Assembly: GCA_038230835.1 (NCBI GenBank) | Contig: JBBRMM010000008.1 | Coordinates: 4,721-68,720 of the forward strand | Source: Gaiellales bacterium | GTDB taxonomy: Bacteria; Actinomycetota; Thermoleophilia; Gaiellales; JAICJC01 | Length of the DNA stretch: 64,000 bases | Reading direction: 5' to 3' | In this document: positions 1-64,000 of the stretch, piece after piece | Position numbering within the stretch: the stretch's first letter is position 1 | How the letters are laid out: each line of letters starts with the position of its first letter | The notes under the pieces: model-generated | Told to the model about the DNA's origin: nothing | Seen by the model: only the letters and a program-made list of their open reading frames with translations | Databases searched by the model: none | Translations under genes and position numbers: made by a program

Positions 1-220
1 CGGCGAGAGCGCCGGCGACGCAGTGGTTGGCGTGGTCTTCCAAGAGCTTTTGAGCAAGGCTTTCGAGGGCGGTGGAGACGGCGCCGATCTGGGTCAGAAT
101 GTCGATGCAGTAGCGCTCCTCCTCGACCATCCGTTCGACCCCTCGTACCTGGCCTTCGATGCGGTGGAGTCGCCTGATCATGGCGTCTTTGTTTTCGGCC
201 TGGATGTAGCCGTGGGTCAT
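1..220 (-). CDS. csoR: CsoR-family copper-sensing repressor (5' part only; gene runs off the left window edge)
   Basis: Not in the ORF track because it is cut by the window edge. Own reverse-strand translation from ATG 220-218 gives MTHGYIQAENKDAMIRRLHRIEGQVRGVERMVEEERYCIDILTQIGAVSTALESLAQKLLEDHANHCVAG. This is the CsoR/RcnR pattern with the Cys...His-x3-Cys ligand set. The ATG overlaps the copA stop (ATGA). Confidence 0.8.
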   Translation of the reverse strand, partial: MTHGYIQAENKDAMIRRLHRIEGQVRGVERMVEEERYCIDILTQIGAVSTALESLAQKLLEDHANHCVAGALA

Positions 221-2439
221 GTCGCCACCTCCTTTCGAAGTGTCTGGCTGGGCGCCGGGATCGGCGTGTGGGCGCGTGCACTGTTGAAGCGGCGGAGGCG
301 CAGGGAGTTGGAGACAACGAAGACGCTTGAGAAGGCCATCGTGGCCGCGGCGATGATCGGATTCAAGAGACCGAAGGCGGCCAGTGGAATCGCGGCGACG
401 TTGTAGGCGAAGGCCCAGAAGAGGTTGCCCTTGATCGTTCCAAGTGTCCGCCGGGCGAGGCGGATCGCGTCGGCGGCGGCGCGGAGGTCGCCGGAGACGA
501 GCGTGAGGTCGCTGGCCTCGATCGCGACGTCGGTGCCGGTGCCGATCGCGAGGCCCAGGTCGGCCTGGGCGAGCGCTGGCGCGTCGTTGACGCCGTCGCC
601 GACCATCGCGACGGTCTCGCCTCGGTCTTGGAGGCGCTTGATCTCGGCGGCCTTCTGTTCCGGTAGGACGCCGGCGATGACTGTGTCTATTCCGACCGCG
701 GAGGCGACCGCTTGGGCTGTCTGCTGGTTATCGCCGGTCAGGAGGATGGGGGTCAGCCCGAGCGCTTTGAGCTCGCCGATCGCCTCGCGGCTGCTTGATT
801 TCAGCTGATCGGCTACTGCGATCAGACCGAGCGTCCGCCCATCGGCGGCGATCGCGATCACCGTCTGGCCAAGGGCCTCAGCATCCGACCGACGCTGCTT
901 CAACGCTACAGGCATCGTCGCTCCGCGCTGGAGCAAGAAGCTGGGGCGGCCGGCGAGGACGCTCTGGCCGTCCAGTCGGGCCTCGACGCCGCGCCCGGCG
1001 TGGTTGCGAAACTCGGTCGGGTGCAGCAATGGCTCATCGGCGCCAGCTCGTGCCGCGTCGGCGATTGCTCGCGCGATGGGGTGCTCGCTGGCCTGCTCGA
1101 CGCTGCCGGCCACGCGCAACAGAGTCTCGCGGGCGACGCCTTCGGCGGGGATGATATCGGCGAGGGCCATCTTGCCTTCGGTGATCGTGCCGGTCTTATC
1201 GAGCACGATCGTCGAGACGCGCCGCGTCTGCTCCAGGATCTCAGGCCCTTTGATCAGGATGCCGAGTTGGGCGCCGCGACCGGTCCCCACCATGAGCGCC
1301 GTCGGCGTGGCAAGACCCAGGGCGCAGGGGCAGGCGATGATCAGGACAGCGACGGCGGCGGTGAACGCTTGAGAGGTCGAACCGACGACCAGCCAGACGA
1401 GGAACGTGGCGAGAGCGACGCCGATCACGATCGGGACGAAGATCGCCGAGACGCGATCGGCAAGCCGCTGGACGTCGGCTTTGCCGGCTTGGGCTTCGGT
1501 GACCATGCGCGCGATCTGGGCGAGCGCCGTGTCAGCGCCGACCTTGGTCGCGCGAACCACAAGTCGACCCGAGGTGTTGATCGTCGCGCCGGCGACCGCC
1601 GAGTCGACGTCGACGTCGACGGGAACGGACTCGCCGGTCAGTAGCGACTGGTCGATCGCGGAGGCGCCCTCTGTGACGACGCCGTCGGTTGCGATCTTCT
1701 CTCCGGGGCGAACGACGAAGAGCTCGCCAACAACAAGCTCGTCGATGGGGATCGTGACCTCCTCGCCGTCGCGCAGGACGTGCGCGTCCTTGGCGCCGAG
1801 CTTGAGGAGTTCGCGGATCGCCTCGCCACTTCGGCGCCGGGCGCGGGCCTCGAAGAAGCGGCCGAGCAGAATCAGGGTGACGATGATCGCTGCGACCTCG
1901 AAGTAGACCGAGGCCTCGAGGGCGAAGACGACGACGACTGCCGACCAGCCCCAGGCGGCGAGCGTTCCGATCGAGATCAGGGTGTCCATCGTCGTCGAGC
2001 GGTGGCGCAGGTTGAGTGCGGCGGCGCGATGGAACTGCCAGCCGGCCCAGAAAACAACGGGCGTCGAGAGGGAGAGCGCGACCCACTGCCAGCCGGAGAA
2101 CTCGAGGCCGGAGATCATCGCCATCGCCGCAACCGGCGCCGATAGGAGCGCCGCGACGACGACGCGCACACGCAAGGCGGCGACCGAGCCGTCCTCGTCT
2201 TTCAGTTCGGTCGGCAGCGCCGCGTCGTAGCCGGTCTTCCGAACCGTCTCAATCAGATCGTCGACGTGAACCAGCGCAGAGTCGTAGTGGACGCTGGCAG
2301 TCTCGGTCGCGAAGTTGACCGTCGCAGCGACGCCCTCGAGACGGTTGAGCTTCTTCTCGATCCGCGTCGCACACGAGGCGCAGGTCATGCCCTCGATGTC
2401 GAGCCTGACGTCGGCGTCGTGCTGTTCGATCGTCGCCAT
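217..2439 (-). CDS. copA: Copper-translocating P1B-type ATPase
   Basis: ORF 217..2604, trimmed to the internal MATIEQ start, which overlaps the copZ stop. Motifs seen: GMTCASCATRIE (HMA), IIACPCALGLATP (CPC), DKTGT, GDGVNDAP. Confidence 0.95.
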   Translation of the reverse strand: MATIEQHDADVRLDIEGMTCASCATRIEKKLNRLEGVAATVNFATETASVHYDSALVHVDDLIETVRKTGYDAALPTELKDEDGSVAALRVRVVVAALLSAPVAAMAMISGLEFSGWQWVALSLSTPVVFWAGWQFHRAAALNLRHRSTTMDTLISIGTLAAWGWSAVVVVFALEASVYFEVAAIIVTLILLGRFFEARARRRSGEAIRELLKLGAKDAHVLRDGEEVTIPIDELVVGELFVVRPGEKIATDGVVTEGASAIDQSLLTGESVPVDVDVDSAVAGATINTSGRLVVRATKVGADTALAQIARMVTEAQAGKADVQRLADRVSAIFVPIVIGVALATFLVWLVVGSTSQAFTAAVAVLIIACPCALGLATPTALMVGTGRGAQLGILIKGPEILEQTRRVSTIVLDKTGTITEGKMALADIIPAEGVARETLLRVAGSVEQASEHPIARAIADAARAGADEPLLHPTEFRNHAGRGVEARLDGQSVLAGRPSFLLQRGATMPVALKQRRSDAEALGQTVIAIAADGRTLGLIAVADQLKSSSREAIGELKALGLTPILLTGDNQQTAQAVASAVGIDTVIAGVLPEQKAAEIKRLQDRGETVAMVGDGVNDAPALAQADLGLAIGTGTDVAIEASDLTLVSGDLRAAADAIRLARRTLGTIKGNLFWAFAYNVAAIPLAAFGLLNPIIAAATMAFSSVFVVSNSLRLRRFNSARAHTPIPAPSQTLRKEVAT

Positions 2440-2642
2440 CAAACCGCCTCGTACCCGGCTTCGGAGATAGCCGAGCGCACAGCATCGTCGGAGACCGCTA
2501 CACCACGGACGGTCACGACCTTGGAGTCGAGCTCGACGCCCACCGCGATCACGCCCTCGACCTTCGAAACCTCCTCTTTGATCGCCCGCTCGCACTGGGC
2601 GCAATGGATTCCAGGCACGGTGAAAGTGATCATCTCGCTCAT
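2439..2642 (-). CDS. copZ: Copper chaperone, heavy-metal-associated domain
   Basis: 67-aa ORF with VPGIHCAQCERAIK (CxxC HMA fold). A GAGGAGAGG RBS lies upstream and the gene sits immediately upstream of copA. Confidence 0.9.
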   Translation of the reverse strand: MSEMITFTVPGIHCAQCERAIKEEVSKVEGVIAVGVELDSKVVTVRGVAVSDDAVRSAISEAGYEAV

Positions 2643-2663
2643 CGCTCGCCTCTCCTCAGTTCA

Positions 2664-2680
2664 TACCCTCATGGGGTATG
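2664..2680. promoter_or_regulatory. Candidate CsoR operator (inverted repeat ATACCC-N5-GGGTAT) in the copZ leader/promoter
   Basis: ATACCCTCATGGGGTAT lies about 20-40 nt upstream of the copZ ATG. It resembles known CsoR boxes (TACCC...GGGTA dyads), and csoR is encoded in the same operon. Confidence 0.5.
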
Positions 2681-2847
2681 GTAGCGCACGGCCGAGCCAT
2701 CTGCGGATGCGCTCCGAAGGCGAGTGCGAGGCTCGTGCCGCGCTGAGGCGCATCCGCACACAGCGTGGGTCGTAGCTCGCAGCGGAGCATCCTACGACAT
2801 GGTGGTAGTATTTGTCCCTCGCGGGCAGCGCGCCGACTGCGTGGCCC

Positions 2848-3855
2848 TCAGCACGTCCCGTTCTTCGTGCCGGAGGTGAACCGCTTGGGTGGTCGGATCT
2901 GGACGGTCGATCCCAGTTGGTAGTTCTCGTGCATGAAGTGGGAGGGGGCGAGCATGTGGGCGCTGGCTACGCGGCCGTCGGAGGCGATTTGGAGGGTGAA
3001 CCAGGCGGGCACGGATGGATTGAAGACATGGACGAGCAGGAGTCCGCGGCTGTCGTGGGTTAGCTGTCCGCCGGCGTGCGCGGCTGTGGCGCGTTGCCAG
3101 ACGTAGGTGGGGTCGTGTCCTGCCGAGGCCGGGCACTCCACCCAGGTTCCGTGGTGGGTGTCCCAGCGGTGATTCCCGATCAGCACGGCGTGCTGCCCGC
3201 TCGACGTGGCGTATTCGAGCCGGTTAGGCGCTTGCATCGCGTAGCGCGTGACCACGGCGGGGCCGCTGCCGGAACTGAGCGCCTGGATGGCAGCGACCGC
3301 AGGGACGCTCGTCATCCGCCGAACCGCCAGCGCGTAGCGCGCGGACTCGTTCGCAGGGAGGCGCGCCGGCAGCGTCAGCCGCGATGGGCTCGTGCTCGTG
3401 GGAAGCCGGATGGTGATGGTGGCTGCGGATCCTTGGAGCACGGGCGCGGCGAATCGGTAGCACCAAAGGCCACAGCGCGTGAGCTGGGGAATTTGACGCC
3501 GACTGCCCATGCGCAGCCGCAGATCGACCTGCGACGGCGGGACGCTGATGCCGTTTGGCGGGATGATCATGATACTGACCGGGCCTCCCGGCGGCGCGAT
3601 CGTGCCGTATAAAGTGCTGTCGCCGCGGACGGCGGTCGTGTAGGAGACTGACAGACGCGGGAAGGTCGCCTGGCCGAGGGGGCGATGTTCGCTGGGGCTG
3701 GTACGTGTGGCGTGCGGGGAGGTTGGGAGGTGGAGGACGCCCGCCGTCCACGCGCCGGCCATGAGGCCGAGTGCGGCGCCGGCGCAGGTGATGATCAGGA
3801 TCAAGAGCGGCGCGGTTCGTCTGTGGCTGGCTGGGTCGTGGGCGTCGATGGTCAT
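2848..3855 (-). CDS. Membrane-anchored extracytoplasmic protein of unknown function, paralogous to the C-terminal extension of the CopC-CopD fusion
   Basis: 335-aa ORF with an N-terminal TM (LLILIITCAGAALGLMAGAW). It carries TRCGLWCY and a terminal ...HFMHENYQLGSTVQIRPP, which parallel TRCGGACL and ...HYLTDQYSAFNQPITIRPP in the upstream protein. ATGA overlap with that gene. Confidence 0.7.
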   Translation of the reverse strand: MTIDAHDPASHRRTAPLLILIITCAGAALGLMAGAWTAGVLHLPTSPHATRTSPSEHRPLGQATFPRLSVSYTTAVRGDSTLYGTIAPPGGPVSIMIIPPNGISVPPSQVDLRLRMGSRRQIPQLTRCGLWCYRFAAPVLQGSAATITIRLPTSTSPSRLTLPARLPANESARYALAVRRMTSVPAVAAIQALSSGSGPAVVTRYAMQAPNRLEYATSSGQHAVLIGNHRWDTHHGTWVECPASAGHDPTYVWQRATAAHAGGQLTHDSRGLLLVHVFNPSVPAWFTLQIASDGRVASAHMLAPSHFMHENYQLGSTVQIRPPKRFTSGTKNGTC

Positions 3856-5990
3856 GGCGAGACACCGGCGGGTGGTCGGATCGTGATCGGCTGGTTGAAG
3901 GCGGAGTACTGGTCGGTGAGGTAGTGGCCGGGTGTGATTATCTGATCTTGGATGATCAGGTGGCGCTTGGGGTCGATCCAGACGCGGTACCAGTACTGCT
4001 GTCCCGGCACCCAGTAGGCGAGCACCACCACGCGACGGCCGTTGCTACGAATCGTGCCTAGCTGGCGAACGTTGACGGCGCCCTGCTGGGCGTAGTTTCC
4101 GAACGGGTCGACCTGCTGGGCCGTGGCGAGGCGTATCCATTGTTGGCTGTTGGGTTGTCGCTGCCAGCTTGTGTTTCCGATCGTGACCAGGGCAAACCCG
4201 TTGCCGCCGGTCAGTCGCAGGGCGTGACCGGGCTGGTAGATGCCATGGCTGATCGCAGGACTGCCGCCAAAGCCGCTGGAGACGATGGACAGCAGGCGTA
4301 CGGAGCCCAGCGTCGTCATGTGGTTGATCGACGTGTCTAGGAGCTTTGTTTGGTCGCGTCGGAGCGGCCATGGGAAGGAGAAGTTCACACGTCGCTGTGC
4401 GCCGCGCTCGAATATGAGTACGGACAGCCGTTGAGTGCCAGGTTGCGGCGTCCAGGTTGCGGCGAGGCAGGCGCCGCCGCAGCGTGTGAAGCGAAGTGCT
4501 GGGTCGTGTTGAACGGCCAGATGGGCGTCGCTTGCGGAGGTACCGTCGTAGCGAATCGCAGACACCTGGACGTGCGTCGGGCTGGCGGCGACCGCGATCA
4601 GGGTGGGGCCTGCCGGAGCGGCCAGATTGATCCGTGCGCCCGTTAATGGCGCCGCGGTCGTGAGCGCCGGTGGCGCTGCGGTGGCCAGCGCCGATGGTGG
4701 CGGTGGAGCCACGTTGACCAGCACCGCGGCGACGGCCACGATCATCGCCAGCAGCGCCGGCTCGAGCGTGATCGACCCAGCGCGGGAACGCCCACCGCGG
4801 GTGGTGAGGTGATTGAACCCGCCGATGGTAAGCGCGCTGGCGAACAGCGCGGACTTGAGCAGGATGGTGCGGCCATACGGCGTGTCGGTGAGTGCCGACC
4901 GGTGGCCGACGTGCACCCAGGCGGCGTACAGGCCAGTGGCGGCGAGGGTGCCTGCGGAGGCGAATCCGTAGGGCGCGAACCGACGGGCGTGGCTCCACAG
5001 CTGGGCTCGATCCCGCAATGCGATCGCGCCCAGCTCGACCAGGCCGCCCAGCCACACCGCTGCGGCGGCGATGTGGGCGACGTCCAGGGTGACGGTCAGC
5101 GGCGTGTAGCGTGTGTAGGCCGAGTGGCCGGACAGTGCGAGCAGCACGATCACCATGCTGCCTGAGGCGATCATGGGTACATGGCGGCGGGGGGCGAGGC
5201 AAAGGATCACGAGTTGGAGGGTCGCGGTGAGGATGATCAGGGCGGCCAGCTTCCCCGCGTGTGTGGCCATGGCAGCGTGGAGGGGCCCAGTTTCGATGCC
5301 GGTCCAGATGGCGCCGCGGCCGGTTTCGGCGGCCAGCGCGGTGAGCTGCCAGACCGCGCCGAGGGCGACGAGGCCCGCCCCCACGGTCGTTAGCCCCCTG
5401 AGGCGATGGCGGACGCGAAGCGCCACCACGGTGCGTCCGAAGGTCAGCGCTAAGCCCACGTAGATCACGAGTCGTGCTATCACGAGCGACCAGGGAAGTG
5501 GCGTTCGCGGTGTGGCCGTGATTGCGGTCAGATGTCCGACGTTGCCGACCTGGAAGTCGAGCGCTCCGGCCTCGAAGTGGCCGTCATCGGCGATGATCTG
5601 CCAACTTGCCACATATACACCAGGCGTGAGCCTGCCAACGCTGATCTCCAGCGTTTTCCCTCCGTTTGTTGTCGCTGCCTGGCCGATCGTAGGAGCGGTG
5701 CCGCCGCCGTTCCGTTTCAGCTCGATCCCGCCCTGCGCGGGCGTGACCCCCTCGTCGAAGGTCAGCGTGATCTTGGCTGGCGACGTCGCGAGCCGCGCAC
5801 CGAGCTGAGGGCTGGTCGCGAGCAGAAAGGCGTGGGCCTGCGCGGATGAAGGCGCCGCCAAAGCAATGACGAGCGCCGCCACGATCGGGACGACCGCGCC
5901 GCGACCGCTATGCCACCACCGATGATCGCGCGCCGACACACGATTCGCTGACGCAGCTTCAGGTTGGTGACGCTTGGCGGTCGAGCTCAC
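3852..5990 (-). CDS. CopC-CopD fusion protein (YcnJ-like) with about 280-aa extra C-terminal extracytoplasmic domain
   Basis: 712-aa ORF. A signal/TM is followed by the CopC start HAFLLATSPQLGARL...ITLTFDEGV, then multiple CopD-like TM helices, then a soluble extension. Confidence 0.85.
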   Translation of the reverse strand: MSSTAKRHQPEAASANRVSARDHRWWHSGRGAVVPIVAALVIALAAPSSAQAHAFLLATSPQLGARLATSPAKITLTFDEGVTPAQGGIELKRNGGGTAPTIGQAATTNGGKTLEISVGRLTPGVYVASWQIIADDGHFEAGALDFQVGNVGHLTAITATPRTPLPWSLVIARLVIYVGLALTFGRTVVALRVRHRLRGLTTVGAGLVALGAVWQLTALAAETGRGAIWTGIETGPLHAAMATHAGKLAALIILTATLQLVILCLAPRRHVPMIASGSMVIVLLALSGHSAYTRYTPLTVTLDVAHIAAAAVWLGGLVELGAIALRDRAQLWSHARRFAPYGFASAGTLAATGLYAAWVHVGHRSALTDTPYGRTILLKSALFASALTIGGFNHLTTRGGRSRAGSITLEPALLAMIVAVAAVLVNVAPPPPSALATAAPPALTTAAPLTGARINLAAPAGPTLIAVAASPTHVQVSAIRYDGTSASDAHLAVQHDPALRFTRCGGACLAATWTPQPGTQRLSVLIFERGAQRRVNFSFPWPLRRDQTKLLDTSINHMTTLGSVRLLSIVSSGFGGSPAISHGIYQPGHALRLTGGNGFALVTIGNTSWQRQPNSQQWIRLATAQQVDPFGNYAQQGAVNVRQLGTIRSNGRRVVVLAYWVPGQQYWYRVWIDPKRHLIIQDQIITPGHYLTDQYSAFNQPITIRPPAGVSP

Positions 5991-6219
5991 GCCGCAGCTT
6001 CCTCTCCGACAGCCGGCCGTGGCTGAACGGCTTTCCCCCCACTAGGACGATGGGGGCAAACCAGGCGCCAGCGTTTCGGGCCAGCGCGTCGCCCTGGGGC
6101 GTTCGCAGGTCAAGCACCTCGACGCTGAGGGGATAGTCGACGCCGACGCGGTCAAGGACGGTCTTGGCGTGCTGGCAGTGGGCGCAGTCTTCCTGGGTCA
6201 GCAGCGTGATCGCGATCAC
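5959..6219 (-). CDS. Glutaredoxin-like thioredoxin-fold protein (CAHC motif)
   Basis: ORF 5959..6312, trimmed to a GTG that overlaps the upstream stop (GTGA). Sequence VIAITLLTQEDCAHCQHAKTVLD... shows the typical NrdH/Grx-like layout. Confidence 0.7.
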   Translation of the reverse strand: MIAITLLTQEDCAHCQHAKTVLDRVGVDYPLSVEVLDLRTPQGDALARNAGAWFAPIVLVGGKPFSHGRLSERKLRRELDRQASPT

Positions 6220-6908
6220 TGGTGCGTCATCGTCGCGCGCAGATGGGCGAGCAGCTGCGAGTCGGGCACGAACATGGTGTACTTCGGCGCTCCGCCGTAG
6301 TCGGCACGCCACAGGATCTTACCGTCGGCTGCGACCAAGACGAAGGTATGACCATCGCGCGAGTCGCCCATCATGCCGTACTGATTGGCGTTGTAGGTCT
6401 TGGACACGGCCAGGTTCGGGTCAGATAAGACCGGCATCGTCAGGCCTTCGTCCCGGGCTTTCTGGGTGATCTGGTCGAGCGGGTCGCTGGTGATACTGAC
6501 GATCTGTGAGACTCCCAGCGCGCGGTACTTGGCCATGTCCTGTTGGATCACCTTCAGCTGATCCCAGCACGGCTGGCAGGTGAGACCCTCCTGGAAGTAC
6601 AGCAATACCGGCCCCTTGCGTAGGGCGCTTGTCAGGTTGTACGTGCCGCCGCGGGTCGATGGCAGGTTGACCGGCGGCGCCGTCTGCCCCGGCCCGGGTG
6701 TCCCAACGGTGTAGGTGATACCGCCGCCGTTTGAGCTCGAGTTGGAGCTTGATCCGCCTAGCCGGGTGACGCCGTACAGTGCGGCTGCGGCGGCGATGAC
6801 GACCAGCGCGGAGCGCAGCAGCAGCGAGCGCCGTCGGTATTTCGCCTGGTCAGCTTGTAGCGCCGCTTTGCGGGCGCTGCCAGTCGGGTGGGGAGTGGTC
6901 TTGCTCAC
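6216..6908 (-). CDS. Membrane-anchored redoxin/AhpC-TSA family thiol-disulfide oxidoreductase (CQPC)
   Basis: 230-aa ORF with an N-terminal TM, a Ser/Gly linker and a thioredoxin fold: VLLYFQEGLTCQPCWDQL. Confidence 0.8.
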   Translation of the reverse strand: MSKTTPHPTGSARKAALQADQAKYRRRSLLLRSALVVIAAAAALYGVTRLGGSSSNSSSNGGGITYTVGTPGPGQTAPPVNLPSTRGGTYNLTSALRKGPVLLYFQEGLTCQPCWDQLKVIQQDMAKYRALGVSQIVSITSDPLDQITQKARDEGLTMPVLSDPNLAVSKTYNANQYGMMGDSRDGHTFVLVAADGKILWRADYGGAPKYTMFVPDSQLLAHLRATMTHQ

Positions 6909-7800
6909 CTGGATCCTCCGGAGGCTGGTTTTGGGGTGGGTCGTCGGGTGTTGAGGCTTGGTTGAGCGCGATCCATGCCAAGCCGGTGAGCGCGGCTACG
7001 ACCGCGGCGGCGCTCAACCAGCCGGGGGCGTCGCCGGCCCAGACGGTCGCGATGTGCGCGTAGTGCTGCAGTTGGGCCGAGAGCGACGCCTGCCAGCCGC
7101 TGCTTTTCATCGATTTTCCCTGCGCGGCGATGACCAGGGTGAAGATTCCCATGCCGACCAGGATTCCGCCGGACAGAAGCGCCGTTGAGTGCACGCTGGC
7201 GCCGCGTTTGCCGACGTGGAGGCGTACGCTGCGACCGCGCAGGAGCCGGCTCTCGCCCCAGTTGAATCTATCCCACATCAGCGCCAATACGAACATCGGA
7301 AACACCATCCCAAACACGTATGCAACGCCGATCGCGAGCGCGACTATGTATGAGCCCGACAGGCCGGAGAGGGCGATCACGCCGGCCAGCACCGGCGCGC
7401 AGCAGGAGCTAGCAACGCCGGAGAAGAGGCCGAGGCCATACACCGCGGCCGGGCCGCGGCCACTCGCAGGGCGCATCCCGGGCATCGGCAGAGCCAGCTT
7501 CCCACCGGCCAGCGTGAACACGCCCAAGCCGAGCATCATCACGGCTCCGGCGCCGAAGATCAGGGTGTGATGTGCCTGTACCACCGAACCGATCCCGGCT
7601 GCGCCGAGAGCGACGGGAAGGATGATGGTGGCCACGCCCGCCGCGAACACGAACGTCATCAGCACCAATCGCAGGCGGCGGCCGAAGCTGGTCGCGAAGT
7701 AGGCCGGCAGCATGACCGAGACGCAGCATGGCGCGAACAGGGCGACCATCCCGCCCAGGAACGAGGCGAACAGTGTCGTCCCGGTGATGAGCCCGCTCAC
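6850..7800 (-). CDS. CcdA/DsbD_2-like polytopic membrane thiol reductase with two Cys-Cys pairs
   Basis: 316-aa ORF with multiple TM helices. Motifs LFAPCCVSVMLPAY and GVASSCCAPVLAG. Confidence 0.8.
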   Translation of the reverse strand: MSGLITGTTLFASFLGGMVALFAPCCVSVMLPAYFATSFGRRLRLVLMTFVFAAGVATIILPVALGAAGIGSVVQAHHTLIFGAGAVMMLGLGVFTLAGGKLALPMPGMRPASGRGPAAVYGLGLFSGVASSCCAPVLAGVIALSGLSGSYIVALAIGVAYVFGMVFPMFVLALMWDRFNWGESRLLRGRSVRLHVGKRGASVHSTALLSGGILVGMGIFTLVIAAQGKSMKSSGWQASLSAQLQHYAHIATVWAGDAPGWLSAAAVVAALTGLAWIALNQASTPDDPPQNQPPEDPGEQDHSPPDWQRPQSGATS

Positions 7801-7830
7801 CGAGACGCGCTCGCGTCGGCTCGGGCACGG

Positions 7831-8406
7831 CTAGGCACTCGCACTCGCAGCTGCGCGCGCCTTGCCGCCGCAACCGTCGACCAGCCCGATCAGGTACGCG
7901 AGCGGCCGGGCGTGCCATCCCCGCCGCGCGATCAGGTAGTCACTCATGCCCTGAAACGCGGTCCACCGCCAACAGTGGCAGCAGCACGGCCCCATCTCGG
8001 GCGACATCCGCATCGCCGCGTCATAGGTCACCTGCTGGGATCCGGTGAGGGCGATCCCGTCGTGGTATCCGACCAACTCCTGCGCGAGGGAGACAGGGAT
8101 GTCGTAGGGGTCGTCGGGGATCTGCGGGATCGCTGCGTACTTCGTTAGGCTGCCAACTTGGGCGTTGTAGGCCGCCTCGTCCATCGCTGAGCAGCACGAT
8201 CCCTGCAGTCGCATGGCGGGGGAGTACGCCGCCAGTTGGAGTGCCTGTGGGCCACAGCTGTTTGTGTGCTGGGCGGCGAGGGTCGCGAAGGATGGGCCAC
8301 TTCCCACGGAGCGCCAACCATTGGACGACCCGGCGTGCACGAGAAGCGCTCCGGCGACGATCGCCGTTTCGGTCAGGATGCAGATGACGAGCAACCGTGG
8401 ATTCAT
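7831..8406 (-). CDS. Cys-rich membrane-anchored hypothetical protein (CCCHCWRW motif)
   Basis: ORF 7831..8484, trimmed to MNPRLLVICIL (TM). Motifs seen: SCGPQ, GSCCSAMDE, GPCCCHCWRW, DGCGG. Confidence 0.6.
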   Translation of the reverse strand: MNPRLLVICILTETAIVAGALLVHAGSSNGWRSVGSGPSFATLAAQHTNSCGPQALQLAAYSPAMRLQGSCCSAMDEAAYNAQVGSLTKYAAIPQIPDDPYDIPVSLAQELVGYHDGIALTGSQQVTYDAAMRMSPEMGPCCCHCWRWTAFQGMSDYLIARRGWHARPLAYLIGLVDGCGGKARAAASASA

Positions 8407-8419
8407 CACATGGGCTGGG

Positions 8420-8644
8420 CTAGGCCAGGGAGTCGGTGGGCTGCTCGGCGGCGGCTTGATCGATGCGCCGGTTGATCTCCTCACCGAGAGCGATCTGGCG
8501 CCGACGAAGATCCGCAGCTTCGTTACGGCCCGCGCGCGGCGGACAACAGAGCATGCTTCTGCCGCGCCTGCGACCGAGCGGCATCATCGCCGGACAGATC
8601 AATGCCGAGACCGCTACCAGGCCGATCAGTAGGGCATCGTTCAT
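8420..8644 (-). CDS. Small membrane protein with a CP/MM motif TM helix plus charged coiled tail (DUF2933-like)
   Basis: 74-aa ORF: MNDALLIGLVAVSALICPAMMPLGRRRG...LCCPP.... ATGA-type overlap with the upstream paralogue. Confidence 0.5.
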   Translation of the reverse strand: MNDALLIGLVAVSALICPAMMPLGRRRGRSMLCCPPRAGRNEAADLRRRQIALGEEINRRIDQAAAEQPTDSLA

Positions 8645-8889
8645 CGCTCGGCTGGTGTCCGATCCGTGTTCTGGGGGCGTCGTTCGAGCTGTTCGATCTG
8701 CTCGGCGAGGCGCGCGTGCTCGGCCTTGAGGTCGGCGACACTCGTCGCTTCGGGGCTGCTTGGCGTTGGGCCCTCACGCTTCTGTCTGCCGCCCCGCATC
8801 ATGAAGAACATCATCAGTCCCATACCGACGGGGCATGCAAGAAGGAGCAGCGGGGTGAACGCGGTCGCGGTGGAAAGTAGCGGGGCCAT
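8641..8889 (-). CDS. Small membrane protein with a CP/Met-rich TM helix plus coiled-coil tail (DUF2933-like)
   Basis: 82-aa ORF: ...LLLLACPVGMGLMMFFMMRGG... followed by ADLKAEHARLAEQIEQLERR. Confidence 0.55.
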   Translation of the reverse strand: MAPLLSTATAFTPLLLLACPVGMGLMMFFMMRGGRQKREGPTPSSPEATSVADLKAEHARLAEQIEQLERRPQNTDRTPAER

Positions 8890-8988
8890 TTTGCGGTCCT
8901 TTCAAGGGCACGTCCTCAGAGGGATCTACGACTCAACTGTAGCAGCGATCAGACCAGAGGCAATCCCCCGCCCCGCCAGGTCGGGCGC

Positions 8989-10005
8989 CTACGCGGGCGA
9001 GAAGCCGCGGCGGATGGCGCCGCACACGCGGCGGCCCAGCATGAGCGCGACCACATTCGCAGAGGTGATCAACGCCATGCCCAGCAGGCCGTGAACCGTC
9101 GGTGACAAAAGCATCTGCAGGATCGCATGGCCCGAAGCGGCGTCGTTTGTGGCTGGCGCGTCGCTGACCGCCCAAGCTACCAAGCCGCACTCGGCGATCA
9201 TCACCACCGCCGTTAGGGTCAGGCGGGCGCTTGAGAGGGGTGGCAGCGCAACGGGTTTGCCGAGCAGCGCATCGACGCGGAGGTTGAGCGTCCCGTCGCC
9301 AAACGACACTGTCCCGGCCGGGCCGGGGGCGCTGACGGTGAGCAGCGCCGAGCCGAAGGCACGGGATCCGACCCGATCGATTGCCGCCCGATCGGCCGCG
9401 AGTTCCTTCCTCACGAAGTAGCGGTCGCGGAGATCGGCCGCCAACGGGAGCCAGAAGAATGCGCTACTGGCGCATCGCGCGAACAGCATCCACGCTGGGT
9501 CATACACTCGCGCATGTTCGGCCTCATGGGCGACAACCGCTGCCAGCTCGCCTTCCGACAGCACGTCGATCAACGCCGAGGTGACGATGATCCTGCGGCG
9601 AAGCAGTCCCCAGCAAAAGCTGGTAGGCGCCTCGGCCGGGATGGCGCACACGATCCTCGGATCGGCGCCGGCCTGCTCGCACGCCGCCGCGAGCCGGCTT
9701 GACGTCTCGGCCAGCGCGAGCAGCGGCCTGACTGCCAGGCGGGTGCGAAGCATCTGCCTCGATACGCTCCAAAGCCCACGGGTCGCCGCCAGGCCAAGCA
9801 GCGCAACGGCAATCAACGCCGGCGCCGGTGCGGACAGGGCGAGCGTGAGCAGCGCGTAGCAGGCGGCGAACGCGCCGATCAACGCCAGTACGGCCTGCCA
9901 CGTCGCGGCCGTCCCGACCACCACAAGCACGACTGCAGGCAACCCGGCACCCGCGAAGAGCAGGCACACAAGGGGGGCGAGGTCGCGACTTGGCCGCTCA
10001 CGCAT
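8989..10005 (-). CDS. M56-family (BlaR1-like) membrane zinc metalloprotease without a penicillin-binding sensor domain
   Basis: ORF 8989..10209, trimmed to MRERPS, which overlaps the blaI stop by 8 nt (ATGCGTGA). HEAEH (HExxH) and several TM helices are present. Confidence 0.8.
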   Translation of the reverse strand: MRERPSRDLAPLVCLLFAGAGLPAVVLVVVGTAATWQAVLALIGAFAACYALLTLALSAPAPALIAVALLGLAATRGLWSVSRQMLRTRLAVRPLLALAETSSRLAAACEQAGADPRIVCAIPAEAPTSFCWGLLRRRIIVTSALIDVLSEGELAAVVAHEAEHARVYDPAWMLFARCASSAFFWLPLAADLRDRYFVRKELAADRAAIDRVGSRAFGSALLTVSAPGPAGTVSFGDGTLNLRVDALLGKPVALPPLSSARLTLTAVVMIAECGLVAWAVSDAPATNDAASGHAILQMLLSPTVHGLLGMALITSANVVALMLGRRVCGAIRRGFSPA

Positions 10006-10465
10006 CGCTGACTCGCTTTCGCAACTCTGCCGTGCGGGCGGGGTCGAGGTCGTCGGCTGCCTCCACGATCCGGGCAAGCGCGACATCGCCGAAGTCGGCG
10101 ACCAGGCGACCGAGCAGCGAGCCGGCAAGCTCGGAGACAAAGTCGTCGCGGCTCTTCGTTGGCTGGTAGCGATAGCCGCGGCCCTCGTGCTCGCGGGCGA
10201 GCAGGCCACGTTCGTGCAGCCGCACCATCATCGTCATCACCGTCGTATAGGCGACCTTCCCAGGCATCTGCTCGAGCACCTCGCGCACCGTGCCAGTGCC
10301 TCGTTTCCACAGGATCGACATGACGGTGGCCTGCTGGTCGCCGAGGTACTTGGCGACCGGATCGCCTGAGCCGAAGTCGGACCGCGGGTAGCGACGGTAG
10401 TTGGGCACCGCTCCTAGTATCGCATCCACGTGCGAGGATCGATCTCGGTCGTAGTCCTCAGTCAA
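9998..10465 (-). CDS. BlaI/MecI/CopY-family winged-helix repressor
   Basis: 155-aa ORF with ...VMSILWKRGTGTVREVLEQMPGKVAYTTVMTMMVRLHERGLLAREHEGRGYRYQPT.... Confidence 0.85.
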   Translation of the reverse strand: MTEDYDRDRSSHVDAILGAVPNYRRYPRSDFGSGDPVAKYLGDQQATVMSILWKRGTGTVREVLEQMPGKVAYTTVMTMMVRLHERGLLAREHEGRGYRYQPTKSRDDFVSELAGSLLGRLVADFGDVALARIVEAADDLDPARTAELRKRVSDA

Positions 10466-10931
10466 GGCGTTCCATGTCCGCGTCGATCCGCGCCGCGAGC
10501 GCGGGATCGGGCGCAGAGGGCTCCCCGCCTATCGCGGTGGCGCCGCGGCGGTGCGACCATTGCCACGCTAGGCCGAGGACGATCCCAGCGCCACCCAGGA
10601 GGAGGAGGCTGGGCACGAGCCAGGCCAGCATGTCGAACCCCTGAAACGGCGGTGCCGCCAGGATCCGAGTGCCGAATCGGTCGATCAACGCCTGCTTGGT
10701 GCGCTGCTCGCTCCAACCGGCGTCGTGACGCTGTTGGACGAAGCTTCGGATGTCCTGCGCAGCTTGAGAGTCCGACTGGTCAAGCGGCACGTGGCAAGTG
10801 GGGCACATCAACTGACTCTCAAGATCCTGCGGCGACCAGCCATGATTCGCCGCCTCCGCCGCCGGATTGACAAGGATGAAGACACCGGCCGCGATGAGCA
10901 CGATTCTGACTGCAAGCGCGAAGCGCGTCAT
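10458..10931 (-). CDS. CcmH/NrfF/CycL-like protein (CPTC motif) with C-terminal TM
   Basis: 157-aa ORF with a signal peptide, LESQLMCPTCHVPLDQSDS, ...ILAAPPF.. and a TM helix. No other Ccm genes are nearby. Confidence 0.8.
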   Translation of the reverse strand: MTRFALAVRIVLIAAGVFILVNPAAEAANHGWSPQDLESQLMCPTCHVPLDQSDSQAAQDIRSFVQQRHDAGWSEQRTKQALIDRFGTRILAAPPFQGFDMLAWLVPSLLLLGGAGIVLGLAWQWSHRRGATAIGGEPSAPDPALAARIDADMERLD

Positions 10932-11530
10932 CCGCCTGCCTTGCGGATCCCGTCGGCGAGACTGGTGTCGCTTACCGTGCCTGGGTCGTGCGCCACGATC
11001 CGACCTTGGCGGTCGATGTAGTACGTCTCGGGAACGCCGGTCAGCCCGTAGTTCTCATAGGTCGAGTTGGACTTATCCCACACCGCGGTGTAGGTGACGC
11101 CGTAGCGGCGCAGAAAGCCGATCGCGTCGCCGCGTAGATCCTGCACGTCGACGCCGATGAACACGACGCGCGGGTTGCTCGCCGCGGCGTCGACCAGCAG
11201 CCTGGCCTCGGCGCGACACGCGACACACCAACTGGCCCAGAAGTTCAGCACCACCGGATGCCCACGCAGCCCGCCGAGATCGAGCCCACCGTTGCCGATC
11301 GCCTGTGCGACAGCCGGAGAGGGTGAGCCGCTGGGTGGCCAGAACAATTCAAGCTTGAACAGGGGCGCGGCCGGCTTATTCCCCGCCGCGATCTCCGAGA
11401 CCAGCGTGCCTCCCTGCGAGGACTTGACCAGACCGTAGGCAAACAGCGCCATCACCCCAACGACAGCGACCACGCCGCCAAGCGGGACGAACCACCTCAG
11501 ACCGCGCCAAACTCTCGTCATGGCGCCCAC
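10928..11530 (-). CDS. TlpA/ResA/CcmG-like membrane-anchored thioredoxin
   Basis: 200-aa ORF with an N-terminal TM and VVLNFWASWCVACRAE. Confidence 0.85.
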   Translation of the reverse strand: MGAMTRVWRGLRWFVPLGGVVAVVGVMALFAYGLVKSSQGGTLVSEIAAGNKPAAPLFKLELFWPPSGSPSPAVAQAIGNGGLDLGGLRGHPVVLNFWASWCVACRAEARLLVDAAASNPRVVFIGVDVQDLRGDAIGFLRRYGVTYTAVWDKSNSTYENYGLTGVPETYYIDRQGRIVAHDPGTVSDTSLADGIRKAGG

Positions 11531-11609
11531 CCGGTCGGGTGGTCGGCGATCTGATCGCTCGCTTGGACCGAGGGCAGCGCCGACCTTGGCGATTGGGGTC
11601 TGCTCGGGC

Positions 11610-12344
11610 TCAAAGGTTCGACCACCAGTCGAGATGCAGGCGCTCCAGCAGGTGCTGGGCGTAGATGTTCACGATGTAGAGCTGATTGGTCGCAAGCAGG
11701 TAGCCCATGACGATCAGAACCAGGCCCGCGAACCCCTGGAATCCACGGTAGAAGCGGCGCAAGAAGCGGAAGCTGCGCATCGCCTTGGTGAAGCCCAGCG
11801 AGACGAGCAGAAACGGGGCGGCCAAACCGAGGCCGTACACCAGCAGCAGCAGCACGCCTTGGGCCAGCGTCAGCTTCGCGCCCGCCAGCACGAGGATGCT
11901 TCCCAACACCGGTCCAATGCATGGCGTCCAGCAGAACGCGAACGCAACGCCAAGCGCGACCGGCCCGCCACGCGACACCGCGAGCCGCTGCACCGCCACG
12001 CCAGCCGAGCCGATACCAAGCCCCGACAGGGCGATGTCACCGACCATCAACACACCCATCGCCGCCACGAACCCACCAGCGACGACGTTGAACTGGTCGC
12101 GGTGCACGGCAAGCGTCGAGCCAAGCGCGCTTGCGCTCGCCCCCAGGGCCATGAATACCGCGAGGAATCCGACCAAGAAGAACAGACTCGGCACCAGTGC
12201 CCGGCGACCGCTCTGCTGCGCCGCTAGGTTGCCGCCGACGACCGCCGACACATAGCCCGGCACAAGCGGCAGCACGCACGGGCTCAGGAACGACACGAAC
12301 CCGGCCGCGAACGCCAAAGGAAGAAACACCCCACCGACCCGCAT
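11610..12344 (-). CDS. ccdA: CcdA cytochrome-c-biogenesis-type membrane thiol reductase
   Basis: ORF 11610..12410, trimmed to MRVGGVF, which overlaps the upstream stop. Motifs FLSPCVLPLVPGY and FCWTPCIGPVLG. Confidence 0.85.
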   Translation of the reverse strand: MRVGGVFLPLAFAAGFVSFLSPCVLPLVPGYVSAVVGGNLAAQQSGRRALVPSLFFLVGFLAVFMALGASASALGSTLAVHRDQFNVVAGGFVAAMGVLMVGDIALSGLGIGSAGVAVQRLAVSRGGPVALGVAFAFCWTPCIGPVLGSILVLAGAKLTLAQGVLLLLVYGLGLAAPFLLVSLGFTKAMRSFRFLRRFYRGFQGFAGLVLIVMGYLLATNQLYIVNIYAQHLLERLHLDWWSNL

Positions 12345-12922
12345 CACCCCTCCACCTCCACCAACGCGCGATCGAGCGACGCGACAGTCCGCGGCCCAAG
12401 CAGCCGCCACGCGATCCGCCCCTCACGGTCGATCACGAACGTCGTCGGAAGGCCGATGATCCGGTAGCGATCGGCGATCGTCCGGCTCGGATCAGCCACG
12501 ACCGAGTACCGCACGCCGAACACGTGCATAAACCGAAGCGCGGCCCTGCGCGGATCGTTGACATCGATGCCGATCAACACCGCACTGCGCGGATCCAGCG
12601 TCCTCGCGAAGCGCACCAGTTGGGGCGCCTCCTGTCTGCACGGATGACACCAACTCGCCCAGAAGTTGAGAAACACGACCCGTCCCCGATAGGCGCTTAA
12701 CGCCCCTGGACGGCCCTGCAGCGGGTGGCCGCCACGAAGCGACGGCGCCACATGCCGAGCAGCCGCCGGGACGACTGCGTTCGCACGCGCCGGAGCGGAC
12801 GGGGAGCTCCGCAGCAGCCCGCCGGTCATCACGACAGCTGCAGCCAGAAATGCGAGACCCCAGGCGACGCGTCGTATGACGACGAGCCGACCCGCGGCCG
12901 AAGCGATCCTCCCAGTGGACAC
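12344..12922 (-). CDS. TlpA/ResA-like membrane-anchored thioredoxin
   Basis: 192-aa ORF with a TM helix and VVFLNFWASWCHPCRQE. Confidence 0.85.
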   Translation of the reverse strand: MSTGRIASAAGRLVVIRRVAWGLAFLAAAVVMTGGLLRSSPSAPARANAVVPAAARHVAPSLRGGHPLQGRPGALSAYRGRVVFLNFWASWCHPCRQEAPQLVRFARTLDPRSAVLIGIDVNDPRRAALRFMHVFGVRYSVVADPSRTIADRYRIIGLPTTFVIDREGRIAWRLLGPRTVASLDRALVEVEG

Positions 12923-13126
12923 CGACGCAGCGTACCGCAGCTACTACGCACCAGTAATAGAACCGCCACACCGTCGGCGCCGTTCCGCCATCCCGTGGCC
13001 GACGCTCTCAGCACACCCCGCTGATCGACTCGCGAATCGACTCGCTCCCGAGACCGATCCACCGGTCCGAACCAGAGCCGACGCCGGCTCGACCGCGAGT
13101 GGAGAACGCACGTACACTGGTCGCCA

Positions 13127-13631
13127 ATGCAGCACCGTGATTTCCTACTCTCCTCGGTTGTCGTTGCCCTAGGCTGGGGCGGCGCCGCCTGCGGAGGCGG
13201 TGAGTCCAAACCCGTGTCCGCCGGTGATCTGCCGCGCGATTCTCCAAGTACCCGGTGGTGGGCGAGCCCAACGGCGACCTAACCAAGGTCGTCTGGCCCT
13301 CCTTCGTCACCGACGCCCCACCCGAGGTGAAGACCCTCTATGAGTTCCAAATCACCCACGGCGACCTGATGAAGTACATGCCCTGCTACTGCGGCTGCGG
13401 CCAGCGAAGCGGCCACAAGAGCAACCGCGACTGCTACGTCCAGAAAGTCAACCCCGACGGCAGCGTCGTACTCGACTCGATGGCCCCACCTGAGACGTCT
13501 GCATGGGCGTCACCCGTGAGGTGATGAAGCTGAACGCGCAAGGGATGACACCGCGGCGAATTCGCGCCGCCATCGACGACTACACCGACCTGATCGACCA
13601 GGCGACGCCGACGCCATACCCGCCGGCATGA
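13127..13631 (+). pseudogene. PCYCGC-motif lipoprotein gene broken by two -1 frame changes and carrying TGA at the expected first Cys of its CxxC
   Basis: Three consecutive frames. Frame 2 (from 13127): MQHRDFLLSSVVVALGWGGAACGGGE..., a lipoprotein-like signal. Frame 1 (track ORF 13255..13524): ...MKYMPCYCGCGQRSGHKSNRDCY...VVLDSMAP. Frame 3 (from 13494): DVCMGVTREVMKLNAQGMTPRRIRAAIDDY...PYPPA, stopping at 13629-13631. In frame 3, TGA at 13491-13493 directly precedes DVC. Confidence 0.65.
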
Positions 13632-13857
13632 CCGCCGACCGAGGCCGAAATCGCGTACGCGCCGCGGGGCGCGGCGGCTGACGGCCCGCTCCGCCGCGGT
13701 CTTAGGTGGGACTTCCACGCGACGAACGGTACCCACCCCGTGCGGTTCGTTGTCCCAGGACAGGCCCCTCGGCGGGTTGGTCGCGCATGAGCTCTACCGG
13801 CGCGGCGCCGGGGATCGGCGGCACGGCGCCACGGTGCCCGGCGGTCATATAGCCTTC

Positions 13858-14265
13858 ATGGCTGTGAAGACATCAACCGAGAGGGTGGTGCCGCTTGACC
13901 GCTGCCAGGTCAGGTGCGTGGACGCCGAGCGCGTCGCTTCGGTGCGTGAGCGCCTGCCCGACGAGCGCGTCAGCCAAGACCTGGCGGAGACCTTCCGGGT
14001 GCTTTCCGATCCCGGCCGGGTACGGCTAATCGTGGCGCTGATTGAGGGCGGCGAGCTGTGCGTGTGCGATCTAGCGGCCGTGACCGGACTTTCCGAGACG
14101 GCCTGCTCGCATAACCTACGCTTGCTGCGCTCGAGCCGACTCGTCCGCTATCGAAAGCAGGGCCGAAACGTCTACTACACGCTGGACGATGCCCACATCC
14201 GGCTGCTGTTGGACGTCGGCTTGCAGCACGTGACCCACGATGAGTCGGGACGGATCGGTGGCTGA
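13858..14265 (+). CDS. ArsR/SmtB-family metalloregulator
   Basis: ORF 13750..14265, trimmed to MAVKTST. Sequence ...RVLSDPGRVRLIVALIEGGELCVCDLAAVTGLSETACSHNLRLLRSSRLVRYRKQGRNVYYTL. Confidence 0.85.
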   Translation: MAVKTSTERVVPLDRCQVRCVDAERVASVRERLPDERVSQDLAETFRVLSDPGRVRLIVALIEGGELCVCDLAAVTGLSETACSHNLRLLRSSRLVRYRKQGRNVYYTLDDAHIRLLLDVGLQHVTHDESGRIGG

Positions 14266-14995
14266 ACCCACCGCGGCACCGACACGGGCGACGCGATTGC
14301 CGATGGCAGCGGTCCCGGGCCGGCCGGATTCCGACGCCGAGGAACGCGCGGCGCTGCAGCGCCGCGCGCGCTGGTTGGCTATCGGTGGGAATGCTTGGCA
14401 TGTGGTCGAGTTTGCGATCGCCGTGGCCGCTGGTGTCGCGGCCGGTTCGATCGCCCTGGTCGCGTTTGGCCTCGACAGTCTGATCGAGGTCGCTGCCGGG
14501 ACTGTGATTGTGTGGCTGTTCACTGGGCGACGTCTTAGTGATCCGGCGCGAGCCGAGCGTCGCGCCCAACAGTTGATCGCTTTCTCATTCTTCCTCCTCG
14601 CGGGCTATGTGGCGGTGGAGAGCGGGCGCACGCTGCTTGGCGGGCAGCATCCCGACACGAGCTGGGTCGGGATCGGGCTGGCCGCGATCACGGCGCCGAC
14701 GATGCCACTTTTGGCGCGGGCGAAGCGACGAATCGGCGAGCGGCTTGGCTCCAGCGCGACCGTCTCGGAGGGCCAACAGAACATGGTCTGCGCCTACCTC
14801 TCGGTCGCGCTTCTCGTCGGGCTGGGAGCCAACGCGCTGCTGGGCTGGTGGTGGGCCGACCCGACCGCCGCGCTCGTGATCGCTACGGTCGCTGCCCGGG
14901 AAGGGCGTGAGAGCTGGAAGGGCGAGAGCTGCGGCTGCTGTGCCCCAGCCCTGGGAGCGGCAGAGAGCGGCTGCGGCGATGGGGGTTGCTCGTGA
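14240..14995 (+). CDS. Cation-efflux-like membrane transporter (TM domain only) with Cys-rich C-terminus
   Basis: 251-aa ORF with CDF-like TM helices (IALVAFGLDSLIEV...). The tail is ESCGCCAPALGAAESGCGDGGCS. Exact start is uncertain because it overlaps the arsR end. Confidence 0.7.
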   Translation: MSRDGSVAEPTAAPTRATRLPMAAVPGRPDSDAEERAALQRRARWLAIGGNAWHVVEFAIAVAAGVAAGSIALVAFGLDSLIEVAAGTVIVWLFTGRRLSDPARAERRAQQLIAFSFFLLAGYVAVESGRTLLGGQHPDTSWVGIGLAAITAPTMPLLARAKRRIGERLGSSATVSEGQQNMVCAYLSVALLVGLGANALLGWWWADPTAALVIATVAAREGRESWKGESCGCCAPALGAAESGCGDGGCS

Positions 14996-15972
14996 GCGGC
15001 CACCGCGACCACTCGGATGGGCACGACCATTCTCATGGCGTCAGCCCCGATGCCAACCAGCGCCAACTCGCGATCGCTCTTGGCCTGATTGTCGTCTTCA
15101 TGGCCATCGAGATCGTCGTCGGCCTGATCGCCCACTCCCTCGCGTTGCTCTCAGACGCTGGTCACATGCTGACCGACGCCGGCGCGATCGGACTGTCGCT
15201 TTGGACGGCACGACTCGCCTTGCGCCCGGCCAAGGGCACGATGACGTTCGGCCTCAAGCGCGCTGAGATCCTCAGCGCACAGGCCAACGGCATGACGCTC
15301 CTTGTCCTGGCCGTGCTGATCGTAGTTGAGGCGATCCGGCGCATGTTCGCGCCACCCACCGTCGACGCCAAACTGATTCTCGCCATCGCCCTGATCGGCA
15401 TCGTCGTCAACATCGCCGCCACCTGGACGCTGGCCAAGGCCAACCGCCAAAGCCTCAACGTCGAAGGCAGCTTCCAGCACATCCTTACCGACCTCTACGC
15501 GTTCATCGGCACCGCCATCGCCGCCGCCATCATCCTCATCTGGGGCTTCCAGCGCGCCGACCCAGTCGCATCCCTACTCGTCGCTGGGCTGATGCTACGA
15601 GCCGCCTACGGCTTACTGCGGGACTCAGGCCGGATCTTCCTTGAGATGGCACCGAAAGGGATCAACCCCGAAGCAGTCAACGACACGCTCAACACATACC
15701 CCGGCGTAGTTGAGGTGCGTGACCTGCACGTGTGGGAGATCACCTCCGGCATGCCCTCCCTCTCCGCGCAGGTCTTCGTCGGCAGGCAGGTCGACTGCCA
15801 CGCCACCTGCCATGCGCTCAAACACCTGCTCGATGACCGCTTCGGTATCGACCATTCCACGCTTGAGGTCGAACACCAAAATACCAACCAGCCAGCCCGC
15901 GGCTGGGAGTGCGAAGGTACACCCGCCAGCCCTTCCGATTCCCAAGCTGCCCACACGCACCACCACGAATGA
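14986..15972 (+). CDS. czcD: Cation diffusion facilitator, CzcD/ZitB-type
   Basis: 328-aa ORF with a His-rich N-terminus (HRDHSDGHDHSHG), HSLALLSDAGHMLTDA, and a C-terminal cytoplasmic domain. Confidence 0.9.
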   Translation: MLVSGHRDHSDGHDHSHGVSPDANQRQLAIALGLIVVFMAIEIVVGLIAHSLALLSDAGHMLTDAGAIGLSLWTARLALRPAKGTMTFGLKRAEILSAQANGMTLLVLAVLIVVEAIRRMFAPPTVDAKLILAIALIGIVVNIAATWTLAKANRQSLNVEGSFQHILTDLYAFIGTAIAAAIILIWGFQRADPVASLLVAGLMLRAAYGLLRDSGRIFLEMAPKGINPEAVNDTLNTYPGVVEVRDLHVWEITSGMPSLSAQVFVGRQVDCHATCHALKHLLDDRFGIDHSTLEVEHQNTNQPARGWECEGTPASPSDSQAAHTHHHE

Positions 15973-16108
15973 CCCCTAGCGGGCCGGGTGCCTGCCCTCA
16001 AACCGCGCGCAGTATCAGCAATCGGCAAGGCACAGTAGAGCGTCGATTCGAACCGCTGGTCGCCCCTGGAGGGCGCATCCTGGGGCGCGACCACCCTACA
16101 TGCCGCCC

Positions 16109-16179
16109 GGTTGAGCCGAACCGATCCTGTCTTCAAAATCGGCAGGCGCATGTAACCGATGCGTTGGTAGGTTCGGCTC
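16109..16179. repeat. Structured intergenic repeat, copy A
   Basis: GGTTGAGCCGAACCGATCCTGTCTTCAAAATCGGCAGGCGCATGTAACCGATGCGTTGGTAGGTTCGGCTC. A 10-bp closing stem (GAGCCGAACC/GGTTCGGCTC) encloses two hairpins. Shares blocks with copies at 22285 and 27140. Confidence 0.5.
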
Positions 16180-16406
16180 TTGCGCCGCTCCGTTGGTGTT
16201 TCCGCATCGCTAGGCGGGTTCGGTGCGACCGTCGCGGTGGCGGAGGGCGTGGTCGTTGTCTGCGGTGCCGAGGATTCGGAGGTGACTACTGGAGCTGTGC
16301 GCTGATCGGGCCTGCCGGTTGTTGCGACGGGTGGTGTCGACGTTTGCGCTCCGCGCCATTGGAGCCGGGCCGTCACGATCCGGGGGTTGCTGGCGGGCTT
16401 CCTGGG

Positions 16407-17630
16407 TCAGCTCGGAGGCCCGCCCATTGGGATATGGCGGAACATCTTCCAGAAGCCGAGGTCGTAGGCGGTTTTGATCGCGCCGGCGATGAGGAAGGGG
16501 GCGCCGATGAGTGAGGCTTGGACGAGGGCGCCGGTGAGGAGTGGGCTGATGGGGCGAACGGCGTAGCGGGCGCTGTTGGTGTAAGCGGCTGCGGCTGTAC
16601 GTTCGGCGGGGGTGACCACGGCGGCGACGTATGCCTGGCGTGGTGGGACGTCCATCTGGGAAAGCGCGAACCGCCCGAGTAGGAGCGCGACGGCCGCTGG
16701 GAGATTCGGGGCGAGTGGTATGGCGGCGAGCAGCAGGTTGGAGGGTAGGTGGGTGAAGACCATGGTTGGGAGCGGTCCGATGCGTTGGCTGAGTCGCACG
16801 GCGGCTTGGAAGGACGCGGCTTGGAGGATGCCGATGGCGAAGAAGACCAGGCCGATCAGTTCGGGGGAGGCGCCGTAGCGGCGGGCGAGGTAGTAGGCGA
16901 TGTAGGCGTTGACGACGAAGCCGCCGCCGAAGCTGTCCAGCGCGAACAGGCCGGCCAGCCGCTTGACCATCGGCCGCGACCGCTCGAGGGTTGGGTGGGT
17001 TCGGCCGGTGTGTTCCTCGCCGCGTTCGATGCTCGGTGAGAGGCGAGTGGCGATCGGCAGCGCGGCCAGGGCGACGATGGGGTAGACGAGCAGCAGTCGC
17101 TGATCGCTGCCTGCGATGAATGTGAGCAGCGCGGCGAGGGCGGCGCCCAGTGAGCCGGCGAGGGTGGCGACGGTGTTGTAGCGGCCGAACAGACGCGTGG
17201 GATCACCAGAGACGGTGTGTGGCAGCATCGCCTGTTCGAGCGAGGTGAAGGGGCCGGACTCAACGACGTCGGGTGAGACTGTGCCGGTCAGCGCGGCCAG
17301 AACGAGCAGCGGCGGCCACGACGTGAGCGCAAAGGCGGCGCCGGCGCCCGCCATCAAGAGGAGCAGGGCAACGTAGCAGCGGCGACGGCCGACACGGTCG
17401 CCGTAGCGGCCGAGCAGCAGCGAGGCGACCGCGCTTCCGACCAGCAGGCTCGCCAACACCGCCCCAACGGCGATCCCGGACAGGCCGGCTTGGTTGAGGG
17501 TGACGCCGATCAGGACGCTGCCGGCGCCGTAGGCGACGGCGCGAAGCGCCTGGACGCGGATGATCAGTCGCGCATCGCGGGTCAGGCTGATGCGGCTCCC
17601 ACCTGCTCGCCTACCTGGTGTTTGCACCAT
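16407..17630 (-). CDS. MFS transporter
   Basis: 407-aa ORF with about 12 TM helices and an MFS loop motif LGRYGDRVGRRR. Confidence 0.8.
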   Translation of the reverse strand: MVQTPGRRAGGSRISLTRDARLIIRVQALRAVAYGAGSVLIGVTLNQAGLSGIAVGAVLASLLVGSAVASLLLGRYGDRVGRRRCYVALLLLMAGAGAAFALTSWPPLLVLAALTGTVSPDVVESGPFTSLEQAMLPHTVSGDPTRLFGRYNTVATLAGSLGAALAALLTFIAGSDQRLLLVYPIVALAALPIATRLSPSIERGEEHTGRTHPTLERSRPMVKRLAGLFALDSFGGGFVVNAYIAYYLARRYGASPELIGLVFFAIGILQAASFQAAVRLSQRIGPLPTMVFTHLPSNLLLAAIPLAPNLPAAVALLLGRFALSQMDVPPRQAYVAAVVTPAERTAAAAYTNSARYAVRPISPLLTGALVQASLIGAPFLIAGAIKTAYDLGFWKMFRHIPMGGPPS

Positions 17631-18037
17631 TCGTAGAGCGCGTCATAGACCGGAAGCTCCGTGGCTAGTTGGCGGTGGTCGTCGTCGGAGATCAGGAAGT
17701 GGAAGCCCTCGGCGATCGCTTGCAGTCCCGGCGATTGCGGCGTCGCGTCGCGATCCTCAGAGACGTCGGCGCCGTGCACGATGCGCGCCAGCATCTGTAC
17801 CGCCGGGTCGTCGATGGTGTGCTCTTCCACCAGGACCTCGAAGGAACAGAGGCCGTCACGGTGGGTGTAGCGCGCGCCGGGTGCGTCGTAGGAGTGCGCG
17901 CCCTCGCGCTCGGCGGCTTCGAGTACCTGATCGGCGGGGACGTACAGGAACTCGGCGTCGGAATCGATGAACTTTCGGATCAGCCAGGGACAGGCGATGC
18001 GATCGGTCTTTGGGTGTTCGCGTGTAACCCACTTCAT
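17582..18037 (-). CDS. Chromate-resistance ChrB C-terminal-domain protein (stand-alone)
   Basis: ORF 17582..18277, trimmed to MKWVTREHPKTDRIACPWLIRKFID..., with an AAGGAGG RBS upstream. Paralogue of 20165..20599. Confidence 0.75.
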   Translation of the reverse strand: MKWVTREHPKTDRIACPWLIRKFIDSDAEFLYVPADQVLEAAEREGAHSYDAPGARYTHRDGLCSFEVLVEEHTIDDPAVQMLARIVHGADVSEDRDATPQSPGLQAIAEGFHFLISDDDHRQLATELPVYDALYEWCKHQVGEQVGAASA

Positions 18038-18050
18038 GGTACGCCTCCTT

Positions 18051-19259
18051 TTAGGCGAGAATAAGACCGGCAATGCCGGCGGCAACAACGACGTACGGCT
18101 CCTTGACGTTAAAGCGCCACAGCACAGCAAGCGCGATGCCGTACACGAGAATGGTTTTCCAGTCGACGATCGCGCCGCGAGCAAGCACGTAGCTGGCGCC
18201 TGCGATGGCGCCGACAGCGGCGGCCGTCGCGCCCTTGACGAAGCCCTGCACGCGGCGATTCTTCTGGTGTCGAACAAACCAACGGCCGGGAATCACGACG
18301 AAGAAGAACACCGGCAGAAAGATCGCGACCGTGGCGATCACGGCGCCGCTCATCTCGCCGGCGAGGTAGCCGACGAAGGTCGACATGATCACCACGGGGC
18401 CGGGGGAAATCAGTCCCATCGCGACGGCGTCGAGGAACTGGCGCTCGGTCACCCAGTGATACGAGTCGACCACGCCGTGGTGCATGAACGGGATGATCGC
18501 CAGCCCCGAGCCAAAGGTGAACGCGCCCGCTTCGACGAAGAACGCCGCCAAACCGACCGAGCCAGTCAGTGCAAGACCACCGGTCAGCCCGCCCGCCAGT
18601 ACAGGGAGCGGCACGACCGATACGGCACCTCGGCGCAGCCAGTCCGGGATGCCGCCCCCGTAGACGATCGTACCGAAGAGTCCGGCGACGATGAACAGCG
18701 GCGCGATCTCGGCACCTGCGATGGCGGTGATCAGGCCCAGGATCAGTGCGATCGTCCACAGGATGGGGTCGCGCTTGTTGGTGGTTCGGGCGAGCTTGAT
18801 CGCCGCCAAGGTGATGATCGCGATCGCCGCCGGGCCAATGCCGTAGAACAGCTTGTGCACCACTGATAATCCCTGGTAGTGCGCGTAGACGACGGCGACG
18901 GCCAGCACGAACAGGAACGCCGGTCCGATGAACACCAGCGACACCAAAAGCGCGCCCACCCAGCCGCGGCGGATGTAGCCCAGCCACATCGCAAGTTGGG
19001 CTGCCAGCGGGCCGGGCATCGTCTGAGCCAGCGCGAGGCCGTTGAGATACTCGCTCTCGGTGTACCAGCCGCGCCGCTCGACGAGGTCGCGCTGCATGTA
19101 GCCCGCCAAGGCGATCGGCCCACCGAATCCGAGCGCCCCGAGTCGAAGGAAATATCGAACGATCGCCGCGAAGTCCGGCGCCGCATGCTCGGCCGGTTCG
19201 GTCGTTTCGGGGATCCCATTGAGCTGCGGGTTACTCGTCGACATAGACGGCCGCTCCAC
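18051..19259 (-). CDS. chrA: Chromate ion transporter
   Basis: 402-aa ORF with LGALGFGGPIALAGYMQRDLVERRGW... and a duplicated CHR domain architecture. Confidence 0.9.
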   Translation of the reverse strand: MERPSMSTSNPQLNGIPETTEPAEHAAPDFAAIVRYFLRLGALGFGGPIALAGYMQRDLVERRGWYTESEYLNGLALAQTMPGPLAAQLAMWLGYIRRGWVGALLVSLVFIGPAFLFVLAVAVVYAHYQGLSVVHKLFYGIGPAAIAIITLAAIKLARTTNKRDPILWTIALILGLITAIAGAEIAPLFIVAGLFGTIVYGGGIPDWLRRGAVSVVPLPVLAGGLTGGLALTGSVGLAAFFVEAGAFTFGSGLAIIPFMHHGVVDSYHWVTERQFLDAVAMGLISPGPVVIMSTFVGYLAGEMSGAVIATVAIFLPVFFFVVIPGRWFVRHQKNRRVQGFVKGATAAAVGAIAGASYVLARGAIVDWKTILVYGIALAVLWRFNVKEPYVVVAAGIAGLILA

Positions 19260-20136
19260 TGCTGGATGGTTGAAACACGTACAGCGCGCGTTCGGATTGA
19301 TTCCACGCCGTCGTGTGCGCGCCCGATTCGGTCATCACGGTTTCGAGGTGGGCGAGCTCTGCGGTGTCGAACACGCTGACGCACCCTGGATCGCCAACCG
19401 CGACGTACAGCCGCGCCCGTTCGGGGTCGTGCCAGACGACGTCGGGCACCCCCGGCAGTGGCAGGGTCGCCTCGACGAGGCCGGAGTCCGCGTCGAGCAC
19501 GACCACCGCTCCACCGTCCGCCGCGCAGTACAGCCGCTGTCCGTCGAAGGCCAGGCCGTGCGGCCCATCCACCGGCACGTCCAACGCTCGGTCGACCTGC
19601 AGCGTCGCGGCGTTCAACGCGAGGATCTGCGCTGGGCTGCTGATATTCGCAAAGACGACATCGCGCGTCGCGTCGTACGTCGCCCATCGCGGTCGCCCCG
19701 GAAGCGGGGCGGTATCGACAACCCTCGCCGAGTCGACATCAACGATCGACAGCGTCGGATCGTGTCCGGGCGGGTGACCCAGATTGAGCACGAACAAGTG
19801 GCGTCGCGCCTTGTCGAATGCGAGCCCATTTGGATGCGCGCCAACGCCGACGCGCGCGACGAGTTCCTCATCGTCACACCGCCACATCGAAACGCGCGCG
19901 CAGCCGCGATCCGAGGAGAACAGCAGGTCATGCTCGTGGTCGATGAGCACGCCCGCCACGCCGGGCAGCTGCTCGAGTGATCGCAGATAGCTCCGCGATG
20001 CGCAGTCGAGCACGTCGATGCGATCCGCCCCGGTGTGTGCGACGTAGATGCGCTCACCGCGATAGCAGTCCGCATGATCGAACCCCGGCTCGCGCCCCGG
20101 AGGCACCGCGATGAATCCCCTCCGAGTCAGCGCCAT
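19231..20136 (-). CDS. YVTN/YncE-like beta-propeller protein
   Basis: ORF 19231..20223, trimmed to MALTRRGF. Repetitive blades are visible (..RIYVAH..DRIDVLD.., ..HLFVLNLG.., ..RLYCAADGGAVVVLD.., ..RLYVAVGDPGCVSVFD..). Confidence 0.7.
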   Translation of the reverse strand: MALTRRGFIAVPPGREPGFDHADCYRGERIYVAHTGADRIDVLDCASRSYLRSLEQLPGVAGVLIDHEHDLLFSSDRGCARVSMWRCDDEELVARVGVGAHPNGLAFDKARRHLFVLNLGHPPGHDPTLSIVDVDSARVVDTAPLPGRPRWATYDATRDVVFANISSPAQILALNAATLQVDRALDVPVDGPHGLAFDGQRLYCAADGGAVVVLDADSGLVEATLPLPGVPDVVWHDPERARLYVAVGDPGCVSVFDTAELAHLETVMTESGAHTTAWNQSERALYVFQPSSSGAAVYVDE

Positions 20137-20164
20137 GAGCACACCCCTGCGATACCTGGTCGTT

Positions 20165-20599
20165 TCACGCGGGCTCCCGCCCGAGCAACAGCGCGCGCCT
20201 GCGATATTCGTACAGTCCGTCAAACAGCGGGGCCGACCATGCCAGCATCTGCTCGTCGTCCCCAGAGATCATCGAGAGGCCGCGGAGCAGGATGTCAAGG
20301 CCCGGCCCCTCAGGCGCGTCGTAGCGCTCGTCAGCCAGATCGGCCTCATGAATCGCACGGCCGATCTCCACGAGCGCCGGATCGTCGAGCTCGTACCGAC
20401 GCAGAAACGCCTCGAAGCTACATTCGCCGCTGTGGTGGCCGAGCTCGACGCCGCGCATGTCAAAGGGTATGGCATAGGTGGGGACGTCGTCTGGATCGTC
20501 CACGAACACGAACTCCGCGTCCTGATCAACGAAGCGGCGGATCAGCCACGCGCAGGCCGCACGATCCACGTGGCAGTTCTTGCGCGTCGCCCATTTCAT
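20165..20599 (-). CDS. ChrB C-terminal-domain protein
   Basis: 144-aa ORF: MKWATRKNCHVDRAACAWLIRRFVDQDAEFVFV.... ATGA overlap with the ChrB-N gene upstream. Confidence 0.75.
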   Translation of the reverse strand: MKWATRKNCHVDRAACAWLIRRFVDQDAEFVFVDDPDDVPTYAIPFDMRGVELGHHSGECSFEAFLRRYELDDPALVEIGRAIHEADLADERYDAPEGPGLDILLRGLSMISGDDEQMLAWSAPLFDGLYEYRRRALLLGREPA

Positions 20600-21069
20600 G
20601 CCGCCGCCTCCACCGCGTTCGCGAGCCTCTCCACCGCGTCACTCGCAAGCTCGCGCTCCACCGGCGGGAAGTAGTCGCGCGAACCGATCCGTCGAAGCTC
20701 GCGACGCAGGCGCGCCAGCGTCCGACGCTGCTCAGACGGTGACCTGCCGACACCCCCCGCCGCCGCATCGATCACCGAGCGGTACTCCTCCGCGATCGCG
20801 GCCGCCATCTGCCCGGCCAACGCGCGCTCCTGAGCCGCCGACGCTGCCTCAGCCAGCCACAGCGTCGCCACGCCCCCGGCATCGGCCACCTCGTCAGCCA
20901 ACCACTCCATCTGCTCGCGCGTGCGGGCGTCGAGCGGCAGCGCCACCAACCCGTCCGTCAGCTGCACCACGCCCAATCGTCGCAGCTGCCGCCACACCGC
21001 GATCCGCGGCGTCGACGGCTCACGCGGCAGCCGGTACGCCAAGAACACCCATCGGATCCGCCCACTCAC
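20596..21069 (-). CDS. ChrB N-terminal-domain protein (split chrB)
   Basis: 157-aa ORF with a GTG start: ...WVFLAYRLPREPSTPRIAVWRQLRRLGVVQLTDGLVALP.... Confidence 0.7.
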   Translation of the reverse strand: MSGRIRWVFLAYRLPREPSTPRIAVWRQLRRLGVVQLTDGLVALPLDARTREQMEWLADEVADAGGVATLWLAEAASAAQERALAGQMAAAIAEEYRSVIDAAAGGVGRSPSEQRRTLARLRRELRRIGSRDYFPPVERELASDAVERLANAVEAAA

Positions 21070-21338
21070 ATCACGCAGTATAATGTAACCGAGGTTTCAA
21101 CACACCCCAGGTTCACGACTAAACCGACGCGGCCCACCGACCGCGGTGCCGGCCTCGGCCTTCCTATCGTCGCGTCAATCGCCGAGGGCACGCCGGCTCC
21201 GCGCACGCCACTCCACGCCGCCCGCGACCAACCAGCGGACGTCGGGCTCATCAGAGCCGACTGCCCACGGCTAACTTCCTGCATGACCGCGACAGCGCAG
21301 CCTGCCGACCGCTGAGGCACGTCGGACGGATCGATAAC

Positions 21339-22220
21339 ATGGACGCCATGCCACCGCTACGACACACCCATTCCTCAACTGACCCGAGCGGGGATTCGCA
21401 TACGCACGAGCATAGCCACGGAACGCTCGTCCACAGCCACGCCCACGTCCACGTGATCGACCTCGATCACAACGACCTACGGGCACACGACCACGAGCAC
21501 CCCCACCAGCATGACGACACCCACGAACACGACCACGACGATCCGCACGACCATGAGCACCCCCACCACCACGAAGGCGCGCACGGCCACTCACATGGCC
21601 TGGTCGACCGGTCGATCCTGCGATCCCGCGACGGCGTTCGCACAGTCGCGATCAGCCTCGGCGTGCTCGGCCTCACCGCCGCCATCCAGGCGCTCGTGTT
21701 CGTCCTCTCCGGATCCGTCGCACTGCTGGCGGACATGATCCACAACTTCGGCGACGCTCTAACCGCGGTACCGCTTGGGATCGCGTTCCTGCTCCGCTCA
21801 TACCGAGGCGAGAAGGTCGCCGGCCTGTTCGTCGTTCTGGCCATCTTCGTTTCCGCCTGCGTCGCGCTCTACGAGACCATCCAGCGGTTCATTCACCCAC
21901 AACACCTCTCCCATCTGGGCGTCTTGGCAGCCGCCGGCCTTGTCGGGTTCATCGGAAACGAGATCGCCGCCCGCGTCCGCCTCCGCGGCGGCCAACGCCT
22001 CCGAAGCCCAGCGCTCATCGCCGACGGAAACCACGCCCGCGTCGACGGCTACGTCTCCCTCACCGTCATCGCAAGCGCCTTCTTCGTCTGGATCGGCTGG
22101 AACATCGCCGACCCCCTCATCGGCATCGCCATCACCCTCGTCATCCTCAAGATCACCTGGGACAGCTGGCACGTCATCTCCCGCACCGAACCAGGCGAGG
22201 AACCCGCCCCCCACCAATAG
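21339..22220 (+). CDS. Cation diffusion facilitator with about 85-aa His/Asp-rich N-terminus and no obvious C-terminal cytoplasmic domain
   Basis: 293-aa ORF with HTHEHSHGTLVHSHAHVHVIDLDHNDLRAHDHEHPHQHDDTHEHDHDDPHDHEHPHHHEGAHGHSHG followed by SVALLADMIHNFGDAL TM helices. Confidence 0.85.
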   Translation: MDAMPPLRHTHSSTDPSGDSHTHEHSHGTLVHSHAHVHVIDLDHNDLRAHDHEHPHQHDDTHEHDHDDPHDHEHPHHHEGAHGHSHGLVDRSILRSRDGVRTVAISLGVLGLTAAIQALVFVLSGSVALLADMIHNFGDALTAVPLGIAFLLRSYRGEKVAGLFVVLAIFVSACVALYETIQRFIHPQHLSHLGVLAAAGLVGFIGNEIAARVRLRGGQRLRSPALIADGNHARVDGYVSLTVIASAFFVWIGWNIADPLIGIAITLVILKITWDSWHVISRTEPGEEPAPHQ

Positions 22221-22284
22221 CGCCGAACTTCTCGCTCGTCCGTCGGGGGCGCAACGGGGCGCGCCGGGAGCCCCTGAGGCGCCT

Positions 22285-22339
22285 GGGTAAGCCAAACCCG
22301 TCCCGTCTTCATGTAGCCCGTGCGTTGGTAGGTTCGACC
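22285..22339. repeat. Structured intergenic repeat, copy B (shorter, degenerate)
   Basis: GGGTAAGCCAAACCCGTCCCGTCTTCATGTAGCCCGTGCGTTGGTAGGTTCGACC. Shares GCCAAAC and CGTCTTCA with copy C, and ATGTA.CC..TGCGTTGGTAGGTTCG with copy A. Confidence 0.45.
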
Positions 22340-22477
22340 AGCACGGACACTAACCGTGGGCGTCGGGACTGCGTACAAACCGGCGTTTATCCCTGGTGAC
22401 GCTGCTGGAGGATGAAGCTGTCCCAGAGCGGGCCACGATCGTGGCGGGTGGCATGGAAGCCGCGTGAGGTCGCGACC

Positions 22478-22930
22478 TCAAGTATCTGCGCGTGTGGGTG
22501 GACGTAGCCGCGGAAGGCGATTCGAGGTCAGCGCCTCGGCGTCGGGGTAGCAGCAGATGACGCGGTGCATGATCACGATGTCGGCGACCGGCACCTGATC
22601 TGGTTGCTGAGCGAAATCTGCGATGTGGCGCTCGACCCGGTCCTCCACGCGGTGCTCTGAGATGAGTGAGCGGGCGGTGTCTTCGTAGTTGTCGATGATC
22701 TCGACGTTCGTGGCGTGGCTCGCCCCGGCTTCGAGCAGTTCGATCTGCAGGCTGCCGATGCCACCGCCGACCTCGAGCACGGAGTGTTTGTTCACTCCCT
22801 CGTCGGTGAGCGCGTTGAGGAGCCATCCGGCGGAGCCGGTGAGGCCTTTGCGGCGGTAGCGGCGCGCGTCTCGTTCGACGGTCTTTGTGCCGAAGATGGT
22901 TCGGTAGCCGGTTGGTGTGCAGCAGTTCAT
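22478..22930 (-). CDS. Class I SAM-dependent methyltransferase, 3' end apparently deleted or frameshifted
   Basis: 150-aa ORF: MNCCTPTGYRTIFGTKTVERDARRYRRKGL...VLEVGGGIGSLQ...HRVICCYPDAEAL. The family-like C-terminus (AFRGYVHPHAQILEVATSRGFHATRHDRGPLWDSFILQQRHQG, stop 22387-22389) is in another frame. Confidence 0.6.
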   Translation of the reverse strand: MNCCTPTGYRTIFGTKTVERDARRYRRKGLTGSAGWLLNALTDEGVNKHSVLEVGGGIGSLQIELLEAGASHATNVEIIDNYEDTARSLISEHRVEDRVERHIADFAQQPDQVPVADIVIMHRVICCYPDAEALTSNRLPRLRPPTRADT

Positions 22931-23060
22931 GTAGCAAATGGCTTGGTCGTTTCGATGGTGGCTCCTTGGGCGCCGACCTTCTCGGCCTTCTGCGGGTGTC
23001 CGCGAACGCGGAGCGGGCGTGGTTGATCAGGTCACTGGTCGGAGTTCGCACTAAGATCGG
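22927..23060 (-). pseudogene. Decayed duplicate of the 3' end of the ArsM-like methyltransferase gene
   Basis: ..TSDLINHARSAFADTR, a 1-nt deletion, then QKAEKVGAQGATIETTKPFAT-stop. This parallels TGDLIDTYAHSAFHDTRQKAEKYGARGATIKATKPSAT-stop at 23486..23600. The similarity is also visible at nucleotide level. Confidence 0.6.
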
Positions 23061-23076
23061 CGCCGCGGTTCGTCTG

Positions 23077-23451
23077 CTAGTAGCTGAAGACGGTCGCGCC
23101 GTCGCCGATCCATTCCCAGAGTGGTGTTGCGCCGCCGATCTGAGCGTGCTTGAGGAGGGCGTCCTCGGAGAGTTTGCGGGCGCTGAAGCAGATCGGGCAG
23201 ACGAGCAGTCGCCCACCGGCCTCTGCGTATTGCGCAGCGAGCGTCTGAAGCGGTGGGCAGCCGTCGCAGGCAACGCCCTGGGCCATGCCTGGGAGCGCGA
23301 GGCGCACGGCCTCCTTGGTCAGGAACATTGTCACCTGTTTGCCGGCGGTGGCGGCCGCCCCGGCGATCAGGAACGCCACCGTTACCCGCTCGGGATCTTC
23401 GAGTCCGGTCGCGAGGTTGACGACCACCTTGCTGCTTTGGTTCGCGCTCAT
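23077..23451 (-). CDS. DsrE/DsrF-like sulfur-relay family protein
   Basis: 124-aa ORF with a GAGGAGG RBS. Sequence VVVNLATGLEDPERVTVAFLIAGAAA...VACDGCPP...LLVCPICFSARKL. Confidence 0.8.
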   Translation of the reverse strand: MSANQSSKVVVNLATGLEDPERVTVAFLIAGAAATAGKQVTMFLTKEAVRLALPGMAQGVACDGCPPLQTLAAQYAEAGGRLLVCPICFSARKLSEDALLKHAQIGGATPLWEWIGDGATVFSY

Positions 23452-23485
23452 TGCAATCCTCCTCGTGTTGGATGGGTCGTGTAGT

Positions 23486-24280
23486 TCACGTAGCCGATGG
23501 CTTGGTGGCTTTGATGGTCGCGCCGCGGGCGCCGTACTTCTCTGCCTTCTGGCGGGTGTCGTGGAATGCCGAGTGGGCGTAGGTGTCGATCAGGTCGCCG
23601 GTCTCGATGTCTGTGAATCCGTGGCGCAGTAGGCGGCTCTCGTACTCTGCTTCCAGCAGAGCTCCTGCGATTCAACCGGCCCACAGGTCGATGTCTCGCC
23701 TTCCCTCGTCAGAGACCGGGTGGTGGATGGTGACGTCGGCCAGTTGGATGCGGCCGCCGGGTCGCAGCACGCGGACGATCTCGGAAAAGACGGCGTCCTT
23801 GTCGGGGATCAGGTCGATGACGCCGTTTGAGATCACGACATCGAAGCTTGCGTCGGCGAACGGCAGCTGCTCGGCGCTGCCCTGGACGATCGTGACGGTG
23901 TCGAGTCCTATCTCGGCGGCTGACCGGCGTGCTTTGGCGGTCATCTCGGGGGTCATGTCGATGCCGGTCACCGAGCCGGTTGGGCCGACCATCTGCGCTG
24001 CGATGAGTGTGTCCAGGCCGGCGCCGCAGCCGACGTCCAGTACATCCTCACCGGCGCCTAGCGATCCGAGCACGAAGGGGTTTGCGACTCCGGCGAACGA
24101 CTCGCGGGACGTCTCAGGGATGCGCGCCAGCAGATCGGCGGGGTAGTCGAGATCCTGCGCCCAGGCGCGGCCGGTGGGGAACATGAAGTCGCGGTCCGGC
24201 TCGCGCGACACCGCCGCGTAGGTGCGCTGGATCTCCGAGCGCAAAAGCTCGACATCCAGCCCCTCCACCTCTACCGCCAT
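23486..24280 (-). CDS. ArsM/UbiE-like SAM methyltransferase read through an in-frame TGA (23672-23674): candidate selenoprotein (264 codons, putative Sec at 203)
   Basis: Track ORF 23672..24280 has VLDVGCGAGLD and VISNGVIDL and ends ...DIDLWAG-TGA. The same frame continues for 61 stop-free codons, IAGALLEAEYESRLLRHGFTDIE...ATIKATKPSAT, matching the ArsM GC(I/V)AGAL... C-terminal domain. The extension has no start codon of its own. Confidence 0.6.
23645..23661 (-). promoter_or_regulatory. SECIS-like hairpin downstream of the in-frame TGA
   Basis: On the coding strand, CTCTGCT-GGA-AGCAGAG forms a perfect 7-bp stem starting 11 nt after the TGA, with G residues in the apical loop. Confidence 0.4.
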
Positions 24281-24352
24281 GACGACCTCCGATCCACAAA
24301 ACCACGGGATGCGAGCAGGGCGTGGTTCATGAGCACGATCCTCCTTGGGTTG

Positions 24353-25612
24353 TCAGGCACCGGATGGAGCCCCGAGCGCGGGGACGAGGGGGCGCTGTTG
24401 CCAGTGGGTAAGTGCAACGGTGAGGCCGCTGGCGGCGGTGAGCGCGGCGACGATGGTGATGGCAGCCTGGGGGCTGGCGAGGTCGGCGCCGATGCCGGCG
24501 ATGAGCGCGCCAAGCACGAAGCCGAAGTCGCGCCAGAAGCGGTAGACGCCGACCACGCGGGCGCGGTCGCGCGGCTGGCTGGCGTCCGAGACGGCGGCGA
24601 TCAGCGTCGGATAGACCATGGCGGTGCCGGCGCCGAGCAGAACCGCGGCCACCAGGGATGGCAGGAACGCTCCCCCGCCGGCGACGAGGAGCCCGAGCGC
24701 CGCGGCCTGAATGAGCATGCCGATCGTAATCAGCGGTTTCCGTCCGGTGTGGTCGCTAAGCCAACCCGTGAAGAGCTGCCCGGCGCCCCACACCACCGGG
24801 TAGGCAGCGGCAACGACCGCGATCTGGCGCACGCTGGCGCCGTTTGCTGCCAGGAACAGCGGCGCCAGGCCCCAAGCGAGCGCGTCGTTGAGGTTGTTCA
24901 CGAGACCAGCCTGGCTGCACGCCCGCAGCACCGGGTCATGCCAGGTCGCTTGCACAAACGCGCTTCGTAGTGTGTGCGCTGGCGCCGTTGAGTCGTGGTC
25001 GCGCTGCTCGAGCGCGACGTGGGCATGGGTATCGCGCACCCAGACCTGCGAGACAAGCAATCCGGTTGCGGCGATCAGGGCGGCGCCTACCCATACGACT
25101 GTACGCGGCGCGTAAGTGGCGGCAAGCGCGCCGGTAGTGAATGCTGTAGCGGCGACGCCCAGATAGCCGGCGGCCTCGTTCAGGCCAAGCGCCAACCCAC
25201 GCCGGGCGGGGCCGGCCAGGTCGATCTTCATCACCACTGTCATCGACCAGGCCAAGCCCTGATTGACGCCCAGCAGCAGGTTCGCGGCGACGATGAAGCC
25301 CCAGCTCGGTGCGAAGCCAATCAGGAGCGGTATCGGCAGGGCGACCAGCCAGCCGATCACCAGCAGCCGCTTCCGACCGACGCGTTCGGCCAGGCCGCCG
25401 GCGGCCAGGTTGGTGATCGCCTTGGCGGCACCGAACGCAAGAACGAACGTGAGAATCGCGGTCGTGGAGTGCAGCCCGAAGTCGTGCTGGCCGACCAGTG
25501 GTAGGACGCTTCGCTCCAGGCCGACCATCCCCCCTACCAGCGCGTTGAGCGCCACCAACAGCGTGAACTGGGCAGCGTTCTCGCGCAGGCCGAGCCGAAC
25601 GGGTACGGTCAT
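24353..25612 (-). CDS. MFS transporter
   Basis: 419-aa ORF with 12 TM helices and GGLAERVGRKRLL. ATGA overlap with the upstream PDO gene. Confidence 0.85.
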   Translation of the reverse strand: MTVPVRLGLRENAAQFTLLVALNALVGGMVGLERSVLPLVGQHDFGLHSTTAILTFVLAFGAAKAITNLAAGGLAERVGRKRLLVIGWLVALPIPLLIGFAPSWGFIVAANLLLGVNQGLAWSMTVVMKIDLAGPARRGLALGLNEAAGYLGVAATAFTTGALAATYAPRTVVWVGAALIAATGLLVSQVWVRDTHAHVALEQRDHDSTAPAHTLRSAFVQATWHDPVLRACSQAGLVNNLNDALAWGLAPLFLAANGASVRQIAVVAAAYPVVWGAGQLFTGWLSDHTGRKPLITIGMLIQAAALGLLVAGGGAFLPSLVAAVLLGAGTAMVYPTLIAAVSDASQPRDRARVVGVYRFWRDFGFVLGALIAGIGADLASPQAAITIVAALTAASGLTVALTHWQQRPLVPALGAPSGA

Positions 25613-26364
25613 GCCGGCGTGCTGGTCGCGCCTCGGCGATTGGCAGCAACGATCCGCGCCTGCTCGGGCGGCGCCGGCGGCGTGTCCTTGACCAGTGCCT
25701 CGGCAAACGCGTCGGCATCCGTGAAGGAGAGCATCTCGTTGTGCGCGCGCTCAAAGCCGATCGAGGAGACGGGGTTGCCGGACAGTCCCCGGCCGCACGC
25801 CGACCCGGCGTAGTGGCTCGGGAACACGACGACGTAGTCGGGCAGCTCGAGCAAACGCCGTAGCGACGCATGCAGCTCCCGCGACTGACCGAGCGCATCG
25901 CCGGCCACATGCAGATCTGGACGGCCGACATCGCCGATCAGCAGCGAGTCGCCCGTGAACACCAGCCACGGCTCCTCCGTCCCCCGCCGCAGATCCGACA
26001 CCGCATAAGCATGGTGTGTAGGCGCGTGGCCGGGCGTTGCGATCGCCGTCACCCGCGTGTTGCCCAGCTCAACCACGGCGCCATCTTCTAGCGGCGTGTG
26101 CTCGAACTCGACGCCCGCACCGACCGGGAGGTACGCCGTCGCGCCGGTGCGCTCCACCAGCTCGGGCAGCCCCGAAACGTGGTCTGCCTGGACGTGGGTC
26201 TCGAACACAGCCACGATCGGCTGACCCACAGCCTCGGCCGAAGCGACGTAGCGATCGACCAGATCGGCATGCGGGTCGACCACCGCCAACGTGCCGTGCG
26301 TCGTGCACCCAAACAGGTAGCTCGCACACGACGTGGCGTCGTTCAGGAAGGGCCGCAGCAACAT
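25609..26364 (-). CDS. MBL-fold persulfide-dioxygenase-like hydrolase (ETHE1/Blh type)
   Basis: 251-aa ORF with SYLFGC...AVVDP, ETHVQADHVSG (HxHxDH) and TPGHAPTHHAY. Confidence 0.8.
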   Translation of the reverse strand: MLLRPFLNDATSCASYLFGCTTHGTLAVVDPHADLVDRYVASAEAVGQPIVAVFETHVQADHVSGLPELVERTGATAYLPVGAGVEFEHTPLEDGAVVELGNTRVTAIATPGHAPTHHAYAVSDLRRGTEEPWLVFTGDSLLIGDVGRPDLHVAGDALGQSRELHASLRRLLELPDYVVVFPSHYAGSACGRGLSGNPVSSIGFERAHNEMLSFTDADAFAEALVKDTPPAPPEQARIVAANRRGATSTPA

Positions 26365-27029
26365 CAGGCAGCCCCTTCAACCGGAAGTCCTGCACGCCGC
26401 CACTCCGGGAAACCAACATCCAACCGCCGCGCGCGAACACCACGCGCCCGCAGCAGCCGCACCGCGTCATCCGCATACACGCAGTAAGGCCCGCGGCAGT
26501 ACGCGATCACCTCACCCCGCCGCGTTAGCTTCGGCAGCCCTGATTGGAGCGTCCCGATGGGCGCTGAGATCGCGCCGGCGATGTGGCCAGCGTCGTACTC
26601 CGCCTCCGGCCGCACGTCAAGCACCACCACCTGGCCGCGAGCCACCCGCTCGGCAAGCTCCGCGGCCGACACCTGCTCGATTCCGTCTCGATCGCCCAGG
26701 TACTCACCTGCAAGCACCGCGACCTCCGCCACATGATGAGCCGCCACATCCCGCACCGCCGCCCACAGATCCGCCACCCGATCGCTCGCCAAGCGATACA
26801 CCACCCGAGCACCGTCGCGACGCGACCGAACCAGACCCGACCGGGCCAAGAGCCGCAGGTGGTGCGACGTGTTGGCGAGACTCTGGCCGACCTCACCCGC
26901 CACCTCATCCACCGACCGCTCACCCTGGGCCAACACATCCACGATCTCCGCCCGCCGCCCACTGCCCAACGCCTGCGCCACCGACGCAAACGCGTCAAAC
27001 AGGGCATCCTTGGCCACACGGTCACTCAT
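26364..27029 (-). CDS. ArsR-family regulator fused to a rhodanese domain (BigR-like context)
   Basis: 221-aa ORF with wHTH ...SVDEVAGEVGQSLANTSHHLRLLARSGLVRSRRDGARVVYRL, then rhodanese VVLDVRPEAEYDAGHIAGA...IAYCRGPYC. Confidence 0.85.
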   Translation of the reverse strand: MSDRVAKDALFDAFASVAQALGSGRRAEIVDVLAQGERSVDEVAGEVGQSLANTSHHLRLLARSGLVRSRRDGARVVYRLASDRVADLWAAVRDVAAHHVAEVAVLAGEYLGDRDGIEQVSAAELAERVARGQVVVLDVRPEAEYDAGHIAGAISAPIGTLQSGLPKLTRRGEVIAYCRGPYCVYADDAVRLLRARGVRARRLDVGFPEWRRAGLPVEGAA

Positions 27030-27139
27030 ATAATCAAACTATCACTTGAACCCAAGATCGTCAAACCGGCGGCCGGGTGAGAGCCGTCACCCCTGCGGGG
27101 AGGGCGCCGCCGGGGGCGCAGACTGACTGCTGTCCCCGC

Positions 27140-27206
27140 GGTTGAGCCAAACTCGCCCGGTCTTGAAAACCGGCACAAAGCGGCCGATCTGAAGGCCGGT
27201 TTGGAC
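27140..27206. repeat. Structured intergenic repeat, copy C
   Basis: GGTTGAGCCAAACTCGCCCGGTCTTGAAAACCGGCACAAAGCGGCCGATCTGAAGGCCGGTTTGGAC. Closing stem CCAAAC/GTTTGG, with hairpins CCGGT-CTTGAAA-ACCGG and CGGCC-GATCTGAA-GGCCG. Confidence 0.5.
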
Positions 27207-27301
27207 GGAAAATCTGAGCTGGTGCCCCCATAGTGCCCCCACGGGAATCACTGACGCTTCAGCTACACCAGGTTTCCCGCTTAACCAACCCGCAAACAGC
27301 A

Positions 27302-27347
27302 AGCCCTCTAACGGACTCGAACCGTTGACCCCTTCCTTACCATGGAA
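27302..27347 (-). other. tRNA 3'-half-like fragment (anticodon arm, T arm and 3' acceptor strand; no matching 5' half)
   Basis: Reverse strand reads TTCC-ATGGTAA-GGAA G GGGTC AACGG-TTCGAGT-CCGTT AGAGGGC T. The T arm is canonical, but no upstream GCCCTCT is present to close an acceptor stem. Confidence 0.3.
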
Positions 27348-27648
27348 TCGATCGCTTACGCTCGACAGGCCCGCACTACTTCGATGTTAGCAAGCAACTA
27401 TCAGCCACATCGACGGTTTCCTCCTGAAGGGCGACTTCCTTGACGGGATTATGCGATCGTTACGGTGGCGGCTGGGGAGTAGCCTGTTTGGCCGCCCGCG
27501 GTGCGGCGGTAGCGCGCGCGAAACTGCCATGTGCCTTTGGCGAGCGTCGTTGAGGTTGACGTGGTGGTCTGGTCGACTCGGATTCCACCATCGCGGGCGT
27601 AAGATCCTCTTGTCGCAATTCGCAGGGTACCGGCCGAAGGAGCGTCAC

Positions 27649-30108
27649 GTGATCCTCCAGCAGTACTACCTTGGCTGCCTCGCGCACGCCTCCTATCTGA
27701 TCGCCGACCTGCAGAGCGGCGTGGCTGCGGTCGTCGATCCTCAGCGCGACGTCGACCAGTACCTGACCGACGCTCGCCGGGCGGGCGTTCGCATCGAGCA
27801 CGTCTTCCTGACGCATTTCCACGCCGACTTCCTGGCCGGCCATCTCGAGCTGCGCGACCGCGCGGGAGCGAAGATCTATCTGGGCCGAAGCGCCCAGGCC
27901 GAATACGAGTTCACGCCGGTGGGAGATGGCGATGTTGTCGAGTTGGGCTCGCAGGTGCGACTCCAGGTGCTGGAAACGCCCGGCCACTCGCCCGAATCGA
28001 TCTCGATCCTGGTATTCGATCTGACTGAGGACGCTAAGGCCCCGGCGGCGGTGCTGACCGGCGACACGCTCTTTATCGGCGATGTCGGCCGACCTGACTT
28101 GCGCGCCTCGCTGGGCTGGAGCGCGCAAGAGCTCGGCAGCATGCTTTTTGACTCGCTGCGCGACAAGCTGCTGCCGCTGCCCGACGCGACCCTTGTCTAC
28201 CCTGCGCACGGGGCGGGTTCGCTGTGTGGCAAGCACCTCAGCAGCGACACCGTCTCGACGATCGGCGAGCAGCGCTTGCACAACTACGCCCTGCAACCCA
28301 CCAGCCGCGACGAGTTCATCCGCATCGTCACTGCTGATCAGCCGGAGACGCCGAGTTACTTCTCGTACGACGCGGTCCTGAACGCCCAGGAGCACCCGAC
28401 GCTTGAGAAGGCGCTCGAGCGCGGGCTGCGTCCGCTCACGCTGGAGCAGACGCTCGAGGCAAAGTCGGCCGGCGCCCAGATCCTCGACACCCGCGATCCG
28501 GCCGACTTCGCGGGCGCGCACCTGGCCGGTAGCATCAATATTGGGCTGGGCGGAAGCTACGCGACGTGGTGCGGCACGCTGCTCGATCGAGAGCGGCCGG
28601 TGGTGGTCGTGACCGACCTTGGCCGCGAACTGGAGTCGGCTATGCGGCTGGGCAGGATCGGGTTCGACATCGTGGCCGGCTACCTCGGCCGCGGGTTGCT
28701 GGCGCTGGAGGGCCACCCCGACCTCGTCGCGAGCGCCGAGCGGGTCACCGCGAGCGCGCTTGAGGAGCAGCTCCTCTCGCCGGCCCCGCCAGTGTTGCTC
28801 GACGTCCGGTCGCAGCTCGAGTGGGACGAGAAGCACGTCGACGGGAGCATCAACGTTCCGCTGGCGCACCTGGCGGACCGGATCGACGAGCTGCCACACG
28901 ACCGCCTCATGGTCACACAGTGCTCAAGCGGCTACCGCTCCTCGATCGCCGCCAGCATCCTGCTCGCGCAGGGATTAACGCAGGTCGAGGACATGGTCGG
29001 CGGCCTCGACGCCTGGGTGTCGTCGGGGCTCGAGACGGTGCAGCCAGTCGGCGTCCGGCACCTGATCCTGCACCGCGAGGATCCGCACAACGCGGAGGCG
29101 CCGGTCGCGCTCCTGTGCGGATCCACCGTCACCGCATCCGAGACGTTCTTCGTCCGCAACCACGGGCCTGTGCCGGTGGTCGACGCCGGCGCTTACCGGC
29201 TGACGTTGGCCGGCGCCGTATCGCGGCCGCTAGCGCTTTCGATCGGCGAGCTGCGGGAGCAATTTGCGCACACCACGGTGACCGCCACGATCGCATGCGC
29301 CGGCAACCGCCGCGGCGAGTTGAACAGCTTCGCGCACGTACCCGACGCGATCCCGTGGGGCGCCGGCGCGATTGGCACCGCGACCTGGACCGGGATCCGC
29401 CTCGGCGACCTGCTCGAAGCGGTCGGGCCGACGGACGACGCCCGCCACGTCGCATTCGTGGGGCTCGATCAGGTCGAGGCCGAGGGCGGGCTCGCCTCCT
29501 TTGCAGGCTCGATCCCGCTCAAGAAGGCGCTTTCGCCGGAGGTACTGCTCGCCTACGAAATGAACGGCGCGCCCCTACCGGCCGAGCACGGCTTCCCGCT
29601 GCGCGCCATCATCCCCGGCTATATCGGCGCTCGCAGCGTGAAATGGCTCTCGGCCATCTCGGTGCAACCCGCGCCCTCGGCCAGCTTCTTCCAGATCACC
29701 GACTATGCACTCGACGGCGAACCGCTGGGCGAACTGCCGCTCAACTCGGTGGTATGCCGGCCGGCGTCTGGCGATACCGTCTCCGGTCCCTCGATTGTGG
29801 CGGAGGGCTACGCGCTGGCCGGCGGGCCGCGCTCGGTGGAGCGGGTCGAGGCGTCGCTCGACGGCGGCGTGACCTGGATACCGGCGTCGCTGGCGGCCAG
29901 TCGCGAGCCGTGGGCATGGCGTTTGTGGAGGGTGGAGCTGGAAATCCCGGAGGGTTCCTGCGAGCTGATCGTGCGGGCCTTTGACTCGGCGTCCGGCGGA
30001 CAGCCCGAGGCGCTTGCCAGCGTCTGGAACCCCCGCGGCTACATGAACAACGCCTGGCACCGGGTGTCGTTCGACGTCGCCCCAGTCGGCCGCATCACGG
30101 CCGCCTGA
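27649..30108 (+). CDS. Fusion protein: persulfide dioxygenase (MBL fold), rhodanese (inactive), rhodanese (CSSGYRS), and sulfite-oxidase-type molybdopterin domain
   Basis: ORF 27451..30108, trimmed to GTG 27649 (GAAGGAG RBS 7 nt upstream). Motifs: LTHFHADFLAGH, TPGHSPES, MVTQCSSGYRSS, FFVRNHGPVPV, IACAGNRRGE, LLAYEMNGAPLPAEHGFPLRAIIPGYIGARSVKWL. Confidence 0.85.
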   Translation: MILQQYYLGCLAHASYLIADLQSGVAAVVDPQRDVDQYLTDARRAGVRIEHVFLTHFHADFLAGHLELRDRAGAKIYLGRSAQAEYEFTPVGDGDVVELGSQVRLQVLETPGHSPESISILVFDLTEDAKAPAAVLTGDTLFIGDVGRPDLRASLGWSAQELGSMLFDSLRDKLLPLPDATLVYPAHGAGSLCGKHLSSDTVSTIGEQRLHNYALQPTSRDEFIRIVTADQPETPSYFSYDAVLNAQEHPTLEKALERGLRPLTLEQTLEAKSAGAQILDTRDPADFAGAHLAGSINIGLGGSYATWCGTLLDRERPVVVVTDLGRELESAMRLGRIGFDIVAGYLGRGLLALEGHPDLVASAERVTASALEEQLLSPAPPVLLDVRSQLEWDEKHVDGSINVPLAHLADRIDELPHDRLMVTQCSSGYRSSIAASILLAQGLTQVEDMVGGLDAWVSSGLETVQPVGVRHLILHREDPHNAEAPVALLCGSTVTASETFFVRNHGPVPVVDAGAYRLTLAGAVSRPLALSIGELREQFAHTTVTATIACAGNRRGELNSFAHVPDAIPWGAGAIGTATWTGIRLGDLLEAVGPTDDARHVAFVGLDQVEAEGGLASFAGSIPLKKALSPEVLLAYEMNGAPLPAEHGFPLRAIIPGYIGARSVKWLSAISVQPAPSASFFQITDYALDGEPLGELPLNSVVCRPASGDTVSGPSIVAEGYALAGGPRSVERVEASLDGGVTWIPASLAASREPWAWRLWRVELEIPEGSCELIVRAFDSASGGQPEALASVWNPRGYMNNAWHRVSFDVAPVGRITAA

Positions 30109-30306
30109 ATCAACGGCGCCTTCCCCAATGACCTGACCGGCATCGATCGGTCGTGAGACTCAGAGGACACGGCGACGCGGGCTTTCCTAGCCTCGATTCT
30201 GCGTGGGGGCGTGGTTTGGCGTCCGGTCGGGTACGAAAATGGCCTCCTGAGCAGGCAAGACGGGCTGTATGGGCAGTCGCGATGCCTGCAGCAGGAGGTC
30301 ACCCGG

Positions 30307-31032
30307 ATGGTGAAGCATACGAAGCGGCGTCGGACGTTGCGGTTGGTGGCTGATGATGATCGGTTGGTGTCGCATGCTGGCCTGGTGGTGGTGGATGAGG
30401 TGGCTCAGCGGCTGGGCTTGGAGCGGGAGTTGACCGAGGCGGTGGGATTGGCGTATCGGTCGCAGCCGCCGGGGCGGACGCTGGTGCGTTTGGCGCAGAT
30501 GCTGATCGCTGGTGGTGATTGCGTGATGCATCTGCGTGGGTTGCGTGACCAGCCGGCCTTGTTTGCAGACCCCACCGCGCATGACTCGACCGCGTGGCGA
30601 CTCTTGGCTGAGCGGCTGGTGGGCGCGCCGTTGGCAGGCCTTGGGGCTGCGCGGGCGGCGGCGCGTGAGCGGGCCTGGCAGGCGGGTCTGCGACCGGTGA
30701 CGGTCCCGATCGACGTCGACGCGCACTTGGTGACCAGCCACACAGACGAGAAGGAGGCAGCGTTTGCGACCTATAAGCAGGGGTTCGGGTGTCACCCGTT
30801 GGTCGCTTACCTGGCCGAGACGAGTGAGGCGCTGGCCGGGGTTCTGCGGCCTGGCTGCGCGTCGGCGCTGGACGCCGAGGATCAGTTGGAGGTGGTCGAC
30901 CTGGCGCTCGAGCAGTTGCCCGCAAGCGTCTCACCCCAAGACGTCTTGGTGCGCGCCGATACCGCGGGCTACGCGAAAGGCGTGGTCGGCGGATTGTGCC
31001 GGCGCGCACAACCGCAGGTCTGGGGCACATGA
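30307..31032 (+). mobile_element. IS1380-family transposase, N-terminal fragment (truncated)
   Basis: MVKHTKRRRTLRLVADDDRLVSHAGL...PIDVDAHLVTSHTDEKEAAFATYKQGFGCHPLVAYL...LRPGCASALDAEDQLEVVDLALEQLP...VLVRADTAGY. About 240 aa are present of an expected roughly 450. The fragment ends about 90 nt from tRNA-Leu. Confidence 0.7.
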
Positions 31033-31118
31033 CCTTGCGAGCGCCTGATAGGCTGCCCGCGATTCAAGTCCTTTGGGGCGGTCTGGATGCCAGTACCAGA
31101 CTCAAGCCGTTCGAGCGA

Positions 31119-31202
31119 TGCGGATGAGAGGACTTGAACCTCCACGACCTTACGGCCACACGGACCTGAACCGTGCGCGTCTACCAATTCCGCCACATCC
31201 GC
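31119..31202 (-). tRNA. tRNA-Leu (anticodon CAG), type II with long variable arm; CCA not encoded
   Basis: Reverse strand: GCGGATG TG GCGGAATTGGTAGACGC G CACGG-TTCAGGT-CCGTG TGGCCGTAAGGTCGT GGAGG-TTCAAGT-CCTCT CATCCGC A. Confidence 0.9.
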
Positions 31203-31218
31203 GAGAGCCGGGATTCTA

Positions 31219-32415
31219 CTAGACGATCACGCGGCACGGACCGGCGAGCAGGTCTGCGACCTGCTGTCCGTCATACCCCAGCTCAGCCAAAATCTCGGCG
31301 CTGTGCTCGCCGAGCCGGGGCGGGTGCCTGCGGGCAGTCGGCTTGACGCCGTCCAGGCCGATCGGCGAGCGCACCAGCCGCAGCGGCCCCACCGTGGGGT
31401 GCTCGACCGTCTCGACCATATGTGCCGCCGGGCCGTCGAACACCTGGGGCAGCGACAGCACCGGCCCGCCGGGGACAGAGGAGCGTTCGAGCACCTGCTC
31501 CCAGTGCGCCACCGGTGCTGCCGCGACGGTGGCTGCGAGTTCCGCCATCAGCGTCTCCCGCACGGCGACTCGCTGGCGGTTGGTGCGGTAGCGGGGATCG
31601 TCGGCCAGGTCGTCACGACCGGCCGCGCGGCAGAAGCGGACGAACTGGTCATCGTTGCCGATCGCCAGGTTCACATAGCCGTCGGCGGCCTGCAGCGTCT
31701 CGTAGGGGACGATCGAGGGATGGGCATTGCCGAGCCGCTGCGGCTCGACGCCGCCGATCAGCCAATCGCCCGCGCGGTTGGCCAGCCATGCCACCTGAGC
31801 GTCGAGCAGGGACACCTCGATCGCCCGGCCCGTGCCGGTCGTCGCCCGCTCGACCAGCGCCGCCAGGATCCCGTTGCCGGCGAACAGGCCGGCCACGATA
31901 TCGGAGATGGCGACCGCCACCTTGACCGGCCGGCCGTCCGGCTCTCCCTGCATGCTCATGATCCCGCCCACACCCTGCATCACGAAGTCGTAACCGGGCT
32001 TGCCGGCGTCGGGATGGTCGTGCGGGTAGCCCCGGATCGAGCAGTAGACCACCCCCGGGTTGCTGCCGCTGAGCGCGGCGTAGTCGAGGCCGTAGCGCTC
32101 GGTCGCCCCGGGCAGGAAGTTCTCGATCACCACGTCGGCACCGGCCGCCAGCCGGGCCGCCACCTCGAGCGCCTGCGGCTGCTTGAGGTCGAGGGCGATC
32201 GAGCGTTTGCTGCGGTTAACCTGCAGGTAGTAGGCGCTCTCGCCCTCGGCGAAGGGCGGGCCCCACTGCCGGCTGCCGTCACCGCCGTCCGGCCGCTCCA
32301 CCTTGACCACGTCGGCCCCCAGGTCTCCCAGCATCATCGTGCAGTAAGGCCCGGCCAGGATCTGCGTCAGGTCCAGCACGCGGATGCCGGCAAGGGGCAG
32401 GTCGCGATCGCTCAC
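31219..32415 (-). CDS. Family III CoA-transferase (CaiB/BaiF)
   Basis: 398-aa ORF with LAGIRVLDLTQILAGPYCTMMLGDLGADVVKVERP. Confidence 0.85.
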   Translation of the reverse strand: MSDRDLPLAGIRVLDLTQILAGPYCTMMLGDLGADVVKVERPDGGDGSRQWGPPFAEGESAYYLQVNRSKRSIALDLKQPQALEVAARLAAGADVVIENFLPGATERYGLDYAALSGSNPGVVYCSIRGYPHDHPDAGKPGYDFVMQGVGGIMSMQGEPDGRPVKVAVAISDIVAGLFAGNGILAALVERATTGTGRAIEVSLLDAQVAWLANRAGDWLIGGVEPQRLGNAHPSIVPYETLQAADGYVNLAIGNDDQFVRFCRAAGRDDLADDPRYRTNRQRVAVRETLMAELAATVAAAPVAHWEQVLERSSVPGGPVLSLPQVFDGPAAHMVETVEHPTVGPLRLVRSPIGLDGVKPTARRHPPRLGEHSAEILAELGYDGQQVADLLAGPCRVIV

Positions 32416-32430
32416 GGGCGCGTACTGTAG

Positions 32431-32910
32431 TCAGGCGGGCTGCGAGGCCGCGAGCTTGTCAAGCTCGCCCAACGCCCACGAGAGGTGCTGGTCGGCCTTC
32501 ACGTTGCGCTTGGCCGCGGCCAGCTTGCCGTCGGCATCGATCAGGAACCCCGAGCGGATGATGCCGTGGTAGGTCTTGCCGTAGTTCTTCTTCTCGCCCC
32601 AGGCGCCGTATGCCTCGGCCACCTTGTGGTCACTGTCCACCAGCAGCGGGAACGGCAGCTGGAACTTCTCCTTGAAGCGGCGGTGCGACTCGATCGAGTC
32701 CGGGCTCAGTCCGAGCACCACGGCCCCCGCGCGCTCGAAGTCGGGCCATCCGTCGCGGATGTCGCAGGCCTGCCGGGTACAGCCGGCGGTGTCGTCCTTG
32801 GGGTAGAAGTAGAGCAGCACCGGCCGGCCGCGGAGCGACTCCAGCGACACCTGCTCGCCGGTGTCTGACTCGAGCGTGAAAGTGGGGGCGGGCTGTCCGG
32901 GTTCGACCAT
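32431..32910 (-). CDS. bcp: Thiol peroxidase Bcp (peroxiredoxin)
   Basis: C-terminal 159 aa of the long ORF 32431..34194, from MVEPGQPAPTF. Motif FYPKDDTAGCTRQAC. The upstream part of that ORF is antisense to an MFS gene and was rejected. Confidence 0.9.
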   Translation of the reverse strand: MVEPGQPAPTFTLESDTGEQVSLESLRGRPVLLYFYPKDDTAGCTRQACDIRDGWPDFERAGAVVLGLSPDSIESHRRFKEKFQLPFPLLVDSDHKVAEAYGAWGEKKNYGKTYHGIIRSGFLIDADGKLAAAKRNVKADQHLSWALGELDKLAASQPA

Positions 32911-32937
32911 GATCGGGGCAGTGTAGCGTCCGCGGCC

Positions 32938-34167
32938 ATGACCCCTCTGCTGGCTCCCCTGGCTGAGCGAGACTTTCGCCGCTACTTCTGGGGGCAGGTG
33001 CTGTCGTCGGTCGGCTCCGGTCTGCACACCGTCGCGCTGGGCTGGTACCTGCTCGAGCGCACCGGGTCGGCCACCGACGTCGCGCTGGTGTGGACGGCGA
33101 CCTGGGGCGCGGGCCTGGTGGCGCTGCCGCTGAGTGGCCCGCTGGCGGATCGCTACTCGCGCCGCTTCGTCTGCATCGGCGCCGACCTTGCCCGGTTGGC
33201 CACCGTCGGCGCACTGGCCGGGCTGGCATTCGCCGGCAACCTGCCGCTGTGGGCTGTGTACACCTTCACGTTCGTGGTGGGATTCGGGCACAGTGTGTTT
33301 TGGCCCGCGATCACGGCTCTTCTGCAGGAGATCATCCGGCCGGATCAGGTCGAGGCCGCGAGTGGGCTGGTGGAGGTCACGTTCCAGGTCGGTACCCTCA
33401 CCGGGGCGGCGTTCGGAGGCCCGGTGCTGATCCGGTACGGGCTCGGCTGGGCGCTCACGATCGACGCCGCGACCTACGCGGTGTCGGCGATCGCGCTGCT
33501 CAGCCTGCACCACCGGCCCGCCAAACGCGAGCACCACGCCCCGGTGGCGGCGATCGTTCGCGAGGGGCTGGCCTATCTGCGCTCGCAACCGACCGTCGCG
33601 GGGTTCGGGATCGTCAGCGTGATGCCGTGGGTGGCCACCATCTGCCTGAACGTGGTGTCGGTGGCCTATGTGCTGCAGGTGATGCACCGCAGTGCCACGG
33701 TGTACGGGCTGGGGGACATGATCTACGGGCTGGGTGCGGTGGTCTCGGGCTTCCTGGCGGCGCTGCTGGTGCTGCGGCTGGGGGCGTCGTCGGCGATGCG
33801 GTCGGTGGTGGTCGGACTGCTCGCCGTGTACGTGGTGCTGATCTGGGGGCCGACGCAGGTGGCCGTGTACCTGGGGCTGATGCTGGCGGCCGGGTTCTGT
33901 TCGTCGGCGTTTCGGGTGATGGCGAACTCGGTGCTGTTCCGGGTCGTGCCCAACGAGGTGATGGGCCGTACCAGCGCCACCTTCCTGCTGGCCTCGATGA
34001 TGATGCAGGTGCTGGCGACGCTCGCGGTGGGTCCTCTGGTCAACGCGCACGGCGCGCGCGGCGGCTTCGTGCTGCTGGCCGCGATCGTGCTGGCGTCGCT
34101 GCTCGGCCTGATCCTGCTCGCACCGCGGCTGCGGCTGCGGCCGGAACCTGCGCGCGAGAGTGATTGA
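32938..34167 (+). CDS. MFS transporter
   Basis: 409-aa ORF with about 12 TM helices: FRRYFWGQVLSSVGSGLH.... Confidence 0.85.
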   Translation: MTPLLAPLAERDFRRYFWGQVLSSVGSGLHTVALGWYLLERTGSATDVALVWTATWGAGLVALPLSGPLADRYSRRFVCIGADLARLATVGALAGLAFAGNLPLWAVYTFTFVVGFGHSVFWPAITALLQEIIRPDQVEAASGLVEVTFQVGTLTGAAFGGPVLIRYGLGWALTIDAATYAVSAIALLSLHHRPAKREHHAPVAAIVREGLAYLRSQPTVAGFGIVSVMPWVATICLNVVSVAYVLQVMHRSATVYGLGDMIYGLGAVVSGFLAALLVLRLGASSAMRSVVVGLLAVYVVLIWGPTQVAVYLGLMLAAGFCSSAFRVMANSVLFRVVPNEVMGRTSATFLLASMMMQVLATLAVGPLVNAHGARGGFVLLAAIVLASLLGLILLAPRLRLRPEPARESD

Positions 34168-34541
34168 TAGCGTGCCGCGCGATGCCGATCGCACATGCCG
34201 TCGTGGGCTCGCTCCTGATCGCCGCCAACCTGGTGGTGGCTGTCTGGGGCTACCTCGCCTATCGCCGCGACCGCCCGCCCGGGCGTTGGTTCATGCAGTT
34301 GCTCGCGCTCGCCCAGACGCTCGTCCTTGCCCAGGCAACGCTCGGGCTCGTGCTGCTGGGCGAGGGTCGCGAGCCGGCCGACCGGCTGCACTTTGTGTAC
34401 GGCCTGCTGCCCCTGCTGGCCGTCGCCTACCCGTATGCTCTGCGCGGTGAGGATGGCCGTCGCAACCTGCTCCTGTTCACCGTCGGATCGGCGCTGGTGG
34501 CCGCGCTTGGCATCCGCGCGTTCATGACGGGCCCGCACTGA
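34164..34541 (+). CDS. Small integral membrane protein, unknown function
   Basis: 125-aa ORF with 4 predicted TM helices, translationally coupled to its neighbours. Confidence 0.6.
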   Translation: MIACRAMPIAHAVVGSLLIAANLVVAVWGYLAYRRDRPPGRWFMQLLALAQTLVLAQATLGLVLLGEGREPADRLHFVYGLLPLLAVAYPYALRGEDGRRNLLLFTVGSALVAALGIRAFMTGPH

Positions 34542-34921
34542 TGAGCAGTGACCGGATCCGCGGCTGGCTGATCATCCTCGGCCTGGCGGTGATCGCGACC
34601 GTCTTCTTCCGGCAGTCGCAGCAGATCGCCGGGATCGTGTTCGGGGCGATCGCCCTGCTCTTCATCGTGCTCGTGTGGTATTTCGGCTATAGCTGGTACC
34701 GCAACAACCTGACCGCCATCTCGCTCATGCCCGACAAGCTGCGGGCGCTGCTGTACCTCGGCATCGGCATGGTCACCGTCACGGCCGCCATGTGGTCGCT
34801 GCACAAGTTCGGGGTGGTCCCTCTGCACGGTGGGCTGTTCCTGCTTGACGTCTTCGCTGGACTGGTCGGGGCAGCCCTGGCGGTCTACGCCTGGAGCGAG
34901 TCCAAGCGCTACTACCTGTGA
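34541..34921 (+). CDS. Small integral membrane protein, unknown function
   Basis: 126-aa ORF with about 4 TM helices. ATGA/GTGA overlaps on both sides. Confidence 0.6.
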   Translation: MSSDRIRGWLIILGLAVIATVFFRQSQQIAGIVFGAIALLFIVLVWYFGYSWYRNNLTAISLMPDKLRALLYLGIGMVTVTAAMWSLHKFGVVPLHGGLFLLDVFAGLVGAALAVYAWSESKRYYL

Positions 34922-35442
34922 CCGACGGCGATCTGACCGCCGAGCTGATCGCCCATATTCCCTGGGTCGGCGGACACGCCGACGTGTGGCGGGCATTCTC
35001 CGACCGTCTGGTCTTCCCACTCCTAGTCGCAGCTCTGGCCGAGCCGTTTCGCGGTGACGGGATCACCAAGGTCGCAGGCGTCGAGGCGCGCGGGTTCATC
35101 CTCGGTTCCGCCGTCGCAGTGGAACTGTCCTGCGGCTTCGTCGCCATCCGCAAGGAACGGGGGCTGTTCCCGGGTGAGAAGATCGTCCGCTCGACCGAGC
35201 CCGACCACCGGGGCGCCACCAGCACGCTGCGTCTTCAGACCCGCTCCGTCGTTGCCGGCGACCGCATTCTCCTGGTGGACGACTGGTTCGAGACCGGCAG
35301 CCAGGCACTGGCGGCGAGGGCGATGATCGAGCAGGCAGGCGCCGTGTTCGTCGGGGCGTCGATCATCGTCGACCAGCTCGCTCAGGATGTCCGGTCACAA
35401 CTCGGCACGGTTGCCGCTCTGCTCCCGTTCGCCGCCCTCTGA
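34918..35442 (+). CDS. Phosphoribosyltransferase (adenine PRT-like)
   Basis: 174-aa ORF with VAGVEARGFILG and ILLVDDWFETGSQ (PRPP-binding motif). Confidence 0.75.
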   Translation: MTDGDLTAELIAHIPWVGGHADVWRAFSDRLVFPLLVAALAEPFRGDGITKVAGVEARGFILGSAVAVELSCGFVAIRKERGLFPGEKIVRSTEPDHRGATSTLRLQTRSVVAGDRILLVDDWFETGSQALAARAMIEQAGAVFVGASIIVDQLAQDVRSQLGTVAALLPFAAL

Positions 35443-35450
35443 CGAGGTTC

Positions 35451-36224
35451 TCAGGCCGGCAGCGACGTGGGCAGCGCCGCGCCGCCCAGCATCCGCAACG
35501 CATCGGCGACACTGACCGAGGTGCAGGTGAAGATCGGCGTGTCGCGTTCGGTGTACACGCTGGCCTCGGTCTCGCGCAGCGTCATCATCAGGTCAAGGAA
35601 GTCGCCCACGAAGTCGGTCTCGAAGGCCACCACGAATTCCTGGTCGTCGATGCCGTAGGAGTACGTGGTGTTGATCTTGACGGTGGGGAAACGGTGGCCG
35701 GTCGCGATGTGCTCGTTCATGATGCCCTGCCGCGCGGGTTTGGACATCTGATACCAGGGCCGGGTCTTGACCATCGGGTAGATCAGCAGGTACCTCGAAT
35801 CAGGGTTCCACATGATCCGGCCGCGCTTGTGCATCGAGCGGCCGTCGCCCTTCACGTACTGCGAGCGTCGGGTCATCGACAGGTACGCGTACGGGGTGTG
35901 CAGGTACGCGCCCATCGCGGTTGACCCGATCGCCGTCGCAAGCTCCTGGAAGTCCTCGAGCCGCTCGGACACTTTCCACAGCATGAAGTCGGCGTCGGCG
36001 CGCACGCCCATCGTCGAGTAGGCACGCACCGCGAAGCGCTCTGCCTGATCTTCGATCACCGCACGCAACTGCTCACGTCCCGACTGCTGCGTGTCGGCGG
36101 GCAGCCGCCGCCAGGCGGGGTCGAGCTTGTAGAAGCTGAAGTGCACGAACTGCCGGTCTTCGCCGGCGGAGTTGTTCGGCTCCAAGTCCGTATGGGTGCT
36201 CGCGGTGCCGTTCGGCTCGCTCAT
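35451..36224 (-). CDS. hemQ: Chlorite-dismutase-family coproheme decarboxylase (HemQ/ChdC)
   Basis: C-terminal 257 aa of ORF 35451..36776, from MSEPNG. Sequence ...FSFYKLDPAWRRLP..., ...LLIYPMVKTRPWYQM..., ...MNEHIATGHRFP.... Confidence 0.85.
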   Translation of the reverse strand: MSEPNGTASTHTDLEPNNSAGEDRQFVHFSFYKLDPAWRRLPADTQQSGREQLRAVIEDQAERFAVRAYSTMGVRADADFMLWKVSERLEDFQELATAIGSTAMGAYLHTPYAYLSMTRRSQYVKGDGRSMHKRGRIMWNPDSRYLLIYPMVKTRPWYQMSKPARQGIMNEHIATGHRFPTVKINTTYSYGIDDQEFVVAFETDFVGDFLDLMMTLRETEASVYTERDTPIFTCTSVSVADALRMLGGAALPTSLPA

Positions 36225-36310
36225 GGTCTCGATCGTAGCAGCGCTTCCGACACGGACCCGACACCGTTTCGGTCTGGATCGGTGACGCTGACCGGCCGTA
36301 GCGTGGGCCC

Positions 36311-36631
36311 ATGACCGGTGAGCGCGCACAGGCGAGTGTCGAGACCGTCGTCCTGCTGCCCGTGCTGGTCCTGCTCGGCCTGGCGGCATGGCAGGTGCTG
36401 CTGGCCGGCTGGGCGCTGCAGGCGGCGCAGGACTCTGCAGCCGCCGGCGCCCGTGCGGCGAGCGTCGGCGAGCCGGTGCGGGCGGTGGTCGCGGCGTCGC
36501 TACCTCCCCGCATGCGCGGCACGTTGCGCCTGTCGTCCAGCGGCGGCCGGTTGGTGGTGAGCGTCGTCGTGCCATCGGTGATCCCGGGCTTCGCCCCACG
36601 CATCGAGGCCTCGGCGGACGGTGGTGGGTGA
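36311..36631 (+). CDS. TadE-like pseudopilin-type protein
   Basis: 106-aa ORF: MTGERAQASVETVVLLPVLVLLGLAAWQV... (G/xQxxVE processing-type N-terminus). Confidence 0.65.
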   Translation: MTGERAQASVETVVLLPVLVLLGLAAWQVLLAGWALQAAQDSAAAGARAASVGEPVRAVVAASLPPRMRGTLRLSSSGGRLVVSVVVPSVIPGFAPRIEASADGGG

Positions 36632-36924
36632 GCCGCAGTTCCGGGCAGGCGTCGGTCGAACTGGTGGCCGTGGTCGGACTGGTGGCCATGCTCGCCTTCG
36701 GGCTGTGGGATGTGCTGGCCGTGGTGCGCGCCCAGGATGCGGCCCAGCGACTGGCCGACAGGGCGGCCGTCGCCACGCTCGAACGGCGTCCGGTGTCGCC
36801 GGCAGGGGATGGTCAAACCGTGCGGGTGGAGGCGGGGCGGGTGTTCGCGGAGGTGCGCCTGTGCGCTCTCACCGCAGCTGCCGGGTGTTTCGCGGTTTCG
36901 GCGCAGGCACGCCTGCCCGCATGA
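36628..36924 (+). CDS. TadE-like protein (second copy)
   Basis: GTG start overlapping the upstream stop (GTGA): VSRSSGQASVELVAVVGLVAMLAFGLWDV... (frame of track ORF 36388..36924). Confidence 0.55.
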   Translation: MSRSSGQASVELVAVVGLVAMLAFGLWDVLAVVRAQDAAQRLADRAAVATLERRPVSPAGDGQTVRVEAGRVFAEVRLCALTAAAGCFAVSAQARLPA

Positions 36925-38750
36925 GCGAGCGCGGCCAATTGACGGTGGCTGCGGCCGGTCTGATGGTGGCGCTGGTGCTGGGTGCGTCGGTGCTGCTCCA
37001 CCTGGGCCGGATCCGCGCGCAAGGAGCGGGTGGACAGCGCGCCGCCGACCTCGCGGTGCTGGCGGCCGCCCGCGATCTCGCCGACGATCCCGCCGCAGCA
37101 GCGAGTCATCTGCGAGCGACCGCTTCGAGCGTCGCCGCCGCGAACGGCGGACACCTGGCGTGGTTGCGGATCGAGCGCGGTGCCGCGGGGCCGGCGGCCG
37201 TCGACCTGGCGGTGCGGGTGGAGGCGGACGGCGCGCTTCCGGTCGTCGGGTCGCGTGCAGACCGGATACTCGTGCGGGCGCGGGCCGGGGTCAGCTACAG
37301 CGCGTCGCTGCCTGACTCGAGCTTTCGCCCGGTCGACCTGGCCGGGGCTCGCGGTGCCGGCGCGGCGGTGGCCGCCGCTGAGGCGCAGATCGGCTGGCCC
37401 TACGTGTGGGGCGGCGAGAGTCGGGCGGAGGGCGGATTCGACTGCTCGGGCCTGGTCGACTATGCATACGCGGCTGCCGGTATGCCGCTGCCCGGCCGGC
37501 CCACCGCCGCCGACCTGTGGACGATGGCGACGCCGATCCCGGTCGCCGCGCTCGCGCCCGGTGACCTGGTGTTCCTCGGTGCCCGCTCCGGTGCCCCGTA
37601 TCACGTCGGAATGTACGTGGGTGGAGGCATGACCGTGGTCGCCCCGCACAGTGGGGCGGCGGTCGGGTTCGAGCCGCTGTCCGCGGTCGGCTGGGACGGG
37701 TTTGGCACACTGACGGCGAGCGCGTCTCCAGTCCCCGTCGGCGCGGTCGAGGCCGCGGCTCGCCGCTACCAGGTCCCGCCCGACGTGCTGCGAGCCGAGC
37801 TCGACCTGGGCGTCTCGGCGGACGCGGATGCCGCCGGGCGTAGCCTGGCCGCGGCGGTACATCGGCACCCGGGCGATCTGGTGGCGGCGCTCGCCGACGC
37901 CCTCGGCGGCGACCCCTCGAACGCCGCCCTCGTGCTGCGGGCGGCGTCCGGACCCGGCTTGGGCGCCGGGTTCTCGGGATCGGTGCGGTTGCTGGCCGAG
38001 CCGATCGGCGGGGCCGACGTGGCTCGGATGGGCACCCCCGCGTCGCGGAGCGCGCACGCCGCGGCCGGTTGGTCTGTGGGCGCCGCCGGACAGTCGGCGC
38101 TGGCGGCCGGTTCGAAGGCGGCCGACTGGCTCGAGGAGGTGCACGGGCGAGGGGCGGTGGGCGGGTTCGCAGGCGTCCACCACATCAGCCGTCTGGGGCT
38201 CAACGCGGCGACGCTGTATCCCGACCGCAGGGTGTCCACGGCCGGTTCGGTCCTCGGCGCTGCCTGGGATGTCGGGAGCAGCGCCCTGGATGTGTTCGCC
38301 GACGGCCTTGGCTCGGGACTCGCGGTCGGCGGGCTGGGACTGTGGGCATCTCGCCTGACTGTGCTCGGGGGAGTAGCGTCGCTCGCGTTCGGTGGGTACG
38401 CCCTGTACGAGGCCCGCACACGCCGGCAGCAGATCGTTGCGGGAGCCCAGACCGTTGCCGGCGGGCTCACGGTGGCCGGCTTCGCCACGGCGGGTGGGGA
38501 GCTATGCGCGCTGGGGGCCGCCAGCATGGAGGTCCCGCCGGTCGGGCTCGCGCTGTTGTGCGCCGCCACCTTGATCACCGCCGGTGTGACGGTGTATCAG
38601 AACTGGTCGGCGATCCGCGGGGCTGCGACAGTGGCCGCGGGGTCGGCCTCGAGGCTGGCATCGCGGGCGGCCTTGACCGTCAGCGACGCGGCGGGCGCCG
38701 CAGTGGACGGCGCCCGCTCGCTCGTGTCGTCGATCCCGACGCCCTGGTAG
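36921..38750 (+). CDS. TadG-like N-terminus fused to an NlpC/P60 peptidoglycan endopeptidase and a Gly/Ala-rich multi-TM C-terminus
   Basis: ORF 36621..38750, trimmed to MSERGQLTVAAAGLMVALVL (ATGA overlap). Motifs AADLAVLAAARDL and IGWPYVWGGESRAEGGFDCSGLVDYAY...APYHVGMYVGGG. The C-terminal 200 aa are hydrophobic. Confidence 0.7.
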   Translation: MSERGQLTVAAAGLMVALVLGASVLLHLGRIRAQGAGGQRAADLAVLAAARDLADDPAAAASHLRATASSVAAANGGHLAWLRIERGAAGPAAVDLAVRVEADGALPVVGSRADRILVRARAGVSYSASLPDSSFRPVDLAGARGAGAAVAAAEAQIGWPYVWGGESRAEGGFDCSGLVDYAYAAAGMPLPGRPTAADLWTMATPIPVAALAPGDLVFLGARSGAPYHVGMYVGGGMTVVAPHSGAAVGFEPLSAVGWDGFGTLTASASPVPVGAVEAAARRYQVPPDVLRAELDLGVSADADAAGRSLAAAVHRHPGDLVAALADALGGDPSNAALVLRAASGPGLGAGFSGSVRLLAEPIGGADVARMGTPASRSAHAAAGWSVGAAGQSALAAGSKAADWLEEVHGRGAVGGFAGVHHISRLGLNAATLYPDRRVSTAGSVLGAAWDVGSSALDVFADGLGSGLAVGGLGLWASRLTVLGGVASLAFGGYALYEARTRRQQIVAGAQTVAGGLTVAGFATAGGELCALGAASMEVPPVGLALLCAATLITAGVTVYQNWSAIRGAATVAAGSASRLASRAALTVSDAAGAAVDGARSLVSSIPTPW

Positions 38751-38756
38751 CGCGCG

Positions 38757-39275
38757 TTATGCCCTGGCGCGGGTGGTGGCGGGGACGACCAACTCGAGCC
38801 CGCCGGTGTGCACGTCGTACAGGTACCCCGAGACCGGGATCGAGTCGTCCAGGTGGGGCGTTTCCAGGATCCGGTGCACGTCGTCGAGCACGCTCTGGCG
38901 GAGGTCGCCGAAGGGCAGGAAGTCGATGCCGGAGGCGTCGGTGCCGGCCTCGTCGGCGAGCTTGGCCCGCAACTGGTCGTTCGAGAACGTCAGCATGCCG
39001 CAGTCGGTGTGGTGGATGACCGCGAACTCGTTTGTCCCGAGCAGCCGCGAGGAGATGATCAACGACCGGATGGTGTCGTCGGACGCCCGGCCGCCGGCGT
39101 TCCGGATCATGTGTGCGTCGCCGATCCCGAGTCCGAGCGCCGGCTCGGGGTGGATGCGCGCATCCATGCAGGTCAGGATCGCGACGTGGCGCGCGGGTGG
39201 CATGGGCTTGCCGCCGTCCGCGAACGACGCGGTGTACTCGCGATTGGCCTCGATCATGCGAGCGAGCTCTGACAT
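38757..39275 (-). CDS. Beta-class carbonic anhydrase
   Basis: 172-aa ORF with ILTCMDARIHP and AVIHHTDCGM. Confidence 0.85.
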   Translation of the reverse strand: MSELARMIEANREYTASFADGGKPMPPARHVAILTCMDARIHPEPALGLGIGDAHMIRNAGGRASDDTIRSLIISSRLLGTNEFAVIHHTDCGMLTFSNDQLRAKLADEAGTDASGIDFLPFGDLRQSVLDDVHRILETPHLDDSIPVSGYLYDVHTGGLELVVPATTRARA

Positions 39276-39361
39276 CGGTCACCTCCGGGAGTGGGTATGA
39301 CCCCAGCTTAGCGCCTTTGGATCCAAAGTCCCGGGCTCGGCGACACGGCTACGATCACCGC

Positions 39362-41221
39362 ATGGTCACCAGTGATCGCAGCCAGCGGCTCGACGTCCAA
39401 CTGAAGGCTCTGCCGGATGATCCCGGGGTGTACCTGTTTCACGCTCGCGACGGCGGGGTGCTCTACGTCGGCAAGGCCAAGTCGCTGCGCAAGCGGGTGC
39501 AGTCGTACTTCCGCCGCGAGGCCTACTCGACCCAGAAGACCGCCGAACTGGTCGACCGGATCGACGACATCGAGTTCATGGCCACCGTGTCCGAGACCGA
39601 AGCCCTGCTGCTGGAGCAGAACCTGATCAAGCGCCACCGGCCGCCGTTCAACATCCGCCTGCGCGACGACAAGTCGTACCCGTACATCGCGGTCACGGTC
39701 GGCGACGACTACCCGCGCGTGATGTTCACCCGCGAGCGCCACCGCAAGGGCGTGCAGTACTTCGGCCCGTACGCAAGTGCGAAGAAGGTGCGCGAGACGC
39801 TGGACGTGCTGAACAGGGTGTTCCCCTACCGACCGTGTGAAGGGCCGACGCCGGGGCGGCGGTCGGGAGTGCCGTGCCTGGACTACCACATCGGCCGCTG
39901 CTCCGCGCCCTGCGTCGGGCTGGTGTCCCAGGAGCAGTACCGGGCGACCATCGACTCGGTGATCGAGTTCCTGTCGGGCCGCGTGAGACCGCTCGAGCGC
40001 GAGCTGGAGGCGGCGATGAAGCTCGCGGCTGCCGAGCGCGACTACGAGGACGCCGCCCGCTACCGCAACCGGCTGAACGCGGTCAGGCACCTGTCGGAGC
40101 GCCAGGTCACCGACAAGCCCAGCCTGGGCAGTGCCGACGTGCTCGGCGTGGCGCAGCGTGGCGACACCGCCAACGTGCAGCTGTTCCACCTGCGTGAGGG
40201 CCGGCTGTCCGACCGCCACGGCTTCTACCTCGAGAACGCCGACGGTGAGTCGGAGTCGGACGTCCTGTGGGGATTTGCGCTCGAGTACTACGCGGGCCAG
40301 GTCGCCATTCCCGCACAGGTGATCGTGCCCGCCGGGTTCGACGACCCCGAGTTGCTCGGCTCCTTCCTCGCCGAGCGCCGGGGGGCGGGCGTCGAGGTGC
40401 GTGCTCCGCAGCGGGGTGAGAAGCGCCGGCTGGCAGAGATGGCGGCCCAGAACGCGCGGCTCGCGCTCGAGCACGACCGCCTGATCGCCGAGCGCACCCG
40501 GGCACGCCGGGTGGAGGCGCTGGAGGAGTTGCGTGAGCAACTCAACCTGGAGTCGTTGCCGATCCGGATCGAGTGCTTCGACATCTCCAACCTGGGAGCC
40601 ACCAACATGACAGCCTCGATGGTCGTGTTCGAAGACGCCGTCGCCAAGCGCTCCGACTACCGATCGTTCTCGATCCGCCACGGCAAGGGGCAGGACGACT
40701 TCGCCAGCATGCACGAGGCGGTCGCCCGCCGGTTCGCGCGCATGCGGGCGGTGGACGCAGACCGCTACGACCGCAGCTTCGCGGCCACCCCCAACCTGGT
40801 CGTGATCGACGGCGGCAAGGGGCAGCTGAACGCCGCGGTGGCGGCGATGGCCGAGTTCGACCTGCCGCGGGTGGCGGTGATCTCGCTGGCCAAGCGGGTG
40901 GAGGAGGTGTTCATCCCGGGCCGCTCGGAGCCGATCCTGCTGCCGCACGACACGGCCGGGTTGCAGCTGCTGCAGCGCGTCCGCGACGAGGCGCACCGAT
41001 TCGCGCTGGGGCGCCACCGCAGCCGACGCGCGCGCTCGGCGGTGGAGTCGATCTTCGACAGCCTGCCCGGTGTCGGGCCGGCTCGCAAGCGTCTGCTGAT
41101 CGCCCACTTCGGCACGCCGGAGCGCTTCGTCAACGCCGGCCGGGCCGAGCTCGAGGCGGTACCCGGGCTGCCCGCCAAGGTCGCCCGCAGCATCCACGAA
41201 TCGCTGCACAAGGCCGGATAG
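39362..41221 (+). CDS. uvrC: Excinuclease ABC subunit C
   Basis: ORF 39113..41221, trimmed to MVTSDRSQ. GIY-YIG motif (GVYLFHARDGGVLYVGKAKSLRKRVQSYF), UVR domain, C-terminal HhH. Confidence 0.95.
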   Translation: MVTSDRSQRLDVQLKALPDDPGVYLFHARDGGVLYVGKAKSLRKRVQSYFRREAYSTQKTAELVDRIDDIEFMATVSETEALLLEQNLIKRHRPPFNIRLRDDKSYPYIAVTVGDDYPRVMFTRERHRKGVQYFGPYASAKKVRETLDVLNRVFPYRPCEGPTPGRRSGVPCLDYHIGRCSAPCVGLVSQEQYRATIDSVIEFLSGRVRPLERELEAAMKLAAAERDYEDAARYRNRLNAVRHLSERQVTDKPSLGSADVLGVAQRGDTANVQLFHLREGRLSDRHGFYLENADGESESDVLWGFALEYYAGQVAIPAQVIVPAGFDDPELLGSFLAERRGAGVEVRAPQRGEKRRLAEMAAQNARLALEHDRLIAERTRARRVEALEELREQLNLESLPIRIECFDISNLGATNMTASMVVFEDAVAKRSDYRSFSIRHGKGQDDFASMHEAVARRFARMRAVDADRYDRSFAATPNLVVIDGGKGQLNAAVAAMAEFDLPRVAVISLAKRVEEVFIPGRSEPILLPHDTAGLQLLQRVRDEAHRFALGRHRSRRARSAVESIFDSLPGVGPARKRLLIAHFGTPERFVNAGRAELEAVPGLPAKVARSIHESLHKAG

Positions 41222-41230
41222 GCTCCGTCG

Positions 41231-42211
41231 GTGACGCTGTTCTCCGACACCACCCCGGGTTTCGACCCGGCACCGCACCGACGTCGGCGCGGAGTGCGGG
41301 TGGTCTGTCTGGGTGGAGGCACTGGGCTGTCCATGATCCTGCGCGGCCTGAAACGGGTCGCATCGGTCACCGCCGTCGTGACGACCACGGACGACGGCGG
41401 CAGCTCCGGGCGGCTGCGGCGTGACTTCGGCATGCCCGCCCCGGGCGACCTGCGCAGCTGCCTGGCGGCGCTGGCCGAGGACGAGTCGCTGGTCGGGCAG
41501 CTGTTTCAGCACCGTTTCACGACGGGGGAATTGGCCGGTCACAGCTTCGGTAACTTGTTCCTGGCCGGGCTGACCGATCTGCTGGGGAGCTTCGACCAGG
41601 CGGTGTCGGAGTCGGCCCGAGTGCTCGCGGTGCGCGGCCGGGTGGTGCCGTCGACCGTCGATCTGGTCGAGCTGGTGGCACGCTTCCCGGATGGCCACGA
41701 GGTGCGCGGCGAGACCGCATTGGCCGCCGACGGAGCCCGCTGCGAGCATGTCCGCCTCGACCCGCCGCGGCCCACGGCGCATCCCCGCGCACTCCAGGCC
41801 CTGGAGCGTGCCGAGCTGATCGTGATGGGACCGGGAAGCCTCTTCACGAGCACGCTGCCACCGCTGCTGGTTCCCGGTATCCGGGACGCCGTGCGGGCCG
41901 CCAAGGTGCCGCGGATCTACGTCTGCAATCTGCTCCAGCAGCCCGGGGAGACGGACGGCTACAGGGCCTCGGACCACGTCTCGCGGATCTTCGACCACTG
42001 CGGCGAGGGGCTGGTGGACGGCGTTGTTGTCAGCCGCAACCGAGCCGAGCACGGAGCTCCGGTGCCGGTCGATCGCGGCGGCCTGCGCCGCCTGGGCGTG
42101 CGGGTCTTCGGCGCCCGCCTGGCGGGTGAGTGGCAGCACGACCCCGACAAGTTGGCACGGACGCTGGTGCGGCTTGCGCGGTGGGTGCCCGGGGAGGAGC
42201 CGGGCGCGTGA
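41231..42211 (+). CDS. yvcK: YvcK/CofD-family gluconeogenesis factor (UPF0052)
   Basis: 326-aa ORF with VVCLGGGTGLSMILRGLK...VVTTTDDGGSSGRLRRDFGMPAPGDLR. Confidence 0.85.
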   Translation: MTLFSDTTPGFDPAPHRRRRGVRVVCLGGGTGLSMILRGLKRVASVTAVVTTTDDGGSSGRLRRDFGMPAPGDLRSCLAALAEDESLVGQLFQHRFTTGELAGHSFGNLFLAGLTDLLGSFDQAVSESARVLAVRGRVVPSTVDLVELVARFPDGHEVRGETALAADGARCEHVRLDPPRPTAHPRALQALERAELIVMGPGSLFTSTLPPLLVPGIRDAVRAAKVPRIYVCNLLQQPGETDGYRASDHVSRIFDHCGEGLVDGVVVSRNRAEHGAPVPVDRGGLRRLGVRVFGARLAGEWQHDPDKLARTLVRLARWVPGEEPGA

Positions 42212-43113
42212 GCTTCGGCGAGTCGGTGCGCAACGAGCTGGTGCAGGCCCCACCCGCTCGGGCGTGCTGCCGGACCGCATTTCTGGCCGGCGTGATCCGT
42301 GCCGCCGGGTCGCTCCAGATCCGCTCCGGCGGCGAGCTTGCGGTGCGTGTGGAGCGGGTTGACGCGGCGGCCGCAAGGCTGGTCTTCCAACTGCTGCGTT
42401 CGGCGGGTGCGGATCTGGAGCTGATCTCCTCCCGTGAACCGCGGTTCGCCCGCCGCAACCTGGTGGTCATCCGCCTGCACGGGGCCCGCAGCCTGCAGCT
42501 GCTGCACGAGATGGGTGTGCTGTCAGCCGGCCTGGCGCCGCTCGACGAGCCGCCGCGGCGGGTGCTCGCGCGCCGCTGCTGCCGCGGCGCGCACTTGCGG
42601 GGGGCGCTGGTCGCGGCGGGATCGGTATCGGCGCCGCACGCGGCCGGGCATCTCGAGTTGCGCGTGCCCGACGTGGACGCCGCGCGGGTGCTCGCTCGGC
42701 TGGCTGCGGAGGACCAGATCGACCTGCGAGTCACTGCCCGGCGCGCCCATGCGATCGCGTACACGAAGCGCAAGACCACGATCCGCGACCTGCTGGTGCA
42801 CGTCGGCGCGCACGACGCGGCGCTCTCGTTCGAAGAGGCGGCGGTGGTGCGGGCCACCCGTGAGCGCGCCAACCGGCTGACCAACTTCGACCGGGCGAAT
42901 CTCGGCCGGCTGGGTGTGGCGGCCCGCTCCCAGCGTGAGGCGATCCTGCAGCTCGATCTCGACCGGCTCGACCCCGCGCTGCGGCAGGTCGCCGAGCTGC
43001 GGCTGCGCCACCCCGACCTGTCGCTTGCCGAACTGGGCCGGCGTGCCCGCCCACGGCTGTCCAAGTCGACCGTTGCGGGCCGTATGCGTACGCTCCGGGC
43101 ACTTACGATTTGA
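42208..43113 (+). CDS. whiA: Sporulation/cell-division regulator WhiA
   Basis: ORF 42130..43113, trimmed to the GTG overlapping the yvcK stop. Sequence VSFGESVRNELVQ...ACCRTAFLAGVIRAAGSL..., with a C-terminal HTH. Confidence 0.9.
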   Translation: MSFGESVRNELVQAPPARACCRTAFLAGVIRAAGSLQIRSGGELAVRVERVDAAAARLVFQLLRSAGADLELISSREPRFARRNLVVIRLHGARSLQLLHEMGVLSAGLAPLDEPPRRVLARRCCRGAHLRGALVAAGSVSAPHAAGHLELRVPDVDAARVLARLAAEDQIDLRVTARRAHAIAYTKRKTTIRDLLVHVGAHDAALSFEEAAVVRATRERANRLTNFDRANLGRLGVAARSQREAILQLDLDRLDPALRQVAELRLRHPDLSLAELGRRARPRLSKSTVAGRMRTLRALTI

Positions 43114-43373
43114 GCACCATGTGCTTACAATTTCGTTAGAAATCACCCATACGGGGGTGGCGTGGCAACCCTGTCACGGCGAAACTGAGATCAGTGGTTC
43201 GCGGATGGCCCGCATCCCCTGCGCGACGGAACCTGACCCCATCTGTTGCTGCCCGATTCTGCAGGCCATCCGCGAGCCCCCGGGATCTCCAACCCGAACC
43301 CTCCTGACCGCCCCTCGGGCGGCAGGTCGGTACACTCATTCCCTCCATACCAGGCTAGAGCCAGGGGGGTTTC

Positions 43374-44368
<995 letters not shown>

Positions 44369-44372
<4 letters not shown>

Positions 44373-45514
44373 GGACTGTCGCGGAGCTTCCGGTCGAGGG
44401 TCGCCGGGTGCTCGTGCGGGCCGACCTGAACGTTCCGCTGCGCGACGGGCAGATCACCGACGATGCCCGCATCCGGGCGTCGCTCCCCACCATCCGTCAC
44501 CTGCGCGGACGGGGCGCCGAGGTCGTGGTGTGCTCCCACCTGGGACGGCCCGGCGGGGAGGTGCGGCCCGAGCTGTCGCTGCGCCCGGTGGCACTGCGCC
44601 TGGCCGAACTGCTGGGTGAGCCCGTGGCCTTTGGGGACGAGCGAGGCCCGGTGAGGCTGCTCGAGAACCTCCGCTTCGATCCCCGTGAGGAGCGCAACGA
44701 CCCAGCGCTGGCCGCCGAACTGGCGGCCGAGGCCGACCTGTACGTGAACGACGCGTTCGGCGCGGCCCACCGGGCGCACGCCTCCACGGAGGCTGTCGCA
44801 CACCTCCTGCCATCTGCCGCCGGGCTGTTGATGGCGGCGGAGCTGAGCGCGTTCGCGAAGCTGCTGGGCGATCCCGAGCACCCGTTCGTGGTGGTGGTGG
44901 GCGGGGTCAAGGTGGCCGACAAGATCGGTGTCATCGACCGCTTCACCCGGCTGGCCGACAGCGTCCTGATCGGCGGTGCGATGGCCTTCACCTTCCTCGT
45001 CGCGCAGGGCGTCGGCGTCGGCGCCTCGCGGCACGAGGACGCCGAGGGACAGCGGATCGCGCGCGAGGCGCTCGCCGCGGCGGCGGAGCGCGGCTGCGAG
45101 CTGCTGCTGCCGACCGACGTGGTGGCCGCCGACCGCTTCGCCGCCGACGCGGTCGTGCGCTCGGTCGCAGCCGATGCCATTCCCGATGGCTGGATGGGCC
45201 TGGACATCGGGCGGCAGACTGCAGCCGCCTACGGGGCACGGCTGCGTGCGGCCCGCACGATCTTCTGGAACGGGCCGATGGGCGTGTTCGAGCTCGAACC
45301 GTTCGCGCACGGCACGCTGGCGGTGGCCCGGGCGGTCGCCGACTCGACGGCGACCTCGGTCGTCGGCGGTGGCGACTCGGTGGCCGCTGTCAACGCGGCT
45401 GGGGTGGCCGACCAGATCACGCACCTGTCCACCGGCGGGGGAGCCGCGCTCGAACTGGTCGAGGGGCGCACACTGCCCGGAGTGGCCGCGCTCGAGCAGG
45501 CGGCGGTGCGATGA
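44369..45514 (+). CDS. pgk: Phosphoglycerate kinase
   Basis: ORF 43829..45514, trimmed to GTG 44369 (GTGA overlap with gap). Sequence [11 protein letters not shown]... and [10 protein letters not shown]. Confidence 0.95.
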
Positions 45515-46257
45515 GCCGCACGCCGTTCGTGGCCGGCAACTGGAAGATGCACAAGACCGCCGCCGAGGCGTCGGCGTTTCTGACCGAACTGGCGCCCCGC
45601 GTCCCGCGCGGGGTCGAGAGCGCCGTCTGCGTGCCGTTCACGGCGCTGGCCGGTGCGGTGGACGCGGCCGCAGGCACCGGTGTCCACGTATACGCCCAGA
45701 ACATGCACCAGGCCGCGCAGGGCGCGTTCACCGGCGAGGTGTCGGCGCGGATGCTGCTCGAGCTGGGTGTGGACGGCGTGCTCCTGGGTCACTCCGAGCG
45801 CCGACAGCTGTTCGGCGAGACGGACGCTGCGCTGGCCGAGAAACTGCCGGCCGCGCACGCCGCCGGATTGCGGGTGATCTTCGCCGTCGGCGAGACGGCA
45901 CGGGAGCGTGACGATTCGGCCACCGAGACGGTGCTCGCTCGTCAGTTGGAGGCGCTGGCGGGGCTGTCCGCGGAGCGGGTCGCGGCCACCACCATCGCCT
46001 ACGAACCGGTGTGGGCGATCGGTACCGGCCTCACGGCCACGCCCGAGATGGCGCAGACTGCCCACAGGTTCATCCGGGCCGTGATCGAGCGCGGGTTCGG
46101 TGTGGGTGCCCAGGTGCGGATCCAGTACGGCGGCAGTATGAAGCCCGACAACGCCGCCGGGCTGATCGTGCAGCCCGACATCGACGGCGGGCTGATCGGC
46201 GGCGCCAGCCTGGACGTCGAGCAGTTCGCCGGTATCCTCGACGCCGCGCGTCCGTGA
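45511..46257 (+). CDS. tpiA: Triosephosphate isomerase
   Basis: 248-aa ORF with FVAGNWKMH and IAYEPVWAIGTG. Confidence 0.95.
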   Translation: MSRTPFVAGNWKMHKTAAEASAFLTELAPRVPRGVESAVCVPFTALAGAVDAAAGTGVHVYAQNMHQAAQGAFTGEVSARMLLELGVDGVLLGHSERRQLFGETDAALAEKLPAAHAAGLRVIFAVGETARERDDSATETVLARQLEALAGLSAERVAATTIAYEPVWAIGTGLTATPEMAQTAHRFIRAVIERGFGVGAQVRIQYGGSMKPDNAAGLIVQPDIDGGLIGGASLDVEQFAGILDAARP

Positions 46258-47744
46258 GCGAGCCGCTAGTTGCGCTGGTGATCCTGGACGGCTGGGGACT
46301 GGCGCCGGCCGGGCCGGGGAACGCGGTCGAACTGGCCGCCACTCCGGTGTTCGACGACCTCTGGAGGCGCTTCCCGCACAGCACGCTGGCGGCGTCCGGC
46401 CGGGCGGTCGGCTTGCCCGAGGGCCAGCAGGGCAATTCCGAGGTGGGGCACACCAACCTGGGCGCGGGTCGGGTCGTTCGCCAGGATCTGGTGCGCATCG
46501 ACGACGACGTGGAGTCCGGCGCGCTGGCCCAAAATCCGGTGCTCGCGGATGCCTGCCGACGTGCGCGCGGCTCGGCGCTGCACCTGCTGGGCCTGGTGTC
46601 CGACGGCGGGGTGCACAGTCATATCCGCCACCTGCAGGCGCTGATTGCGATGGCCCGGAACGCCGGCGTGGACCACGTGCACGTGCACGCGTTCACCGAC
46701 GGCCGCGACGTCTCGCCGACCAGCGGCGCCGGTTTCGTCGCCCAGGTGCCGGAGGTGGCGACGGTCTGCGGGCGCTACTACGCGATGGATCGCGACAACC
46801 GGTGGGATCGCACCCGGCGTGCCTACGACGCGATCGTGCACGGTGTCGGCGAGTATGCGCAGGACGCTGCCGCGGCGGTTCGCAGCAGCTACGAGCGGGG
46901 GGTCACCGACGAGTTCGTGGAGCCGGTCGTGATCGGCGACCCCGCGTCCGGTCGGATCCGCTCCGCCGATGTGGCGGTGTTCTTCAACTTCCGGCCCGAC
47001 CGGGCTCGGCAGCTGACCCGGGCGCTGATCGAGCCGGGCTTCGCGGAGTTCGGTCGCGGCCCGGACCCGCCGCTGCCGTTCTTCGTCCAGATGACCCAGT
47101 ACTCGGACACCTTCGATGCGCCGGTGGCCTATCCGCCGGAACGCATCGAGCATCCGCTGGCCCAGGTGCTGGCCGCGGCCGGTGCGGAGCAGCTGCACGT
47201 GGCCGAGACCGAGAAGTACCCGCACGTGACCTACTTCTTCGACGGCGGCAACGAGCACCGCCAGCCCGGCGAGGAGTGGCGGCTGGTCGATTCGCCGCGC
47301 GACGTGCCCACCTACGACCATGCTCCGGGGATGATCGCCGAGGGCATCACCGACGTCTTCTGCGAGCGGCTGGAGGGCGGTGAGCAGCGGTTCGCGCTGA
47401 TCAACTTCGCCAACCCCGACATGGTCGGGCACACGGGGGTGATCCCGGCGGCGGTGGTGGCCGTCGAGACCGTCGACCGCTGCCTGGCCCGCGTCGTGAG
47501 TGCCGTGGACGGGCGTCATGGGGTGTGCCTGATCACAGCCGACCACGGCAACGCAGAGTGGATGCTCAACGCCGATGGCACCCCCAACACGGCCCACACC
47601 ACCAACCCCGTGCCGCTGATCCTGACCCGCGGGGGCGCGGCGCTGCGTGACGGCGGCCGGCTGTCGGACGTCGCTCCGACAGTGCTCGAGCTGCTGGGCC
47701 TCCCGGTGCCGGCGAACATGACCGGCAGCTCGCTCGTGGCCTGA
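46254..47744 (+). CDS. gpmI: 2,3-bisphosphoglycerate-independent phosphoglycerate mutase
   Basis: ORF 46011..47744, trimmed to GTG 46254 (GTGA overlap with tpiA). Sequence LVILDGWG...GNSEVGHTNLGAGR...ITADHGNAE. Confidence 0.95.
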   Translation: MSEPLVALVILDGWGLAPAGPGNAVELAATPVFDDLWRRFPHSTLAASGRAVGLPEGQQGNSEVGHTNLGAGRVVRQDLVRIDDDVESGALAQNPVLADACRRARGSALHLLGLVSDGGVHSHIRHLQALIAMARNAGVDHVHVHAFTDGRDVSPTSGAGFVAQVPEVATVCGRYYAMDRDNRWDRTRRAYDAIVHGVGEYAQDAAAAVRSSYERGVTDEFVEPVVIGDPASGRIRSADVAVFFNFRPDRARQLTRALIEPGFAEFGRGPDPPLPFFVQMTQYSDTFDAPVAYPPERIEHPLAQVLAAAGAEQLHVAETEKYPHVTYFFDGGNEHRQPGEEWRLVDSPRDVPTYDHAPGMIAEGITDVFCERLEGGEQRFALINFANPDMVGHTGVIPAAVVAVETVDRCLARVVSAVDGRHGVCLITADHGNAEWMLNADGTPNTAHTTNPVPLILTRGGAALRDGGRLSDVAPTVLELLGLPVPANMTGSSLVA

Positions 47745-47858
47745 GCTGCAAACACCTCGAGAGGCTGGCCATTTCGTCCAAGGCATCCCTCACCACATGG
47801 ACATCCGGGAAGGTGGGTATACTGGCGCCGACGGTTCGCCGTCACCACACCGACACAA

Positions 47859-48458
47859 TTGACGCTTCAGCAACCCGATCCCGGAGTGCTCTCCAGAGCA
47901 CGGCGGGGCGATCACCGCGCTTTCACGGTGATCGTCCGCCAGTATCAGACCCCGCTGTACAACTACATCCTGCGGGTCCTGTGCGGCGACCGCGCACTTG
48001 CTGAGGACATGTGCCAGGAGGTGTTCCTGCGTGTGTACCAGTCGCTTCCGGGCTTCGATCAGCGCTGCCAGTTCACGACATGGCTGTTCCAGGTGGCCAA
48101 GCACCGGGTGGTGGACGAGTTGCGGGCGCGCGAGCGGCGAGGCAAGACCCCGGTCGAGCTCGACTCGGTGCCGCAGATCCACCTGGCGGTGTCGCCGACC
48201 GAGTCGGTCGAGGAGATGGACTCCGTGTGGCGGGCGATCGGCGGGCTCAGCCTCGATCTCAAGATGGCACTGGTGCTGCGCGACGTCGTCGGCCTGTCCT
48301 ACGCCGAGATCGCCGACGCGCTCGAGACCACCCTGGCCACCGTCAAGTGGCGCATCTACAAGGCCCGCGAGACGGTGGTGGCCGAGCTCGAGGCGGGCGG
48401 GTTCGAGTTGAACACGATGCGTGCCGTGCACAAGCTCGTGCGCTCGGACGCGGTCTGA
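47859..48458 (+). CDS. ECF (group 4) sigma-70 family sigma factor
   Basis: 199-aa ORF (TTG start). Region 2 (FTVIVRQYQTPLYNYILRVL...EDMCQEVFLRVY) and region 4 (LSYAEIADALETTLATVKWRIYKARE) are present. Confidence 0.85.
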   Translation: MTLQQPDPGVLSRARRGDHRAFTVIVRQYQTPLYNYILRVLCGDRALAEDMCQEVFLRVYQSLPGFDQRCQFTTWLFQVAKHRVVDELRARERRGKTPVELDSVPQIHLAVSPTESVEEMDSVWRAIGGLSLDLKMALVLRDVVGLSYAEIADALETTLATVKWRIYKARETVVAELEAGGFELNTMRAVHKLVRSDAV

Positions 48459-48506
48459 GCGCATCGCCCGCGGCCAGCCGCGGTCGCGCACTGCTCGATG
48501 ATTGAG

Positions 48507-49235
48507 TCAGCGGCCCTCGGCCAGCCGGGACGCCAGACGCCGGGGCAGCCCGGCGTCATGGATCGTCTGCTGGGTACGGGCGATGTCGTACTCGACCCGC
48601 CTCCAGGTCGCCCGCTGCTGATCGAGGTCGAGCACGAGAAACGCGGCCCGCGGGTCGCCGTCGCGCGGTTGACCGACCGAGCCGGGGTTGAGCAGAAACG
48701 GTCCTTCCCCGAGCGGGAGGCTGGAGTCGGCCGCCGCCGTGCCGGCCACGAACGTGCCCTCGACGTAGCCGTACATGAGCGCCACGTGGCTGTGGCCGAT
48801 CAGCGCGATGGACGAGCGCTGTGCGGCCATGCAGACCGCGGCTGTGCGGTCGTCGATCACGTACTCCCACACCGGGTCGCGGATGCTGGCGTGGTACATC
48901 TCCACGCCGTGCCGCTCGCCCTCCGGGATCAGCTTCTGCAGATACTCCAGCGTCTCGGGCGTGATCACAGACTGCGTCCAGCGGGCGGCCGCTCCGGCGT
49001 CGCTGGCGAACACGTTCATGCCGATCGCTCCCGACACGACCAGGTCGTGGTTGCCGCACAGGGTGGTCGTGACGCGCTCGGCGATCAGGCTGACACACGC
49101 GTCCGGCTCCGCGTTGTAGCCGACCAGATCGCCGAGGCACCACAGCTCGTCCACGCCCTCGGCGTCGATGGCAGCCAGCACCGCCTCGAGCGCGGCGAGG
49201 TTCGAGTGCACGTCGGAGACAACCGCGATCTTCAC
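48507..49235 (-). CDS. Metallophosphoesterase (YfcE/MJ0936-like)
   Basis: 242-aa ORF with MKIAVVSDVHSN, LGDLVGY, CGNHD and GHSH. Confidence 0.85.
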   Translation of the reverse strand: MKIAVVSDVHSNLAALEAVLAAIDAEGVDELWCLGDLVGYNAEPDACVSLIAERVTTTLCGNHDLVVSGAIGMNVFASDAGAAARWTQSVITPETLEYLQKLIPEGERHGVEMYHASIRDPVWEYVIDDRTAAVCMAAQRSSIALIGHSHVALMYGYVEGTFVAGTAAADSSLPLGEGPFLLNPGSVGQPRDGDPRAAFLVLDLDQQRATWRRVEYDIARTQQTIHDAGLPRRLASRLAEGR

Positions 49236-49257
49236 TGTCCAAGGCTATAACCTGGGC

Positions 49258-50562
49258 GTGATTCGGGCCTCCGCAACCGCATTGGCGCTAGCCGCTCTGG
49301 CGGTCTGGTTGTGGCAGGCGGAGCTGCCGGCCGGGGTGCCGCCCGTGCCGGCGTCCGCAGTCTTCAGCCACGCCCAGATCAGCAGTGCGCACACCTACCG
49401 CGATCCCGCCTACGTGATCGGGCTGGGCGCACTCGCGGCGCCGGCTCTGACCGCGGTGCTCGTGGCATGGCGGTTCGGCGCGCGGCTTGCCCGCGGTCGA
49501 GGTGCGTTCGTGCCAGCGGCGGTGGCCGTCTTCACCACGGCGGGCTTGGCCTTCGCCTCGGCGCTGCCGTTCGACTACGTGCTGCACCTGCGGGCTGTCG
49601 ACCGTGGTATCGATCTGCGCTCGACGGCGGGATGGGCAGGTGATGTGGCGTTGGGCACACTGGCATCGTGTGTGGCGGTGGCGGTGGTCGCGGTGGTGGC
49701 CTGGGCGGCGGCCCGGCGGTTGCCGGGGCGACCGTGGCTGGTCGCCGGACTGACGGTCTGGGCGTTGGTGGCGGGCGTGTCGGTGGCGCAGCCGCTGGTC
49801 TGGGATCCGCTGTTCGCCTCGACCCACCAGATCGTCCAGCCCGGCGTGCGAGCGACGGTGGCGCAGCTGGAGGCACGCATGGGCGTGCACCCGGCGTCGG
49901 TCAGCGTCGACAACGCCGCCGCGACCACCACCGCCGAGAACGCCTACGTCGACGGGGTGGGGCCGACCGAGCGAGTGGTGATCGACGACACCGCGCTGCG
50001 GCGGCTCGGGCCAGGTGCGCTGCGGGCACTGATCGCCCACGAGCTCGCCCACGTCAAACAGCAGCACACGCTGAAGGGGGTGCTCTGGTTCGGTGTGTTC
50101 GCCCTGCCGGTGCTGTGGCTGGTGTGGCGGGTATTCGAGCGTCCGGCGCGGCGGCGGCATCGCGACGGGCTGCTCGATCCCCGCATGCTTCCGCTGATCG
50201 TGGCCTGCGCGATCGCGGCGTCGGTGGTGCTGACGCCGGTCACCAACCTGCTCTCGCGGCGCTACGAGGCCGAGGCGGACTGGGTGGCCGTGCGTGCCAC
50301 GCACGACGGTGCCGGCATGGAGCGCCTGCAACGCCAGCTCGCGCTGGCCGACCTGGCCAACCCGACGCCGCCCGCATGGGCTGTGTGGGTCGAGTTTGAC
50401 CACCCGCCCGTGATGAGCCGGATCGCGGTGGCGCGCTACGCCCTGGCGCTGGCGCGCTACTCGTCGTCGTCCGCGTCGTCGTCCGCAAGATCGTCGTCCC
50501 CCGACGCCTCCCCGAACTCGGGCAGGTTCTTGATCCCCTCACGGGTGCGCCACTTGGAGTAG
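49258..50562 (+). CDS. M48-family (Ste24/HtpX-like) membrane zinc metalloprotease
   Basis: ORF 49168..50562, trimmed to GTG 49258. N-terminal TM helices and LIAHELAHVKQQH (HExxH). Start is uncertain. Confidence 0.75.
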   Translation: MIRASATALALAALAVWLWQAELPAGVPPVPASAVFSHAQISSAHTYRDPAYVIGLGALAAPALTAVLVAWRFGARLARGRGAFVPAAVAVFTTAGLAFASALPFDYVLHLRAVDRGIDLRSTAGWAGDVALGTLASCVAVAVVAVVAWAAARRLPGRPWLVAGLTVWALVAGVSVAQPLVWDPLFASTHQIVQPGVRATVAQLEARMGVHPASVSVDNAAATTTAENAYVDGVGPTERVVIDDTALRRLGPGALRALIAHELAHVKQQHTLKGVLWFGVFALPVLWLVWRVFERPARRRHRDGLLDPRMLPLIVACAIAASVVLTPVTNLLSRRYEAEADWVAVRATHDGAGMERLQRQLALADLANPTPPAWAVWVEFDHPPVMSRIAVARYALALARYSSSSASSSARSSSPDASPNSGRFLIPSRVRHLE

Positions 50563-50792
50563 TTGTCGGTCATCGCCTCGATCAGCTCCGCCATGAAGCG
50601 AGGCGACAGGTTGACGCGGGCAACCACGACTCCGGGCACCTCGTCCTCCTCCACCTCGTGGTCGACGCGGGCGAAGGTCAGCGTGAACTCGTAGTCGGAG
50701 TGGCTGACGTTGGCGAAGTTCGAGTACACGCCGGCCATGATCTCGGGTGAGAAGTGAATGTTCAGGTGGCGTTCGTGCGGGTCGTCGTCCAC
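50457..50792 (-). CDS. DUF3467-like small acidic protein
   Basis: 111-aa ORF: ...GVYSNFANVSHSDYEFTLTFARVD..., with an acidic tail DDDLADDDADDDE. Confidence 0.7.
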   Translation of the reverse strand: MDDDPHERHLNIHFSPEIMAGVYSNFANVSHSDYEFTLTFARVDHEVEEDEVPGVVVARVNLSPRFMAELIEAMTDNYSKWRTREGIKNLPEFGEASGDDDLADDDADDDE

Positions 50793-50839
50793 GCCCGCAC
50801 CCTACCAAGCTCGAGCGGGGGACCATCTAGGATTGGCGC

Positions 50840-52432
50840 GTGATCCCAAGCCCCCTCGCCGAACTCGCCGCGCCGCTCGCGGAGGCCGTCTCGGCGATCG
50901 GGGGTGACGGCGTCGCGGTGCGCCTCGAGCGACCCGCCGACGCGACTCACGGTGATTATGCCAGCGCCGTCGCCCTCGGCCTGGCCAAGCCCTTGCGCTC
51001 CGCGCCGCGCGAGATCGCGGGGCGGCTCCGAGAGCGGATCACGTCTCCGTGGATAGATCGGGTCGAAGTCGCCGGCCCCGGGTTCATCAATCTGCGGCTG
51101 ACTGACGGCTGGTACCGGCACGTGGTCGACCGGATCCTGGCCGACGGGGCGCACTACGGCGCCGGCGCCGTAGCTGCCCCGCTGAAGATCCAGGTCGAGT
51201 ACGTGAGCGGCAACCCGACCGGCCCGGTGACCGCCTCCACGGCCCGTAACGCCGCCTACGGCGACTCGCTCGCGCGGCTGTTCGCGTTCTCTGGCCACAC
51301 CGTGCATCGCGAGTACTACTTCAACGACGCCGGTCGCCAGATGGATCTGTTCGGCGCGTCGCTGCGGGCGCGCGCTCGGGGCGAGGAGATCCCCGAGGAG
51401 GGCTACCAGGGTGCGTACCTTGAGGAGATCGCCGCCGACCTCGGCCTGGCCCCGGAGGCGACCGTCGAGGACTGGCGGGTGGCCGGGGCGGCGGCGATGG
51501 TCGAGGACATCAAGCGCACCCTGGGCCGCTTCCGAGCGCAGTTCGACAGCTGGTTCCTGGAGCGCTCGCTGTACGAGGACGGCTCCGTCGGACGGGCCAT
51601 CGAGCGGGTCAGAGCGGCCGGGCACACGTACACCCAGGACGGCGCGCTGTGGCTTCGGTCGACCGACTTCGGCGACGACAAGGACCGGGTGCTCGTTCGC
51701 TCCGAGGGGGCACCGACCTACATCGCGGGCGACCTGGCGTACATGGTGTCCAAGCTCGAGCGCGGATTCGATGTGGCCGTGTACGTGCTCGGTGCCGACC
51801 ACCATGGCTACATCGGCCGGTTGAAGGCGGCCGCAGCCGCGCTCGGCTACGACCCCGCGCGGATCGACATCCAAATCTACCAGTTCGTGAAGATCCTCGA
51901 GGACGGCCGGCTGGTCAAGGTGTCCAAGCGGCGCGGCGCCGTACTCATGCTCGACGAGCTGCTGGATGCGATCGGGGTCGACGCAACCCGGTACGCCCTC
52001 GTCCAGCGCTCGCACGACCAGGTGATCGAGCTCGATCTCGACCTGTGGGCGGCCCAGAACTCCGAGAACCCGGTCTACTACTGCCAGTACGCCCACGCAC
52101 GGATCTCGGCCATCCTGCGCGCCGCCGACCGCTCGGTGCCGGCGGGCGTCGACCCGCGCTGGGCGCCGCAGCCGGCCGAGACCGAGCTGGTCAAGGCGCT
52201 GGCGGAGTTCCCCGAGCTGGTGGCGGAGGCCGCCGAGCGGCGCGGTCCGCACCGGATCGCCGGCTACGCCCAGGACGCGGCCAAGGCGTTTCACCAGTTC
52301 TACAAGCAGTGCCGGGTGCTGGGCGAGGAGCCCGCGGTCGAGCGCTCGCGGCTTGCGCTCTGCCGGGCGACCATGCGCGTGATTGCCACCACGCTCGACC
52401 TGATCGGCGTCGAGGCACCGGACGCGATGTGA
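50840..52432 (+). CDS. argS: Arginine--tRNA ligase
   Basis: 530-aa ORF with ArgRS N-domain, catalytic core (VEYVSGNPTGPV..., KVSKRRG) and DALR anticodon-binding tail (VYYCQYAHARI). Confidence 0.95.
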   Translation: MIPSPLAELAAPLAEAVSAIGGDGVAVRLERPADATHGDYASAVALGLAKPLRSAPREIAGRLRERITSPWIDRVEVAGPGFINLRLTDGWYRHVVDRILADGAHYGAGAVAAPLKIQVEYVSGNPTGPVTASTARNAAYGDSLARLFAFSGHTVHREYYFNDAGRQMDLFGASLRARARGEEIPEEGYQGAYLEEIAADLGLAPEATVEDWRVAGAAAMVEDIKRTLGRFRAQFDSWFLERSLYEDGSVGRAIERVRAAGHTYTQDGALWLRSTDFGDDKDRVLVRSEGAPTYIAGDLAYMVSKLERGFDVAVYVLGADHHGYIGRLKAAAAALGYDPARIDIQIYQFVKILEDGRLVKVSKRRGAVLMLDELLDAIGVDATRYALVQRSHDQVIELDLDLWAAQNSENPVYYCQYAHARISAILRAADRSVPAGVDPRWAPQPAETELVKALAEFPELVAEAAERRGPHRIAGYAQDAAKAFHQFYKQCRVLGEEPAVERSRLALCRATMRVIATTLDLIGVEAPDAM

Positions 52433-53334
52433 CGGAGCGCGGCCGCGCCCGCGTCGAGCTGGCCCTGATCGCGGCGGCGTGGGGGTCGGTTGCGGTGATC
52501 GTGCGGGCGGTGTCGCTGCCGGCGGCGGCGATCACGTTCTACCGGGTGTCGATCGCCGCCGCGGCGATCGCGTTCGGCGTGCTTGCGACCGGCGGCGTTC
52601 GCAGCCTGATCCCGCGCGCCGGCCGGCGCTGGCTCGTGCTGCTGGGGTCTGTCCTGGCCGTGCACTGGCTGCTCTATTTCGAGGCGATCAAGCTCTCGTC
52701 GGTGCCGCTGGCGGTGCTGCTGGTGTACACCGGGCCGATGTTCATCGCCCTGCTGGCGCCGGTGCTGACGGGGGAGCGCCCCAGCCGTGTGACGTGGCCG
52801 GCACTGGCGGCCGGATCCGTCGGAGTGGCCGTCGTGGCCACCGACCACAGCCATGCGCTGCACGCCAGTGGGCAGGCGCTTGCGGCCGGGCTGGGGGCGG
52901 GCTTCTCGTTCGCGCTGCTGATGATCACCGCCCGCAGGGTCGCGCGGGACGTCGGCCCACCGGTGTTCGTGTTCTGGGAGACGGCGGTTGCCTCGCTGCT
53001 TCTGGCACCCCTGGCGTTCGCGGGCCGCGTGCTTCCGCCCAACGCGTCGTGCGTGGTCGGGGTGCTCGCGCTCGGCGTCGGCGCCACGGCCGTTCTGGGC
53101 CTCCTGTTCGCGCGCGTGATGCGCCACGTCGACGCACCCAGCGCGGGTGTGCTGATGTTCGTCGAGCCGGTGTCTAGCGTGCTGTTGGCGTGGCTGTTCC
53201 TGTCCGAGCGGCCCAGCGCGCGCACCATCGTGGGTGGTCTGATGGTGCTCTCGGCCGGGCTTGCGGTGGTACGCGACGACGTGGTGGCGGTCACCGCAGG
53301 CGGAGTGGAATCGGTTAGGCTGGGGGGTCAGTGA
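52429..53334 (+). CDS. EamA/DMT-family transporter
   Basis: Frame of ORF 51649..53334, from the GTG overlapping the argS stop. 10 TM helices in a duplicated EamA pattern. Confidence 0.8.
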   Translation: MTERGRARVELALIAAAWGSVAVIVRAVSLPAAAITFYRVSIAAAAIAFGVLATGGVRSLIPRAGRRWLVLLGSVLAVHWLLYFEAIKLSSVPLAVLLVYTGPMFIALLAPVLTGERPSRVTWPALAAGSVGVAVVATDHSHALHASGQALAAGLGAGFSFALLMITARRVARDVGPPVFVFWETAVASLLLAPLAFAGRVLPPNASCVVGVLALGVGATAVLGLLFARVMRHVDAPSAGVLMFVEPVSSVLLAWLFLSERPSARTIVGGLMVLSAGLAVVRDDVVAVTAGGVESVRLGGQ

Positions 53335-53669
53335 GCACTCCCGCTGCCCCGACCGTGTTCGAGATCGAGGAGCTCGAGAACGAACTCGCTGGCCGAGACG
53401 ACGGCGACACCGGTGACGGCGACTGGTACGCGGTGCGCACCGACCCCTGGCCGTGTCCCACCTGTGGAGTCGCCGAGGACTACATCACCGCCTGCCATCA
53501 CGTGGTGGTCGCACCCTCGCGGGACGATCTGATCGACCACGCCGCGCGAGCCTCGCAGGTCGGTCGCAATCCGAAGATCGTTCGCTACGACGACTCCAAG
53601 CCGACGATCACGCTGTTCCAGTGGCGGGCCCTGGGCCGGCCCGTGCACGGCGTCAAGAAACTCGGATAG
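53331..53669 (+). CDS. Hypothetical protein (acidic N-terminus, CPTC...CH motif)
   Basis: 112-aa ORF with ATGA coupling to the upstream gene. No family recognised. Confidence 0.55.
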   Translation: MSTPAAPTVFEIEELENELAGRDDGDTGDGDWYAVRTDPWPCPTCGVAEDYITACHHVVVAPSRDDLIDHAARASQVGRNPKIVRYDDSKPTITLFQWRALGRPVHGVKKLG

Positions 53670-53694
53670 GGTCACGCTTCACCATCAGGAGGAC

Positions 53695-54108
53695 GTGATG
53701 TTGAGCGAATTCCGGGCGTTCCTGTTGCGCGGGAACCTGGTCGAACTGGCGGTCGCCGTCGTGATCGGGGTGGCATTCAACGCGGTGGTGACCGCGCTCG
53801 TGGCCGACATCGTGACGCCGATCATCGGGGCGATCGGCGGCAAGCACGATTTCTCGTCGCTGCGGTTCACCGTCAACGGTTCCGCGTTCCTGTACGGCGA
53901 CTTCCTGAACCGGCTGATCTCGTTTGTGACGATCGCGGCCGCCGTGTTCTTCGTGGTCGTCAAGCCGATGAATGCCCTCAACGCGCGGCGCCAGCCCGCC
54001 GCCGACGCGGGCACGCCGATGCGGGACTGCCCGGAGTGCCTGTCCTCGATACCGGCCGCCGCCCGCCGCTGTGCTCAGTGCACCGCGGAAGTCTCACCCG
54101 CCGTCTGA
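53695..54108 (+). CDS. mscL: Large-conductance mechanosensitive channel with C-terminal CxxC...CxxC zinc-ribbon-like tail
   Basis: 137-aa ORF with MLSEFRAFLLRGNLVELAVAVVIGVAFNAVV.... The tail is RDCPECLSSIPAAARRCAQCTAEV. Confidence 0.9.
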   Translation: MMLSEFRAFLLRGNLVELAVAVVIGVAFNAVVTALVADIVTPIIGAIGGKHDFSSLRFTVNGSAFLYGDFLNRLISFVTIAAAVFFVVVKPMNALNARRQPAADAGTPMRDCPECLSSIPAAARRCAQCTAEVSPAV

Positions 54109-54132
54109 CCCGTCGACAGCGCTGGTGGCGGC

Positions 54133-54879
54133 TCAGGTGACACGGCGGATCATCGTGATCGACCACCACGCGAGCGGCGAGCGGCTGACGACCGCGCCGG
54201 TGTGCGGCGCGTGGAGGACCAGACCATGCCCGAGGTAGATACCGACGTGACCGCCGCCGTTCGAGATCACGAGGTCGCCGCGGCGCAGGGCGTGCCGGGA
54301 AACCCGCTGGCCGAGATGCATCATCGCCTGCGAGGAGTGGGGGAGTCGAACGCCGACGCGACCGTACGCCCACATCACGAGGCCCGAGCAGTCGAACCCG
54401 ACCCGTGGAGAGGAGGCGCCGTACACGTACGGCTTACCCAGCTGGGAGAGCGCGATCAACGTCGCCTCGGCGTTACGGGCCGCGATCCGCGCAAGTCGCC
54501 CGTACCGCACTCCGCGCCTGACCCAGACCTGGCGCAGGTAGCCGAGGTAGGCGATGCTTCGGGTGCGCAGAATCTCGCGCGGCGAGCGCACAGGAATGCC
54601 GGCGAGGCGTGCCTCGTGGCGTGCGTGGCCGTACGCTCCGAACGCTCCGGCGCGAGCGTGCTGCAGGAGCAGCGTCGGTAGCGCGACCGGAGTGGCGATG
54701 ACGCCGACAGACGGCGACGGTGTCGGGGACGATTCGGGGCCGGCGGCGAACGCCGCGGGCACGCCCATACAGAGCATGAGCACAGCGAGTATGGCAACGA
54801 TGCGAGGCAGGATGAGCCCTTCGTTAGCTGACGTGAGCGGCCGCTGACATGACCCGGTTGCCGGCGGTACAGCGAGCAT
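54133..54879 (-). CDS. Secreted NlpC/P60-family peptidoglycan endopeptidase
   Basis: 248-aa ORF with a signal/TM and LGKPYVYGASSPRVGFDCSGLVMWAY...GHVGIYLG. Confidence 0.8.
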   Translation of the reverse strand: MLAVPPATGSCQRPLTSANEGLILPRIVAILAVLMLCMGVPAAFAAGPESSPTPSPSVGVIATPVALPTLLLQHARAGAFGAYGHARHEARLAGIPVRSPREILRTRSIAYLGYLRQVWVRRGVRYGRLARIAARNAEATLIALSQLGKPYVYGASSPRVGFDCSGLVMWAYGRVGVRLPHSSQAMMHLGQRVSRHALRRGDLVISNGGGHVGIYLGHGLVLHAPHTGAVVSRSPLAWWSITMIRRVT

Positions 54880-55150
54880 GTCCGCGGAGAGGAGACCTGA
54901 CGCCGAAGTGAGATCGACGGCGATAACGGACTGACGCCTGTGATGTGGTCATGACCAGCCTCGGCGGGTAGGTTCGCGCCCTCAACCCCTGTTACCGCAA
55001 AGTGGGGAGTCAGATCACCGCTGCGGCCAGCCTCGGACACCCCAAAACCCCGCCAGATGGGGTAGTGGTCCTCGCTGGCGAACACGCGATCCCGGCCTGG
55101 GTGCCCGACGGCGACACGCTGCGCCTTCGCACCGTAAACTGCGTGGTGCG

Positions 55151-55223
55151 GCGGACGTAGCTCAGTTGGTAGAGCGTTGGCTTCCCAAGCCAAAGGTCGC
55201 GGGTTCGAGACCCGTCGTCCGCT
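55151..55223 (+). tRNA. tRNA-Gly (anticodon CCC)
   Basis: GCGGACG TA GCTCAGTTGGTAGAGC G TTGGC-TTCCCAA-GCCAA AGGTC GCGGG-TTCGAGA-CCCGT CGTCCGC T. Confidence 0.9.
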
Positions 55224-55331
55224 CTTTCCAAGCCAAATCAGCCGGACTTTGTGACACTCGGTGATTCCCCAACACTCGGTTGAGGTTGGGTCACCCCTGT
55301 GGCCAGGCAGACCCCGCCAGCGCGCTCCGGC

Positions 55332-55820
55332 TCAGGGTGGAAGGAAGGCGAGAACCTTTTCATGCGGCCACTCGGTGGTGAGAATGCGACCCAGGTTGGG
55401 CTCCGTGCTCGCGATGATGTAGGGAATCTCGTCAGGATCGCGGGGAGCCGCGGAGACGGATGCGCCGAGTAGCACGTCGCCCCATGGTGGCGCTGCGTTT
55501 GCCAGGAGGCCGGTCAAGCGAAGGTTCACGTATTCGGGCAAGTGCCAGACCCGCCAGGCGTTGTGGAGATCGTCTGACTCGATTTCGATCCAGACGCCGT
55601 AGGTCACAGTGAAGCCCCCCGTCAACGCCACCGGCATCAACGTGCGGATGAAGAAACCCACGTCCTTTACGGCGAGCAGCGGGTCGTCTCCCCAAACTCG
55701 TCCTTCGAGTTCAGAGTCGGGGATGGCGAAGACTGAATCAGGCCGCTTGAACTTGACCTGGCGGTTGTGGTCGTCGAGTGGGCGGCCACATGTTGGGCAG
55801 TGTCGGCTTGCTGTGGGCAT
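55332..55820 (-). CDS. DUF2199-like protein with N-terminal CxxC
   Basis: 162-aa ORF: MPTASRHCPTCGRPLDDHNRQV...GFFIRTLMPVALTGGFTVTYGVWIEI.... Confidence 0.7.
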   Translation of the reverse strand: MPTASRHCPTCGRPLDDHNRQVKFKRPDSVFAIPDSELEGRVWGDDPLLAVKDVGFFIRTLMPVALTGGFTVTYGVWIEIESDDLHNAWRVWHLPEYVNLRLTGLLANAAPPWGDVLLGASVSAAPRDPDEIPYIIASTEPNLGRILTTEWPHEKVLAFLPP

Positions 55821-56702
55821 CCAGTCAGCCTACTAGCCGGGATGTTGGCCGGCAGGCGCAGAGGTACCGCGAGCCCGCATCGCTCTGGACGCTCCACCAC
55901 AGCCTCAGCCAGTTCTTCAACCCGAGCGTGGGCGGCAGGCGGAACGCGGCCGCACCGCGCTGCTCACAACGTCCTCGTAGACGCCGACGATGAACCGGAG
56001 CTCGCGCTCACCGATAGGCGGCCTGTTGGGCGCGTCGGTGATCGTCTTCTACACGGCGATTGACGCATCACGTAGCACCCGCTCGTCAGCCCACCGCCGT
56101 TCGGGCAGAGGGACCGTTGGCTTGCACGGTGATCTTAGTCATGGTATGTTCGGCGGATCCGCGGGCGGCGAAGGCTGACCCGACGACCTCTGTCAGGGGG
56201 CACAATGGTCGAGCAGTCGTCGGTTTCGCGTTCGAAGTGGGGCTGGGCGCGGTGGATGGTGGTGGTGTTTGCGGTCATGGCGGTTGTGGGAGGTGGTAGC
56301 GCGTCGGTCGCGTCGGCGCGTGGGCTTCACACGTTCGTTTCGCACAGCGCGCGGGTTGGGGCTGGGTCGCGGATTCCTGGGGCTGCTGCGAATGAGATCA
56401 CGGGGTATATGACGGAGCACGGGGGGCAGGTGCAGTCAGCGGCGGCGGTGTACGTCGATTATTGGGGTTGGACGGGGTCTGACCCGGTGGGTGAGCAGTC
56501 GGTGTTGGAGGGCTTCTTGAATCACGTTGGTGGGAGCGGTTGGTTGGGGACGGTCGATCAGTACGGCGCGGGCAATCCCAGCGGGCTGCTCAAGGGCACA
56601 TGGACCGATACCACCAACACGATCCCCACCTCGCCGACTCAAGCCCAGTTGGCTGCGGAGGCTGACCAGGCAGCGCTTCACTTCGGGGTCGCGGCGACCG
56701 CG

Positions 56703-57026
56703 GTGCAGACGATCTCCGAGACGGGTACGGTGACAGGCGGGTCGTTCACGCTCACGTATATGGGCGCGCCGGCGCAGACAACGGCGGCGATCGTCTGGAA
56801 CGCCTCGGCCGCGCAGGTGCAGGCAGCACTGCAGGCGCTGTCCCAACTCGGCTCGAACATCACGTGCAGTGGAGGCCCACTTTCAACAGTCGCGGTCGCG
56901 TGCACGTTCGGGAAGAACTTTGCGGGCCTGTCGTGGCCTGCGCTCGTGCCGACGTCGTCGCTGACCGGCTCGAAGGCGAAGGTGAGTGTTGTGGTCAACG
57001 TCAAGGGAGGGGAGACCCCGGCGAGC
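56703..57026 (+). repeat. About 108-aa inserted module, copy 1 (TGGSFTL...TTAAIVWNASAAQVQAAL...CSGGPL)
   Basis: QTISETGTVTGGSFTLTYMGAPAQTTAAIVWNASAAQVQAALQALSQLGSNITCSGGPLSTVAVACTF...SLTGSKAKVSVVVNVKGGETPAS. Paralogous to 58136..58465. Confidence 0.6.
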
Positions 57027-58135
57027 CTTCAGAACGTGCAGATCGTGGTGGCGACCCCGCCGGGCAACGACCCGGATGGCACCAACACGAAGTTCTGCGG
57101 GTTTCACTCTTAGGCGACCTTCGCCGCGTATACAGCGCTTCCGTATGCGGGTGACATCCCGAATTGTGCTGCGGGTGGGCTGATCAATCCCGTGAACGCC
57201 GCGACCATGGTGGAAGGCCACGAGTTGGCCGAGACGATCACCGACCCCGGCGCGTGCACGGCTTGGCATGACGATAACACCCCGCCGCCCACCCAACCGT
57301 GCAACGAGCTGGGCGACAAGTGCCAGAACGGGCCGACCGGGGCCGTTCTCTACAATCCGGTCAGCATGAATGGCCAGTCGTACTTTGTGCAGCCTTTGTG
57401 GAGCAACCTCATCAACGATTGCTCCTATGGCACCACGTACGACTCCGTCCAAACGGCGTTTCAGGCCAACACGGGGAACCTGTGGATCGTTCCGGGCCTG
57501 GGGGGCACCACGTTGGGGATTACGCCGCGGACGAGTCCCAGCCTGGCCCATCTGACGCTGGGCGGGTATGAGGCGGCGTTCAACGCTGATGGTGGGGGCG
57601 GCTTGTGGAATACGGGATTCGGCAACGGGTCGGACACCTACACTTGGAACGCCGGGTTAGACCCTCATGCCAGTCCAGGTATCTGCCCGCTCCAGGCCAG
57701 TGGTGGCTACGAAGACGTGTTCAACTCCAACGTCAACACCCTCTGGAGCGCACAGGGTGTCCCGCTCGCTCTTATCCATACGCCCACCAGCCTCCAATCG
57801 TCGGCGGGGCCGCTGACCATCGCGGCGGGTACCTCTCCCAGTGATACATGCGTCACGAGTGGAGGGTGGGACACCGCTTGGCATGTTTCGGACGATTCGC
57901 TGTGGCGGGGAGGGTCGGTCCGGGCACCGTTGGTGGTTTCAGTGGAACATCGCTCGGTGTTTATCCGGGGACGAGTCCTTCGATCGTTGTCCAGCCCGCG
58001 ACAGACCAGGGTCTGCTGATTGCGTTCCATACGTCCGGCGGGTGGTTGGGGTACCTCGATAACACCGGTACGCTGAGAAGACCACAGGCGTGTAATGGCG
58101 CGTTCTGCCCGATTTCCAACGGCGCAAACGCGACG

Positions 58136-58465
58136 CAGACGATCTCGGCGACGGGGACCGTGACCGGTGGCACGTTCACGCTCGCGTTCAACTGGGCAGG
58201 GCGGGGTGCTGGCCAGACGACGGCTGCGATTCCCTGGAACGCGACAGCTGCCCAGCTGCAGGCGGCGCTGGTGGCGCTGTCTTCGATTGGCACAGGGAAC
58301 CTCACCTGTACGGGAGGGCCGCTCCCCGCCACCGCTATGCAATGCACGTTCGTTGGAGCGTTGGCGAAGCAGCCCGAGCTGGCGATGAAACCTGCCAAGT
58401 CGCTTACGGGTACCAAGCCCAATATCAAGGTGACGGCGAATAATGCGGGTGCGACGCCGGCCAGT
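58136..58465 (+). repeat. About 110-aa inserted module, copy 2
   Basis: QTISATGTVTGGTFTLAFNWAGRGAGQTTAAIPWNATAAQLQAALVALSSIGTGNLTCTGGPLPATAMQCTF...SLTGTKPNIKVTANNAGATPAS. Confidence 0.6.
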
Positions 58466-59108
58466 CCCAGCGTGTGCTTCCTGGCCAGCCAGGGCTATGC
58501 CGCCGAGTTCGCGTGGCGCGGCCCGAATAACCAGCTCATGACCTATGGCCCCGCCCAGGAGGGTGGGTTGCTTGACTGGTCGGAGCTGGGCTATCCGGGC
58601 AAGAGTGCGACGGGGGTTCCGGGCACGGTTGATCCCGGGTCGGACCCGGCCATCACGTGTCCCGCGAGTGGTGGGTATCAGGTCGCGTTCCAGGGGAGCG
58701 GTGGCAAGCTGAACGCGGTGGGTGCTGGCGACACCAACACTGGCTATGGGATGGCGCGGTTCACCAGCCCGGCGGAGGCGTCGAGGACCCAGTAGCACCT
58801 CTTCACTCCGCGATCAGCGTGGTGTCCCGGCGCGCCGAGACTCGGCCGGTGTGCGCTCGGGACGTCGTTCAGCCTCAAAAGGGCGAGCGCGCTTCCCAAG
58901 GCTGCGTGTTCGACGTCGAGGTGAAGACGCCCGGTGCCGGCCTCAGCGGCTTTGCCACCGTCCCCGGCGCGACCATCCTTCGGCTTGTCGGAAGCGACGA
59001 CCAATGACCCCCTCATCGAACGCCGCAACACCAGCTGACACCCTCCCCGGGCACCCCGCGCGCTGTAGACTCGGGCCCGACTGGATAGCCCGAGGGATGA
59101 GGACAGAA

Positions 59109-59741
59109 ATGGCTCACGAACTCCCACCGCTTCAGTACAGCTACGACGCGTTGGAGCCGATCATTGACGAGGCGACGATGCGGCTTCACCACGACAAGCA
59201 TCACGCCACCTACGTCAAGAACCTGAACGCGGCGCTGGAGGGGTCGGAGTGGGCTGACCGGCCGATGGAGCAGTTGCTCGACAACCTGGATCTGCTGCCC
59301 AAGGACAAGCAGGCGGTCGTGCGAAACAACGGCGGCGGCCACGCCAACCACTCGCTGTTCTGGGAGGTCATGAGCCCGGACGGTGGCGGTGAGCCCGAGG
59401 GTGTCCTCGCCAAGGCGGTGACCGACACGTTCGAGACCTTGGCCGAGTTGAAACGGCAGCTGACGGACGCCGGCACCCGCCAGTTCGGAAGCGGCTGGGC
59501 GTGGCTCGTCCACGATGGCACCGGCTTGGTCGTTGTCTCCACGCCAAACCAGGACTCGCCGCTCATGAGCGGCCACACTCCGCTGCTGGGCATCGATGTC
59601 TGGGAGCACGCCTACTACCTGCGGTACCAAAACCGCCGTCCGGACTATCTGGATGCGTGGTGGAACGTCGTCGACTGGTCGGCCGTCGGCGAGCGGTTGA
59701 CGCGAGCGGTCGGTCGGCCTGCCGCTGTCGGAGGTAGCTGA
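59109..59741 (+). CDS. sodA: Fe/Mn superoxide dismutase
   Basis: ORF 58722..59741, trimmed to [17 protein letters not shown]. Motifs HHDKHH and DVWEHAYY. Confidence 0.95.
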
Positions 59742-60403
59742 TGGTAAGAGTCGCGGTCATCTATTACAGCGCCACCGGGAACGTGCACGCGATGGCGCAG
59801 GCGGTCGCGCTGGGCGCCGAGCAGGCGGGTGCGGAGGTGCGGCTGCGCCAGGTGGAGGAGATCGCATCGGAGATGGTGATCTCGCAGAACCAGCACTGGG
59901 GTCGCCATCGAGCATCGGTGCGCGACCAGCCGACCGCGACGTTGGACGATCTGGAGTGGGCCGATGGAGTCGCATTCGGCACGCCGACGCGGTTTGGGAA
60001 CGTGTCGGCGCAGCTCAAGCAGTTCATGGACCAGGCGGGACGGCTGTGGCAGGAGGGCCGTCTGGCCGATAAAGCGGCGACGGCGTTCACATCCTCCCAG
60101 ACGCCCCATGGTGGTCAGGAATCGACCATCCTCGCACTCTGCAACACCTTCTACCACTGGGGCATGGTGATCGTCCCGATCGGCTACACGGTGCACGAAG
60201 TGTTCGCGTCGGGCGGCAACCCGTACGGCGCGTCCTACACGAGTGCCGATCGCGTGCCCGGACGGCTGCCCGACGACACGCTCAGCATCGCCCGCGCCCA
60301 GGGCGCGCGCCTCGCCCGGTACGCAGCGGTGATCGCGGCCGGTCGGGCAGCCGGCGAGCTCCCAGCGCCCAGCGGAACGCTGCCGTTTCCGAATAGGGTG
60401 TGA
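59741..60403 (+). CDS. wrbA: NAD(P)H:quinone oxidoreductase, WrbA-type flavodoxin-like
   Basis: 220-aa ORF with VAVIYYSATGNVHAMA...GVAFGTPTRFGNVSAQLKQFMD...HGGQEST. Confidence 0.85.
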   Translation: MVRVAVIYYSATGNVHAMAQAVALGAEQAGAEVRLRQVEEIASEMVISQNQHWGRHRASVRDQPTATLDDLEWADGVAFGTPTRFGNVSAQLKQFMDQAGRLWQEGRLADKAATAFTSSQTPHGGQESTILALCNTFYHWGMVIVPIGYTVHEVFASGGNPYGASYTSADRVPGRLPDDTLSIARAQGARLARYAAVIAAGRAAGELPAPSGTLPFPNRV

Positions 60404-60553
60404 GCCCTGATGATGCGACCGGGATTAGCTCGGCGCGGCCCGTGGCGCGAATGGGCAGTCCTGCCCGATTTGGACGAGGGAGGGACCGGGGAGTTGCGCC
60501 GAGTGCCGCACGAGCCGAAGCTCCCCATCGGTAGGTAATCTGGGGCCGCCGAA

Positions 60554-60805
60554 TCACGGCGGACGAGCTGCGTCGACGACGTCGACGGGCTGGATCGGTG
60601 CCCCGGCGGCCCGAGCTGTCTGAGCCGCGCACGCCGGACACACCGCTCGCTCGATCTCCCCGGAGCCCGAGCGCTCAATCCGCCAGTCCGGTGGTGGGGA
60701 ACCGGCGCAACTGCCGTGGCAGGCCTCCGTCTGCCCGCAGTCGCAGCGGTACACGGCGCACGTGTACGGATACGCCACATCGGCCACTGCGAACTCGACG
60801 GCCAT
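60554..60805 (-). CDS. Small Cys-rich hypothetical protein
   Basis: ORF 60554..60877, trimmed to MAVEFAVADVAYPYTCAVYRCDCGQTEACHGSC...CPACAAQ. Third-position GC is coding-like, but no family was recognised. Confidence 0.35.
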   Translation of the reverse strand: MAVEFAVADVAYPYTCAVYRCDCGQTEACHGSCAGSPPPDWRIERSGSGEIERAVCPACAAQTARAAGAPIQPVDVVDAARPP

Positions 60806-60858
60806 GCCGGTATCGTTGCACGCCTGCGACGGCGGAGCAAGATGGGGTGGGATGCGAG

Positions 60859-62325
60859 ATGGCGGTTGTCGATCCAACGGCGGGCGACGAGCAAAGGCTG
60901 CTTCGGCGCCGCCAGTTGACGCTGATCGCGACCATCCTCGGATCGTCGCTCGCCTTCGTCGATGGGTCGGTCGTCAACATTGCCCTGCCCACCATCGGGC
61001 GTGATCTGCACGCGGGCCTGGCCGCACAGCAGTGGGTGATGCTGTCGTATTCGCTGGCCGTCGCGTCGCTCTACATCGTGTCGGGCGCGCTGGGCGACCG
61101 GTTTGGACGGCGCCGGCTGTTCATGGTCGGAGTGGCCGGGTTCGCGGGCGCGTCCGCACTGGCCGGTGTTGCTCCCAGTACCGGCCCGCTGATCGCAGCG
61201 CGTGTCCTTCAGGGCGTGGGAGGCGCGTTGCTGACCACCAACAGTCTCGCGCTGCTGCGTGCGACGTACGCCGAGGACAGCGGTCGCGCCGTCGGCTTGT
61301 GGACGGCCTGGAGCGGCATCGGCTCGATGCTCGGCCCACCGCTGGGCGGTCTGCTGGTGCAGTACGCATCCTGGCGGTGGATCTTCCTCATCAACCTTCC
61401 CGCCGCCGCGCTCGCGCTCGCGCTCGCGTCGGCGGGGCGAACGGACGAGCACTTGCCGGAAAAGCCGCGGCCCGTGCAGGCGGTCGGAGGGGCTGCGATC
61501 GCGATCGCCTTCGGCGGTCTCACCTATGCGCTGATCGAGGGCGCCCAAATCGGGTTCGCGTCGGTCTGGTGGGCATTCGCGCTCTCGATCGGAGGACTGG
61601 CGGTTCTGATCGTCGCCGAGCGGCGGGGTGCAAACCCGCTGCTACCGGTCGAACTGCTGCGCGAGCGCCTGTTCGTGGTCGCCAACGTCTACACGTTGTT
61701 GGTCTATGCGGGCCTCGGCGGGATGACGTTCTACCTCGCCCTCTACCTCCAGTCGGGCGCCGTCGGGTACACGCCCAGCAGGGCGTCGCTCGTGTTCGTG
61801 CCGATCAGCATCGTGATGTTCTTCCTGGCAGCCAGGTTCGGCCGCGCCGCAGACCGGTACGGCCCCCGAAGGTACCTCACAACCGCTCCGCTGGTCATGG
61901 CCGCCGGATTCGCCCTGCTCGCAACCGTGACCGGAACCAACCCACTGGCGCCGCTGCCAGGTGTGCTGACGCTCGCCTTGGGCCTGGCGATGCTGGTGGC
62001 GCCGATCACAGCCACGGCGCTCAAGGCGGCGCCCGATCGGCACGCCGGACTCGCCGCCGGGGTTAACACGACCGTCTCTCGGATCGGCGGTTTGGTCGCG
62101 ACACCCGCCCTGGGGATCGTCATAACGGTCGTGTTCACAGCCTCCGCGGCCAACCATCACATCGATCCGTTCGCCAAGCACCTCAGTCCCGAGCAGCGCC
62201 GGGCCACCATCGACGCGTTCCGAGCAGCGATCGCCGCATCAATGCTGCTGTGCGTCGCCGGCGCGGCGCTAGCGGCCTGGGGGCTTGGAGCCGCGCGTGG
62301 TCCGGGCGGGGGTGAGTCGAGTTGA
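60859..62325 (+). CDS. MFS transporter, DHA2 (EmrB/QacA, 14-TM) type
   Basis: ORF 60598..62325, trimmed to MAVVDPTAG. Sequence FVDGSVVNIALPTIGRDL...GALGDRFGRRRLF. Confidence 0.85.
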   Translation: MAVVDPTAGDEQRLLRRRQLTLIATILGSSLAFVDGSVVNIALPTIGRDLHAGLAAQQWVMLSYSLAVASLYIVSGALGDRFGRRRLFMVGVAGFAGASALAGVAPSTGPLIAARVLQGVGGALLTTNSLALLRATYAEDSGRAVGLWTAWSGIGSMLGPPLGGLLVQYASWRWIFLINLPAAALALALASAGRTDEHLPEKPRPVQAVGGAAIAIAFGGLTYALIEGAQIGFASVWWAFALSIGGLAVLIVAERRGANPLLPVELLRERLFVVANVYTLLVYAGLGGMTFYLALYLQSGAVGYTPSRASLVFVPISIVMFFLAARFGRAADRYGPRRYLTTAPLVMAAGFALLATVTGTNPLAPLPGVLTLALGLAMLVAPITATALKAAPDRHAGLAAGVNTTVSRIGGLVATPALGIVITVVFTASAANHHIDPFAKHLSPEQRRATIDAFRAAIAASMLLCVAGAALAAWGLGAARGPGGGESS

Positions 62326-62388
62326 AGGCAGGGATCGGCTGGTAGACAAGCCTCTGACTCCCCGGCGGAGTCGCCGTGTCATCATTGG

Positions 62389-63042
62389 GTGGTGGTGACG
62401 TCGTCACGTCCGTCGAATGCCGCCGTCCGCTGCATGGTCGTGGACGATCACGCCGCGCTGCGCGAGGGCGTGCGGGCGGTCCTTGTCGCCGAGCACGACC
62501 TTGAGGTCGTCGGCGATGCTGCGTCCGGCGATGCGGCGGTCGAGATGGCGGCCAAGCGGCTACCGGACGTGGTCGTCATGGACATCCAATTGGGGGAGGG
62601 CATCGGCGGCTTCGAGGCCACGAGGCGGATCCTGGCCGCCCGGCCGCAGGTGGGAATCGTCATCCTCACGGGCTACGGTGAGCGCGGGCTGCTGACGGAG
62701 GGGTTGGACTGCGGGGCCCGGGGCTACCTGCTGAAGGACTCGCCGCCGGCCGACATTGTTCGCGCGGTGCGCACCGTGGCGGCCGGCGGCTCGTATGTGG
62801 ATCCGTCGCTGACGTCGCAGTTGATCAACCCATCGTCGGGGCGTCTCACGACCCTGACCGACCGCGAGCGCGAGATGCTGGCCGTGCTCTCCGAAGGGCT
62901 CACGAGTCCGCGCATCGCCCAGCAGCTCTTCCTGAGCGAGGAGACCGTGAGGACGCACGTCCGAAACGCCATGCGCAAACTGGAGGCGGACACCCGCACC
63001 CAGGCCGTTGCGATGGCGCTTCGGATGAACGTGATCGTGTGA
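62389..63042 (+). CDS. NarL/LuxR-family two-component response regulator
   Basis: 217-aa ORF with a receiver domain (VVDDH...VVVMDIQL...YLLKD) and a LuxR HTH (LTDREREMLAVLSEGLTSPRIAQQLFLSEETVRTHV). Confidence 0.9.
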   Translation: MVVTSSRPSNAAVRCMVVDDHAALREGVRAVLVAEHDLEVVGDAASGDAAVEMAAKRLPDVVVMDIQLGEGIGGFEATRRILAARPQVGIVILTGYGERGLLTEGLDCGARGYLLKDSPPADIVRAVRTVAAGGSYVDPSLTSQLINPSSGRLTTLTDREREMLAVLSEGLTSPRIAQQLFLSEETVRTHVRNAMRKLEADTRTQAVAMALRMNVIV

Positions 63043-63067
63043 GGAACGGTCGCGCCGTTCGGCGCGC

Positions 63068-64000
63068 TTACACGGTGAACCGGGATGTGAGCTGCTCGAT
63101 CGTCTGAGCGGTCGACGCGAGCTCCTGTGCCTGCGCGGCGATCTGCTCGGAGGATGCGGAGGTTTCCTGCGTGGAGGCGGACACCTGCTCGGTCGAGGCG
63201 GATGACTGCTCGGCGACCGCGGCGATCTCGGCTGTCGCGTGGGCGATCTGCGTCACCTGTCCCGTGATCTGCTCTACGGACTTGCCCAGGGCGTGGAACG
63301 CCTCGCGGGCCCGTTGCACCGTCTCCTGGCTGGCGGTTGTCTTCTGGGCGCCGTCTGCGACGACCGCGACCACATGCTCGGTGTCACTTTGGATCTCGCC
63401 GATCAGCCCGCCGATCGACTGGGCGGCGTGCTGCGATTCTTCGGCCAGCTTCCTGACCTCCTCGGCGACGACAGCGAATCCGCGTCCCTGCTCGCCGGCG
63501 CGGGCGGCTTCGATCGCGGCATTCAGCGCCAGCAGGTTCGTCTGATCCGCCAGGCTCGAGATCGTCTCCACGATCCCGCCGATCTGCTCGCTTTTGGCGG
63601 CGAGCGCGCTGATGGCGCTCGTCACCTCGCTGGTCTGCGCACCGAGCTCTGCCATCGCCGCCTGTGCTTCGTCGGCCGTTGCCGCACCCTGTAGGGCGAT
63701 CTCCGTTGCCTGGCCTGCCGACTGGGCGGCGGTGTCGGCGCTCTGACGTGCTCCGGAGACCATCGTCACCTGCCGCTCCGCGCCTTGGGCGACGTCGGAC
63801 ACCGCGCCGGCGATCTCGGCGGTTGCTCGGCCGGTCTCCTCCGACGCCGATGCCATCTGCTGGCTCGCTCCCGCGATCGCCCGTGCAGCCACGTCCATCT
63901 CGCCGATCATCCGCGCCAGCTCGGCCCGCATCTCGTTGTACGCCTCGATGGTGGCGACGGAGGCGTCGCGAATCTCGTTCACCGCGGTTGCTGCCGCGCC
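63068..64000 (-). CDS. Methyl-accepting chemotaxis protein (C-terminal signalling domain; 5' end beyond the window)
   Basis: ORF 63068..63982 carries the MCP hairpin core [38 protein letters not shown]. The reading frame stays open to the window edge. Confidence 0.85.

Follow-up and report, generated by a model that had tools for sequence, protein, structure and literature searches.

A probable young pseudogene of a Gaiellales-like bacterium preserving two nested copies of a domain related to the CTE-like domains of mycobacteriophage Bxb1

The gene located at 56205-58795 of the window (the whole analysed stretch of 64,000 nucleotides) is probably a young pseudogene of a Gaiellales-like bacterium, in which a rare double domain insertion has been preserved. 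Its bearer is an uncultured actinobacterium of soil. The repaired protein of ~863 aa can be divided into a Sec signal peptide, an alpha/beta domain (N-domain), a seven-bladed beta-propeller and two modules of ~107 aa (Table 1). The host protein of the modules is a chromosomal, presumably secreted protein of a cellular family and not a component of a phage virion. The broken gene is surrounded by sodA, a flavodoxin/WrbA-type (FMN_red) gene, DUF2199 and NlpC/P60, and the immediate order of the locus is tRNA-Gly, DUF2199, the broken gene and sodA. The Pgk protein is 81% identical to proteins of Gaiellales MAGs. A scan of the locus for promoters and terminators found none, and searches of Pfam and NCBIfam with the three ORFs gave zero matches.

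Table 1. Coordinates of the features of the broken gene in the window.
Feature	Position	Strand	Evidence
Shine-Dalgarno-like G-rich AGGGGG	6-11 nt upstream of 56205 start		upstream sequence
Start codon and predicted Sec signal peptide (aa 1-38, MVEQSSVSRSKWGWARWMVVVFAVMAVVGGGSASVASA/RG)	56205..56318	+	translation, inspection
N-terminal alpha/beta domain, first part, to ...AALHFGVAATAV	56319..56705	+	alignment A1
Module copy 1, aa 168-274, QTISETG...ETPAS	56706..57026	+	phmmer, AF2, Foldseek
N-domain continued (LQNVQIVVATPPGNDPDGTNTKFCGFHS), with invariant Cys/His of the CxxH motif	57027..57110	+	alignment A1
In-frame TAG within the N-domain	57111..57113	+	sequence, alignment, two Logan contigs
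N-domain, last part: invariant GHELAETITDP, EIGDKC, QPLWSN	57114..57452	+	alignments A1, A4
Lineage-specific insert flanked by Cys (ACTAWHDDNTPPPTQPC), in the last part of the N-domain	within 57114..57452	+	
Propeller blades 1-3 and first half of blade 4, 56205 frame	57453..57911	+	blade alignment, homologue period, P0006 model
Frameshift zone, G-rich run cggggagggtcgg	57905..57925	+	sequence, GC3 plot, blade alignment
Second half of blade 4 and strands A-C of blade 5, -1 frame	57912..58135	+	GC3 plot, blade alignment
Module copy 2, QTISATG...GATPAS	58136..58465	+	BLASTP, alignment, blade alignment
Strand D of blade 5, blades 6-7, stop codon	58466..58795	+	ORF table, blade alignment

The initial annotation of this DNA, made from the sequence alone, had placed the ORFs 56205..57113 and 57192..58019 in one frame split by the TAG at 57111-57113 alone, and the ORF table, the translation and the sequence bear this out; the first of these ORFs encodes 302 aa. 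The third ORF (57848..58795) sits in the -1 frame, where coding takes over at ~57905-57925 and continues to 58795. In the GC3 plot the 56205 frame keeps values of 0.7-0.88 over ~56300 to ~57800, the TAG region included, and past ~57950 the high-GC3 signal moves to the 57848 frame. The shift falls between strands B and C of blade 4. One G added to the G-rich run cggggaggg at 57900-57925 joins ...SDDSLWRGG to VGPGTVGGF..., and one extra base in the frameshift zone gives back ...SLWRGGVGPGTV.... The earlier proposal of a missing G at 57912-57914 is thereby confirmed as to the shift near 57905-57925, though the exact lost base could be fixed only with an intact orthologue; as such an orthologue is absent from databases, both this base and the ancestral state of the gene are reconstructed rather than observed.

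The two modules are 58% identical over 106 aligned positions, and the notion of the same module nested twice at unrelated positions is borne out by a significant BLASTP alignment (54% identity over 85 aa, E=1e-16). At the DNA level the identity amounts to 78-80% over stretches of 64-68 nt; the nucleotide similarity begins at ~56690/58120 and stops at ~57030/58470, and the flanks are unrelated. As mapped on the AF2 model of the homologue P0006, which is ~47% identical in the N-domain, copy 1 is nested in the loop that joins a helix to the NVQIVV strand in this domain. Copy 2 is nested in the C-D strand loop of blade 5. Neither terminal inverted repeats nor target-site duplications were found at the module borders, so nothing points to a mobile element at the DNA level. 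The suggestion of a mobile or insertable module holds at the protein level, where it is found at C-termini, in tandem arrays and nested inside Baseplate_J (P0057, P0066, P0075).

By sequence similarity and predicted fold alike, the module corresponds to the CTE-like decoration domain of mycobacteriophage Bxb1. The phmmer search with copy 1 matched gp23 of PDB entry 9d93 (9d93_Ma) in three tandem stretches with E=2.7e-13, and weakly the capsid protein of 9d9w (E=0.35). A fragment of gp23 is 100% identical to minor tail proteins of cluster-A1 mycobacteriophages, and the Bxb1 tail-tip protein was described to carry "three additional CTE-like domains" (PMC13252515). The AF2 model of copy 1 has a pLDDT of 87.7. 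In a Foldseek search of the PDB with this model the top four matches are the Bxb1 tail tip and capsid (TMq 0.44-0.67). In BFVD the best match is the major tail protein of Teamocil (TMq 0.81, rmsd 1.4 A), followed by other major and minor tail proteins of actinobacteriophages. Outer domains of sheaths and flagellin D2/D3 domains were returned by Foldseek as well, and the PHROG matches of the module belong to tail, sheath and capsid families. When cultured phages were searched directly with module 1 by tblastn, a single weak match appeared, to Skermania phage SPI1. The link to phages comes from profiles, the PDB and fold searches instead.

The module family is very large. The search for the module in other protein contexts, which had been proposed together with the profile and structure search that identified the Bxb1 domain, recovered it in 19,331 protein clusters at 50% identity; one protein of 7,591 aa contains as many as 45 copies. 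No Pfam or NCBIfam model exists for it, and many phage and surface proteins therefore stay unannotated. A metagenome scan with the alignment of the two modules gave 8 loci (43-58% identity) representing phage-like arrays or other contexts; none of the 8 contains the N-domain. As the module is also present in giant cellular surface proteins, such as P0213 (with PATR and dockerin) and P0058 (with RTX), a phage origin of the two copies is likely rather than demonstrated. Its presence in cellular secreted lectin-type proteins is more in keeping with adhesion to carbohydrates or surfaces than with a virion-specific function, and the modules may be adhesive or glycan-binding. The literature proposing a dispensable, surface-exposed, antigenic or glycan-binding role concerns Bxb1 (PMC8704799, PMC13252515).

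Independent capture of the two modules from phage or other donors, instead of intragenic copying, is unlikely. It would agree with the flanks sharing no DNA similarity and with an identity between the copies (58%) barely above that to the best outside copies (49-54%). However, each copy has the other as its nearest neighbour (58%, with 54% at most for any outside copy), both bear a Cys pair that is found in only 2 of the 91 other copies, and they have the TGTVTGG and terminal TPAS motifs in common, all of which argues for a common origin. A broader reading, according to which the ~105-aa CTE-like domain would be a general loop-insertable display cassette for surface loops of unrelated folds, copied and pasted within the gene between the alpha/beta domain and a blade, with the lesions possibly gating expression via readthrough and frameshifting, appears quite improbable.

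The host protein is part of a widespread family of soil bacteria. Its homologues are uninterrupted, with the N-domain and the repeats in a single ORF (P0001-P0004, P0006, P0010 and P0014 among them), and this agrees with the earlier view of one ancestral gene, as does the location of both lesions inside conserved regions, the TAG in the N-domain and the frameshift in blade 4. The search for orthologues, also suggested at that stage, returned homologues that are all single proteins and nowhere three separate genes. Scans of GTDB genomes and JGI metagenomes with the repaired protein gave no intact orthologue, and each of the three ORF products stays a singleton when 15 billion proteins are grouped at 90% identity. 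The module is absent from all ~55 homologous proteins and 80 genomic loci of the host family, and no protein with both the N-domain and the module was found among 86 proteins, 80 GTDB loci and 8 metagenome loci. Within this sample the combination of N-domain and module is unique to this gene.

The repeats that had been read as probable beta-propeller or lectin-like blades do form a series, which is now corrected to blades of 42 aa, seven in number: seven were counted in the window by blade alignment, and the homologues have a period of 42 aa. The closed propeller was modelled on the seven-repeat homologue P0006, for which AF2 gives seven blades of four strands each (7 x 4, pLDDT 87.3). The top 22 PDB matches of the P0006 model in Foldseek are PLL/PHL lectins of Photorhabdus (E=1.5e-17 to 3e-15, TM 0.66-0.70, ~337 columns; the best one has E=1.5e-17 with TM 0.69). 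The modelled fold suggests that the propeller may bind sugars. The blades of the window are far more divergent than those of the homologues, and blades 6-7 lack the conserved Trp.

The N-terminus displays on inspection an n-region, an h-region and a VASA/RG site, in line with the earlier assignment of the protein as secreted; its secretion is thus predicted from the sequence. The kinship of the N-domain to PHI-1/EXORDIUM, proposed at the same time, is retained in a reduced form. Of 18 family members, 10 are matched at E<=1 by Pfam PF04674 (Phi_1), the best with 3.4e-5, though all remain below its gathering threshold of 25 bits. Homologues scanned singly score 13.8-19.4 bits and always at profile positions ~176-230, the matching segment being the GHExAExxTDP...EIGDKC region, and P0055 has a precomputed PF04674 match. 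The window's own N-domain gave no match at E<=1. These matches weakly support a remote homology of the N-domain to Phi_1/EXORDIUM but fall short of membership. CAWHS, introduced in the initial annotation as a family name, turned out to be a motif only. A sequence profile of the N-domain against the PDB gave nothing credible and no solved structure was found; the Foldseek list for P0006, the sole model containing the N-domain, is saturated by its propeller. It is possible that the invariant His, Glu, Asp and Cys residues of this domain (GHExAExxTDP, CxxH, EIGDKC) bind metal.

Both disabling lesions thus lie within domains that are uninterrupted in the homologues. The TAG occupies a variable alignment position, where the homologues have Q, Y, A, V, T, R or N, and separates the CxxH motif from GHExAE. 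The window is 100% identical, both lesions included, to the Logan contigs of SRR24807096 and SRR19962015, which represent separate sequencing and assembly of a possibly shared culture or sample and not necessarily of independent populations; the 133-kb NCBI contig encodes the same three products. Since three assemblies from two sequencing runs share both lesions, these are not assembly errors. An intact gene, with the TAG and the frameshift arising from sequencing or assembly, is for this reason very improbable despite the G-rich run at the frameshift site and the retention of every conserved residue; besides, a point substitution creating TAG is untypical of assembler artefacts.

Full-length expression via recoding, that is low-level readthrough of the TAG together with a ribosomal frameshift, by analogy with phage structural genes, has an equally small chance of being correct. 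The position of the TAG would probably tolerate any residue, no additional decay is visible, and Ig-like domains on phage proteins are reportedly often attached by programmed frameshifts. On the other hand, TAG terminates 5 of the 20 inspected ORFs of the window, as befits the normal stop it had been taken for, and this is consistent with the earlier view that readthrough is unlikely. The shift occurs within a propeller blade and not at a domain boundary, no slippery heptamer is evident in cggggagggtcgg, and two independent recoding events per gene would be unprecedented. Three separate functional genes (a secreted half-domain with a module and two cytoplasmic fragments), which the gene calls of 302, 270 and 249 aa in both Logan contigs would favour, are hardly credible, as ORF2 starts inside the conserved domain and ORF3 inside a blade, both without signal peptide, the break parts the invariant CxxH from the GHExAE motif, and all homologues are single proteins.

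A pseudogene remains the preferred reading, and the gene has presumably lost its function. All invariant columns of the N-domain are kept (32/32 in alignment A1 and 24/24 in A4), and no lesions beyond the TAG and the frameshift were seen, which suggests that the inactivation would be recent. Such perfect keeping of conserved residues would fit a gene still expressed via recoding as well.

The history of the gene may be proposed as follows. The ancestral host protein would have consisted of the alpha/beta N-domain followed by a seven-bladed lectin propeller of the PLL type. In this lineage a surface loop would have gained a CTE-like display domain of ~107 aa, the one that is also carried by the Bxb1 capsid, tail tube and tail tip and by many other virion proteins of actinobacteriophages. 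Another loop of the protein would then have received a copy of it; less probably, a single source supplied the domain on two occasions. Before inactivation a single gene would have encoded a Sec-exported protein of ~825 aa (mature). Its frame would have been broken by a nonsense mutation, TAG being one step from CAG or TAY, and by a 1-nt loss in the G-rich run, and translation would now halt after 302 aa.

The direct biological importance of the gene is small, as it is broken and confined to a single lineage. It illustrates clearly, in a natural setting, that one small domain is tolerated in loops of two unrelated folds within a single protein, which may be of use in thinking on domain insertion and in the engineering of display scaffolds. 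It also connects cellular secreted lectin-type proteins with the CTE-like domain, whose structural description has so far been limited to mycobacteriophage particles.

The closest known counterparts of the module are found in Bxb1, namely the CTE and CTE-like domains of its capsid (gp14), tail tube (gp19) and tail-tip (gp23) proteins (PDB 9d93, 9d9w, 9d9x), which have the same fold and ~100-105 aa. Both are accessory domains displayed at a surface (display being predicted for the window). In contrast to Bxb1, the module of the window is nested in loops of a chromosomal lectin-type protein, predicted to be Sec-exported, and not in a virion protein, and its copies bear the Cys pair seldom seen in those of phages. 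The Ig-like, FN3 and Big_2 display domains on structural proteins of tailed phages and the nested outer domains of tail sheaths and flagellins behave in the same way: like the module, they are small beta-rich accessory domains that a wide range of unrelated structural proteins carry at their termini or within loops. The fold and the family of the module differ from theirs, and no Pfam model of the Ig type matches it.

The PLL/PHL lectins (e.g. PDB 5c9o, 5mxe, 6rg2) share with the present family seven four-stranded blades and a conserved Trp per blade. Sequence identity to them is just 16-21%, and in the protein described here the blades measure 42 aa and follow an N-terminal Phi_1-like domain to which they are fused. 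Phi_1/EXORDIUM proteins are extracellular, as the protein of the window is predicted to be, but the scores of its family fall below the Pfam threshold.

The gene at 56205-58795 is interrupted by a stop codon and by a frameshift. Translation of 56205-58019 in one frame gives TAG 57111-57113 as the sole stop, placed between ...TNTKFCGFHS and ATFAAYTALPY... The sequence around 57900-57925 is ctgtggcggggagggtcggtccgggc; here the ORF1 frame reads ...SDDSLWRGG with nonsense afterwards, and the -1 frame reads ...VGPGTVGGFSGTSLGVYPGTSPSIVV. In the GC3 plot the ORF1 frame stays at 0.7-0.88 from ~56300 to ~57800 without a dip at the TAG, and past ~57950 the signal switches to the -1 frame. This gives independent support for one coding frame through the TAG followed by a -1 shift, so that two claims of the initial annotation, two ORFs of one frame split only by the TAG and coding continued in the -1 frame, are confirmed. 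Nearly every point of that annotation proved right.

Features of the broken gene and its upstream flank, and module placement in other proteins
Feature	Position or protein	Strand	Remark
tRNA-Gly(CCC) and DUF2199 gene	55151-55224 and 55332-55820	-	directly upstream of the broken gene
ORF1	56205..57113	+	302 aa, ATG start; ORF table
ORF2	57192..58019	+	frame common to ORF1; ORF table
ORF3	57848..58795	+	-1 frame; ORF table
Module nested within Baseplate_J	P0057, P0066, P0075
Module C-terminal to major head protein	P0080
Four module copies in sheath-like protein	P0008

An assembly error is an unlikely source of the lesions, since they are identical in Logan contigs of two runs and in an NCBI contig record. 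The contig from SRR24807096 (found via a neighbouring gene) and that from SRR19962015 (found via the middle-ORF product) are 100% identical to window 55167-64000 and 53207-59354, respectively. The same three products, of 302, 270 and 249 aa, are called on both, and an NCBI contig (133,489 bp) has them as well; clustering of ~15 billion proteins at 90% identity leaves every one of the three a singleton. TAG ends 5 of 20 ordinary ORFs within the window and is a normal stop here, as annotated. The window protein keeps the family residue at every family-invariant column (including the motifs GHELAETITDP, CxxH, EIGDKC and QPLWSN), which argues that the inactivation is recent or the protein still under selection. 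Most likely the locus represents a young pseudogene, whose protein, predicted to be secreted, would have had a Phi_1-like domain and a PLL-type propeller.

With the repaired 863-aa protein as query 86 relatives were found (the closest at ~49%), which fall cleanly into two groups when the protein segments are mapped on the matches. The N-terminal domain occurs in ~55 proteins, seven of which (P0001-4, P0006, P0010 and P0014) also have the same C-terminal repeats; ~30 contain the module only, without the N-domain. None of the 86 combines the N-domain with the module, and ...HFGxGxSVNVQIVVATP... is uninterrupted in homologues at the site of module 1. Acid-soil bacteria commonly have the host family: GTDB species representatives contain at least 569 loci, both in Actinomycetota (Kitasatospora, Catenulispora, Streptosporangiaceae, Gaiellaceae, Acidimicrobiales) and in Acidobacteriota, Dormibacterota and Eremiobacterota. 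The window ORFs have no matches in Pfam or NCBIfam. PF04674 (Phi_1) gives sub-threshold matches in 10 of 18 family members, always in the same profile region; of the annotated PHI-1/EXORDIUM kinship, a remote relationship thus appears to stand and membership does not. No solved structure for the N-domain family is detectable by sequence. A lineage-specific N-domain insert, ACTAWHDDNTPPPTQPC (window 57114-57452; repaired protein aa ~340-357), has an extra cysteine on either side, and blades 2, 3, 5 and 6 have a cysteine at the same strand-D position; this suggests that extra disulfides may have been gained before the gene broke.

The C-terminal repeats have a period of 42 aa and number six or seven in homologues; the window protein has seven divergent ones. 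For homologue P0006, which has seven repeats, the AF2 model (pLDDT 87.3) consists of an N-domain of alpha/beta type and seven blades of four strands each; mapped on it, the frameshift falls between strands B and C of blade 4. Compared with the PDB, the model has the Photorhabdus PLL/PHL/PLL2-5 propeller lectins in the first 22 places (E down to 1.5e-17, TM 0.66-0.70) and AAL-type fucose lectins next, which bears out the annotated beta-propeller or lectin-like blades.

The two modules share 54% identity by BLASTP (E=1e-16) and 58% over 106 aligned positions. Their DNA similarity extends from ~56690/58120 to ~57030/58470 between unrelated flanks, in agreement with the earlier view of one module present twice at unrelated positions. 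On the P0006 model, module 1 falls in the loop from helix 142-156 to strand 164-169 and module 2 in the C-D loop of blade 5 (...NGANAT-module-SPSVCFL). Among 93 copies compared the two are reciprocal nearest neighbours (58% vs at most 54% for any other), and both have a Cys pair found in 2 of the 91 other copies; this favours, by a modest margin, one acquisition that would have been followed by intragenic copying. The module does not occur in the 80 top-ranking genomic loci for the host family (±3 kb), nor the N-domain in any of the 8 metagenome loci whose modules are the most similar. By default, insertion of the modules would be put down to illegitimate recombination. There is no sign of a DNA transposon as carrier, as terminal inverted repeats and target duplications are absent at the modules.

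The window is ordinary chromosome with genes for copA, copCD, pgk, HemQ-like, a sulfite-dehydrogenase fusion, sodA and a flavodoxin/WrbA-type protein (FMN_red); Pgk shares 81% identity with Gaiellales MAG proteins and 91% with one protein from a JGI metagenome. The broken gene lies between the DUF2199 and tRNA genes on one side and sodA on the other, and GC is lower at 56-58 kb (0.644) than anywhere else in the window (0.65-0.74). No integrase or phage genes are seen around it, so an island origin is unsupported.

Elsewhere, an 885-aa ORF (27451-30108, +) encodes an unusual sulfur-metabolism fusion with three parts in one frame: MBL-fold (GloB-like) region, rhodanese domain and SorA-type sulfite dehydrogenase catalytic domain. 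In two long ORFs PrxQ (32431-34194, -) and Pgk (43829-45514, +) are confined to the C-terminal parts, aa 430-576 and 181-559; the N-terminal extensions are probably mechanical over-extension in GC-rich DNA and unlikely to be real. Just past the window end, a Logan contig (L001 7902-11237) has genes for a methyl-accepting chemotaxis protein and a multi-PAS histidine kinase; genes for chemotaxis are not often found in Actinomycetota.

The unusual feature of the broken gene is its two nested copies of a phage-type display domain resembling the C-terminal extension (CTE) of Bxb1 virion proteins. Each part is of a known kind; across the databases searched, only this gene combines them. The gene, however, is broken and belongs to one uncultured lineage, and the locus itself has moderate-to-low weight. 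The wider lesson may outweigh it: a display-domain family of very large size, for which no curated model exists, tolerates insertion into loops. The profile search (module alignment A2; P0211, P0212 and P0213 among the proteins found) gave 19,331 clusters at 50% identity with E<=0.001 among 1.84 billion representative proteins, 10,729 at E<=1e-10 and 1,867 at E<=1e-30, with up to 45 copies in one 7,591-aa protein; Pfam-A and NCBIfam hold no model of it. Carriers of the module include phage virion proteins as well as giant surface proteins, and its position differs among them. Some carriers look cellular: P0213 combines it with PATR repeats and a dockerin, and the 862-aa P0058 (L086 10001-12589, ENA contig_56145), with three CTE-like modules and RTX repeats, has a TolC-like OEP gene and a DUF4347/RTX gene as neighbours and looks like a type I secretion substrate, with the same module in a cellular setting.

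Module 1 matches PDB 9d93 chain Ma ("Tail tip cage, gp23") in three tandem copies (E=2.7e-13) and, weakly, the 9d9w capsid protein; a fragment of chain Ma is 100% identical to cluster-A1 mycobacteriophage minor tail proteins. The Bxb1 tail-tip protein has three CTE-like domains (PMC13252515). The module is also part of PHROG profiles for the major tail, tail sheath and minor tail families. The AF2 model of the module (pLDDT 87.7, 40-row alignment) resembles most closely the Bxb1 tail tip and capsid in the PDB, with phage Patience, tail-sheath outer domains, Mu baseplate and flagellin D2/D3 ranking lower. Among predicted viral structures the top match is the major tail protein of Microbacterium phage Teamocil (TM 0.81, rmsd 1.4 A, 45% identity), followed by Mycobacterium and Gordonia phage tail proteins.
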